From Vairimorpha necatrix (lineage: Eukaryota), in NCBI GenBank assembly GCA_036630325.1, contig CP142727.1, forward strand, positions 62,001 to 126,000: a stretch of 64,000 nt of DNA. Direction: 5' to 3'. Shown one piece after another: positions 1-64,000 of this stretch. The notes under the pieces are model-generated. The model was not told the DNA's origin and made no database searches. It saw nothing but the letters and a program-made list of their open reading frames with translations. Position 1 is the stretch's first letter. Every line of letters starts with the position of its first letter. The position numbers and the translations under genes are program-made.

Positions 1-2
1 AT

Positions 3-593
3 GATTTAGAAGATCTTAATAAAGTCATGGTAGATTTAGAAGGACAGATCATTCTTATAGGGAATTCTACGGGGTGTCAAGTCATCATGACTTATATAAA
101 TAGGCATATCAATAATAAGATAGTACTGTGTATACTACAGGGGTCAGTATCAGACACAGAATATTTTGAGAGTCAACGCCATAAATATAATTATAATGAA
201 AAATTTAGATTTGAAGATGAAACTGGAACAATAATAGACAATGAAGTAGATAATAAAGATATAGAGAATATATTTAGATATGATGGTATAATATACATAC
301 ATGAAAGATATGTAAGTTTATACAAGAGACATGGTATAGAAGATTTATTCTCTTCTTATTTAGAAGATGAACATTATAAAAACCTAAATAAAAATAATTA
401 TAAACTCATCTTCGTCATTTCTGACAAAGATGAGTTTGTAGTAAAAAAGATAGACGACAAATTGAGACATGTCAAGAATTCAGAGATTATAAATTTCAGA
501 GAAGGAGATCATTTCTTACATAATAAAGAGTCACAGAAGGAATTTATTAAATTAATCAAAAAGGAGATACATAAAATGAGAGTACATCAATAA
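3..593 (+). CDS. Alpha/beta hydrolase, DUF1749/UPF0613-like (5'-partial; frame open to window edge)
   Basis: Nucleophile elbow LIGNSTGCQ (family GHSTGCQ), LQGSVSD, DEFV acid and GDH histidine. The frame is open from position 3 (DLEDLNKVM...). Confidence 0.75.
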   Translation, partial: DLEDLNKVMVDLEGQIILIGNSTGCQVIMTYINRHINNKIVLCILQGSVSDTEYFESQRHKYNYNEKFRFEDETGTIIDNEVDNKDIENIFRYDGIIYIHERYVSLYKRHGIEDLFSSYLEDEHYKNLNKNNYKLIFVISDKDEFVVKKIDDKLRHVKNSEIINFREGDHFLHNKESQKEFIKLIKKEIHKMRVHQ

Positions 594-658
594 ACATGCT
601 AATACAAGATCGTAAGATTTATAAAAAACAGGAGATGTATAATATAGAAGAAGATTAT

Positions 659-2107
659 TCATTGGTTGATAAATTCATTGAGTTTATCGATTATCAAGAC
701 ACTGGCCTCGTCTATTGTAAATAAACAAGAGTCAATCTTGGAATTAACTAGTAGATTTCTAAGATGCTTCGCATTTTCCTTAAGATAAGCTTCATTGTAA
801 TTTAATTTTATGCCATGAATGCAGCACAGGAAAATACAGAATTTCTTAAGTGTGGGGTCACATGTATCATCAGATATGAGATATTTTAATACACTAGATT
901 TCTCTAGAATATAATTAGTATCTGCCAATATAAGGAAATATAAAATAGTACCCAGATTTATATCTAGTATAGAGTGATCAAATGTATACTCATAATTCCT
1001 TAGAGATAATAATAGAAGTATATTTGCCACAGAACAAGGATCACTTAGTACAGATTTATATATAATCTCGTATTTAGACTCTGATAAATTTATCTTAGGA
1101 ATAGACAAGTCGTCTCTCAATATTTCAGAGTAGATCAAAAGAACAAAACCAGAAGATTCAAATTTCAAGATATTTTTATGCATAAAATAGTACAAGATGA
1201 TTATGAGGTCAGTGTCTCCTAAGACTTTACCTTCTAAATTTCCAAGATCTTCATTTTCGAGGTCAAGTGTCTCTTGTAAAGATTCCTTAAAGAATATTGA
1301 CGAGAATATCTTTCTATATTTTGTACTCCAGTCTATCATTTTGTAAATGTATTCGTAATTCTTATCTACCAGGGCCCTGTCAAAAGACACAGTCTTATAG
1401 ACTGTGTCTTTTATATAATTTATATTATTATTTGTATTATCTATAAGAGCATTTATTATTTTAGAATGTAGTCTGGTTCTAGTCCAGTCTGTCTCTACGA
1501 AATAATTCTGATTGAAATGATTCCTTCTTAATAATATTTCCAGTATCTCCCTTGACTCTGGTAGTGTCTTGTAATTCTCAAGTAACTTCTCAAATATCCC
1601 CTCAAAGACGATTTCTTTATCAAAATTATTATTCAGATTTAAAAGTCTCCTAATAACTTCTGTATTCCCCATGTCCATAAGATTTACACTGTAACCTGAT
1701 GCACCATTTATTTCTACAAATACTTTACAGAATTCTTTATTATTTGTCAATTCTATAATTAATCTTCTGAATCCTGACTCATCTTTATACTGGTTATTCA
1801 TTAAGATCAGTACAAGTTTGTTGGTTTTTAAGAGTAAATCAACAAATTCGTCTTTATATTTAGAAGTGAAAATCGAGTATAATATTCTGAAATTATAAGA
1901 AATATCTTCTAGATCTTCCATGGAGTAGATTATCGGATATAAAGCGTGTGTACCTGTCTCCAGGATATTTCTATGAGAATAATCTTCTAGATCTTTTAGT
2001 GCATCGTATTTGTCATCTAAATATTCACTGTGTTCTAATCGAGAGATTAATAAGTCAATATTAAGATCTTCAGAATTATTTACCGAGTCACTTCTAAAGA
2101 AAAACAT
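659..2107 (-). CDS. USO1: Uso1/p115 vesicle-tethering protein, globular head domain
   Basis: IDLLISRLEHSEYLDDKYDAL, IVFEGIFEKL and LLRRNHFNQNYFVE match p115-head motifs. CCCC lies just upstream of the ATG. There is no long coiled-coil tail. Confidence 0.7.
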   Translation of the reverse strand: MFFFRSDSVNNSEDLNIDLLISRLEHSEYLDDKYDALKDLEDYSHRNILETGTHALYPIIYSMEDLEDISYNFRILYSIFTSKYKDEFVDLLLKTNKLVLILMNNQYKDESGFRRLIIELTNNKEFCKVFVEINGASGYSVNLMDMGNTEVIRRLLNLNNNFDKEIVFEGIFEKLLENYKTLPESREILEILLRRNHFNQNYFVETDWTRTRLHSKIINALIDNTNNNINYIKDTVYKTVSFDRALVDKNYEYIYKMIDWSTKYRKIFSSIFFKESLQETLDLENEDLGNLEGKVLGDTDLIIILYYFMHKNILKFESSGFVLLIYSEILRDDLSIPKINLSESKYEIIYKSVLSDPCSVANILLLLSLRNYEYTFDHSILDINLGTILYFLILADTNYILEKSSVLKYLISDDTCDPTLKKFCIFLCCIHGIKLNYNEAYLKENAKHLRNLLVNSKIDSCLFTIDEASVLIIDKLNEFINQ

Positions 2108-2364
2108 TCTAAGGGGAAAAAATAACCAAAAAGATAGAAAATTATTAATTATAGATATGGAGTAAATTGATATAATGAAGTTTATATTCTAGATTTTCAT
2201 TGCGTCTCCTGCTCGTAGGTAGCTTATAGGCTTTTATGGTTCTTTCCACATAGGCTTCGTCTTATTTCCTTCAGAAGTCCAGAGAAATATTTTCTAGCAT
2301 AATCATCTTATAATTCTTTATACATCTTATGGATTTAAATGTAGATATAGAGAATAACGTTATA

Positions 2365-2480
2365 TTAGAGATTAAAATGTAGAGAATAAATTATATTAGA
2401 GATTAGAATATAGAGAATAAAATTATAATAGAGATTAGAATATAGAATAACATTATATTAGAGATTAGAATATATAGAAA
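2365..2480. repeat. Intergenic minisatellite, ~30-bp unit (ATTAGAGATTAGAATATAGAGAATAA(C/A)ATTAT) x~4
   Basis: Imperfect tandem copies are visible directly. Confidence 0.75.
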
Positions 2481-2606
2481 TGAATATAGATGTGTAGAAA
2501 TATATAAATAAGTTAGAAATTCGCGACACAATAATTTACTAGATATTATTAAGTTTAAATATAATGCCACAGTATATTTAATCAAGATTACACATTTCAT
2601 TGTGTA

Positions 2607-3206
2607 TTACATTTTCTTGATTAAGAAATTGGGGAATATTATGTCCTTAAATCTCACTTTAGTGGGCTGCTTAATATTCTTAGTGAAATCTATAAGCATG
2701 TTCTTCTCAATATTCGGATCACTAAAGTAGAAATTTGTAAAATCTTTGTAGTCCAAATAACCTTTCTTCTTGGTATCATAAGTCCTGAGTACAAGTCCTA
2801 TCTCCGCCTCATCTCGACACCCCATAATCTCAAAGATATCTTTCAAGACAGATTTACAGAGTCTCCCATCTCTGTTCAGATTGAATATATCAAATAAGAA
2901 TCTTATTCTTTTCTCTACACTAGTCTTCTTATTAAATAAGCCCACTAAATCTAAGAAGTGTAAGAAAGTGATATTCTGATAATCAAATATGCGCTCTATG
3001 GCATTACAGATCAATTTATTAAAAGGATTCATCTCGAACTCGGGGATAGTATTGAGATCTTTATAAGTGAGATATCCTACACTAAACTTGTCAAGATAAC
3101 AGAATCTATCATATAAATATTCAATCTCGTGTTCAGTGAAGACACTAGAATTCTTTAATTCTTCTATTTCTTCCTCACAGAGAATAGAACTATTTACATT
3201 ACCCAT
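2607..3206 (-). CDS. CNB1: Calcineurin regulatory subunit B-like EF-hand protein
   Basis: The real start is MGNVNSS (myristoylation-type Gly2) at 3206, directly after CCCCCT. It contains FTEHEIEYLYDRF, IPEFEMNPF and EF-hands NLNRDGRL and DTKKKGYLDYKDF. The ORF-track extension to 3311 is probably not translated. Confidence 0.85.
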   Translation of the reverse strand: MGNVNSSILCEEEIEELKNSSVFTEHEIEYLYDRFCYLDKFSVGYLTYKDLNTIPEFEMNPFNKLICNAIERIFDYQNITFLHFLDLVGLFNKKTSVEKRIRFLFDIFNLNRDGRLCKSVLKDIFEIMGCRDEAEIGLVLRTYDTKKKGYLDYKDFTNFYFSDPNIEKNMLIDFTKNIKQPTKVRFKDIIFPNFLIKKM

Positions 3207-3265
3207 AGGGGGAAAGAAAAAAGAAACAAATAAAAACCAGAATGAGAAACCAATTATAAAAAATA

Positions 3266-3366
3266 TATAATGTGTATCAAACATAATTTGTATAAAATAT
3301 AAATATATCAATCAAATATAATGTGTATCAAATATAATTTGTGTATCAAATATAATGTCTATCAAA
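3266..3366. repeat. Intergenic minisatellite (ATATAATGTGTATCAA-like unit)
   Basis: About 5 imperfect copies are visible. Confidence 0.6.
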
Positions 3367-3374
3367 TTTTTATT

Positions 3375-4580
3375 TCAATTTAGTGCTTTTCTTTTGATAA
3401 ATCTCATTTGATATTTGTTCATATGGTCATAATTCTTACACTCATAAAATTTATCAAATTCCACTTCACAAAATGTATAGCACAAGCCTCTACACTTCCC
3501 TCTAGAGAAACAAAAACTCCCTCTGATCACTCGGCCTATCACTTGATCATTTTCAAAAACAAACCCATTTTTATTTAAGACTCCTTTATCAACTTCGAAA
3601 ACATAATAAAAAACCTTCTTTTTAGTGTAAATTACTAGATCTTCATAATTAATCTTCACTTTCTTACTCTTCGGAGTCCTCTCATATTTCCCTATAAAAA
3701 TCTTATTCTGTTCATCTTCAAACATTTTAAAAGATTCAGAATTGACATCATCAAATGGATAAATCATAGTATCATTTTCTAATGCGATCCTTTGTAATTC
3801 ATTTATACACACAGGAATACATCCTTGTTTTATAAATTCATACCAAAAATTCATCATATCTTTCTTAAAAATGAAAAGTTTACCCTTTTCATAATCATGA
3901 AAATTTTTTATATAAAAATTTTTACTATTAGAAATTGATTCATCAATTTCCAAAGAAAACTCATTTAAAAGACAATCTTGTACTTTTATAACAGAAACAC
4001 AACATTCTAATTCTTTATAATTAGTAAAACTTGTACTAAACCACACAGGCAAAATCATAAGACAATATTTCTCAGTGACTACTACTTCTATAAACCCTTC
4101 ATTTGTTTTTACAAGTTGTATTTGATTTTTTATATTGTAATTAATTTCATAAGACTTTACATCATCAAGTATATTTACATCATCAAGTATATTTACATCA
4201 TCAAGTATATTTACGTCATTAATATTTAGTATATAAGTTTTCTTAAAGGATTCATCGAAGATGAATCCTCTCTTATGAGACTTATAAATAAATTTATTAC
4301 TTTTTTGATTTCTTACTAGTGGCAACGCCACGTTGCCAAATTTCAACATTTTAAACCTTTTGGCGTACCAAATGTGTGTTTTTAAAAAGTGTCTAGATTT
4401 TCTACGAGTAGAAACTTTTCTAAATTTAAAATTTGATCTTGTTCTTCTTCTGGAGTAAAAAGGAAGTCTTTGGAATAACATGGTCTTTTTTCTTGAATTG
4501 TTTATGGATTTTTCGAGGATTTTTATATCTGAATCTCTTTCAAAAATAAAATCTTTGATATTTATTTCATTATTTTGCAT
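3375..4580 (-). CDS. POP1: RNase P/MRP subunit Pop1
   Basis: FQRLPFYSRRRTRS and LKTHIWYAKRFKM (Pop1 R- and W-boxes), YPFD, C-terminal IGRVIRGSFCFSRGKCRG. The ATG at 4580 follows ACCCAA. Confidence 0.9.
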   Translation of the reverse strand: MQNNEINIKDFIFERDSDIKILEKSINNSRKKTMLFQRLPFYSRRRTRSNFKFRKVSTRRKSRHFLKTHIWYAKRFKMLKFGNVALPLVRNQKSNKFIYKSHKRGFIFDESFKKTYILNINDVNILDDVNILDDVNILDDVKSYEINYNIKNQIQLVKTNEGFIEVVVTEKYCLMILPVWFSTSFTNYKELECCVSVIKVQDCLLNEFSLEIDESISNSKNFYIKNFHDYEKGKLFIFKKDMMNFWYEFIKQGCIPVCINELQRIALENDTMIYPFDDVNSESFKMFEDEQNKIFIGKYERTPKSKKVKINYEDLVIYTKKKVFYYVFEVDKGVLNKNGFVFENDQVIGRVIRGSFCFSRGKCRGLCYTFCEVEFDKFYECKNYDHMNKYQMRFIKRKALN

Positions 4581-4782
4581 TTGGGTCAAAAAAAAAAGAA
4601 AATATTAACATTGAGTTACTTTAGTAACTAATAATAAATGAATTTAAATAGAGTATGCTTATAGTTTCACAAATGGATGATAATTATAAGATTTTAATTT
4701 TGAAAAATTTTCAATCTAAAGAACACTTTTATACTTAGAAAATTATAAATTTTAAATAGTTATTAAAATTATAAATTTTATT

Positions 4783-5442
4783 CTATTGAGTTGCTATAAA
4801 TAAAAATACTGACATTGTAGTACCATAAAAATTTATATTTACTGGACTATCATCATCTTCCCAATTTAATAAACAACTATCAAACATATCATTAATCGAC
4901 AAAATCTTCTTAAATATCTCAGTCTCAAACTTGAAACTTATTCCTGTAAACCCTGGACACTGAAACTTAAGACTTATATTCTCATTAGAGACAATTCCAA
5001 ATTGATCATCAAACTCAATTTTAGCACTACCAGAAGTCTGACAAATCACTTGATAAAACAAATGCGGGTCAATAAAATCACTTTTATTTATATTAAATGG
5101 TATATCAACTACTGACTCATTAAATATAACATATTTGTGTCTATAAATGTAATCATCAAACTCGTAAATAAAAATTAGAAAATTGGGAACAGACTCAATT
5201 TTCAAGTTTAACATTTTTGAAAATGAGAAACGTGGCTTGTTAATTCGGAAAACAATGTTTTGTAAAGAAGAAGTGAGAAAAAAAGAAGATGTGAATGAAA
5301 TGTTACAGATGACATTTTTGGAATCAGAAACCATTTGTATTCTAAGTTTGTCTGTGATGTCTATTAATAAATATTGGGATTTTATAGTTTGACATATTTT
5401 GTCTAACATGAGAGCATTTTGAGGGGAGATTTTACAATCCAT
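4783..5442 (-). CDS. Rad9/Ddc1-like 9-1-1 checkpoint clamp subunit (PCNA fold)
   Basis: The N-terminus MDCKISPQNALMLDKICQTI...LRIQMVSDSKNVICNISFTSSFF and C-terminus SPVNINF...FLFIAT resemble Rad9. The ATG at 5442 follows ACCC. Confidence 0.6.
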   Translation of the reverse strand: MDCKISPQNALMLDKICQTIKSQYLLIDITDKLRIQMVSDSKNVICNISFTSSFFLTSSLQNIVFRINKPRFSFSKMLNLKIESVPNFLIFIYEFDDYIYRHKYVIFNESVVDIPFNINKSDFIDPHLFYQVICQTSGSAKIEFDDQFGIVSNENISLKFQCPGFTGISFKFETEIFKKILSINDMFDSCLLNWEDDDSPVNINFYGTTMSVFLFIATQ

Positions 5443-5785
5443 GGGTAAATCAAAATATACCAAGTAAAATATTAATTTAAAGTTATGTAACATTTACTTT
5501 GTCTTATACATAAAACAAATTCTATGTATTTGAATATAAAAATTAAAGAACATAAAATTAGAAAAATAATATAAAGTTAAATTAACATATATTAAATCTT
5601 ATTTCCGCATTGAACCCCCAATTAATAATTAAATATTTTTAGTTATAGTAATTTAGTGTAATAAAAATATTTTTAAACTCTTCTATAATAAATTGGGATA
5701 CTTTGTTGGTTTGAACAAACAAACTCAACTCTAAAATATTATTCATGCAAAAAAGCTTAAATAAACTAAAAAAACTGAAACAAGC

Positions 5786-7834
5786 ATGAAAACTAAAATC
5801 ATAAAAATCACAAATCTATCATGTATACTCTGCATTAATAAACTCAACACTGTTCTTTCAACTATCCCAAATATATCTTTTTATAAAGTAAATATTTTTA
5901 CTAAAGAAATTTTAATAAAATATAAAAGAAGATTACCAGATATTATAAAAGAACTAAATAATAATGGATTTGAAACTAAAAAATTTGATTTTTTACCATA
6001 TTTTATTAGTAGTATATTGATAATAATATATAAAATTTCTAAGGAATTTTTATACATAAGATTATTTATAATCTTATGTATACAATTTGTTAGTTTTAAA
6101 CAAACAAATTTGAAAATATATAGATATTTTTCCATATTTTCATTTCTAATGTATTTTATAAGATTCAATGATAAAAATTTAGATAATTCATGTGATATAT
6201 TAATGTATGTATTATTAAATAATTTGATAACAGAAAAATTAAATTTATTAGGAAGACTTAATTTATTTAAAATTTTAGATAATTTTAAATTTAGAAAAAT
6301 TATTTCTAATTTTGATATAAACCAAGATAATCTAAAATTTAGAAATATAAAGAAGAAAAAAGACGACGAAAATTTTATATATTATGAATATGTCGATACA
6401 GTGAAGCCTAAAGAAAAAATTTTATATAAAAAGAATGATAAAATACAAATAACAGGTATAATTTTACAAGGAACTTGTAAAATTGACAATTCGTCAAATA
6501 CAGGCGAAGACAAATTGAAATTTTTAAAACAAGGCGACATTTTACACGAAGAAATGCTAGTCAAAGAAGGTCAAATAATTGTCCAAGTGACTAAAATTAA
6601 TTTATTTGATATGAAAACTGAAAAAGTCACAAGATCAAAATATAATGAATTTATCGTATTAGTAAATATTTTATCAATAATTTATTCGTTAATTTATTGC
6701 GACAATTTACCAGAAGTTTTAGAATTTAATTTGAAAATGAATATGAAGATTTGCCCGTGTATATTTATAATATCAGATATAATATTGAAATTGAGGATTA
6801 ATAAAGATATGAAGGCTAGGAATATAAGAGTCAATGATTTTGATATATCTAAAGATATAAAGAATGTGTTTATAGATAAAACGGGCACACTGACTCGTAC
6901 TAGTAAAGTAGTAAATTATAAATTGGACAGAGAGTTAAGAGATGTGGTTTACGAATTAGAAGAGGAATTTGATAATTCATATTCCAGAGGAATATTAGAA
7001 ATATTAAAAAATGAAACTCAATCTAAAACTGATAAAGATAATAATAATTATAATATTCAAGATACTATATTAGATCAAGATAATATTAAAGATACTATAT
7101 ACGATCCATCAGATAATATTCAAGATACTATATTAGATCAAGTTAATATTGTAGATTATATTGTAGATCAAGATAAGCACAATTTAATAGACAAAGAATA
7201 TTTATCTTCTTATGGTTTAAGATGCAAATACAAGAATAATGAAATAAGAATAGGAAAATACGAATTCTGTAATTATTTAAACTTAAAAAGCAGGAAATAC
7301 GACAGGAACACAATCTACGTCTCAAAAAATGGTCTAATTTGTGGCTTCTTCATGATGGAAGATTTTATAAAGAAAAATACTAAAAATGTCTTAAGAATTT
7401 TACAATCCAAATACCGTGTCATTCTCCTGTCAGGAGACACTAAAAGAAACGTAGAAGAGTTTTGTAGTAAAATGAATATAAAAGAATATTTTTATAATTT
7501 GACCTCATCTGATAAGGCGGATATTATTAGTAGATTCAAAGGAGGAAGTTGTATGATCGGAGACGGGCTTAATGATCTACAGGCCTTTAGTGTCTCCTCT
7601 GTCAGTATAGGACTAAGGGATACCTTGAATACCTCTATAAATATACAAGATATAAAAGATATAGTGTACTGTTTAGAAATAATCAAGAGAGTTAATAGAA
7701 GGAAAGTGATAAATTACTGGATATCAGGGATTTATAATTTAGGGATTATATTTATGAATATTGGATTTTTAGAGAGTACACTGGTGATGTATATTCCGAA
7801 TTTGTTGATAATTATAAACACATTCTACTTGTAA
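5786..7834 (+). CDS. P1B-type heavy-metal (Cu) transporting ATPase, divergent
   Basis: N-terminal HMA domain (LSCILC), TGE, CPC, DKTGTLT, LSGD, MIGDGLND and YN in the last TM pair. Confidence 0.85.
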   Translation: MKTKIIKITNLSCILCINKLNTVLSTIPNISFYKVNIFTKEILIKYKRRLPDIIKELNNNGFETKKFDFLPYFISSILIIIYKISKEFLYIRLFIILCIQFVSFKQTNLKIYRYFSIFSFLMYFIRFNDKNLDNSCDILMYVLLNNLITEKLNLLGRLNLFKILDNFKFRKIISNFDINQDNLKFRNIKKKKDDENFIYYEYVDTVKPKEKILYKKNDKIQITGIILQGTCKIDNSSNTGEDKLKFLKQGDILHEEMLVKEGQIIVQVTKINLFDMKTEKVTRSKYNEFIVLVNILSIIYSLIYCDNLPEVLEFNLKMNMKICPCIFIISDIILKLRINKDMKARNIRVNDFDISKDIKNVFIDKTGTLTRTSKVVNYKLDRELRDVVYELEEEFDNSYSRGILEILKNETQSKTDKDNNNYNIQDTILDQDNIKDTIYDPSDNIQDTILDQVNIVDYIVDQDKHNLIDKEYLSSYGLRCKYKNNEIRIGKYEFCNYLNLKSRKYDRNTIYVSKNGLICGFFMMEDFIKKNTKNVLRILQSKYRVILLSGDTKRNVEEFCSKMNIKEYFYNLTSSDKADIISRFKGGSCMIGDGLNDLQAFSVSSVSIGLRDTLNTSINIQDIKDIVYCLEIIKRVNRRKVINYWISGIYNLGIIFMNIGFLESTLVMYIPNLLIIINTFYL

Positions 7835-7997
7835 GATTCATCATCAAGTAAAACATATATTTCATGTATTTAAAATATAGAATGATGTTTTAAGAATTAT
7901 ATTATAATACTATAGTAAGTACATATAATATTAATCATATTCATAATACTAGTGTATGTATTATTTCAATACATTTTTTTATTATTCTTCACCCTCA

Positions 7998-10007
7998 ATG
8001 AATATTGCTGACCCAATTGAAGAATTTAAGAATTTCATAGATGAATACAAAAACACATCAGAAAAAGACTACTACGAAATCCTTCTTAAGACTTCTTCAC
8101 CCCGAGTCATTTTCAACATGAACGACATAAGAAATTACAATACAAATCTCGCCTCTTTACTAATCAATGATCCTGCTACTATAGTCCCCCAAATAGAAGA
8201 TTTATTAAACCAGATAAGTCAAAAAGATATAAAATTTGGCATCAAGGGTTCATTCGGAGAGTACAAGCTTACTCCTCGTACTCTGATTTCTCTTTTTATT
8301 GGTAAACTTATTTGTATAACAGGAATAGTCACTAATTGCTCGACATGCAGGCCCAAAATAGTCAAGAGTGTTCATTACAATAATACGAAATCTTCTTTCG
8401 TACAGAAAGAGTACAGGGACTCGACTATGATCACTAAATTGCCAATTACTAATACAGTTTATCCTACTAGAGACACTGACGGGTCAATATTAAATACAGA
8501 ATATGGGCTCAGTGACTATGTGGATTATCAAACATTCAATTTACAAGAAATGCCTGAAGACGCCCCATGCGGCCAACTCCCTAGAAGTGTGGAATGTATA
8601 GTAAGTCATGATTTAGTAGATAAAATTAAACCTGGAGATAGAATTACTTGTTATGGGATTTATAAAAGTTTATCATTTGGAAATACGACAGAATTCCCTA
8701 GTAAATTTAAGAATGTATTAATTTGTAATAATATTGACCAATTAAAAAAGACAGAGATAAAAACAACAAAATCTAATACAATTGATTACAAAGATATTAC
8801 TAAATATATTGCCCCTAGTATTTGGGGACATGATAAAATTAAATTAGCTCTAGCTTTGATGTTAGTAGGAGGAAATGAAATTATAATGAAAAATGGATCT
8901 AAAATTAGAGGAGATATAAATATTTTATTAGTAGGGGACCCTAGTACAGCCAAATCTCAATTATTAAGATTTATTTACAATTTTAATGAGATTTCTGTCG
9001 CCACTACAGGCAAAGGGTCGTCTGGTGTCGGCTTGACTGCTGCTGTTGTTATTGATAAAGAGACAGGGGATAAAAGACTCGAGGCCGGGGCCATGGTCTT
9101 GGCCGATAGGGGGATAGTTTGTATAGACGAGTTTGATAAGATGAATGATTTAGATAGAGTAGCCATCCATGAAGTCATGGAGCAGCAGACTGTTACTATT
9201 TCTAAGGCTGGTATACACACGACTCTAAATGCGAGATGTTCTGTACTTGCTGCTGCTAATCCAATTTATGGAATGTACAGGGAGAGTAGGAAGCCCAGTG
9301 AGAATATTAGACTTCCTGAGTCTATTATGACCAGATTTGATCTTATTTTTGTAGTACTAGATAAGTCAGATGTAGTCACTGACTCACTTATTTCTGAGCA
9401 TGTAGTAAGAAGTCACTCTGTTTTCGTACAAAAAGAAGAAGAAGATTCTTCTGGATTTAAGGAATATATTGACGAGTGTAGAAAACTCAAGCCTGTTTTG
9501 TCCAGAGAAGCGAGTAAGATGATTATTGAGGAATATACAAATTTAAGACAAATTAAGAATAAGAAAGAACAAATTGTCTCTATAACCCCCAGGATGCTTG
9601 AGACTATGATTCGTCTTTCTACTGCCCATGCTAAGTTACGCCTTTCTGAGATTACAGAGGTGTCTGACGTTGAGTCTGCGATAAGTTTGCTAAATTCGAC
9701 TCTCTTCCAGCAGATAAGTAAAGAGACTAAGAGGCCTAAAAATGAAGTAGATAAAGAGTATGATATTGATCAGGAGATACAGATAGTAGAGAATCAGAAT
9801 GCCAAGAAGGATTATGTGATAGATTTGTTGTATGAGATAAGATTGAGTGATGAGTCACTTACTAATATAAGCCTTGATGAGATTTATTCCAGGGTTAGTT
9901 CTGATCTTGAGATTTCCAAAGAAGATGTGAATGATATTTTAGAGGAGTTAAGTTTACAGGAGATAATTTATTATGAGAATAATACAGTGATATTTATAAA
10001 TGATTAA
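7998..10007 (+). CDS. MCM3: DNA replication licensing factor Mcm3
   Basis: RGDINILLVGDPSTAKSQLLR, TTGKGSSGVGLTAAV, LEAGAMVLADRG and IDEFDKM are Mcm3-type signatures. The start at 7998 follows ACCCTCA. Confidence 0.95.
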   Translation: MNIADPIEEFKNFIDEYKNTSEKDYYEILLKTSSPRVIFNMNDIRNYNTNLASLLINDPATIVPQIEDLLNQISQKDIKFGIKGSFGEYKLTPRTLISLFIGKLICITGIVTNCSTCRPKIVKSVHYNNTKSSFVQKEYRDSTMITKLPITNTVYPTRDTDGSILNTEYGLSDYVDYQTFNLQEMPEDAPCGQLPRSVECIVSHDLVDKIKPGDRITCYGIYKSLSFGNTTEFPSKFKNVLICNNIDQLKKTEIKTTKSNTIDYKDITKYIAPSIWGHDKIKLALALMLVGGNEIIMKNGSKIRGDINILLVGDPSTAKSQLLRFIYNFNEISVATTGKGSSGVGLTAAVVIDKETGDKRLEAGAMVLADRGIVCIDEFDKMNDLDRVAIHEVMEQQTVTISKAGIHTTLNARCSVLAAANPIYGMYRESRKPSENIRLPESIMTRFDLIFVVLDKSDVVTDSLISEHVVRSHSVFVQKEEEDSSGFKEYIDECRKLKPVLSREASKMIIEEYTNLRQIKNKKEQIVSITPRMLETMIRLSTAHAKLRLSEITEVSDVESAISLLNSTLFQQISKETKRPKNEVDKEYDIDQEIQIVENQNAKKDYVIDLLYEIRLSDESLTNISLDEIYSRVSSDLEISKEDVNDILEELSLQEIIYYENNTVIFIND

Positions 10008-10307
10008 AATAAATTTACTATAGTGTTATTAATATGTAAGATATACTATAATGTTTATTATTATGTATAATTTACTAAAGTGTTTATTAATATGTAAGAT
10101 ATTATAAAGCGAAATAAACTCTTAATATATCTACAATAAGTAAATAAACTGTCGTAGCCGATCAAATACTGGCCAATCATCTTTCGACAAATGGACAGAT
10201 TTATTTGGCTACTTAAATTATTTAAAAACATTTCCAAAACAGGGGATGAATAAACTTATTGACATAAACTATTGTATAATTTACTAGATGATTGTGTAAT
10301 AAATACT

Positions 10308-10994
10308 CTAATTTTGTTTAAATTTGTTGATTAAAAATTCCTCTTTTAGAGCTCCCTCTGGTATGTCATCAAATACACACTCATTTTTCATAAATCTTCT
10401 CTCTGCACATTTCTCTAGACATTTCTCATTATTCCTCAAGATCTGCCTGGCTTTATCTTCCCCGATATCCACCACTAGTAACATCTTCATAATATCAAGA
10501 GGACTCTTCACTTCTGTACTCCTTGTCGCCGCACTGCCTACTATTATATTTCTACACTTAGTCACTCGTATTAGTTCCCTGAAATTATATAACCACATCA
10601 TTCTATCTCTCTTATCATACAGAGCACTGAGTATATCAACTTCATAGAAGATATTAGGATTAATATTCCTGAACTTAAGAGGCTTGGTCATGTCCAGTAA
10701 AATGACATCACACATATTCTCGTCTACAGGAGTCTCAAAGTCGGGGACAGTGAGACAGAGGACATCACATTTAGAGAAGAGAGACTTAGTATTGTAAGAA
10801 TGAGTAAGAAGATTGACAGACAACTTAATGAAAGACTTCTTGGAGGGGAGAGAAGGAGGAGAAGGTCTAGTAAATTTAGAAATGTCATTTTGAGAAATAG
10901 AATAAGTAAAACAGAAACCAGAATAATCAGAATCTTCTAAGAAGACTAAGTCATTCTTATTGTATTTACTACTAATAGACATATCATAAAACAT
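10308..10994 (-). CDS. RPP1: RNase P/MRP subunit p30 (Rpp30/Rpp1)
   Basis: MFYD start, IFYEV, RMMWLYNFRELIRVTKCRNIIVGSAA and KSPLDI match the PHP-like Rpp30 fold. CCC is upstream. Confidence 0.85.
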   Translation of the reverse strand: MFYDMSISSKYNKNDLVFLEDSDYSGFCFTYSISQNDISKFTRPSPPSLPSKKSFIKLSVNLLTHSYNTKSLFSKCDVLCLTVPDFETPVDENMCDVILLDMTKPLKFRNINPNIFYEVDILSALYDKRDRMMWLYNFRELIRVTKCRNIIVGSAATRSTEVKSPLDIMKMLLVVDIGEDKARQILRNNEKCLEKCAERRFMKNECVFDDIPEGALKEEFLINKFKQN

Positions 10995-11677
10995 AAGAAG
11001 GGGAGGGAATTAAAAAAAAAGACATTCTATAAACATTTTATATAAAGATATATTAGAAAGGGATACAACAAAAGACAAGAGAAAACAATGTTATTAATAG
11101 AATAAAGCTTCTGTAAGTCAAATATCCAGTAAACTTATAATTGTATAAATCTCTATGGGTAAAATAGAGAAAAATTTCGAATTCAAACTCAAGGCGCACT
11201 GAGGAAAATGTGAAGTAAAATTAAAGATTAATCAAGTACATAATAATTATATTTACCTAATTTATTAAACTGTCTATTAGTGCATCATTCTCAAATATGA
11301 AAAATATAAACTATATATAAAAACACACAAGAATATATAAAAAAATAAACATAAAATACCTAAATCTGAATATATAAAATTTTCAAACTTTTTTGAATAA
11401 AAAAATTAGACTTTTTATTTGTTGTCGTATCAACAAAATGTAAAAAAAACACAGAGAATATTTGTCTTCATAAAGATAATTAAATTCAAATGTAAAAAAT
11501 AATTAATTTTTTTTAGTTTTTTTTAGTTTTATTTGTTTTTTAATTATAAAATATGACGTAATCTAATAAACAAACAAACATTCACTCACATTCATATCTA
11601 TTCCTCTTTTATTTTCTCATTTCTTACTTTTCTTATATTTTTTTTTAACTATAAATTAATTTTCTCTTTAACCCCAT

Positions 11678-12259
11678 ATGTTATTCTTCCTATTATACAT
11701 TTCTAATATTCTAACACAAAACAATTGTTATACTCACGGTAGCTCAACCAATAATGCAAGTTCTTACAGTGGCGGAAATGATGGTCCACTTGTAATATAC
11801 TTAAAAGATGGTAGTGTATATGAATTTGATAAAGCTAATATTGTGAAAGTCACAGATGGTAGAAATGGGTTTGTACTACATTTAGATGACGGGTCTAGGC
11901 TTAATGTATCAGACAATAATGTGTCTGTAAGACCTTCTCCAAATCAGGATTATAGTGTTAATAACGTACAGAAGGTTAGAGAGCAAGGAGATAACTTAAT
12001 CTTAGATCTTAAGAATGGAGATACTATGTTAGTAAACTCTCCTGCTGGGTATGTTGATAATGGGAATGGGAGTGTAGATATAAAGACAAATGAGAATACA
12101 GAACTTACTACAGAGCCTAATAATGAGAAAGGGAATGTAGAAGACGACGGGGAAGATGAGGAGGATGAAGATGACGATGATAGTTCGTCTAGTAGTGCGT
12201 TGACAAGTGTGTATGCTACCTTTTTGATTGGGTTTGTAAGTTTGTGTATGGCTATGTAA
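11678..12259 (+). CDS. Secreted, probably GPI-anchored surface/spore-wall protein of unknown family
   Basis: N-terminal signal peptide, acidic linker, Ser run, C-terminal hydrophobic tail (SSSA-LTSVYATFLIGFVSLCMAM). CCCC precedes the ATG. Confidence 0.75.
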   Translation: MLFFLLYISNILTQNNCYTHGSSTNNASSYSGGNDGPLVIYLKDGSVYEFDKANIVKVTDGRNGFVLHLDDGSRLNVSDNNVSVRPSPNQDYSVNNVQKVREQGDNLILDLKNGDTMLVNSPAGYVDNGNGSVDIKTNENTELTTEPNNEKGNVEDDGEDEEDEDDDDSSSSSALTSVYATFLIGFVSLCMAM

Positions 12260-13127
12260 ATAAACTGATACAAAAGAAATTTACATGTTATTTTATATGT
12301 TATTTCAAGAATTTAAAATATTTTTCTTTTATTTTTTAAAGATTTTAAAATTTTATTGGTAAAAAGTCATAAGGTAGTAGGTTGATAAAAAATTCACCTA
12401 ATATTCTCTTGGCCTATAAGCTAGCCAAGCAAGATATCTCATAAGCTTAATGTTAAAACTTCATATTCTTATTTGTATTTTGCGTGGTCATGGAATAAGC
12501 CATATCATACATTAATGTGCATTATTTTGCTTTTACTTAACAATTAAGGCCTTGTTTATTTTAAAAGGGCGTAATTCAAGTAGGTCTAAATATAATTGTT
12601 AATATGTCTCCTATTTATGTATTTTTTAATTGTATTCTATTTACACTGCATTTTTGTCATAAAATGAGGCATAAGAACACTTTATTGGGGATGTAGTAAC
12701 ATTACATGATAGATTTGTATGTAATGATACATAATACAAATGCTGTATCAATTAAATTTAAGTGCTTAACATTACATAAATAATTTTGATTCATTTCTAA
12801 AAATACATTTTCCATTTTACCCACAGACAAGCTTAGGTAAAAATCAATGAAGTTTCTATTTTCCATATATATGAACATTATCAAAATGTTGTGGAGGTAT
12901 ACCCCGTAGAGTGCTATTTACAAACAGGCCGCCTTCGTGGCAATAAACCAAGGCAATTTGTCATTATGTTTTTTTTTCTCACATGCTCCGTGAGTTTTGT
13001 TTTTTATTCATGCTAAGGGTAAAAATAAATTTAAATTTATTCAATTTTATAAATACAATTTTATAAAACATAAATACAATTTTATAAAATACAAATTTTT
13101 TAAACATAAATATTTATTACAAATTCC

Positions 13128-14252
13128 TTAATTCCATTCACTAAATATCGAGGCATAAAGTGCTTGTATTGCTTTAAATCTCACTTCATCATTTTCACTC
13201 TTAGTTAGTTCATACAGCACATCATTAACTTGATGTTTATTAATCAACCTTGTAATATTCGGACTTCCTTTAATTATCATATAAATATCATTACAAGCCA
13301 AACACACCCACTCATTATTATTAGACTTCAAATATTTCTTCAATATCTTTATTATATCGACTATATTCTTATTTATATGATCCATATTAGTATTCCAGAA
13401 TACTTCATCATAATGATAATCATGATCTTCAAGTATTCCTCTAAATAAATCTTCAGTATATTTCTCTATTGAATATTCAGCATGTTTCTTCTCTAAAACT
13501 TCTTTAGAGATTTTCAGATTATTTCTTAGATCTTCGTCACTGATGTTTAAATCACAGAGTGTTAAAGTAATCTTTCTTAATTCGTATATTTGATTTATAC
13601 TCAAGTTTGTATATTTCAGGATATTTACTAGTACAGAATAAGATATTCTTAATATTTTCTCTCTACTTTTATCTTTTAAAATACATATAATCTTCTTCAA
13701 GAAAATATCTCTTAATTTGTCAATATATTCCCGATTAAAAGATAATACATATAATATTAGTAAGATATTATACTGTACTTCTTTAATAAAGATCAAGTCA
13801 TCAAGTATTTTCACTATATTTTCGTCATTTATTATTAGAGATTTCCTCTTCTCCAGGTCATAATTCATATTAAGCTTCCCTGATATAAAAATGACAAATA
13901 AGCTCAATAATTCATTTTTCTCTTCGTAATTTGAGTCTTCTTTGAGCATGTACTTAAAAAAGACCAAGTATTCTTTCCTGTGTTCTTGGTTTTTATATAA
14001 ATCAGTCAAGAGACTGAAAGATTTATAAGAAATGTAAGTATCTCTATTTTTTAAAAGAGAAATAAGAAGATCTTCAGGAATAATATGAGGATATTTGTAG
14101 AGAATGTAAGAAATTTGTTCTACAGAGGAATATTTTATGATTTGATGTATGTCATCATTTTGAAGAGCAGTTTCTATTTCTTCTATGAAATTTAAAGAGG
14201 TGTTCATTTGGGCAGTAAATTTAGACTCAGCAGATTTGAGAAAAATGGCCAT
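13128..14252 (-). CDS. VMA13: V-type proton ATPase subunit H
   Basis: VQYNILLILYVLSF, REKILRI, HYDEVFW, VCLACNDI and VRFKAIQAL match the subunit-H C-domain. CCCCC is upstream. Confidence 0.9.
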   Translation of the reverse strand: MAIFLKSAESKFTAQMNTSLNFIEEIETALQNDDIHQIIKYSSVEQISYILYKYPHIIPEDLLISLLKNRDTYISYKSFSLLTDLYKNQEHRKEYLVFFKYMLKEDSNYEEKNELLSLFVIFISGKLNMNYDLEKRKSLIINDENIVKILDDLIFIKEVQYNILLILYVLSFNREYIDKLRDIFLKKIICILKDKSREKILRISYSVLVNILKYTNLSINQIYELRKITLTLCDLNISDEDLRNNLKISKEVLEKKHAEYSIEKYTEDLFRGILEDHDYHYDEVFWNTNMDHINKNIVDIIKILKKYLKSNNNEWVCLACNDIYMIIKGSPNITRLINKHQVNDVLYELTKSENDEVRFKAIQALYASIFSEWN

Positions 14253-14380
14253 GAGATTTTAAGGGGGAATAAAACAAGAAGATTTAAGAGAAATCTCCTT
14301 TATGAAACAAATGTAAGAGAGACCAATAATCAAAATTAAAAACATGACATATCATAAAAAATTCTATAACATATATGATA

Positions 14381-14462
14381 ATCTTATCTGATAGTGACAT
14401 ACAATCTTATTTAATAATGACATACAATCTTATATGATAGTGACATACAATCTTATTTGATG
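14381..14462. repeat. 23-bp tandem repeat x3.5 (ATCTTATNTGATAGTGACATACA) in the VMA13/bZIP divergent promoter
   Basis: Units start at 14381, 14404, 14427 and 14450. Confidence 0.85.
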
Positions 14463-14530
14463 TTTCCTTCTAAAATTAATTATATTTATTTTTTTTGAGT
14501 CCTTTTTCTTACCCCTCATTTTTCTTTCCT

Positions 14531-14767
14531 ATGGAAAACTACAAGAAATCTCAAGTAATTTTAAGAAATAGACTAGCAGCCAAGAAAAGCGCAGAAAAAA
14601 AGAAACAAGAACTTGAGAAATTGAGACATGAAAATGATTTCTTAAGACTCCAGAATAAATTATTACTACAGAAGATTTATAATCTAGAGAAATCCCCTTC
14701 ACTTCCTACATTTGAACAAGTCCAATATTTATATGGACATAAGCTAAGGAAAGTGAGTTTGGGGTGA
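14531..14767 (+). CDS. Small bZIP transcription factor (78 aa)
   Basis: Basic region ILRNRLAAKKSAEKKK followed by a leucine heptad (LEKLRHENDFLRLQNKLLLQKIYNL). The ATG is at 14531. Confidence 0.85.
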   Translation: MENYKKSQVILRNRLAAKKSAEKKKQELEKLRHENDFLRLQNKLLLQKIYNLEKSPSLPTFEQVQYLYGHKLRKVSLG

Positions 14768-14991
14768 ATGAGTATGAATATTCTGGGATGTTTTATTAAA
14801 ATGCTATATTTCAAAATATACAAAGAGTTTTATTATTTTTAATATAACTTAAATTTATTATATATACTTAATTTAGTTAAATTTAGTTAATATAACTTTA
14901 TTTGTAATATAACTTAAATTTACTTAAATTTTGTTTATATAAATTTAGTATGTTAAATTTACTTAATATAAATTTCTAATATAATTTATTT

Positions 14992-15885
14992 CTAGTAGAA
15001 ATTTTGCTTGGCATATTCTGATACATATGATGATACGAAGTTATACTTCTGTGTGTCATATTTCTTCTTTATATATTCATACTTAATGGGCTCTGCTATC
15101 ATTTGTATCATCTTATTAAAACACTCTCTTAATTCTTCTTTACTATGTCCAGAATATAAAGTAAACAGATTCTTACAAGTATCTTGCTGAGTAATCTTCC
15201 TGGCCAAATACATAGCCGAGGCCGCCTTTATAGAATTCTTATAAATTAATAAATCTTCATATAAAACACTCAATTCTAAAATATATTTAGCCACTGTCCT
15301 ACTCTTCTTCTCATAATTATTAGCTTTACTACACCTCCTTAAGAAATTTAGTGGGTTACTAAACAATATGTCATAATCTAATATATGTAACATAAACTTC
15401 TCAGCTTTCTTTATATCATCTTCAGTGATCTTATTATCACTAAGTACTACGAGATTATTCAAAGTTGGACAGATCACTTCTTCAAACTTACAAGCTATCA
15501 TTAAAGCACTTATTCCTACCAAATATAACTTATTTTTTGGTATATCTTTTTTAATTAAGAATTTATCAATAATAAATACAGTCAAGAAAAGTGTATCTTG
15601 AGCGAGATTAAGTCTATTGTGTACATAAATAATCCAGTCTATCATTTTACTTCTACTAGTAAATGATATCTCATTGTTTTTATATTTGTAACTTCTGTCT
15701 AGATTTTTATAAAATAAAAAGATGTCTAGATCGTATTTGTGGACCATACAAATCTCCTGTTTCTCATGTGCTAAATGAGATTTGTAAATAATAAGCTCAT
15801 CATTAGAAAGATTTTGAGATGACTTGTCTTTTGAAATATTTGTGATATTTTTTAGTGGAGCAGATTTTTTAAAAAGGTTAGACAT
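14992..15885 (-). CDS. B-type (G2/M) cyclin
   Basis: Cyclin box RSKMIDWI...LVGISALMIACKFEE, AEKFML, NPLNFLRRCSKA and a degenerate D-box APLKNITN. Confidence 0.9.
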   Translation of the reverse strand: MSNLFKKSAPLKNITNISKDKSSQNLSNDELIIYKSHLAHEKQEICMVHKYDLDIFLFYKNLDRSYKYKNNEISFTSRSKMIDWIIYVHNRLNLAQDTLFLTVFIIDKFLIKKDIPKNKLYLVGISALMIACKFEEVICPTLNNLVVLSDNKITEDDIKKAEKFMLHILDYDILFSNPLNFLRRCSKANNYEKKSRTVAKYILELSVLYEDLLIYKNSIKAASAMYLARKITQQDTCKNLFTLYSGHSKEELRECFNKMIQMIAEPIKYEYIKKKYDTQKYNFVSSYVSEYAKQNFY

Positions 15886-16193
15886 CTAATAAGGACAATA
15901 ATTTCATAAGAAAATTTATATAAAAACATAGAATGCCTGCTTGATTATAATAAGATTAAATTGATAAAAAGATATTTATTCTTTGAATATTTGTTTATGT
16001 AAACAAAAATAAAAAGAAAACAAACTAAAAGACAATATATTTTATAATAATGTTATAGTTTAGACTTTTACAAGAAAACAAATTTTCGACACAAACTAAA
16101 TTAGAAACTATGAGATGAGTTTTTAAATGTGGTAACCCGTGTTATATGAGAAATTAATGCTTAAAAATAATAAACATAGAAACTCATTTTTAT

Positions 16194-16865
16194 TTATAGG
16201 ATGATTTGAAGAGGGCCCTTGTCCTCCTCAGATATAAAAAGAGTACATTCTTTCAGGACTCCTTCTAGCTTACTCTTCATATGCTTGAGTGTCATTCTCT
16301 CGCTATTAGAGTGCTCTAATAATATTACTATATTATTCTTCCTTAAGGAGTGTAAAATACAGTGATGAGCCATCTCTCCTGTGATAATCAGAGAGTCAAC
16401 ATGATCATGATACTTGAAGGCAGACCCAACAACCACTACTAATTTAGAGAACTTATCTGTATTCTTCGCTATCCTCAAATATTCCATATTTCCTTCTCTT
16501 TTAAGTGTCTCTATAACTTCCTGTAGACTCAGGCCTTTTAATAATTCAAAAAGATACTCATTCATCTCCCTGTCCCATGAAGTATGGGGAGAAAAGACAT
16601 TTATATCATTCTGAATACATCTCAATAATAAATCATCTCTCTGTATCTTCTTTATACCTGAGAAGATAAGAGGATGATAACTTATAATATGCTTTATATT
16701 CTTCCTTATACATTCATCTATAACTAAATCAGAGATATCTACAGTAAGGAGAACATTTGAGGACAGAGAGCCAGTGTCTACAAGTACGCCAATATTGTCC
16801 CAGTCTAGTCCCTCAGAGAGAGGGAAGATCTGGGCGACTCTGTCTTGTAAATCATGAATATTCAT
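16194..16865 (-). CDS. NIF3: NIF3/YbgI-family protein
   Basis: WDNIGVLV, ISYHPLIF, SPHTSWD, ITGEMAHH and HSNSER. CCC is upstream. Confidence 0.93.
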   Translation of the reverse strand: MNIHDLQDRVAQIFPLSEGLDWDNIGVLVDTGSLSSNVLLTVDISDLVIDECIRKNIKHIISYHPLIFSGIKKIQRDDLLLRCIQNDINVFSPHTSWDREMNEYLFELLKGLSLQEVIETLKREGNMEYLRIAKNTDKFSKLVVVVGSAFKYHDHVDSLIITGEMAHHCILHSLRKNNIVILLEHSNSERMTLKHMKSKLEGVLKECTLFISEEDKGPLQIIL

Positions 16866-16889
16866 AAAAGGGCAAATTTATACCCCAGG

Positions 16890-17081
16890 ATGAAGATAAT
16901 ATTTCTACTAATAGTGCCAATATACTTGACATTGATAATCATTCATTGTATCCATAAGATTATACCAAAATGGATCATGTATATTCCTCTGTATGGACTG
17001 AGCTTCTACTTGTACTACATAATATTCTCTGCCTTGATTGTGTTTATAAGAAACAACAAAATTAAGCAAACATCTCAATAG
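16890..17081 (+). CDS. Small two-TM protein, possibly PIG-P/Gpi19-like GPI-GlcNAc transferase subunit
   Basis: The ATG at 16890 follows CCCCAGG. Two hydrophobic helices; IIPKWIMYIPLY resembles the PIG-P P-x-K-Y-W-xxx-P-x-Y pattern. Confidence 0.5.
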   Translation: MKIIFLLIVPIYLTLIIIHCIHKIIPKWIMYIPLYGLSFYLYYIIFSALIVFIRNNKIKQTSQ

Positions 17082-18354
17082 TATAGTCTAACAAAAGGAT
17101 ACGGACATAAAAACATATTTATGTAGGGACATTCATCATTGTACTAATACCACACTATTAAGATGTTTGTATTTAGTAGTTTATTACTTCTAAGGTAACA
17201 AAATAATATTTAAAGGTCAAAATTTCAATTTTTTAGTACTGCTTAAAGCACCACTAAATAATAATAGGCTTGTTATAATTAAAATTCAATAATAAATCAG
17301 ATCTGCTATGTTTCTTAATAATATGACAATATAAATGGAATAATCTATACGAATATCTAGTAAAATTACATCTATAAACTTAATACACTTGCATACCATG
17401 TCATCGAAAAAATAAGCCATAGGTATATCTTGTGTTAAATAATACCCTTCGGTATAATTTGGATTCATGTTAATTTTATATTTATCTTGGTGTATAAATA
17501 AACTCAAATATTTTTTATGATTTTACAAATTTATATTTTTATGCGGAAAAAATTTATTTATACTTTTTGAGTAGAGTTTGTTTGTATAAACAAACAAACA
17601 AATTATGCAAAAAAAATAATAACTTTAAAAATAGAATTTTTGGTCCTTAATAAATTATTAAGCAATAGTAAATTTCTTCGTTAAAATATCTATTCGCCAA
17701 TATTATTTCGCTGTTGTTACAATATTTAATATAAAAATTATTTACTCGCTTTTTATCGTATAGGTACTATATTATATTCTTTTTTATTTGGAAAAGAGGA
17801 ACTAAACATTGATTATATTTATGTCTGATCCTCGTCTACCTGTATATGAGAATATTAGTCACTTAAATACTCTCCATATATATATGGTCGACGTACCAAG
17901 CTCTGTGTATTTTCTTGCTGTTTGTAGAGTATTGTCCATCTATCCTTAACAGCGCACCAAAATGATATTACCCTGAAAACGCTTTAGATCAAAGTTGTAA
18001 TGCACGAAAACAGACATTTTATTGTACCCACATGTTTCATGAACGATATTCTTACTATAAAATTACTTATAACTGTCCAAAGAAAAATTTGATTTAAATA
18101 ATGCATTAAATTATAATAAAAGTTTATAAATAGTTAACTTGTTTAAAAATAAAACCATTTACAACACTAGATTGATTATTTTCGCGCATAGTACGCGACA
18201 GAAATTTTTAATTGATTTTTCAATTTTTAAAAAGTGTTTTTTGGAATTATACAAACCACATATACATATATATATACACATATATGTATATTGATTGTTC
18301 ATAATTTTTATAGCTAATTTTAATTTTAGAAGCTACTGACCCCCAAATAAAATT

Positions 18355-18426
18355 AATGCTCGCTGAGATCTGATCCCAAGACCTCTAAAGTAGTAAACGA
18401 GCATATTAACCACTGTGCCAATTTAG
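18355..18426 (-). other. Degenerate tRNA-like Pol III head (possible old SINE fragment)
   Basis: The minus strand reads TGGCACAGTGGTTAA (A-box-like) ... GAGGTCTTGGGATCAGATCTC (decayed B box) with tRNA spacing. There is no intact cloverleaf. Confidence 0.35.
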
Positions 18427-18479
18427 TTACAATAATAATTTGCATTTATTTATAGTATGGCTCATCATTTAAGAAAGAT

Positions 18480-19650
18480 TTCCTTTTTACGAAAATGAAA
18501 GAAGTAAAAGGCCAAGTTGTGTATGATCGGCTTGTCCAAATTATTAAAGTAGACGAAATTAACCTTGAATGAGACAAACATTAAAATACAGGCTAAAGAA
18601 GAAATCCCTAGGTTTTATTCTTGTGTATAATATTCCTTTCTTGAAAGATGTGGGAGGCAGGAACAAACGACATTTCTGGGTACCATGGTCCAAGCTACGA
18701 AAATAGAGGCCAAAGACTTCAACATTCAGCGTTTTTTGGCGAGAACCACCTCTACGCTAAGTGTAAAAACCAGTGATTTAGTATACCTAGGTGTATTGTA
18801 AGGGAGGTTTGCAGTGAATTAAATATACGCATGCAAGCATAACCACCCAAAACAAAAGAAAAGTTTAAGCACATTGTCGTAAAAAACAGTTAAAAAGATT
18901 TATTATTGGCCTTGTTGATATGAGGTCTTGTAGATTTAAAATTTTTGGTTTTAGTGATACTTACAGCAATAGATGTATTTTTTAGGTATGCTTCGAGCTC
19001 TGCTTCGAAAGCCATACCCTTCGTTGAAGTCGTATCACAGTTAGAATATAAATATCTAACGTAGTTTTTCTTTATACTTAGATTTGACAACGGAAAAGAG
19101 TAAAAAATGATACTATAATTTTTTTTTGCAAATAAAGCAAAATTTTGCTTATATATGGCAGGCTTCTTTATTCCCAGAGTCAAAGACAAGTCGAGAGTTT
19201 AAATTAAACCCTTACTTGTTATTTGGAAAAAACATCTATGAGAAAAAGATTATAACAAGTAGAACTGACTAAAAGTGATAAATTAAGTTTCATATGCTTT
19301 AACACCGCTGTATACTCTGCTAAAAAAAATATCCTTTCAATGTATGGTACGGAAGCCTCGGATACAATACATGTCTGAGAGATAATGATGAATATGATTT
19401 TTATAATGAGGATGAAACAATTCTAAACACAATTGCGGCAAGAAATGCAGTCGTATAGTTAAAAATACTTGTCTAGAATGGACAGAAAATGTGTTCATAA
19501 TTCTATCAATGATTATTCTATGGGAGATTTAATGGTCGTAAAAAAAGATTTTGTACACTTACATTAAAACAAAAAAACTAAAATTTAAATCTATTAATAG
19601 TAAGGCAAGGAAAATAATAGAAATTTTAATAAATAATGATTAAGGTTAAC
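18480..19650 (+). pseudogene. Decayed rve-type DDE integrase (KRBA2/Ginger-like) transposon relic
   Basis: Fragmented frames give LVDMR, ILTAIDVFFRYA, LRFDNGKE and GRLLYSQSQRQVESLN*TL (cf. GRPRHPQSQGQVERFNQTL). There are many stops and frameshifts; boundaries are approximate. Confidence 0.75.
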
Positions 19651-22298
19651 ATACGACAGTAATGAAAAAATAATATCAGTGAATTGGGTTAAAAAAACAA
19701 AAATTGAGCCTTTAAAAAAGTTTTAAATTTTGTTTGATTTTAAATTTTGGTTTTTTATGATTTTGATTATTATATCTTACACATTAAAAACTGCATTTAA
19801 TGCTTTATTATAAGGAATTTATTGTTTTTGAACAAATAATGTATCTGTGTAATAAATATAAGAAAATGCATTTTTTTATAATCATCAATTTTCATAATAT
19901 ATACGTTGTGCGATCCTCTATAGAATAAAATGGGGAAATTATTAATACCAACGTACTAGCAAAATATAATGTCTCAAAAAAAATCTTCGTAACTATTGAT
20001 TTAACGGGCATCGGAAAAAATTATAGATTAGTTATAGTCATTAACTTAAGCCAAAATGAATTTCTCTAACTTGAATTTATTCGTTTTTTCCTAAAACTTT
20101 GTATATAAACCAGACATCATATTTTCAGATTTTTGTTTTTTAATTTATTTTCCAAGATAATTAATACTCGAGGTTAAAGGTAATATGTGAGAAAAAAATT
20201 GCATTTGTTTATTTATAAAATCCTTTATTATTTATTTAGTGTTTATATAAATATTTATAAATTGAAGTTTAATTAAATTTTAAGAATCTGAAGCTAATCT
20301 AGAAAAATCATTGAAGATAGAAAGCTAATAAAAGAACATTATAACAAATGCTTACAGACATTGCACGCATAAATTTTTTAAAAATAATGTTTTATACATA
20401 TACATTAGTAGTTAAGTAATCTTTAGATCGTAGCTTTTTGTTAAAATCAATGCGCTAATTAAAAGCACAATGAACTTGTCACAATTTGGGAACCACTATT
20501 TTTAATATAAAATTTTAATTCATGTAATTATGTTTATAATGTAAAAGAGCGTTAGTAAAGTGCTACTATAAAAATAAGATCTTTTTGTATATAATCTTGG
20601 AAAAATACATTTTAAACCCCGAATAAACAATTAAATTAAACATAACTCATGATTTTGAACTTTTTTTTACAAAAACTTCCGGGCGCGCGACAATTATTAA
20701 AAAAAATTTTATAATAATTTTTTAAAGACCTATAATTAACCTGCCCTGTGATGTTTATTCATCTGATTTTTAGGGCGTATTTTTAGTAAGAGTATTACAA
20801 TATATCAAATCTGCATAATTAATTATAAACATTTCATAATTCGTGGGATGTAATCGGTTGCAATAATACCAATTTGCGGTATAATATGCAGTTTAGATAA
20901 AGAGTTTGTAGTTTGAAAAAAATGATCATTGTGTTGATATAGAAAAACCATATTCTTTCTCTACAAACGAGATCTGTTTTCTTACATTAAAAATGTTGGA
21001 TTTTTTTAACAAAAAAATTTTCAACGTAAAATATCTAATAGACATACTTGTGTAAAAGGACGAGAGAGCATTTACTTCTAGACGAGGAGGCAGATAAAAT
21101 ACGAAATGAATTGAATTCAGTGCTATTCATCATACGTAAATATTTTAATAGATAAAATCCCCTCCCTGCCTAGAAAATTTGAATGGTGTCCATCAGGTAC
21201 ATTTAACATTAGCGGAGTCGAGCAGAAAGGTCGATTTGACTTTTTCATATAAGTTTTATGTTCTAAGATAGCTTTTTATTAATAAGTGGTGGATAAGCTT
21301 AAAGATGTAAGTTGCGCAATGTGGCACTAAAAGGATGCGCATAGATGATGCAGATGGTATTAGAGGTCTTCTGCTAAAGTGAAATGATGTTTTTTTTTTG
21401 ATTAAAAACTTTCTGAATAAATGCTGTAAATATATAAACACGATATGAAAATAGATGCGAAATTTTCTTCCAAAGCCAGGCACGAATAGCAATGGAGAAA
21501 AAATAAGTTCGTCAGGTTTAACGTAGCAAGGGTTAGAAATCAGAATTCCCAAACAACAACCATATTTTTATCATAGTTTCAAGGTGTCGGAACCCTTAAA
21601 AAGTCTTCTACATATCTCTTAAGTCAAGAAAGTAAGCACGTGATTTGTTATAGCTTTTGTCAAAATAATCACAATAAACTCTAACATTTTTATTGTTAAA
21701 AACGAATAAGCACGTACAATGAGATCTTAAAAAATTCCATATAAATAAATTTGCATTTTAGGTAAATATGCTTCTAAGTTTTCGACTTAAATGTGTTGAT
21801 ACACTTATTTTACTATAAAACAATAAATAAATGAAAAATTAGTTGACTTAAAATATAACGTGTACATCTTATTTTAAATACAATAAAGAAATAAATAAGT
21901 AAAACATGATTTTTTCGTTAGAATTTCATTATTCCGACTCTTTACTTTAAATTATGGCTATAAACAAATCCTTAGCTATCATTTGTCTAATTAATATTTT
22001 ATTTTTTGACTTTTTTTGCCTTGACAAATATTTGTGAACTACGAGATAATAACAAAAGATAGTATCTATAAAAAATAGACATTTTACATTTTAAACTTGA
22101 TAAAAAAATGTGTACGACTAATAAAACATTAATAAAGGTACTTAGCTTTTACATATTCTATCTATATGCTTATTAGAAAAATTAGATCATTGAAAGATAT
22201 TTCGCAAAATCCGACTAAATTGTGGACTATATTATCATTGCGCAAAGGAATATATCAGTGTATTGAAGCCCAAAATAAATTTGAAAATCAAGATTGTT

Positions 22299-22885
22299 GG
22301 GAGTCTGACCGTTTGGAACGGCATAAAATTTTTTATTGATCCCCTAAAAAGGACAAAATTGGTAGGAATAAAATTTGTTAAAAAAAATTTTTAGTGTTGA
22401 AATAAATTAAAATCATTTTTTCTTACACATATGATATCATGGAATCGCCAAGTGCACTACTCATTCCTGGAGCTGTAGAAATACTACTATTCTTCTTGGG
22501 TAATACAAGACAATGCATTACTAATTCTATTGTGATCAGTGAAAAGCATATTCTGCCGCATTCAGACAGATCACCTGGATGAAACACGGGATTGTAAAAC
22601 TCTCACAAAATTTCGTAAACTCCGACGATTCTGAGACACAATACCAAACAAATTAAGGGATTTTGGTCTCTTTCTAAAATAAATATTGATCTAGACATGA
22701 AATAAATCAATCCGAACACTATAAGTACCTTTTGTAGTTCTTCTGGGCTTATCAAATATCGAAAAATAATGTTAGAAAGATCTTTTCTCTTTATTCAAAT
22801 CAAATAATTAGGTCTGTTAAAGGTGAATTTTTTATTTTTACACTCTTTTATTTTTTTCAATGTAGGCTTTAAACGACCAGACACC
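22299..22885 (+). mobile_element. Internally deleted, decayed Merlin (ISXO2/IS1016-like) DNA transposon
   Basis: Imperfect TIRs (GGAGTCTGACCGTTTG / TTTAAACGACCAGACACC). Internal relic DQ*KAY...NFVN...T.QI.GFWS. Confidence 0.6.
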
Positions 22886-23600
22886 GGAAAATAGCTTCAA
22901 TATTGACATGGAGCTTACCCGTTGCCCTTTTTGTGCAGATCAGCCATATAAGTAGTTAAATTACACTTTTTAAGCAATAAATATTTCAAGTCCGTGGCAT
23001 TGATTTTTGTAATGTGTTCTTGGAATATGGCCATTTTCTAATAGTTTTTAAATAATAATTATTACAAATATTTTTAATGATGATTATTTGCTATCTTAGA
23101 CGCTAACGCGGAACCTATCCTTGTTAAACTAAAAAAATAAATCGAAATAAGAATACCCTAATTAAATTCATGTATTTTGTCTATTTTATATTTCATTCTT
23201 TAAAACAAAACATTGGCGTACTGCCGAATTTAGTAACATCCTACAACTTTGATTTTTTTTTGTGTGACTCGGCCTGACAGGTCACTTGAGATGCTTTACA
23301 AAATTTTGGACATATGTGACAGATGATTTTTATGATATCTACTCTTGTGATGTAACTATGTGCATTACCATTATATGATTTATATTTATATCTTAATTTA
23401 AAAAAATGATATTTTTTTACAATTGAATGTAAATTTTTTTATGTTCTAATAAAACCAATAAGAGTATGCATAAAAAAGTATATATTTTAATATTTGTGAA
23501 AAATAATTAAATTAATTTTTAGTGGCATTTTTAATTTTTAGTATTTAGAAAAGCTAAATTTTTTTTTTGTTCTATTATTGGATCTTTTTACCCCTTTATT

Positions 23601-24491
23601 ATGCTACAAAATATTTTGTTCGTTATTAGTTTTGCACTAGGAAGTAATAGTAGTAATTTTTGGAGAGGATGGGAAGATCAGCCTAAGCATGGAATTTATA
23701 AATTAAAAAAAGACGATAAAAAAAATAATGAAAATAATTTAAAAGTTTTAAATGAAAGACAGCATCCCTATAAAAGATTAAATGCAGTTGCAAATAATGC
23801 AACCAATGAAAAAATGCAAACAAAGGAAATACACCTCGTGCAACGATTTGTCAACAATATGGTTCTTTACAATTCCCAAAATAATAACATTTCTAAAAAT
23901 TATGAAAACTATATCAGACGTAGTATATATTTTGATAGTCTTATACAAGAATGGGAGAATGCTAAAATAGATCCAATAAAGGGAAGTAAGGAATTAAAAT
24001 TTAATGACACAAACTACAAGAAATTTACTCTGCTCAAAGTATACACTAACGCCTGGTTATTTAAGTTTAAAAAAATATCAATTGAATATTTGCCGAAGAT
24101 TAGGACTGAGATACAAAATTCATCGATAAATGAAACATATAAAAAATTTATAATAGAAAATATAGATTGCTTATCACGAGTCATGAAATATTATACATCG
24201 TTAGTGCCATTTTACAAAAGTTACAGATATGAATCCAAAAATTTAATATATTACTATACTTTATTAAGTCTTAGATTACCATATCTATTTACCCATTTCG
24301 ACGTATGTGGGAAGTTTATACGTTTATATGAAAACATAATCGCCCAATTACCACTAAAATTAGACAATACTAGCAGCATGACAACTACATTGCTTGATTT
24401 GGGGGAGAAAATATCATACATAATTTATGCTCGAGATACCTTTCTAGAAAAGATCAAAGAAATGACAAATTTGCTCAGGAATTTGAAATAA
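23601..24491 (+). CDS. Secreted multigene-family protein, copy 1 (subfamily A)
   Basis: Signal peptide MLQNILFVISFALG, CCC motif, shared domain (FDSLIQEWEN...YLPKI...RLPYLFTHFDVCGKFIRLYE). Confidence 0.85.
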   Translation: MLQNILFVISFALGSNSSNFWRGWEDQPKHGIYKLKKDDKKNNENNLKVLNERQHPYKRLNAVANNATNEKMQTKEIHLVQRFVNNMVLYNSQNNNISKNYENYIRRSIYFDSLIQEWENAKIDPIKGSKELKFNDTNYKKFTLLKVYTNAWLFKFKKISIEYLPKIRTEIQNSSINETYKKFIIENIDCLSRVMKYYTSLVPFYKSYRYESKNLIYYYTLLSLRLPYLFTHFDVCGKFIRLYENIIAQLPLKLDNTSSMTTTLLDLGEKISYIIYARDTFLEKIKEMTNLLRNLK

Positions 24492-25609
24492 TAAATATCT
24501 TTTTTTTAAATCTACTCACATTGAAACTTATATTTTTATGTATTGTAGTCATTTTAATTTCATAAATACACTTATATATATATATTTTGAACTCTTTCTA
24601 AGATTTTGAAAGGAAGAAAATGTTGTCATGAAAAATACACATGAAACGATAGTATTTTATATGTAACAAATTTAACATAATAAATATTGTTACCAAAAAG
24701 AGAGTTGGTCAATTGAGATGGCTTTTATGAAGTGTAACTTTATTTATTTGGCATTTTTATTCTATTATAGATTTCTTAAATAGGTTTAGGTTCGAAACTG
24801 AAACTAGTTTGTCTTAATTCATTATAAATTGTTTCACCTTTCAGTTTGAGTCTGATCATTTGCGCTTTCAACACGACTTGTAGCGAATATATTTACCATA
24901 TTATAAGAAGATTAATTTTTAATTAATAAAGCATCTTCTCTCTTCATGTGCCTCTATTTCATTCTTCATGTGCCTCTATTTGTGAGTAGGGATGATTAGA
25001 CTCTCCGTCTCTCGCCTTTCCTAATTACTTTCTAGATCTCCTGATCTTTTATATTCTAAAGAGATGTTTTGCGAGTTCTATTCAGAACTATCATATTATA
25101 TGATAATATTTTTATCTAATCTTATGTGCAGATTGGTTTTATATCCTAGTATAATATATTTTATATCTATAAAAAAGAAATTTAAATGTATAAACAACGT
25201 TATATGTGTATGAAGGTTTAAAAAAAAAATATATGACGATGACATAAAAATAGTTGATAGCGACAGATAGACAGTGGCCTAAGATTTTTAAAAAAAAAAG
25301 AAGTGCGTATAAAGTATTCTATCCCCTCTTTAACTTTGTTTTTGAAGGAAATTTCCCACTTTTTTCCGCCTACAAACTAAAAGAAAAAATGCAAAGAGAG
25401 TGTGAAGATTTTCTTAAGTTATAGATATATAATCTTTAAACTGTTTTCTTTGACTGCTAAAAAACATCAAGTCCAAAAAAATTATATAAAAAATTTAAAT
25501 TTTATAGAAAACTACAATTTAGGTAAAAATGAATCTTTATATACGATTGGAATGTTTGAAACCCAGATATTTTATTTTTAATTTCTAGTTCTAAATTAAA
25601 GAACTAGTC

Positions 25610-26730
25610 AAAATACTTCATTTAATTAGTTGAGTTAATTTTCCATAAGTTAAATGATTATAGTGCAGCTTGCCTTGGTTTCGCATATGTGACTCAGCTT
25701 TTTACAGACTATGATTTTTATGAAATTTTTTTAGCCTTCCGCTGTAAACTTTTAGCTTCATTCTCCTTTAACGGCAACCTTTATCTAACGGCGCCATATT
25801 TACTAGACGCTTACATCCGAATGCATTTCTTCATCTCCTGCATGCTCTTGATCGTATCCTCGTCGTCGTATCAAAGAGATGGACTCTAGAGTCTTCTTAA
25901 AAACAATAGACTAGAATGATCCTTTTAAGATTAGGTTGAAATTGTGCTTCTGATGTAAATTCTATGATATTTGGTCACAACTCGATCCCTGGTCATAACA
26001 AAAACACCTATTCTTGTCGAAATTTATGTGTTAGTCCTAATTTTTATGTTAGAAATTCATATTTCTTAGTATGTCATTTTCGACTATAGTTAGTCGGTCC
26101 TAGAAGGTTATACCACCTTCAACTATTAAAATTTCTTTCTCTTTCTTGTCCAATACAAGAACGTCATTGCTTATATGGTCCAATTTTCTATTGGTGTATA
26201 TCCTCGTATATACTCTTATTTCCGCACAAAAGTTTTCCATGGTCCTTGTAGAAGAGCTCACGTATTTTCTATGTATTCTTAACCCCATTTTTAATGCATA
26301 CTATTAGATATGCATTTAACTATCTAGCAATGTCTTTTAATATTATCAAAACCTGACACTCATCCACATTTGGTAGCTAAATGATACATGGTCTTAGTAC
26401 GAGATCCACAATGAGTGCCTGTCCTCTTGGCTCAAAAGAATTTCTATTCTCCAAGAAGCAGTTAATTGCCTCTGATATAGACCCATTCTTTCCTTTGACC
26501 AGCGGGCAAACGAGCCCGCAATGCTTTTCGATCCTTAATTTTGTCTTTGAACAACTTTTCGTATTTGTCCTTGTTTTTACTTTGTTATAAAGCGCTTCTT
26601 TTTGTATATTATTTTATCTTCTGTGTCGTCTCTCCTACAAAGACATACCTAATCCTTAGAGACTCGATGATGTTAAAAAAGTATGATTTGCTCATAAATT
26701 CTACATTGTATCGCTGCAATAGTTTAAGTT
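25610..26730 (-). mobile_element. 5'-truncated, decayed copy of the R4/Dong-like non-LTR element at 42718-46301
   Basis: The reverse complement matches the element's 3' part, e.g. ACTCTAGAGTCCATCTCTTTG..ACGACGACGAGGATACGATCA, the endonuclease DKKEKEILIVEGGIT and the 3' UTR. Confidence 0.85.
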
Positions 26731-28252
26731 AATTGTATCATAAGTAAAATACAATAAGCTAAATTCCAAATTTTTAAGGTTTTAAACAAGATGGACGATT
26801 TATAAAAATAAATAAATCCTAGAAACAGTAAGATAAAAGACATAATTGCTGATATTAAACTTTTTATGAACACAAATTTAGCAAGACACATTTTTAAAAG
26901 AATTTAACCGCTATTTCTATTTTATTAAATTTTAAGAATAATTTATATATACTTAAATTTTACATTTTTAATTTTGATTTTGTAAAGAAGGTGAAAATAA
27001 AAAATTTGTCATTTTAAATATAAAGATTACTGCATACGATCAACATCTTTTTTAAAATTAAGACATTGTATATTATTTTTATTTTAAATGAGATAATATT
27101 GCCGTTCCGCTAGTATTTCGACAAAACATTATCCATAGTCTGTATTAATTACCCACATAAATTTTTTATTCCAAAACTATAATTTTTCACTATATTATTG
27201 TTATTTTATGATATATAAACAATATTTGTAACAAAAACTGAAATTTATTCACTAATTCTGCGTTGAAATTGAGATTACATATTGCGGGGAATGTTCACTA
27301 TCGGCCGAGAAGAGGTACTATTCAGATGCTATATAATTTTTTATTGTTGCCCCATCAAGGCTTAATTTTCTTTTGAGGTTTACAGGCGTGAAAAAAATTA
27401 GGTCAAAAGGCGCAACGGTCTGTTCCCAGACCTTTTTTCTCCCTAAGGGTCTCCCTTAGGGAGAGACGAAAAAAAATTATAATTATAAAAGCATTTTATT
27501 TTAGAAAACTTTTATAATTTCAATAAAAACTCTTTATGGCTCTTGATATTTTTATATATTGCTTCACCATTGTGCCATTAAATTCCACCAAAAAATCCGG
27601 GATCGCCTTTTTGGTCTCCTTTTTAGCTATTATATCACATTTAAGATGTGACCAGACTCCCTCTATTGAATTTGTGGCCTCTTTTGCTTTATTTTAAGCT
27701 GTCATCATGAAATACAATGCGATGATTACCGTTGCTAGATTCTACTGCTGTCCTATAAAATTATTGCCCATCAATTATGCAAATCGTTAGGTAGTTTATG
27801 TATTTTTAAAAAAAACAACATCATCGTCTGGCTAGTCTGGTTAGGTACTATCTCGGTTCTCAATTCTAACGTTCGCTCGTCTATTGTACCTACCACCATG
27901 TACAGTTTTTGACTGTCAATATCTTTTCGATGTGATCATACAATTTCCATTTCCAAAAACTGTTTCATCGGGGGTTGTCACTTCTTCAAACCCTCCTATT
28001 TTTTTTAGTGTTTAATGTTTTCCTTTTATAGTGCTTCGTATATTTTTTTTGGCCCTGAAGACACTGGAAGCTGACACACGAGAATTTTTGTTTAGGTTTA
28101 GTTTAGACTGCTTTTTAATGAATGAATACAGAATTTATAAATAATTGTTTATGGGGCTTGGGAACTATAAATTGAAGTTTTATCAAGAACTTCCATTGAT
28201 GTTCCACATTCCTTCACCCCCTACACTTAAACTGGTGGCAGTCTATGTACAT

Positions 28253-30966
28253 CAGAGGTGGGCAAATACTTTAAAGCTGTGGGCCAAATGAATTTTTTAA
28301 AATGTCTCCCGGGCCGGAGGACTATTTCGGCTTTGCTTTACACAAGCGGAAATTTCGGATAAGTTTTTCCCCTGCCCATTTTTAACAAAAATATTAAGTA
28401 TCATTTCAATTAGAATAAAATATATCAAGTACCTTTTAAGGAAATATTATTATAAATAAATGGATATTAGATAAACCACACAATTAAAGGTTTTATTTTG
28501 TTACATTTTAATGTCTTAACGATATTAATTATTTTATATTGACACATGGTTATTACAATTTAACATTTATATTGCATCTCTAAATATAATAGTAAAAAAA
28601 TTCAAAAAAGAAAAAAAAACATCAAATGTTAAAATAAATATTTAATGTTAATGCGAAACGTGAAATGTCGAATGTTCATCCGACATTATTTCTTCAAAAT
28701 TAGGTTCTAAATCACTTGTAGCAATTCTTAATACCGAGTGTATATTTTCGTCAATAATTTGTGATCGATACTTATTTTTCGTGGAAACCATTAAAGAAAA
28801 GGTTTTTATACAAATATAAGTCGAACTAAATAAAACGAGACATTTCTGAGCATAGTTCAAAAAATGTTTGAAATGTTCATTATTTAACGCGCCATAGAAA
28901 GCACTCAATTCGTTTGAGTGAAAATTTTCTTTTAGTAAATTATTTGATTGTAAGTCAATTAGTTCTAGTTGAATTTCAACAGGAGCTTCTTGCACGTCGA
29001 AATTGAAAGGATGGCCAATTAATGATAAAGGTTTTTCAATATCTTTGAAATCTTCTTTGGAATTCAGAATGCAGGTCTTGTGTTATTGCACTATATTTAA
29101 AAAAATCTGTATTTTTTAATGATTCTCGCCGTGCTTGCAATGAGGGGAAATGATTTAATAATTTATTATTAAAGTTTTCAGCAAATAAATTAAGTTTTGT
29201 CATAAATGCTTTGACGTTTGAGTGCATATTGAAAGCGAATTGGTTTTTACCTTGTAGATTTATATTTAGTTCATTCAAATATTTTACTATATCTACTGAA
29301 AACGAGAAATCGTTTAGCCAAGCCTCATTTTGCAATTCAGGAAAATCTTGTAGTTTTTCTTTTATCGACAAGAATGATACTATTTCATCAAGCAAATATT
29401 GAAATCTATGTAAAACTTTACCAATGCTAAGCCATCTCACTTCAGTGTAATAGGGAATTTCGTAGTAGTCACTTTCAATTTCTTTCAAAAATTCAAGAAA
29501 CTGTCGATGATTTAAGGCATGTTTTCGGATATAATTTACAATTTTGGTCACAACAGTAACGACGTGATTCAATTTCAAAACTTTTCTGCATAGCATTTCT
29601 TGGTGAATAATGCAGTGCAAAAATAATATATCGTGTTCTGGTTGTAACTTTTTTACTTTGTCGCGAATTCGTTTAAGTAAGCCTATATTTTCCCCCGTTA
29701 AACTAGGACAGCCATCCGTAGTGACGCTTTCTATTTTATTCCAAGTTAAACTAACTTTAACTAAATACTCTTCAACAGCGAGAAAAAAGTCTTTACCAGT
29801 AGTTGTATTTTTCATTGGATGCAGACTAAGAAGTTCCTCGATAATTTCACATTTCTTATTAATGCCGCGAATAAATATTAATAATTGACTTGTATCAGTA
29901 ATATCGCAGGACTCATCTAAAGCCAGAGAACAATAGGTAAAATCAGCAATTTTTCTGCTTAGCTGGTCAAGTAAGTTTCCTGAAATATTTTCAATCCGGC
30001 GTACTATTGTTCTTCTCGAAAGCCTTAGATTTTCAAAATAAGTTTCTTTTCAGGACAACATATCTCCGACACTTGTACCATGCATTGTTTAACAAATTCT
30101 GCTTCTAAAAACGCTTACAGAACTTATCAATTTTGTGTGCGACAGCATAACTTGCTTTTGTAGTAGATTTTACAATATTAATTCGTTTGGTAAAAATTTT
30201 TTGTTGCTGATTCAAGTTTTTTGTTAAGTTTTCAGCTATGTTTTAAAGTTCTTGTAGAGAAAGAGATGCATATTTTGGATGTTTTGTTGTAAAATGCCTG
30301 CTTAAATTGTATTCTTTGAAAACAGCAATTGTTTCCTGACAAACTAAACAAATTGCTTTCTTATTAATGTTTGTAAAAAGATATTTTACCGTCCAATCTT
30401 CATTGAAGTTTCTGCATTCCAAATCAACTTTTCTTTTTTTTAGTTTCTCTCATTTTAAAAGGGCTATAAAAAAATAAGTTAAATAAAAACAATAAAAAAA
30501 CACCAAAGTTTTAAAAATTTACTTACAAAAAGTCCACTTTTTCAATTTTATATATGCAAACCAATGGTAGATTCGAACTAAAAAAGAGTATGCGATCAGA
30601 ATAAAATAATAATTAACAATACCTGGGCTGCGATCTGTCGTCCCCCAAACATTGAGAGGCTGAGAGGAGTGCAGCATATGTCATCCACACATGCATTTTA
30701 AACCTAGCGCGATCTAATTTGTGTTCGATGAAAACCCCGCCACGAGAGCGATTGTCGCGAGCGACCCGCATCGTTCACACTAGTGTAATCAGCCTAACGC
30801 TTATTTTATTTCGCCTATTATATATACAGTTCGCATATTAATAATGTTTATGTCAATAAAATCTAATAAAGTGCTTTAAAAAATTGCGTTAGAATTTTTA
30901 AGCGGGCCGGATAAAATTAGCAAAAGGGCCGGATCCGGCCCGCGGGCCGGCTTTTGCCCACCTCTG
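28253..30966 (-). mobile_element. hAT DNA transposon, Buster/Charlie (GTF2IRD2-like) group
   Basis: Perfect 14-bp TIR CAGAGGTGGGCAAA and 8-bp TSD ATGTACAT (28245-28252 and 30967-30974). Confidence 0.95.
28648..30453 (-). pseudogene. Frameshifted hAT transposase
   Basis: BED-type finger (AICLVCQE...NLSRHFTTKH), LALDES, VTTDG, HCIIHQ, EVRWLS and C-terminal dimerisation region (FSSTYIC). The ATG at 30453 follows GCCC. Several frameshifts. Confidence 0.9.
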
Positions 30967-31999
30967 ATGTACATCGTTCAGAGTTATTATTGTTGTACGC
31001 AAAACTGATTTTAGAAAACATGGGTTTATTTATTTACTATATTTATAGTCCAAATGTCGAATATCTTGAGCGAATTACATTTGATAAATAATTGGAAGAC
31101 ATTTGGCATGTTATACTTTCAACAATTACCATTATAACAAGACAAATTTGTCATTCCATGGTCGTTTTTAGTAGATTTCATTTAGTAGCCAGCATATTGC
31201 CTCATGTGGGTCTTGGAAGATTTTTGACCAACTGCCAAGAGGCGTCAACAAGCCATAAGGGTAGAATAATTTTGAAAAAATCACCTAAAACACAAAAAGT
31301 TTATAGAACAAGAAATGTAATCCAAATGAAATTCAAACTATTTGTGAAATTTCGACTCTTAGGGATATTGTTCATAAAACTTTCGCCACTTTACGGTCTG
31401 TGCTGGATTCTAACGTAAAAAAAAATAGGGGAAGTCCAGGCTCAGATCGTTCCGCCGATCACACCCATTTAATAGTTCTTAAGGGTTGATAATGCTTAAA
31501 TGATATTCATTATCCCCATGCATATCCAAGCATTACTGGTATTCTGCCTTTTGACACATACATATAAATCTTACTATCTATTTCTAGCATCAGAATTTCT
31601 CAGAAATTTTAAATCTTATTATTAAAAATATGCAATTATTATTGTAAATTTATAATCTCACAATAGGAAAAATTGTGGTAACGGGATATTATTTTTTAAT
31701 GTTATAAAATATGCAAAAGAAAATTATTTATTATTTATGTGCACTAGCTTTTGCTATAATTTACTCTTTAGCTCTTATGAAGATTCTTCAACGTTCCTTT
31801 TATGATTTGATCTATATAATTTAAAATATTTAGTAAGTAATTATTCTTATTTGTTTTAATTAAATTCTTCGTATATTTCTGTAGTTCCATTATTTTTCAT
31901 AATAATGGTTTCTTATCATTTTAGTATGTACTTTGCAAAAAGTATAATTGTGATTAAATTATGAAAAATTCAATGAAATTTTATTTCTTACCCTTTTTT

Positions 32000-33181
32000 A
32001 TGATTCAATATTTTTCAATGGTTTTTAGTTCATATCTAGATAATAATTTTACATATTTTCCATTTCAATGTCAACAAGACAATAATAGTTATAGTGGCGC
32101 TTATAATTTACATATGAATAATAACAAAGACTCAACTTTGCTAAATCCCATTGATAACTTTGAAAGTTCTTCTAGTTTACAACAAAAAACTTACGAACAC
32201 ATGAAATTCAATATACAAAAAAAAAATTTCGATAACCCTTTACTTAAATTACAACATAATAATGATGATAATTCACATATTTTACAAATTGATGATACTC
32301 AAATCTACAATAATATTATGCCGCCATACATACAACAAAAAATCGAAAGTAATAGAATTGCTAATTTACAAATAACTTTAGATGCTTACACGCATACGAA
32401 TATACATCAATTAGAAAATATAAGTTCTAATAAAGGATTAAAAGCTACTGAACAAAAATTAAAGGTTCATCTAGGAAGTCTATCATCACAATATAATCCA
32501 TGTATTTCGACACAAAAATTTCAAGCAACGGGGTTGACAATGCAATTTATTACTTATTTAAGAAGGCGCCGTTCTTATGATGCCGACTACGCCGATAGAA
32601 GAAAAATGTTTATTTGTTCCTTAAATTATTGGCAACATGAGAAATTGATCGTATCAAGGACATCAGAAAAATATAAATTTTCCAAACCCAATTTATACAA
32701 AAAATATAGAGAAAATTGTCATATAACATTTTGTTGGTTACAAATATATAGAAAAATATTAAGTGAAAATTTACCAAAAATAAAAAATTTGTTAAAAGAA
32801 TCATCTATAGAGAAATTAATTAAAAAATCAATGATAGAAAACATAGAGTTTATATATCAAGCTATGATTTATTATGAAAAACTTTATCCCAAAAATTTAA
32901 GTTACGCTTATCATTCGGATGTTCTAAAAATGAGATTTAAGTTGATAAGCCGTAGATTACAATATCTTTATGATTACTTTAATATTAGTGAGAAATTTTT
33001 AGAGTTATACGAAATGATAGTAGAACATTACGCCGAAAACTTTGAAAGTAATACGACTATGAAAATAATTTTAAACAGTATGACAAAAAATTTAACAATA
33101 ATATTATGTAATCATGAGCAACACATAAAAAATTTAAGAGATAAATTGAAATTACTGAACCTTCTTAACGAAGATTATTAA
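32000..33181 (+). CDS. Secreted multigene-family protein, copy 2 (divergent; long Q/N-rich N-terminal extension)
   Basis: The ATG at 32000 follows CCCTTTTTT. C-terminal domain YW.HEK...YKF...LPKIK...IYQAMIYY...RLQYLYDYFNISEKFLELYE is shared with the paralogues. The signal peptide is weak. Confidence 0.8.
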   Translation: MIQYFSMVFSSYLDNNFTYFPFQCQQDNNSYSGAYNLHMNNNKDSTLLNPIDNFESSSSLQQKTYEHMKFNIQKKNFDNPLLKLQHNNDDNSHILQIDDTQIYNNIMPPYIQQKIESNRIANLQITLDAYTHTNIHQLENISSNKGLKATEQKLKVHLGSLSSQYNPCISTQKFQATGLTMQFITYLRRRRSYDADYADRRKMFICSLNYWQHEKLIVSRTSEKYKFSKPNLYKKYRENCHITFCWLQIYRKILSENLPKIKNLLKESSIEKLIKKSMIENIEFIYQAMIYYEKLYPKNLSYAYHSDVLKMRFKLISRRLQYLYDYFNISEKFLELYEMIVEHYAENFESNTTMKIILNSMTKNLTIILCNHEQHIKNLRDKLKLLNLLNEDY

Positions 33182-34953
33182 GAAATATTTATAAGACAAT
33201 TAAAAAACCATGCTTAATCTTTTTATTATTATTTTTCTAATTTGTCGGACAATCTTGGATTGAAAAACATAAGAAAAATAATTACGATTATTATTTTCTA
33301 AAATCTAAATTTTATGTAACATCATGTTCATGTGCTCAACTAGTATAATATATTTTTAAAGAGACATTTTACGAGTTTTAAAAAACTATTTTTATTGTTG
33401 ATAAGATAGGCATTATTTTTGTAGAAAAAAAAGGATCATGTATCGTAAATTGAACGATTTTGCAGTTTAATAGAGGTATATAGTATACCTGTCAAATTTG
33501 GCACCCTAATCCGGATAAATAGGTTAATTTTATATTGAAAATGCATAGAGCTTTGACTATTATTTAATTTATCTAAAGTCGTAATTGCGATTTTAAGATA
33601 TAAAGTAAAGCTGTTGCCGATAAAAATATTAATGATAGAAGATATCAGTAATAAAATAATATCTAGCTAAAAAATTAGTTAACCGTGCACCATTTTAACA
33701 TAAAAACAATAATAAAACTTGAGAAATTGGTGGTTGAAAAAAAATGAGAAGAATTTAATACCAGTTTAATATTTAAAAGCTTCGATACACACTGACTAAA
33801 CATTATGTATTTTGTATAAATTTCGCTAACTGTATGTCTCGTACGTCACTATTTAAATGGCGTTGTAATTGTTACGATTATCATAAAATTTACTAATACC
33901 GTACAACCGAATCGAAGCTTCGTTTTACTGAGTATACGTAATGTGACACTTTAAAATATAAATGCATGGCTCAGCAGCTTGTCCTCGAAGTTGAAATAAA
34001 AATAGAAGCCAATATAATATTACTGAAGAGGCATAACAATATGCTTCGCATATATTTGATATTCAAATATATCTAATGAATTTTTTTCATTATTAGCAAT
34101 ATAATTCGTAGTTTTTTTCGGAGAACGTTCTTATGTGAAGTTTTTTAATATACCTTTACAGCTGTTGCGATCTGCTTATACATAATATTTGAAACTTATT
34201 AAATACTGTTAAAAATCTATTTCTTTCTAAATAATTTTTCACTTACTTCCTTTTAAACTCATTTTTGTCGTTATTTATCATAACATTTTGACTGTCTTGT
34301 CACATTAATTTAATGAGGAAATTATCTCTTCAGCCCACGTCATCCACTTTACATGCGTAAAATTTTTTTTCAAAAAATTGTATGAAACCAATAGGACAAT
34401 GAGGCGGTTAAAATCACCTCTCAAGTACAGTAATTCGTAGTTTTGACATTTTATATGTGTAAAAAACTAAAGAAACTTCCAAACGATAGACTATTGTTTG
34501 TTATATAAAACTTTCTTCTGCGTTTCAGAAATAAATCTTGGAATTTAGATTTTTTTGCATATTTAAAAGTGGGTGATTCTAGCCTAATGAGAAACTCTTA
34601 AAAAATATTCTGGAGTTAACGTGTTAATATAGATGTTTTTTTATCATTAAAAATATTAAAAATTGAATATAAAATTTTATACTAACTTAGTGAAACGAGA
34701 ATGGAGATTTTGTGTAAACAAATGTAATAAAAAAAATATTATAAATTTCTGATTTTTTGTTAACACAGAGTAAACTAAAGGAAATGTTATTATAGTAGTT
34801 AGATTATGTAATGTGCGATATTAATTTTTTTTATAACTCGCAAGGTCTGACATATTGTATCGCGACCTAAGTATCCCAAAGTAAGTTTTAAAAATTCCTT
34901 TTTGATTTTAATTTTGTTTTTAGTGTATAATATTTATTTGGAGCATGCCAGAT

Positions 34954-35743
34954 TTTTTTTTCTTGCAGTAAGAGGTAGGGAGAAACCTTACATAGGGACC
35001 AGAGGGATTTGAGTGTGATCCTCATCTAACTGGTACTGTGAGATTCTTACTCACTAAAACTCCCTCCATACAACTTGCCGGTGCAGCAAGCTCTGCCGTA
35101 TCCATTGGACTTTGGATCCAGGAGAACACTTTCCATTTATACCTCAAATCGCGTCCAGAGTGACCTCACAGCAGATATAGAAACGGGCATGGTTATCTAT
35201 AACCCGATGAGAGACATCATCGTACTGACTCAAAGGTCCCCACAATCATCTGTATTGCATACACGGCTCCTTACACGACCACATCACCAGCCCGGCTTTT
35301 TTTATTAGGCTGCGCTGACCACCAGTCTCCCACTAGTTTCGGCCACCGTGTTACAGAATTTTGTAGGATAGGGTCCAAGAGACCTTTTATTGTCCTACTT
35401 CGTCTAGTCTCTTAGTTAGCTCTAGGATACGACTCTAGAGTGCACCAGCCATGGGCTCCAACTTAGGCCGTACCCATTAGATACTTGTATGTATCTTTAA
35501 GTCACCACAAGAGTGACACTGTTTTCGGCCTTGAGGTGCGTTCCTACACTAGATGCCAATCCCCTTGTGGCTGGACACACACAAGTTTCAATGAATCAAC
35601 TTAATGATTATCGTGGACATTTTCATCTTCTGAGTTGTTCCAACTGCATCATAGAAAGTAGAAACAATTTTGGTGCCTCTGGGAATCGAACCCAGCCATT
35701 GCTCAATGGAAGCATTGCATTCTACCACTGTGCTAAGGGCACC
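34954..35743 (-). mobile_element. tRNA-derived SINE, full-length copy 1 (~790 bp)
   Basis: The 5' end is a tRNA-like head with A box (TAGCACAGTGG) and B box (GGTTCGATTCC). The 3' end is an oligo(A). A 16-bp TSD TTGGAGCATGCCAGAT lies at 34938-34953 and 35744-35759. A second copy starts at 54167. Confidence 0.9.
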
Positions 35744-36099
35744 TTGGAGCATGCCAGATAAATTATTAAAAATTTGAAAATTGTGAACTTTAAACTTTAA
35801 TGGAGTCTAACCCCATTTTAACTCAAAATAGAGACGAATTTATTATTTTTTAGCGTATTAAATCTTAAGAATTAATTATTTTTTATTACAAAATAAACTC
35901 ACAATACCTTCTGACAGTTTCCCCAGTTCCTTCTAAACTTACATCTTGCGCTTTCGAATACTTTTCCTGATCAGCATCAAGATCACGTCTGATTGTATAG
36001 TTAGACTATCTAAAGTTATTTGAAGTACTTCTTTCTAAATATATGATCTAGTTTTTGGTGTATATCGGAGCTCTGATATTCGCGCGGTATAAATTAATT

Positions 36100-37159
36100 G
36101 GCGCTACTTAAAAATTCGCACCCCCCTAAAAAAAATTACATTGACCAATTAAATTTATATAAAAAAAAATATTTTTAACCCTTAAAATTATATTTAAAAC
36201 AATATTTTTATGAAAATATGAATTTACAAAAGTTAAAATATTTAAAAAAACAGTTATAACATATTATTTAGTTCAAAAATTTAATTACTTTAACATATAA
36301 AAAATATCAATTATTTTTACGAAGGCTAATTTGATTGTAAATGGTTTGAATATTCTATATTTTCGGCGCTACTTAAAAATTCGCACCCCCCTAAAAAAAA
36401 TTACATTGACCAATTAAATTTATATAAAAAAAAATATTTTTAACCCTTAAAATTATATTTAAAACAATATTTTTATGAAAATATGAATTTACAAAAGTTA
36501 AAATATTTAAAAAAACAGTTATAACATATTATTTAGTTCAAAAATTTAATTACTTTAACATAGAAAAAATATCAATTATTTTTACGAAGGCTAATTTGAT
36601 TGTAAATGGTTTGAATATTCTATATTTTCGGCGCTACTTAAAAATTCGCACCCCCCTAAAAAAAATTACATTGACCAATTAAATTTATATAAAAAAAAAT
36701 ATTTTTAACCCTTAAAATTATATTTAAAACAATATTTTTATGAAAATATGAATTTACAAAAGTTAAAATATTTAAAAAAACAGTTATAACATATTATTTA
36801 GTTCAAAAATTTAATTACTTTAACATAGAAAAAATATCAATTATTTTTACGAAGGCTAATTTGATTGTAAATGGTTTGAATATTCTATATTTTCGGCGCT
36901 ACTTAAAAATTCGCACCCCCCTAAAAAAAATTACATTGACCAATTAAATTTATATAAAAAAAAATATTTTTAACCCTTAAAATTATATTTAAAACAATAT
37001 TTTTATGAAAATATGAATTTACAAAAGTTAAAATATTTAAAAAAACAGTTATAACATATTATTTAGTTCAAAAATTTAATTACTTTAACATAGAAAAAAT
37101 ATCAATTATTTTTACGAAGGCTAATTTGATTGTAAATGGTTTGAATATTCTATATTTTC
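36100..37159. repeat. Four near-identical 265-bp tandem units, each beginning with the Merlin TIR
   Basis: Units start at 36100, 36365, 36630 and 36895. The only difference noticed is ATATAAAA vs ATAGAAAA. Confidence 0.95.
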
Positions 37160-38019
37160 TTTTTTCCTTTTAAACTCATCTAACCAACATTTAATTCTTA
37201 TTTTATTTATTCCTCCACGCTTTCTATAATCATGCTTAAGATGCGACCACATATTTTCTACATAATTTGTATTTTGTCCTACTTCATTACAAAATCCCAT
37301 AGAGTGATTTACCACACTATGGTGAGAACCAAATTCACTTATAGCACGTGGATAGGATGGATAACCATCAGTTACTATATCCGTGCCTACTTTTACATAT
37401 TTTTTTAATACTAGTAAAATCGTTTCCCATTTTCTATTGGGTATTAGTTCCACAAAAAACTCTCTACAATTTCCTTCCAACACACCTCCTATTATCCACT
37501 GAATTCCAGGTTCAGAATCCAATCGACTAGACGGATTCGATACTATAATTCCATTACAAATAGCTGTTTCGTCTATTTGTATCCTCTGACCAACTTCACC
37601 TATCGTTGTAACAACAGTAGAACACTTAGAAATTGTTTCCATTATTATTTCTTTTACAGAAATATATGTTGGTTCAGAAGTTTCACACATGTTGATGGCC
37701 TGAAAATTAGTATATGACAAACACCAACAATAAATGCAACGAAGAATTTTTTTAAATTCAATATCTAAAGATTCAAATTTAGACCTTTATTTAATGAACA
37801 TCTTCGTTTACAAATTTTTTTGCTACATTTGTACCCCTTTCCTTGAGAAAACAAAGATATGTTTTAAATAAACATAATTCCTTTCCACTGATCATTAGTA
37901 CAGGGAATACAAGGATATAACAAGTTGTTCTTCAATCCGTAGTCGATTGCCCTGTCATTATCAGTGAAAATAGGATTGTATGGATTGAATTGAAGCATTT
38001 CGTCCATCATCCTGTTCAT
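37121..38019 (-). pseudogene. Merlin/ISXO2 DDE transposase, disrupted in its N-terminal third
   Basis: IQIDET, IVTDGYPSY, VNHS and TNYVENMWSHLK. The ATG at 38019 follows CCCTTATA. Stops and a frameshift lie upstream of 37720. Confidence 0.88.
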
Positions 38020-38470
38020 TATAAGGGATAGATAAAATAAAAAATTTCACGTTCAAAATACCATTACTTAAAAATTCGCACCCCCCGGAAAAAAAATCCT
38101 TTAAAATTTGATTTTATCTCATTTTATACCAAATAATTTTTTTTCAGTGAACGTATTTTTTAGGGGGGTGCGAATTTTTAAGTAGCGCCAATTAATTACT
38201 ATATCACTCCAAGTCATTGTGGAGGGATAATTTTGGGCTTAAGTTTGTAAAATATATAATAAATATTTACCACAGATAAAAAATAAGTAAAAAAAATATT
38301 TAAACAAGAACTGGATAATCAATAATAGAACAGATAGATTATATTCGAGATATAGGAGCTATTTTAAAAATTCCTTTCTAAAAGGTACAAGTTTTGTGTA
38401 CCATCTAGATATATTAAAAACAAGATACGAGTTGATATGTTTTAGATTACCATATTTATATGAATATTTT

Positions 38471-41400
38471 TGACGTAGTCCAGAGGAGCTACCTCTGGAT
38501 AAATATAGTTCGATGTAATTAATGATTTTATTGTTATTGAATAAGCCTCGTTGGGCATCTGTTACGGGATACTGATCCCTGGCTTGGTAGCCCTTCCTTG
38601 GTCTATGTTCCCAAGGGTAATGATCGTTAGTTTGTTTCATGATCCGGTGGGGGTCAGGGCAAAAAAGAAATAAATATTCGATTTTTGGAATAGACCGGTC
38701 GAATGGTCTATTTTCCAAAAAGGGAAAATTGATAAAATAAAAATAAATATTTTGTGGTATTTATAATACCACATTCTACCCCCTCTAAAACTTTATGTTC
38801 TTAACATGTATCCATTCGTGGATTCCATTGACCTTTATCCACTTTCCTTTAGACCCTACTTGCGTGATTCTTCGCTTCCTCCGATATTTCCGCTCTAGCT
38901 TTTTGGCTGTTAAATTTCTTACATATACCATGTCTCCTATTCTGTGTTTAACTGCAATTGGTATATGTTTTATCTCCCGCATTCGTATTGGTCTTTTCAA
39001 TGGATCGTAATATTCCTTTCCCGTCAAAGCAGCATTGGGTGAACATCCAATAGTCCTGTTGTAGTTATTGTTGATTACCCATTCGCACTTCTCAACTGCT
39101 GTATGTATGTTTTCACCTTTCATAATAGATAGTATAAACGATGTGGTACGGTTTATTGACTCTGAGATACCATTTGAACTTGGTGTATAAGTTGGAATGC
39201 GTAAATGTCTTATGTCTGATTCCTTTAGATATTGTTCCAACTCTTTGCTTATATATTGTTTTCCATTATCAGTTATTAGTACGGACGGTTTAGATTCCGT
39301 GACTTCCATCCAATTGTTTACTGCTTGAATAATTTCTTCCCCTCTTATTTTATACGATAAGTAGACCTTTGTGTATCTAGTTTTTATATCAGTAATTGTG
39401 ATTAAAAATGCCTTTTCGTGTTTGCCTTTATGTTTAAAGTTATCTAGGCTAAATGGACCATATATGTCCGAACTAATTCTTTCTAACTTGTTTTCTGACC
39501 ACATAGGGGCTCCTACCTCTCTTTTAGTAAATGTTAATTTGTATCCTTTGCATTTTTTGCAATCTTGTACTACTTGTTTGATTTTCTTCAATAAGTAAGG
39601 GACGTAAAAAAATTTCCTTAAGTTGTTATACATTGTCGTGATCCCTCTATGTCCTTGATTATGGTGGATTTTCTGTAACCAGTACTTTACCTTGGTTGAT
39701 CTGATGTATATCTTACCTTGTTTGTTTGTTTTTATCCTTTGGCCTTTGTCTCTTATTACTGCGTCTTTGACAATTTTTATGTATTCATCCTCATTAGGTT
39801 GAACCATTGTGAAACATCTTGATAAGTTATCTGCAATGATGTTTTCTTTACCTTCAATGTGTATTAATTTATGGTTAAATTCATTTATAATAAGTTTCCA
39901 TCGACTCATTCTTGAAGTCTCGAGCTTTGGGCGGTGTAAGCAGTTTTTGCTATCTGTTCTTACTTCTACAAAATTTCCTTGTAAGATGCTTTTGAAATGG
40001 ATTAGTGATAGAAGGATTCCAAGATATTCCTTTTCTACAATGCTGTAATTTAATTCGACTTTTCCAAATTTTTTGCTGAAATATCCAATTGGTCCATCTT
40101 CTTGGTATAAGACACTACCTATTCCTGTGTCCGAAGCGTCGCATTCTAAGACGAATGATTTAGTGTAATCTGGGCAAATTAACTTTGCACGTTTCTCAAT
40201 AAATTCACTTATTTCTTTGATGATATTTTGAATATGTTGAGTTGATTCTATCTTTGCTCCTTGTTTTAGCATATCCGTGATAGGTAGTAATTTTGTTGAT
40301 AATTTTGGCAAAAATTTTCTATACCATCCAATCGTACCTAAGAGTTTTTGTACATCTCTTTTTGTTTTAATTCTTCTTTCTAAGATTTCTTTAGGAATAA
40401 TTTTATTAGCTGGAAATACTCCTTCAGCATTAATAACATTTCCTAGTACCGTTATTTCATTTTTCATAAAGTTGCTTTTTTCAAAATTTATTTTTACATT
40501 TTTTTCTTTAAGTTTATTTAGAACTTTAATAATTAGATCGTTATGTTCTTCCTTTGTCTTTGAGAATAAGACAATGTCATCTATATACACGAAGCAATTG
40601 TCCACTTCGTGTAATATTTCAGTAATGTATCTTTGAAAAATTTTCGGCCCAGGTTTAATACCAAAGGGTACACGTTTGTACCTGTATTGGGCTCCCATTA
40701 TCATAAAGGAGGTCAAATCTCTACTTTCCTTGCAATCTTAATTTGGTTAAATCCGTTCTTTAGATCTATTTGAGAAAAGTATTTGTTCTTTCCCATTCTG
40801 AGTATACAATCGTCTATTCTAGGGATTGAGAAAATGTCATCAGCGATGTGATCGTTTATATCTTTAAAATTTATCACTAATCTCAACTCTCCGGTTTTCT
40901 TTTCTACAAAATATCCAGGACTTGCAAACGATGCTCTCGATTTTTCGATAATGTTTTCATCCAGTAATCTTCTTACTTCCTTCCTCGCAGCTTCGTGATA
41001 TTTAAACGCAATGTTGTAGAATTTGTGACGCGTCATATTCAGTTTCTTTATTATGGTGAACTTGGCTTCATCCATTTTCATATAAGAGAAATTATCATTA
41101 AGCTTTTGATATTTTTTAAGGTGGGATATATGAAGTTCATTAGGAGTAGACGCGTAAAGTAAATTATTTAATCTTTCGTTTAACACTTCGTCTGTGTTTG
41201 GAATTGCGTCCATAAAAGGAATTTCCTCTTCATGTATCCTCAATGACTGACTTGTAAAGTTAATTGTTGCTTTGTTCTCGCTTAACCAATCTGATCCTAG
41301 TAGTAAATCTACGGGACAATCTTGTATAACATAAAAGTCGGCATTGGCAGTTATGCTTGGGGTGAAAGTTATCTTTATTGTAACTTTGGAGGTAATTGTT

Positions 41401-42681
41401 TTTTTGTCTCCATTTCCAAATATCGTGGTGAAAGGTTGGCAAGACTGAGTTTTATGGTCATGTTGATTAATTACTCGTTCACTTATAAAGTTGAAATGTG
41501 AACCTGTATCGATCAAGAATAAATGATGTATTGTCTGAATTTTTCCAATTATTTTTACTTCTCTTTTTCCGCTCCTGTTTCCTAGTTGAATCACCATGTT
41601 ATTTCCTTTATTTCGTCCTTCATCTTGTTTCGATATATTTTTAGTAACCTGTAGGTTGTTACGTAGCCTGCAGTTTCTGGTATCATGGGAAAAACTTTTG
41701 TGCGTGCTACAGTAGGTCGTTCTTGACTTGGTCTGGTTTCGTTGTTCGTTGTAATTACCTGCACTTTCATTCCGCTTCCCTAACTGAGATAGAATGCCTG
41801 ATTCGAGATTTTTTAGATATTCTATCACTTCTAAGGTGCTTCTAGTGTTTACTTCATTCTTATACAGCTCCATTTCTGTTTGTTCACCCAGTCCTCTAAA
41901 AAATACTTCTGAGAACTTTCTCTCTGACTCCTGCTTACTTAATCTGTTGATAAAGCTATAAGCATCCAACTTTAGGGAAATATCCTTTATATAGTCTTCT
42001 AGATATCGATAGTTGCATTGTTTTACATCTTCAAGCTCTTGTGTAATCCTAAATTTCATGTTTCGGGGATATGCCATTTCAAGTAAGGCCATTCTCAATT
42101 TTAAATATGACGTGTTTTCTTTCGCAGTTTGGAAGTGATCACCAACACACAAACTTCCATAAATTAAACCCATCTGTTCGTCGTTCCATCCATTGGCCTG
42201 TGCTAGCCTCTCAAACCTTTCCAGTTGCTTCATTGTGATCTCGGAATTCTTCTTTATGATATTAATCTTTTCTTTACATATGACTTCGGTTCCTTTAATT
42301 TTCATGTCAAATTCTCTATATTCGCCGTTTGCGAATTTATCATCATTATTATTCTTTAGTCCGTCTTTGAATTCAAAATGACGTAGTCCAGAGGAGCTAC
42401 CTCTGGATAAATATAGTTCGATGTAATTAATGATTTTATTGTTATTGAATAAGCCTCGTTGGGCATCTGTTACGGGATACTGATCCCTGGCTTGGTAGCC
42501 CTTCCTTGGTCTATGTTCCCAAGGGTAATGATCGTTAGTTTGTTTCATGATCCGGTGGGGGTCAGGGCAAAAAAGAAATAAATATTCGATTTTTGGAATA
42601 GACCGGTCGAATGGTCTATTTTCCAAAAAGGGAAAATTGATAAAATAAAAATAAATATTTTGTGGTATTTATAATACCACA
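38471..42681 (-). mobile_element. Ty3/Gypsy LTR retrotransposon, full length (4211 bp)
   Basis: 303-bp TG...CA LTRs at 38471-38773 and 42379-42681 with no differences seen, 5-bp TSD ATTTT, PPT AGAGGGGGTAGAA abutting the 3' LTR, and PR-RT-RH-IN order. Confidence 0.97.
38785..42548 (-). pseudogene. Gag-Pol polyprotein with one frameshift inside RT (~40730)
   Basis: Knuckle-like CSTHKSFSHDTRNC, protease LIDTGS, RT DLKNGFNQ / VPFG / YIDD, RNase H CDASD, integrase HHCC + DDE (SSDI, ITDNG, NGISE). Adding one base restores IAKESRDLTSF. Confidence 0.9.
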
Positions 42682-42717
42682 ATTTTAATATAAATATATT
42701 TTTAGATTTCTACTAAA

Positions 42718-45700
42718 ATGAGGGTAAGGACAGAGCAGAAAGAAGAAACCGAAAAAATTACAAAACAAACCTCTATAGCAAACATAGACAAAGTAGACAC
42801 AGAAGAGAAAGAACAGGGGCCAGAACACACTAGTGTGCCCACTCAATCCACTTCTGAGACTCTTGCAGCAGTACTTGTGAGTACCGAAGCGAGTGAAGAA
42901 GAGTGGCCTCAAAGAGTATTTCTATCAATCATAAATAGATTTGGTAGAATGCCAAGAGGAGGGTGGAATAAAGCTACCGAGTTCTTCTGTGGAAAATTTA
43001 TGTCTAACATGAGTTCACTAGAATTCAAGGGCAAAGCGGAGAAAGCACTCACTAGTAATAGTGGTAGACAAATGACAGCCCGGGAATTCTTAGTGAACCC
43101 TACCAAAAGAAGAAAAGCCGAAGCTGGCTCGAAAGAAGGGATTAGTCTCTTTGAAACCGAGCTCTTCCTGAAAGCACAAAAATTGTTCTTGGAGAAACTC
43201 AGTTGTATTCAGAACACATGTGTGGACCAGGTAGAAAGAACAAGGAAGATTTCTTCCTTGAAGGTTGATCTGTTGAAACTTGATGCTACAGTCAAGGCGG
43301 TAGATAGTCATGTTAGATACCACCCCCCTCATAACATGACAGAGATGGCAAGGATACTGCAAGCTGCACAGATCTGCTATCAGGAAATGGCCAGTAAGAA
43401 GCCTAAACCTTCGTCTTGGAAAGAAAGTATCTTGAAAAAGATTACTGAGATCAAAGACAAGGTAGTGCTTATCAAAAAGGCCAGGGCTTTTGATAAACTC
43501 TCAAATGAGGAAAAGCGTGAAGTCAAGAAGGTAATGCGTGAACTCAACATGCTTGCATGCTTACACCGAGATACTTCTGAAGCTATTGCTATACTCAACG
43601 AGAGGAAAGCCATATAATCAAGGAAGCTAGAGGTCGCAGACCGACGCAGAGAGTATAGGCGTGAAAATCAAAACTTTGAGCTATATAGAAGCAATTTCTA
43701 TAGAAAACTCAAGTGTGCCAATGAGGTTACTCATAAAGTAAGTAAAGAAGATATTAGTTCATTCTGGTCTACCATGTGGAATAAGAAAGAGCAATCCGAA
43801 GACTGCAATAGTTTCGAGGAGTATCTTCTAGAATACATTCCTGATAGCCAAGATCAGATCACTTTCCCAACCTTGCAAGAATTTGTAGATATTATTAAAT
43901 ATTTACCAAATTGGAAGGCTGCAGGCTGTGATGGAATCTTCAATTTCTTTATTAAGAAGTGTGAAGCTCTACATCCATTCCTTTACAAGATTGTTAAGGA
44001 AGTATGCTTGGATGGGAAAGAACCCGAAGCTTGGTTCTACAAGGGGATTACTTATTTAATACCCAAAGGTACCCCCACTAGTGGTAATGATTTCAGGCCT
44101 ATTACCTGTATGTCGAACCTCTACAAGCTTACAACGAAATGCACTACGAAAGTAATGCAGCCAATTGTAGAAAGTAGAGGGCTACTAGCAGAGAACCAAC
44201 TAGGGACAGTTAGACAAGTCCAAGGAGCAAAAGAGCAAGCTATGGTTAATATAGCAGTCAATAAGGAGCATGGAAACAAGCTGAAGACTATGTGGATAGA
44301 TGTAAAGAAAGCCTACGACTCCGTAGACCATTCTTATCTATTAACATGTATTAGCAAGTTGAATCTCCCTCAATGAATAAGTAAATTCTTAGAAGCCACG
44401 GTTAAAAGGTGGCACATTGAGATAAAATCAGGATCGGAAACGATACTGAATAAGAAGATTGAAAGAAGCATATTACAAGGTGATTCCTTGTCGCCGCTTT
44501 TGTTTGTACTATGTATGGACCCGTTGAGCAGGAAACTGAATTCAACTTACCCAAAAGTAGGAATACAGACTCACGAAAGTGTTTATGTAACAAACCATCT
44601 TCTTTTTATTGATGATCTTAAGCTCCTCGCAGAGAACGATGACGTTTTAAAACTGATGAAAGAGGAAACTAAAAAGGTTTTCTCTGCTGTAGGTTTAGAA
44701 ATGAACAGGAGTAAGTCTGCAACTAACTGTAGTGATTGTAGTGAAGATGCATTAGTACTAGAAGGGCATCAAGGATACAAATACCTTGGAATAACAGAAG
44801 ATGCCTCTAGTGCTATCAAAAGAGAGACTTTTGAAAAAGTGAGAAGTGAGATCCCACAGAGGGTTGAAAAACTGTGCAAGACTCAATTAAATGTTAAGAA
44901 TATGATTCGAGCTATAAACGAGCATGCAATATCAGTAATAAACTACCATGTAGGATTATTAAAATTAGAACCAATAGATTTCAAAAGTCTCGATTTTGAT
45001 ATCCGACAGGTACTTATCAAGTACCAGGTCCATCTACAGCCAGCCTGCAAGGAAAGACTATACCTTTCTAGATCCTAAATGGGTAGAGGCCTCATAAGTA
45101 TCGAAGATAGAAGCGAATGTATGCTTCTGAATATTTATAAAGCGTTAGATGGGTCTAGAAATAGCTCACTAAGACGGGCAGCGATACTTAAAGTAGAGGC
45201 GGAGAGCAAATCCCACTTGTTTACAATAAACGAGTATCTAAGGATTAGGTATAGCTTTGTAGGAGAGATAACCCAGAAGATGCTAATAGAATCCCAAAAA
45301 GAGGCGCTTTACAACAAAATTAACATAAGGACAAACCATGGAAAGTTGTTTAAAGCTAGGGACAATGATTTAGTAAGCATTAGGGACTCTTCTACCTGGC
45401 TGGTTAAAGGAAACAATCAGGCTAGATCCGAAGCAATTTACTGCTTCCTACAGGATAGAAATATCTTCTGTGGACAAGAGGGACAATGTCCCCATTGTGG
45501 ATCTCATAGGAAGACCGTGGATCATTTAGCTACCAAGTGTGATCGAATGTTGGGTTTTGATTATATGAAAAGACACAACGAGGTAGTTAGATGCATTCAT
45601 CTCTTACTATGTATTAAATATGGGTTTAAGAAGACAAAGAAAATACGTGGACACTCAGTACAAGAGATCATGGAAAATGATCGTGCAGAAATAAGAGTAG

Positions 45701-46155
45701 ATACGAGAATATCCACTAATATAAAGGTAACCCATAATAAGCCTGATATTCTTGTGTTTGACAAGAAGAAGAAAGAAATTTTAATAGTTGAAGTTGGTAT
45801 AACCAACCAGGATCGACACACAATAGTTAAGAATGAAAAACTAAGAAAATATGACCTTCTTGCAAATGAACTGGGACTAATACATAAATTCCAGACAAGA
45901 ATAATTCCTTATGTAATGCCATGGGATGGAGTGGTGACCAAATATCACAAAAAGTACATCAGGATCCTAAAAAACCAACCCTACCTAGAAGTATATATCC
46001 AGTCTATTGTGATGAAGAAGACTCTAGAGTCCATCTCTTTGGAACGACGACGAGGATACGATCAGGAGGATGCAGGAGAAGAAGAAGTGGCTAGAGCTGT
46101 AAGCGCACTAGCGAATATGGTGACTGTTAAAGATGGTGTCGGCAAAGGGGAATGA
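42718..46155 (+). pseudogene. Single ~1145-codon RT-RLE ORF with three in-frame stops
   Basis: ORF pieces 42718, 43774, 44488 and 45079 are all in the same frame. Stops are at 43615 (TAA), 44374 (TGA) and 45076 (TAA); the gaps translate without stops. Confidence 0.9.
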
Positions 46156-46301
46156 AGCTGCTAAAGTGAAGTTGGAAAACATTAATAATTCCACAGAAAC
46201 CAAAGTCTGTGAAGAGCTGAATCCCATGAGCGATACCGGGGAAAGCTGTGCTATGAACATCTAATCTTAATGATAAATTAACTCAATAAATCTTTTATAA
46301 C
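42718..46301 (+). mobile_element. Non-LTR retrotransposon, R4/Dong-like (RT + restriction-like endonuclease)
   Basis: 15-bp TSD TAGATTTCTACTAAA (42703-42717, 46302-46316). Single frame with RT (NWKAAG.DG, FRPITC, QGDSLSP, NHLLFIDDLKL), CCHC (CPHC...HLATKC), RHN and PD..D...IVEV. Confidence 0.93.
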
Positions 46302-49001
46302 TAGATTTCTACTAAATGATAATATGTAGTTACATTGAAATAGTTGACGATTCATATAAGATAGAACTAATTTTGAATAATAAGAGAAAATCTTTTGTAA
46401 AAGTTGTGTAAATATAAGCGTCATATTGAAAATATAAAAGATAATTCTAATTTACTAGACAAACTCATTGAGTTAAAAATTAAAAATATTTAGTTTTGTA
46501 TGAAGTCATAAAAATTGGGATATAGAATATGTTTTAAACACATAAGTGGCAAACTTTTCTCAAATTTATCAAATTCAGTAATAAATAAAGCTAGTGAAAC
46601 ATGATTTGATTTGACTAAAATATAAATAAAAATTTAATTTTTTGTGCTGAGATTATAAGTCTATCGAAAATAAAACAAGAAAAAACTCATAATAAATAAA
46701 TTGTGCTCAATTAATACGCCAATTGCAACTATCAAAATTTAAAAGGTCTTAATAATTATTTTAAGCCTAAGAAAGTTATCAAATAGATATAAGCAGACTC
46801 AAACATTTTTTTCTCAATTTGCAAATTATTTTAAAAACATACAACATATTTGCACTATACATAACTATGTTATTTACTAACAGATTAAAACTTCATTTAA
46901 ATACGACGACTTATGCAGAATTATTATTATGTCGAGCACCGTAAAAAAATACCTTAAACAAATTTAACGAAACCATAGTTAACTTATAAGAAATAATAGC
47001 AAAAAAACTAAGTTTGCAAGATTTTCGTTTCTTCAACCAAGTCGCTCTTATTTTGTACTTATATGTATATCATTAACCACCGTTCATATGCAATAGTGCT
47101 GAATATAGAAGCTGTACTGAGCCATATACACAGACAAGGACCCTATAAATGACTTTAGAAAGCCTGATGATGGTCAGAGGCCGAGGTATAAAATCTAAAA
47201 TGTATTAGGCTGGAAATGGAAAAGCAGAATAGAAAGATGTAAGAACAGCTCCGCAAGAAAAGATAAATACCAATCTATACACTAATTAAGTTTCTGTATT
47301 AGAATTAGAGCTATATTGAAAGGTAATTGTTTTTTTGTTGTTATTTGTGTATATACATATTTATATATTGTTTTATGGATATTTTTTTTCCATAGTAAAA
47401 CTGTAGTGTTGAAATAATAACAAGTACATTCACTAGTTCTTTGAGTTTTGTTATATATATTTTATAAGTTTTATTTGTTGTAATGGTTCATTGTTCAATA
47501 AATAAAAAATTAAAGTTAGATACAAAGCGCATAAAATTTAAAATATAAGACAACAAAAAATGAGAAATCATAAAATTTTAACTGTTGCTATATTATACGC
47601 AACGTGGAATGTAAAAATTATTATCCTTAATTGTTTTTAGATTTACTGTGAACATATGCTGTATTTAATATCATACAAAACGTTAACTCAACCAATTGTT
47701 TAATTTTTTTTAAGGATACAGATAAATGGTCGTTTTTATGTTAATCATACATTTAATGTATAGATGTAAACCTCTGAAACAACTATTGGAGTTTTTGCTT
47801 AAAAATCATATATATATAAATGAGCAATGAAGTTTTTATGTATATGTTAGACAATTATTTGAAAATATAAAGGAAAAAATGCTTAGTTATGATTGATTTA
47901 AGTACATGAAATTTGTTATATCAAATACGAAGAAGGCATATATATATTTATGTTAATCTTGAATTATTAATACAGTTCATAATAAATATAAAATAATTTT
48001 TATGGAAAAATACTATATATATAACGATCCCTAACCAAAAACAAACTTTTTGAAAAAATTTCGATTGTGATTTACACATGAAAAGTCTCTTTTGTGGAAT
48101 TTTACATAATATTAACATATAAAAAATTTATGAAAATATTATAATAGGTCTTTAATAATGTAAGTCAAAAAAAATTTCGCATATTAAAAATTTCAAAACC
48201 TTTTTTTAATTTTTTAAACTCTTTTTATAGCACGGATTCTTATTCTTTTGCTTACATGTAAATGAAGAAACTTCATTATCTATAAAATATAATGATACAC
48301 ATAATGTCGCGTTTTGTTTGTGAATAATACACGTTATACATACATGATAGATAATCCTGCACATTTTTTTTGGCAATATCTTAACAACCTAAATTATTAG
48401 CATCGCTAATTTTATTTGCTTAACAAAAAATTTAAGGAGTATTATAAATAATCATTGATAAAGAAAATAAAAATAGGAAAAACCATCTAAAAAATAACTA
48501 TTTATGCTATGTAGTAATAATTATAATCATTTATGTAAATATTTAATAATAACAACAGAAAGTTTTATAAAAATAACAGTTTCGATACACTTCTTTATAA
48601 CAGATTCTTAGTTATAATTTTAATAAATATATTATGAGAATCTTATTTCAATAAAACTACTTTCTAATAGTATTATATCGTTTTAAAACCAAATCAAAAT
48701 AAATATTTGTTTTTTCAATTAAATTTAGTGAAAAGTTAAAAGGATTTTTTAATAATTATAAAAATATGTTTATTTACCATAGTTTCGTTATTTGTAGATT
48801 TATTAGATTCAATTTTGATCTCACATTTTCTATGATTATTACGTCATCATAGCCAAACACATTAAATTTGTGCAATCTTTATACCACGTAAATTTAATAA
48901 AATGAATATTCAACATGAAATTATCATAGTTTTATACTATAAATATATTATTATATTGTAAAAAAAAACACAAGAATAGATATGATTTTTTTGCCCTTAT
49001 T

Positions 49002-49913
49002 ATGGTACAATACATTTTATTTATAATTGGTTTCGGACTAGGAAATGATAATTCAGATTTTATTCCGTGGAGGGGATGGGAAGATCGCCCAAACCATGCG
49101 ATTGCTATACGGGAACCAAAAAATAACGACGTTAACAAATTAGTAACAAAATACTCAGGTCGAAGGTCTTTACTATCTAGAAAAAACTCAACAATCCGAC
49201 CAATTAAAAATAATTTGAAAAAAACCTATCATGTTGAGATAATAGAATTATTAAGATTTGTTAATAAAACAAAGCATGATGTACTTTTGGAGAAAAGCAC
49301 GTCTGAAAACAATAACTATTATGATCGACGTATTGAATGTTTCGATAGCCTTTTGCAACAGTGGGAGAATGAAAAAATAGAGATAAAGGTTATGTCAAAA
49401 AGATATGAATTTCGTGATCATGATATTTACATTAAATATAGACATAATTCGATCGTAAGTAATAGATGGATAGGAAATTATAATGAAATATTGATTAAAT
49501 ACTTGCCGATGATTAAGAACGAAATAGAAGATGCATCAATACAAGGAAGTGTTAAACGATTATTATTAGAAATTTTGGAGTCTATTTCACGCGCAATGAT
49601 ATATTTTGTCAAATTAGAGACTAAATATTTAAATTACAAATATGACTACAAAAGGATAGTAATTTACTATAGTTTGTTGATTTATAGATTACCATATCTA
49701 TTTGACTATTTCGATTTAGTTGGGAAATTTATTGAAGTATATGAAAAAATAATAGATCAGTATATTAAAAAAAACCTCAAGTCTAACGACATGATGACGA
49801 ATTTTATCACGTTGTCCAAAAAAATTACCTACTTAACTAAACATCGCAATAATTATTTATTAAGAATAAAAAATAACCTTACATTTCTTAAGAATATAAA
49901 AGAAATAAATTAG
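49002..49913 (+). CDS. Secreted multigene-family protein, copy 3 (subfamily A)
   Basis: Signal MVQYILFIIGFGLG, PWRGWED, FDSLLQQWEN, ISRAMIYF and RLPYLFDYF. CCC motif. Confidence 0.88.
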   Translation: MVQYILFIIGFGLGNDNSDFIPWRGWEDRPNHAIAIREPKNNDVNKLVTKYSGRRSLLSRKNSTIRPIKNNLKKTYHVEIIELLRFVNKTKHDVLLEKSTSENNNYYDRRIECFDSLLQQWENEKIEIKVMSKRYEFRDHDIYIKYRHNSIVSNRWIGNYNEILIKYLPMIKNEIEDASIQGSVKRLLLEILESISRAMIYFVKLETKYLNYKYDYKRIVIYYSLLIYRLPYLFDYFDLVGKFIEVYEKIIDQYIKKNLKSNDMMTNFITLSKKITYLTKHRNNYLLRIKNNLTFLKNIKEIN

Positions 49914-52174
49914 TATAATTTGTTTAATATTTATAGATTTTTTTTCTTACATAAGCTTAAAGGAACATTTATAATTTATTACAAACAAATTTGTTTATAT
50001 TATAATTTTGGGATAATTTATGTATACGTATTTTTTTTTAATTTATGTGAATATGTACTAAAATGAGATCCAAAACAATTCTATAATCTCATATGCGTTT
50101 TGTATTTATATCATTTTTTAATATTATGAGCATTTAATGTGCTATTGCTTTTGTTATTGAGATGCATACATATGATTTTTAGATTAGATGCAAACATAAA
50201 CATTTTTATTAAAAATTTTATCAAAGCTTTTTGAATTTTATGATTCCAAAGTTTTAGAATTAATTTCATAAAAATAAAAAACTCGTTCAATGGAGCAATG
50301 ATAAAGGTTAAAGTCAACAGTTTACACTATTTTGACTCTCAAAAAACTGAAGATTTCGAAGCATATTTCCCAAATACTGATCAATATAGAATTATTTATA
50401 TAATTTAATAATACATAGAATTTTAATTGATTGCTTTAAGAATAGTATATATATCAATCGCTGAAACTAGAATGACTAAAAATACAATCTAATGAAAAAA
50501 AATCTCGTAAAATATAAATCCATATCAGTAATATTATGTTTTTATGCAAAGTAAGAGCTCCAAATTTTTGCGTTGAACAATTAAAAATACAAGAATCTAG
50601 TCTTATACTTAAATTTAAATTGTAAAATGAATCCAAAATAAACAGACAAAACAGATAGTTTGTAACATCGAAGATAGCTTTACAAAATTGCAGTGCAATA
50701 GACGGCCATATTCATTCTAAAGAGACAAGTGAGTACTTTTGAGTTGTCAGAAAAAGAACATTCGTTTTTGAACGATTATTGGGAAGTTATTTAAATATTT
50801 TAAAACATATTTATGGCAACGCGGAGATTTATTGTGAACCTAGAAAAAAAGCATCCGTTTATGAAGTGCGTTGATGATGTTGGTACAATAACTGCAGACG
50901 TAACATAAGCTTATATTCAAATTTATCAGTTTTTATGAAAAAAATGGGTTGTATGATGAACACCTATAAAATAAAGTATAAAATTGTGCAAAAGATTTTC
51001 TTATCCTATTGTATTCTGGTCGTATTGCATCTTCTTATGAGCCATAGTTTCTAATTTACATCTTTTATATAATTTATTTATTTCATATAACGTAATTTAT
51101 TTAGATTTGTTCATAGATAATAATTATTTTTATATATATATGTAAAACAATATGAAAGAAAAATGAATAAAAATTAGAACTTAATAAGAAGGTTTGTAAG
51201 CTTACTCAATAAAATCACCTATAAAAAATCTAAAATAATTTGATATACTAAATTTGGTACTTAAAATTCTTTTTTTAAATATTTACCTTCTCTATTTGTG
51301 CTTAACACATTTATTTTTCTGCTGTTGACTTGCTATTTTTTTAGAAATTAGAACTTTGATGTTTCGTTAGACCATTTGTGCATGAATGCCACATATTTAT
51401 ATCATTGATCATATTTTAGCTTATAGAATATAATGAGTACTAATTTTTAATCAATAAACCTAATGTTCATTACAAAAAGAAATCATTTTTACACTTTCTT
51501 TGCCCTTCTACGTCATTATATTAATTTACACTGAATATATGTTCAACAATACTTAATTAAGTATTTTACTGATAGACTATGCTCCACATGTCCTATTACA
51601 TCATACTTCGCTTTTGGCATACACATAATCTCTGTGACTTATACTTTTACGTTTAAAATCTTTAAATACAAAATATAATGGCGGTTTATGCATGTTAGTA
51701 CTATATGTTATTTGATAGTATTATCTCTAACTACCACATTGCATTGGTTTTTTGGTTTAGCTTTTATATAGCTTAAATTATTTTTTCTCAAGTCTCAACT
51801 TTTTTCTTATATGTGTTATTGAGATTATTTAAAAACCTCAAGACAATTAATAACGCAAACTAGCGTGATTAATAAACTTATTCATATATTTTTGATAAAT
51901 AGGGTATTAAAATTTAATTTATTTTATTGTCGCATAAAACTTCGGACATGATTTATGGTAAATCTTGTTTTTAGAAATATTAGCAATTGTTGGTATATGA
52001 AAATTAAAAGCCAAAATTTTTATGTCATAATTGATCGACTTCATTGTAACATATATTATAGTTCAAAACTATTTTATGCAACGAATATTAGATTATCTGG
52101 AATATTTCTTTAGTAAAATACTACTTTTACCCAAAAAAAATATTAAAAAGGAAAATAATTCTAAACCCCCTATA

Positions 52175-53092
52175 ATGTTGCTATATATTTTATTAGTTGT
52201 TAGTTCCAAATTTGCTGATAATAATCAGCTGATCTCACATAATGATGCCAAAAAACAATATAAGAAAAAGAAATTCGTCAATATTGATTTTATCGATAAA
52301 AAGAACGAAATTATTGAGACTCAAAAAAAAATAACTAGTAAAAGATCTTGTTTAAGTCTAAAAAGAACTAAAAATATTAAAAGGCCTATTCCCAAAGTTA
52401 AAATAGTAGAATTGTCTGAGATAGAAAGTTTTGTTGTTTTCATGAAAACACAATATCATAAAAATAATAATTCTGTTACAGAGGAAAACACGCTCAATGA
52501 TGAAGAAAAACTGAATCTTTTTAATAATTTTTTAATTTTGTGGGAGAAACAGAAACTAGAATTAAAAGGTACACTTGTAAATTGGAAATTTTATAGTAAA
52601 GACAAATATAGTGAATATAAAAATTGTTATATAAGAAACAGCAAATGGATTAAAAATTATAGCGAAATAATAAAAAAATATTTCCCGCAGATTGAATGCG
52701 AATTAGAAAAAGCTCCAATAGATGAAATGTCTAAAAAATTAATAACAGAAAATTTAAAATCTATCTCCAGAGCTATGACCTATTTCGAAGGGTTATTTCC
52801 TAAGTACATACATTATGGATTGCATGCGAATTTATTGAAAGCTTTATATAAATTGATAATTGAAAGATTTCCCCTCCTTTTTGACTATTTTAATATAACT
52901 GAAAGATTTATAAATTTTTATGAAATTATAATAAATCAGCATATTAGAAAAGTGCGGGATTCAAACGATTTGAAAATTATTTTAAAAAAAATGTCTAATA
53001 ATTTGACAAAAATGTTGTTTTCTTATAAAAACTATATACATGGTGCCAAAGAAATTTTAATATTGCTCGGAGATCTTGAAACTTCCAATTAA
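52175..53092 (+). CDS. Secreted multigene-family protein, copy 4 (subfamily B)
   Basis: The real start MLLYILLVVSS at 52175 follows CCCCCTATA. It contains LNDEEKLNLFNNFLILW, ISRAMTYF and ERFPLLFDYFNI. Confidence 0.88.
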   Translation: MLLYILLVVSSKFADNNQLISHNDAKKQYKKKKFVNIDFIDKKNEIIETQKKITSKRSCLSLKRTKNIKRPIPKVKIVELSEIESFVVFMKTQYHKNNNSVTEENTLNDEEKLNLFNNFLILWEKQKLELKGTLVNWKFYSKDKYSEYKNCYIRNSKWIKNYSEIIKKYFPQIECELEKAPIDEMSKKLITENLKSISRAMTYFEGLFPKYIHYGLHANLLKALYKLIIERFPLLFDYFNITERFINFYEIIINQHIRKVRDSNDLKIILKKMSNNLTKMLFSYKNYIHGAKEILILLGDLETSN

Positions 53093-54166
53093 ATATTTTT
53101 AATCAAACAATAGTCATTTTGTCTAATTTTTCAACTTAAATATAAACTTTGGTCATGCTAATTATTGTTACATAAATAAGTCATATTATTAAATCATGAA
53201 ATCACTTTAAATAATCTCTCATATGTATTCTGTTGAATTTTAGATGACCAGTTAGAAATGTGTAGAATATGCACATTGTTTTATATAAATCATTTACTAG
53301 ATATTTATCGATGACCATTAAGACTGGGCATAAAAAGCGAATGTGTTAATCTAGCGGAACAAATATGCCTCATTATTTGAATACAATAATACACAAATAA
53401 AAAATGCGATTTATATTTGCATCACCAAATGCAATTTAAGTACTGCATCTTAATAAAAAATTCATTGACTATAATTACATATTTTATGCCTTTACTCATG
53501 TGCAAATTACTTGAACTCAAATAAAAATTTTAAGATAGCATTTTATGGCCTACATGTTTTCATCTTTATATGTGTCATAGCCTGATGCTATGTCAAGAAT
53601 TTTTGATATTTAATTTTTATTAAAAATTTCATTAATCATATTTTACAAAAATATTTAAATAAAAGTTTTAAAAGAAGGGTAAGATAAAATGAGAAGAGAA
53701 GCATTCAATCAATAGAGGGACAGACTAGGACAAGGGCCAAGATACAATGAATATAACAATTTTTAAAATAAAAGTATTATAAGTAAAATTGAAAACTATT
53801 TTAAAGACGGGTGTTATGCCCTGGGCATGACATATAGAACCATAGATTTCCATATTCGGACATAGATGTTCTACCTTTTATGCAAATATTTAAAACATCA
53901 AAGTTTTTTTAGTAAAAAAATGCGAATTTGTTTCTTTGACTTACTACCTAGGTTTTTTTTAAATAAAATAATATTTATGAAGCATAAAGGGATTGAAATA
54001 CTACATACTAAAAAACATACCCATTATTTTTAATTTCATTTTATTCTAGACCCAACCTTTTATGAATCAATGTGATAATATAATAAGGACCTACAAATAA
54101 CAAAATGTTACTTGGAATACTTTGCAATTTTGTTCCTATAATGTAGCTTTTTTTTCTCCTTGTCTA

Positions 54167-54942
54167 GGTGCTCTTAGCACAGTGGTAGAATGCAATGCTT
54201 CCATTGAGCAATGGCTGGGTTCGATTCCCAGGGTAGGGTAACCTAAATGGTTCTATTTTTTATGATGAAGTTGAATTAACTAAGATGATGAAAATGTCTA
54301 CGATAATCATTATGTTGTTTCAATGAAAATTTTATGCGCCTAGCCGTAACGGATTAGCGTTTAGTGTAGAAACGCATATTTAGACCAGATGACAGTATCC
54401 TTCTTTGGTAAATTAATATTTTAAAAAAATTTTGGAGTGTACAAGCTAGTTAATTTTTATGTCTGATGCCTTCTAGAATAGGATTCTATATCTAACTATG
54501 AGACTAGGCGAGGTAAAGTGATAGATATCGTAAACCTTATCTTGCAGATTCAAACACGGAGGCCAAAACTAGTGGGAGGATGGTGCTCAACGCAGCATAA
54601 TAAAAAGTTGAGTCGGTGATGTGGCTGTGTAAGGAGACGTGTGTACGACACAGATGATCGCAAGTACCTTTGAGCTATTAAATGATGTTTATCTTATACT
54701 ATTTAAACCATGCGTGCTGTTTATCCGCCGTGTGATCACTCTGGACAGGATTTAAAGTTTAAATTTAAAAAATTCTTTGGATCTAAAGTCCAATGGATAT
54801 GGCGGGGGTTGCTGCCTCGGCAAGTTATACGGAGGGAATATTTAGTGACGAATCTCTTGATACAAGTGCGATAAAGATCACTCCCTAATCCCTCTTGTTC
54901 CTATGTAACGTTTCTCATACCTCTTAATTTCAAAGAAAAAAA
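54167..54942 (+). mobile_element. tRNA-derived SINE, diverged copy 2
   Basis: The head matches copy 1 at 64/65 nt. The body is collinear with copy 1 to the A-rich end (e.g. AAACTAGTGGGAG, GGTGATGTGG, AAAGTCCAATGGATA, CCTATGTAA). No clear TSD. Confidence 0.88.
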
Positions 54943-56078
54943 CAAAATTATAATAGTTCTGTATTCTATTGATAAAATATATTGTTTGATTAATATTAAC
55001 ATTATTCATTACCCGGCCACTAAAATTAAATTCTTTTTATGATACGCTACATGCCAAAGTTTAAAGTTTTTATAGATTTCTAGAATAGTTGTTTATGCTC
55101 ATCTAATTTGTTGATTTCATTGATAATATTTTTCGAAGTTTTATGCCTACTTTCAATAATTTTTCAAAAATTTACATTTTTTATTTTTTTTTGTAGCTCT
55201 ACTTATTTTTGTAATCTTAATTTTGTAAATAATGCATTTAAAATGTTTACTTTACATAAAAAGAAAATAAAATTGATTTTGATTTTTACAATTTTTCGGA
55301 ACATTATTCATGAAAATATTGCAAAAAACGGTGATCGGATATCTATGCGATATTTTTACACCATTCAGCTCATTTTTTACTTTTTGAATGTTTTCTGCAA
55401 TGTTAGAAGTCCCTCAATTTTTTTACAATTATTCACTTAGTTATATTTGAACTTTATTGCAAGTTTATCAGAATCGAAACTTTATTCTAGTCTAAGTTTT
55501 AATTATTTATATAAATTTTATACTTCCCGTCCCATGTCTTCTCGTAAGAAATTATATTTGTCTTGTATTTATAGAGAGATCGTTGATGTTTCAACATCAA
55601 ATTGAACAATTTAAATTTTCGACTTCAATAAGCAAAGATATTTGAATGATTTAATTCCACCTTAGTAATATAATTCTTTTTTATTTCATCTACTCAAATA
55701 AATTATACTTACAAAAATGAAAAAAAAAATTTTATCCTTTAATGGTGTTTTTTACTAAAAAAAAGTAGTATTAGTTGGCATTTTACTTTATAATAGTGAG
55801 GATGTGACACTTTAGATATATTTAATATTTTTTTGTTAATTTGCTAGGCTGTAAGGTTATACTATTGTGCATCGTAATTTTTACATAATCTGATTAATAA
55901 AGGAGCAGGTCTTTTTTTATTAAAAAAACTTTCTTCATCAATTAATTTATTTAAGCCAAATTATACCTTTTATTTTTGCATTTCATACATAGAAATTTGA
56001 CTAATGAAGCTAAAGAAACAAAATATAAATTCTATATATTAATGCTTTTTAGTTATCTTCTTGATTATTTTTTATTGT

Positions 56079-56827
56079 TGTTAAAGACAATTGTAAGTTA
56101 AGGGTTAAATTTATTAAATCTATATTCTCAACATCCCCGCTCTAAATTCAGAATTGGGCGATAAATTATCTTTACTACTTCCTACGCCTACTACTGGGCT
56201 CTCAAAATAAAAGTGCATTTTTATGTTAACTGACCATGGGCTGCGCTTTACTCTACCGCGTCTTACAATCCCTTCTAGTATTGGTCTTCGAGGTACTTTT
56301 TTTCCTTGTTTTTTTTACATGTAGTCTATGGGCATGTGATTATTCTTTACACATGTCTTCCCAACAATGAAATCGAATTTTTTCCGTCTATCTCATTCTT
56401 CGACTATAACACAGTTTCTTTTTGATTTTCTTCTCTTTTTAAATCTCTCTGGATTTTTGAACACTATTGGTTCAACTATCTTGCCACGATAGCTTTAATG
56501 TGAATAGTGGGATTACCACCACACTCAATCTCGACAACTCTTATGCCAGTTCTTATTACAGTCAATACTGTTTCTCCATAGCTCTTTATAGCTACTTTAC
56601 GTCTTCACCTATCCAAGTCCCTCGACTGATGCAAGCCATCACCTTCTCTTCTGTTAGACAACCAACCATCCCCTTTCTAACCTAGACTGCATTTTTTTAC
56701 GTCTCCTGCTTCGACGGAACTTACGATCTCTTCTTTTGTTTTTGTTTGGGTTCAATAATTTTATTCTCCACCATGTTAAAGACAATTGTAAGTTAAATTT
56801 AAATTTATTAAATCTATATTCTCAACA
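56079..56827 (-). mobile_element. TRIM-like non-autonomous LTR element with ~55-bp LTRs
   Basis: TG...CA direct repeats at 56079-56133 and 56774-56827, 5-bp TSD ATTGT, PBS TGGTGGAGAAT directly after the 5' LTR, and PPT AGAGCGGGGA before the 3' LTR. Confidence 0.88.
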
Positions 56828-57673
56828 ATTGTAATTTTTGGATAAAAAATGTTTTAGCAATAAATTCAGAAAAATGATAATATATGGTTTATTTCTGTCT
56901 TAAATTTGATGTAATCAAATATATAATACAATTATTATATTGTATTGTTTTATATTTTTCTCTCAATATTTTATTAAGATCTAGAATTTTTAAAATAAAT
57001 GTAAGGTCTATTTATAACTTTATACAATTGAGCACTTAAACTTTAATTTTTGTTAAGTACAATTCTAAACTTTTAAGATTGTAAACTCAATGGCGATTAT
57101 ATGCTTTCTTGATCTACAAGATAATAAAATTAAGTGTAAAAAAATTTATTACAAAATAGCATGAGATTATGAATTAAGAACTCTTTGTATAAATAGAAGG
57201 TTATATTTGTCACTATGTAGAATTATTTGGTTATTTCTAGAAGCATAATTACAAAAAGTTAAAAGAATTGTCTTTTGCCTTTCGAATACAAAATCAGCTC
57301 TTTAAACTTTAAAATTACGTAAATCAATATATGATTTACCAAATTTATAATATAGTATCAAATAAACACAATCTTTCATTATATAGAATATGTTATATTT
57401 TCGATCACAGGACGGCATTGTAATAAACAATAGAATCAAAGCATATGTATTTGGTAAATTGTTCTTAATAAAATTTCTAAAAGTATAGATATAGATAGGA
57501 CGGAGGAACAGGATAAAACACAAAAACTTTAAAAATTTGAATATCGGCATCGAAGAACACAATATACACTTATAAAAATACATGTAATTAAGATCTTGCA
57601 CAAATAGATTATTTGTCAATTGAATTAAATTTTTTTATAAAACAGATACAAAGATAAAAGGTTTTATTTTTAA

Positions 57674-58578
57674 ATGTTGGAATATTTTTTATTGATTATT
57701 GATTTCGGACATGGAAATGATAATCTAGAATTTATTCCATGGAGAGAATGGAAATATCAACAAAAAGAAGAAAACGTTAATCAACATTTTGAAAATAACG
57801 ATCTTAATAACAGAGGATCGCAATCAATAGATGAAAATTTCAGTGTCCAAAAATGTAAAACAACAACAAACGGTAAATTGTTTCTTGAAAACTCACAATC
57901 AATCCCATTAAACAAAATAAAAAAGTTTGTTTATTATATGAAACAATACAGTATTCAAAATAATGACATGCTACGTAATATTGATTAATATAACCGTCTC
58001 TTAAAATGCTTTGATAGTCTTTTAGATCAGTGAGGAAATGAAAACTTTGGAATAGAGAGGACTACGATGAATTATATGTTTAATACGAACCCTACATTAA
58101 ATGCAGGTATAACTCCATAATAAGTAATATATGGATGAAAATATATAGTGAAATATTAAACAAATATTTGCCAAATGTTAAAAAGCAAATATAACTTGCT
58201 TTACTATCTACAATGTCTAAACAAAACATAATAGACACTATTAATTCTATTGATAAAGCTATGAGTTACTTTGAAACCTTTATGCCAAAAGATTTAAAGT
58301 AAAAATCTAGATCCAATATGATAATTTTTTATTATAATTTGCTTAAATATAGGTTGTCTTATCTATTCGACTACTTTTACCTGTGTGGAAAATTTACAAA
58401 TTTGTATGAAATTATAACAGACGAATGCATTAGAAATAATGCTAACACCTGTAAAGAGCTAATGACACTTATCAATATATCAGAAAAAAGTGAATTTTTG
58501 CTCAAAGGTCGAGATGATTTTCTAAATCGAATCAAGAAAAGATTAATATACCTAAAAAATTTGAAAGAAATAAACTAG
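57674..58578 (+). pseudogene. Secreted multigene-family pseudogene, copy 5 (subfamily A)
   Basis: MLEYFLLIIDFGHGND..FIPWREW start and RLSYLFDYFYLCGKF...KNLKEIN end. Internal stops (57986, 58031, others) and a frameshift. The CCC motif is absent. Confidence 0.88.
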
Positions 58579-59168
58579 TCGTTTTTATTCTAATATGCAT
58601 TAAAAATAATTTTTTGATGTTTATACTGTGAATACAAATGAAAAATAGCGATTTATATAAAACCAAGACTTTGAATGTTATTATATGATCGCATAATAAA
58701 TAAGAACAAATTTTTTAAAAAAAAAAGAAAAAAGATAATTGCGTGTCAATATTAGTATTTAATATAATTATAATGCTTCATAGACACAATATTACTATAT
58801 ACATTCATGTGCGCAAAATATAGAGAAAAATCGCGGAGGATATAAGCGCTAAAAATACAAGGGATTCGGCTCTATAATGTTACAATAAAGATGGATTATG
58901 AATAACTACAAAAGTCTTTAGGGTAGATCAATCAAACTTCTAAGTTTCCTAATGACTAAAAATACATATGGATACTCTCACTTTAGACCAACTAAAATGT
59001 TGTTTTAAAAAAGATGAAAACGAAAATATTTAAAAAAGAAATATAAAGAGATAAATTCTTTACATCAAAGCCTTTTTAAAATTAAGCTCACGTAAGGTGC
59101 ATAATTGTTATTAAATAGTTTATTTATTTATCTTTAAAATTAATTGTATGCTTATTTGCTAAATGAGT

Positions 59169-60209
59169 GGCGCTTCTCCGTTTTGCTGCCCCATTTTTTT
59201 GGGGGCAGCAAAACGGAGAAAAGCAAAAATTTAATAATTTTTATTTTTTTATAAAAGCCCCAAAAATGACAAAAATAAACTTTTATAATTATAGACATCC
59301 TTTGTTTTCCAGTCTTGCCTTATGTAAAGACTACATGATAGAGACTGGAATTATTAATTTGATTAGACGATGTGGTTCTTGTGATCATATTGTTGCAAAG
59401 CTTACAATATTATTGGAAAGGGAAAGGAAAGATTAGTTTATAGGTGTATGAGAGAAGAATGCAGGGCAAAAAAAAAAGCTTTTTACCTGGCATTAAATTA
59501 TCATTTAAAATTATCTTTTTGTTGTGTTCTTGCTCCTTTTTAACAGCAATTATAGATTAATTAAATGTTTAATGTGTGTGTCAAATGACACTATTTTAAT
59601 AAATAAAGCTTAAATTGAGGGAATATATTAGAAAGAAATTTGAAACCGATTGCAAAATCGGTGGATCGGGAGTTCAAGTTGATAAAACTGTACTGTGTAG
59701 AAGAGGAACTATTAGAGTTCCATCTAGAGCAGATGATGGAATTAAAGATACTGTATGGATTTTGGGGTTAATAGAAGCTGTAGATAGAAAAAATATTTGT
59801 ATAGTACAAGTTCCGGATCGAAAAATAAATACTTTAACAAATATAATTGAGATATAGTCTTACCGGGATCATTTCTTATTTCGGATGGCCATCCTAGTTA
59901 TCCCGGTGTAGCAGCAAATCTAAAACTCAAACACATTATTGTAAATCATTCGATAGGATTTACTAATGAAGAAGGTTTTCATACTAATAATATTGAGAAT
60001 TTTTCGTCTGGTATGAAATCTGAAATGACTAAACAGCACGAAGTAAAACGTGTGAATATCGAATCTTGGCTCGAAGAAGTTACTTTTAGAAAAATTTTTT
60101 ATAAATAATGTATATAATAATGAGGAAATGGATGTTCTAATTGATTTTATTAAATTTATTTTTTTTTTGCTGCCCCATTTTTTTTGGGGCAGCAAAACGG
60201 AGAAGCACC
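59169..60209 (+). mobile_element. Merlin (ISXO2) DNA transposon with decayed transposase
   Basis: TIR GGCGCTTCTCCGTTTTGCTGCCCC / GGGGCAGCAAAACGGAGAAGCACC and 8-bp TSD AAATGAGT. Relics KIGGSGVQVD, ISDGHPSYP, VNHSIGF and HTNNIE. The ATG at 59266 follows CCCC. Confidence 0.93.
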
Positions 60210-61106
60210 AAATGAGTTGTTTTTAATATTTTTTTAAAACAGATATTTGCATATGATGCTATAAACTAATGGTATTGAGAATTTTCCTATATATTTATTG
60301 TTTCGAAAAATATACAAAAAGTTGAGTTTACTTTTATGCCCATTTATAGGTTATAATCCTAAAATATATATTAACATTGATATAAAATATCTTTTACTAT
60401 TGATTTGTGTCGCAGATATAAAAAATACATCAAATATATGATTGGCTTTTTATATATATGATAAAAAAGGCCGTCATACGTATTACTGCCTCTTAAAAAT
60501 ATTAAAAAAGTTTTACTGCAATATCGGGTTTTTGGGTCGAATGTTGATGTGGCAAGAATATTTATTTAGAAATTAAGGTGTTTTTAGATGTTTATTTCAG
60601 AGATCTCATGTTTGAATGAGTTCATTTTTGCAACATTTTTATGCTGATATATTGAAGTTTCAACAATACCAGTTTTCCGGTCCCAATTTTAATTGTTTGT
60701 CATTCTTACGATTTAAAGCAAATTAAATCGAATCTACAAAATAAACTTATGGTACGACTGTATCTACTAATACATTAAAATCTATATAAATCATAGTATA
60801 TTTAATTAGTTTTTGTATCTGATGACCTTATGAACTTGTTATTCGTAGAATCATACCAAAAAATGTAGCAATTCGCAAACAATAAGTTTTGCACATCTCC
60901 ACATACATTCCACTTGTACATCTTAGCAATATGAAACATTATTAGGTCAAAAAATAATACCTTGCACTTTATAAGGTATATGGTCAAAAAATATGGATTA
61001 AAAGAAAGAATACTCTATATTTTATTCAACAAGACTTACGATCTATAACTTTCCTTAATCATGAATTTGAAATATAATAAAAGAAGAATATTTATATCCC
61101 CTATTA

Positions 61107-61976
61107 ATGTTTCTATTCATTTTTTTTGTTTTAGGTTCCGACATCGTCGATAATAATCATTTTATTCCTCGTATTTTAGTTTTTAAGTCACAAAAGGAGA
61201 ATGAACATGGCATTGTAACTAAGCTCGAACAAAATAAAGTTAATAATAAAAAAAGTGAAAAAATCATAAGAGAAAGGGATTTTTCAAGTAGAAAAAGTGT
61301 TGTATCTAGCGAATTATCCAATGTAAAAATGAAAAATATTAAATTGTACGATCTAGAAAATTTTGTCTGGTTTATGAAAGCAAAATATATTGAATATCAT
61401 AATGCACATAAAGTTGAGAATAATCTCAATGACAACGAAAAATTGAATCTCTTTAATAATTTTTTAATTTTGTGGAATAGTGAGAAAGTAGATGTAGATG
61501 GTCCATCTGGTTCATACAAATTTCAGAGTAACAAAATATACAATAGGTATAAAAATTTTTGTCGAAAAAATAATATTTGGATAAAATATTATTGTGAAAT
61601 TAACAATAAGTATCTGCCTCAAATTAAAAATGAGATAAAACGGTCTTCGATACAAGATTTTTCTAAAAAAATAATAATAGATAATCTAGAACTTATTTCC
61701 CAAGCTATGGCTTATTTTGAAAAGCTGTTTCCGAAATATTTAAATTACAGACTACACGCCAATTTGTTAAAAACACTATATAAACTAATAATCGAAAGGT
61801 TCCCTCTTCTTTTCGAGTATTTTAATATAATTGAAAGATTTATAGATTTATATGAAATGATCATAAATCAGTGCATAAAAAAAGTTGATGATTCGATCAG
61901 AATAAAATTTATTTTGAAAAAGATGTCTTGTAATATAACTAAAATAATTAATGAACAAGATTTTTTTTTTAAATGA
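61107..61976 (+). CDS. Secreted multigene-family protein, copy 6 (subfamily B); probably extends to 62037 if the T10 run is T9
   Basis: Signal MFLFIFFVLGS, CCCC motif, LNDNEKLNLFNNFLILW and HANLLKTLYKLIIERFPLLF shared with copy 4. Confidence 0.85.
   Translation: MFLFIFFVLGSDIVDNNHFIPRILVFKSQKENEHGIVTKLEQNKVNNKKSEKIIRERDFSSRKSVVSSELSNVKMKNIKLYDLENFVWFMKAKYIEYHNAHKVENNLNDNEKLNLFNNFLILWNSEKVDVDGPSGSYKFQSNKIYNRYKNFCRKNNIWIKYYCEINNKYLPQIKNEIKRSSIQDFSKKIIIDNLELISQAMAYFEKLFPKYLNYRLHANLLKTLYKLIIERFPLLFEYFNIIERFIDLYEMIINQCIKKVDDSIRIKFILKKMSCNITKIINEQDFFFK

Positions 61977-64000: not shown

Follow-up and report, generated by a model that had tools for sequence, protein, structure and literature searches.

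A dispersed tRNA-headed SINE family with a structured 3' module in the microsporidian Vairimorpha necatrix

Contig CP142727.1 of Vairimorpha necatrix carries, on its minus strand, a non-coding element of 790 nt that is confirmed to be a member of a real, many-copy mobile family of this microsporidian. It displays the sequence-level defining features of a tRNA-derived SINE: a head that is not a tRNA but carries A and B boxes, a lack of coding capacity, and interspersion with variable duplications and an A-tail. All positions given here are those of the window, the 64,000-nt stretch of the contig that was analysed. The best explanation, which we hold to be very probable, is that of a tRNA-derived SINE whose RNA would be started by Pol III and copied in trans by a resident LINE, and whose tail module would have come from a retroelement. 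An earlier note on this DNA recognized much of this design, but overlooked its most informative part, a structured 3' module that holds the only run of four T (T4) of the element.

The element runs from 35743 to 34954 and has a GC content of 45.7%, versus 28.2% for the window. It is bracketed by an exact 16-bp target-site duplication, with the 5'-side copy at 35744–35759 and the 3'-side copy at 34938–34953, and this repeat does not occur a third time in the window. In the direction of the element, a tRNA-derived head (35671–35743) containing a Pol III A box (35725–35735; element positions 9–19) and B box (35682–35692; element positions 52–62) is followed by a non-coding body of about 600 nt (35074–35670), the 3' structured module (34972–35073) and an oligo(A) tail of eight A (34954–34961). 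The longest stop-free stretches, of 51 codons in sense and 88 in antisense, provide no coding capacity. The boxes, the oligo(A) end, the 16-bp duplication and the GC-richer composition had all been listed in the earlier note, and all were verified in the sequence. The homologous copy that it had placed at 54167 was likewise recovered, as a full-length alignment with the focal element at 73.7% identity (54167–54942, plus strand). This second copy is old and decayed, with no flanking duplication of at least 9 bp; it has a head of the young type (97% identical to that of a young copy) on a body of 74% identity, and a 4-nt insertion at the end of the head. This mosaic suggests head replacement or conversion. 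The window also contains a decayed 64-bp fragment of the tail-module region (17817–17878, minus strand; blastn 76.6%, E 2e-5).

The genome comprises 15.0 Mb in 12 contigs. At least 41 long matches, including the focal copy, were found, with 40 of the 348 first-look candidates scored, and the others are 91–95% identical; the same scoring gave at least four short 5' pieces. A 23-letter motif from the tail has 87 exact sites, distributed over all 12 contigs, versus none for its reversed control, and a relaxed form of the motif has 98 sites in the genome. The family is thus dispersed. Of the 30 top copies, 24 are flanked by an exact duplication of at least 9 bp; in a control of 868 mismatched flank pairs, none was seen. 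The 26 duplications found overall are 10–18 bp long (median 14), preceded by a pyrimidine in 23 cases and starting with A or T in 24; one to three extra nucleotides are present at the 5' junction of 16 of these 26 duplicated copies. Among 53 alignments, eight start late, representing 5'-shortened copies, and one ends early. Target-primed reverse transcription is indicated by the duplications of variable length, the 5'-shortened copies and the extra bases at the 5' junction; the hallmarks of target priming first described for the single copy, A-tails among them, are thus found in most of the top copies. The earlier note had named copies devoid of duplications or tails, together with a body matching another element class, as evidence against its reading; most of the top copies were found to have both duplications and tails, with A runs of 8–26 in all 30.

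Four copies with a variant head are 99.2–99.8% identical to one another and carry A runs of 17–26, indicating recent activity of this subfamily. The recency claimed in the earlier note therefore holds for the family, though the focal copy, whose nearest fetched relative is 95.6% identical, is by sequence identity placed outside the youngest group. The head of this youngest subfamily (L026, L028, L029 and L030) is 83% identical to the main type and its body 98.6%; the head has a Leu/Ser-like A box and scores 28.6 bits on the mascRNA model, under the cut-off of 42.5. Duplications are kept in one of 20 older copies selected by the motif (74–93% identity) and in one of three other divergent copies. 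Several older copies have common flanks, and therefore part of the copy count represents segmental duplication. Common 5' or 3' flanks were observed for L104–L108, L118 and L119 and for L012 and L014, so that these copies travelled inside larger duplicated or recombined units. Tandem head-only pieces of 63–81 nt were also seen immediately upstream of full copies, as were two copies in tandem (L018, G000:C6:347804-347965; G000:C9:791339-792947). A search of viral contigs gave no matches to the tail pattern and 14 to the head pattern, none of which resembles the element.

The last ~100 nt of the element are predicted to form a four-helix module resembling RF00524, the Rfam family of the Drosophila R2 3' UTR element, and more precisely its 3' half. 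The order of its parts is P1, U4, a hairpin with a 7-nt loop, P3, P4, U3 and P1', and the U4 tract on the 5' side is the sole T4 run of the element (35056–35059). Positions 79–206 of the RF00524 model align with the module and have their parts in the same sequence, from P1 through the U tract, the hairpin and P3 to the closing U tract and P1'. The focal module scores 21.3 bits (E 0.054) and that of the young copy L029 scores 21.5 bits, both under the gathering cut-off of 38, and by score the module is outside RF00524. It differs from that family in having neither the 5' half nor the long hairpin insertion, and in its carrier: R2 is specific to rDNA, whereas the element described here is dispersed and tRNA-headed.

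The module is not confined to this genome. A pattern with four free hairpin-stem positions matched 57 metagenome loci, and these positions are complementary in 53 of them, in four different combinations. The remaining four loci have one common combination and are taken as chance matches; the one scanned lies behind a bacterial polymerase gene. Many of the 57 matches are redundant, and 42 were left after 12 redundant and three short ones had been dropped. The full order from P1 to P1' was found in 10 of these 42 loci in addition to the focal copy, versus 0.49 expected from shuffles, for an architecture that was defined post hoc, 3' U tract included, after the sequences had been viewed. In a set of 13 rows, 13 of the 18 module pairs show change on both sides, a number equalled in none of 500 shuffles, and the figure is partly circular since the rows were selected for architecture. 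Independent support comes from the LINE locus L146, which scores 44.5 bits on RF00524 and so exceeds the cut-off of 38; two others among the 10 loci scanned score 35.3 and 27.2 bits. Frames upstream of the loci were scanned for 14 of 37, picked for length, and proved to be gypsy-like in six cases, copia-like in five, non-LTR in two and unrelated in one. Among the non-redundant matches (drawn from L123–L179), 32 of 42 contain the half with U4 and the hairpin and have no closing half within 130 nt. Most of these half-module matches follow pol genes of chromodomain gypsy or of copia elements; their closing half may be farther off, or the hairpin may work alone. No description of the module outside R2 was found in the literature searched, which consisted mostly of papers available without subscription.

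What does the module do? Two readings compete evenly. It is possible, if short of likely, that the module is an ENE-like 3'-end protector, in which U4 and U3 on top of P1 would bind the A-tail of the same RNA in a short U-A-U triple helix, with the conserved 7-nt loop, perhaps a T-loop, clamping an adenosine. Such a protector would stabilise any polyadenylated retroelement RNA, regardless of the enzyme that copies it. The U tracts lie on both strands immediately above P1, with a G-C closing pair in 12 of the 13 rows, and the Rfam R2 consensus independently shows the same two tracts. The motif stands behind gypsy or copia pol genes for 11 of the 14 proteins scanned, and these elements do not use target priming; in addition, four non-LTR-like metagenome matches have a run of at least seven A about 50 nt downstream. 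ENEs in the 3' UTRs of LTR retrotransposons are described in the main text of one report as protecting the tail (PMC12501189), and a Drosophila R2 and its short derivative, both of which keep the R2 structure, are described as ending in poly(A) (PMC3414825). The ENE and dENE elements described in two papers (Evade ENE, KSHV PAN, TWIFB1; PMC12501189, PMC13541005) are comparable: they too occur in retroelement 3' regions and, ahead of an A-tail, have U tracts in both strands over a helix closed by G-C. Unlike these, the present module has shorter U tracts, and where they have a simple internal loop it has a multiway junction with a hairpin of conserved sequence; any triple helix is hypothetical here. 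There is room for only about three triples, the upper side of the U tracts is a multiway junction where a canonical ENE has an upper helix, the 3' U tract belonged to the post hoc filter, and the full architecture is missing within 130 nt in the 32 half-module loci; each of these points counts against a protector.

An equally possible reading, drawn by analogy with the R2 3' UTR and the R2 protein, is that the module would be the handle by which the reverse transcriptase of a stringent LINE recognises the RNA, the original partner with the same tail having been lost or gone undetected. The likeness to RF00524 fits such a handle, as does L146, a LINE 3' UTR bearing the module at a score above the cut-off. 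SINE tails are reported, in the text available, often to come from the 3' ends of partner LINEs (PMC5786205), and the short R2 derivative is described as retaining the structure (PMC3414825). No resident carrier was found to match: 57 fetched sites of the 98 relaxed-motif sites are all SINE-derived, and the other 41 were matched by eye to SINE coordinates. The very young copies also imply that a motor worked recently, which sits poorly with a lost partner, and LTR elements bear the motif as well. It is conceivable, though rather doubtful, that a 3'-end module independent of the enzyme is widespread among gypsy, copia, LINE and SINE RNAs, the portion of the Drosophila R2 3' UTR described in Rfam being one instance, and that this module captures poly(A) as a short triple helix with a multiway junction as its cap; the SINE would then have acquired it for stability or tail presentation, not as a LINE-specific handle, and would use a LINE without the same tail.

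Two non-LTR families were recognized in the genome, one R4/Dong-like and the other APE-type; a third LINE family could be missed, because 150 of the 835 RT candidates were scored. The name R4/Dong-like follows the domain layout and the repeat table of Nosema bombycis (PMC3614468) without a tree. This family is dispersed and abundant, with at least 120 matches when 114 of 765 candidates had been scored. It has an open frame of 1199 aa and a C-terminal region with a zinc finger and a restriction-like nuclease. Its 5'-shortened copies have duplications in 12 of 22 cases, and the ten duplications outside TA microsatellites are 10–15 bp long, with a median of 12 versus 14 for the SINE (P = 0.08). 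A near full-length member, split across several frames, is located in the window at 42718–46300 on the plus strand; the 3' end of this family is fixed and rich in T, and many of its insertions are at TA-rich sites. The APE-type family encodes APE and RT in 1241 aa, is clustered and nested, and has a second subfamily at 65%. Its endonuclease has a Pfam match, and a blank result of a genome search with PF14529 was a false negative. Many intact 1242-aa frames of this LINE are arranged head-to-tail or nested, as in L102 (G000:C1:486500-494000), which has a 5003-bp period, and further clusters were seen on C3, C4, C6, C11 and C12. It has few close database relatives. About one cluster region is present on each of several contigs, and a link to centromeres would be a guess. 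Many intact RT frames are present in the genome.

Both LINE families are T-rich at the 3' end and do not end in poly(A). Comparison of the SINE tail with the 3' ends of 30 R4/Dong-like loci by blastn, shuffled local alignment and the module model detected no homology, and the same methods gave the same result for the APE-type LINE and its second subfamily. This absence and the T-rich ends weigh against the LINE-partner part of the best explanation. A tail in common with a resident LINE, as expected of the stringent type, was thus not found among the scored RT candidates. An RF00524 scan of the genome returned one chance-level match among 49 scored of 652 candidates, and pattern searches returned no non-SINE-type variants of the module; divergent carriers may exist. 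Two module-bearing metagenome LINE proteins used as queries retrieved only the known families, at ~23–35% identity. The best candidate source of the enzyme is the R4/Dong-like family, with its restriction-like endonuclease, because its duplication lengths are similar to those of the SINE, a choice in which our confidence is about even, with the APE-type family or a lost LINE as alternatives.

In the best explanation, Pol III would start at the head, as its promoter boxes predict, and would, in at least a part of the transcripts, pass the internal T4 without stopping. Termination would come at the first T run of the flank, which for the focal copy is a T5 located 60 nt past the element. A resident non-LTR retrotransposon would then copy the RNA in trans, primed on the A-tail, and the conserved four-helix module, probably taken from some retroelement 3' UTR, would aid survival or recognition of the RNA. 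The earlier note had correctly described the T4 at 35056–35059 as the sole run on the transcribed strand, but its further proposal of selection against Pol III terminators was not sustained. A single run is rare against the window background, which has a mean of 10.9 runs per 780 nt, but not against shuffles of the element, where the probability of at most one run is 0.68 when dinucleotides are preserved and 0.21 when single nucleotides are shuffled; the composition of the element alone thus predicts the scarcity. The T4 is retained in 28 of 29 young copies, and it is this retention that needs explaining, not the solitude of the run. Nothing longer than T4 is found within 25 nt downstream of 10 of 40 tRNA loci of the same genome. 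The T4 of the element may therefore terminate Pol III here, in which case transcripts would end before the tail, contrary to the best explanation. No RNA run was among the sequencing runs listed as carrying the element; contigs from three of four runs compared span most of it. For run X1, the summed contig depth over 34700–36000 is far greater near the 3' end of the element than near its 5' end; the flanks are uncovered, the run type is guessed to be DNA, and contig depth cannot rank parts, making this a lead only.

Could the family instead be the by-product of a functional host non-coding RNA, with a tRNA leader and a structured body, that was retroposed? The fold of the whole element is somewhat better than that of shuffles (z −2.33, 0/20 as good), a modest excess, and six or seven acceptor pairs are retained in 28 of 29 copies, both of which would suit such an RNA. 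The body has no Rfam family at cut-off, and among six copies of 74–95% identity no covariation was found in it: two-sided change is present in 18 of the 217 predicted pairs, and the covariation term is unfavourable at +7.39. A structured body was rejected on this null result across the six copies. Several subfamilies with differing heads were observed and no single conserved master locus was seen, and overall a host RNA is an improbable source.

The head scores 25.5 bits on the Rfam tRNA model, under the cut-off of 29, versus 54.7–75.2 bits for the 63 genuine tRNA loci of the same genome that were scored. A T4 or longer run lies within 25 nt downstream in all 40 of the tRNA loci compared, whereas no T run stands behind the head, from which it is 610 nt to the only T4 within the element; the head is thus not a normal tRNA, as had been stated, and has no terminator of its own. 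An authentic tRNA gene beside an unrelated repeat, or else a non-autonomous DNA or LTR element, is a very improbable account of the locus, given these scores, the absent T run and the movement of head, body and tail as a single unit within duplications of variable length, set against the tRNA-Met(CAT) label assigned to the head by ARAGORN. In the predicted minimum-free-energy fold, the acceptor stem and T arm are kept, whereas the D arm and the anticodon arm give way to one long hairpin. This differs from the short refolding of the anticodon arm that had been suggested earlier.

The ancestry of the head was compared over 40 of the 63 scored tRNA loci, mostly one per distinct score, with His, Val and Tyr absent from the set. 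Ala(TGC) is closest, with 52 of 73 positions identical and rank 1, and Gly(TCC) is at rank 14 with 44 of 73. The earlier label Gly(TCC)-like was drawn from the loop letters alone, and this ancestry is rejected, as is that of Met(CAT), which ranks 29–35. Within this set, Ala appears from sequence identity to be nearer than Gly by a modest lead, and no isotype is assigned.

What is new in this element? Its type is ordinary, and the novelty is the family itself in microsporidia together with the testable tail hypothesis. The lepidopteran SINEs PxSE and HaSE, of the SINE2 class, are described in the main texts as built alike, a tRNA head that holds A and B boxes being followed by a non-coding body and a tail, with duplications around the element (PMC8010984, PMC5786205); the same descriptions set them apart by a length of 252–333 bp, versus 790 nt here, and by their hosts, versus a microsporidian here. 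The present family also differs from SINEs with LINE-type tails in that no LINE sharing its tail was found in the genome. The R2 SIDEs of Drosophila are similar in being non-autonomous and more than 500 nt long, in keeping the R2 3' structure and in having a poly(A) end, and according to the same account they differ in their ribozyme start, 28S co-transcription and site specificity, versus a Pol III-type head and dispersed sites here (PMC3414825).

For microsporidia, the repeat table of N. bombycis lists a SINE class of 28,669 bp (0.18%) beside Dong-R4 LINEs, an entry that is one table row, with neither sequence nor structure in the main text (PMC3614468), and the word SINE is absent from the main text of two microsporidian transposon surveys (PMC4202319, PMC7313128). 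No characterised microsporidian SINE was found in the literature searched, composed for the most part of papers outside subscription; the survey supplements may list the family. The family thus fills a gap, as these surveys, in their main texts, barely mention SINEs. With about a hundred copies, or more, in 15 Mb, the family may provide strain markers and would explain false tRNA calls. If it is true that the R2-like module is functional in a SINE as well as in LINEs and LTR elements, its role cannot be R2-protein recognition only, and the 100-nt RNA is an easily tested candidate for a poly(A) protector of a new kind.

The remainder of the window is rich in other repeats. Genes of a gypsy-like LTR retrotransposon occupy 38785–42548 on the minus strand, where the module model did not find the tail module. 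DNA transposase fragments are present on the minus strand at 37121–37690, with an ISXO2/Merlin-like DDE match, and at 29036–29815; the latter has no Pfam match and looks hAT-like. Five similar plus-strand frames of ~290–410 aa with hydrophobic N-termini (23601–24491, 31961–33181, 49002–49913, 52076–53092 and 61107–61976) are apparently one expanded family of secreted proteins; a Pfam scan of one of them gave no match. A microsporidian of the Vairimorpha/Nosema type is indicated by the MCM3 encoded in the window, for which the nearest named relatives are those of Vairimorpha apis (73%) and Nosema granulosis (61%).
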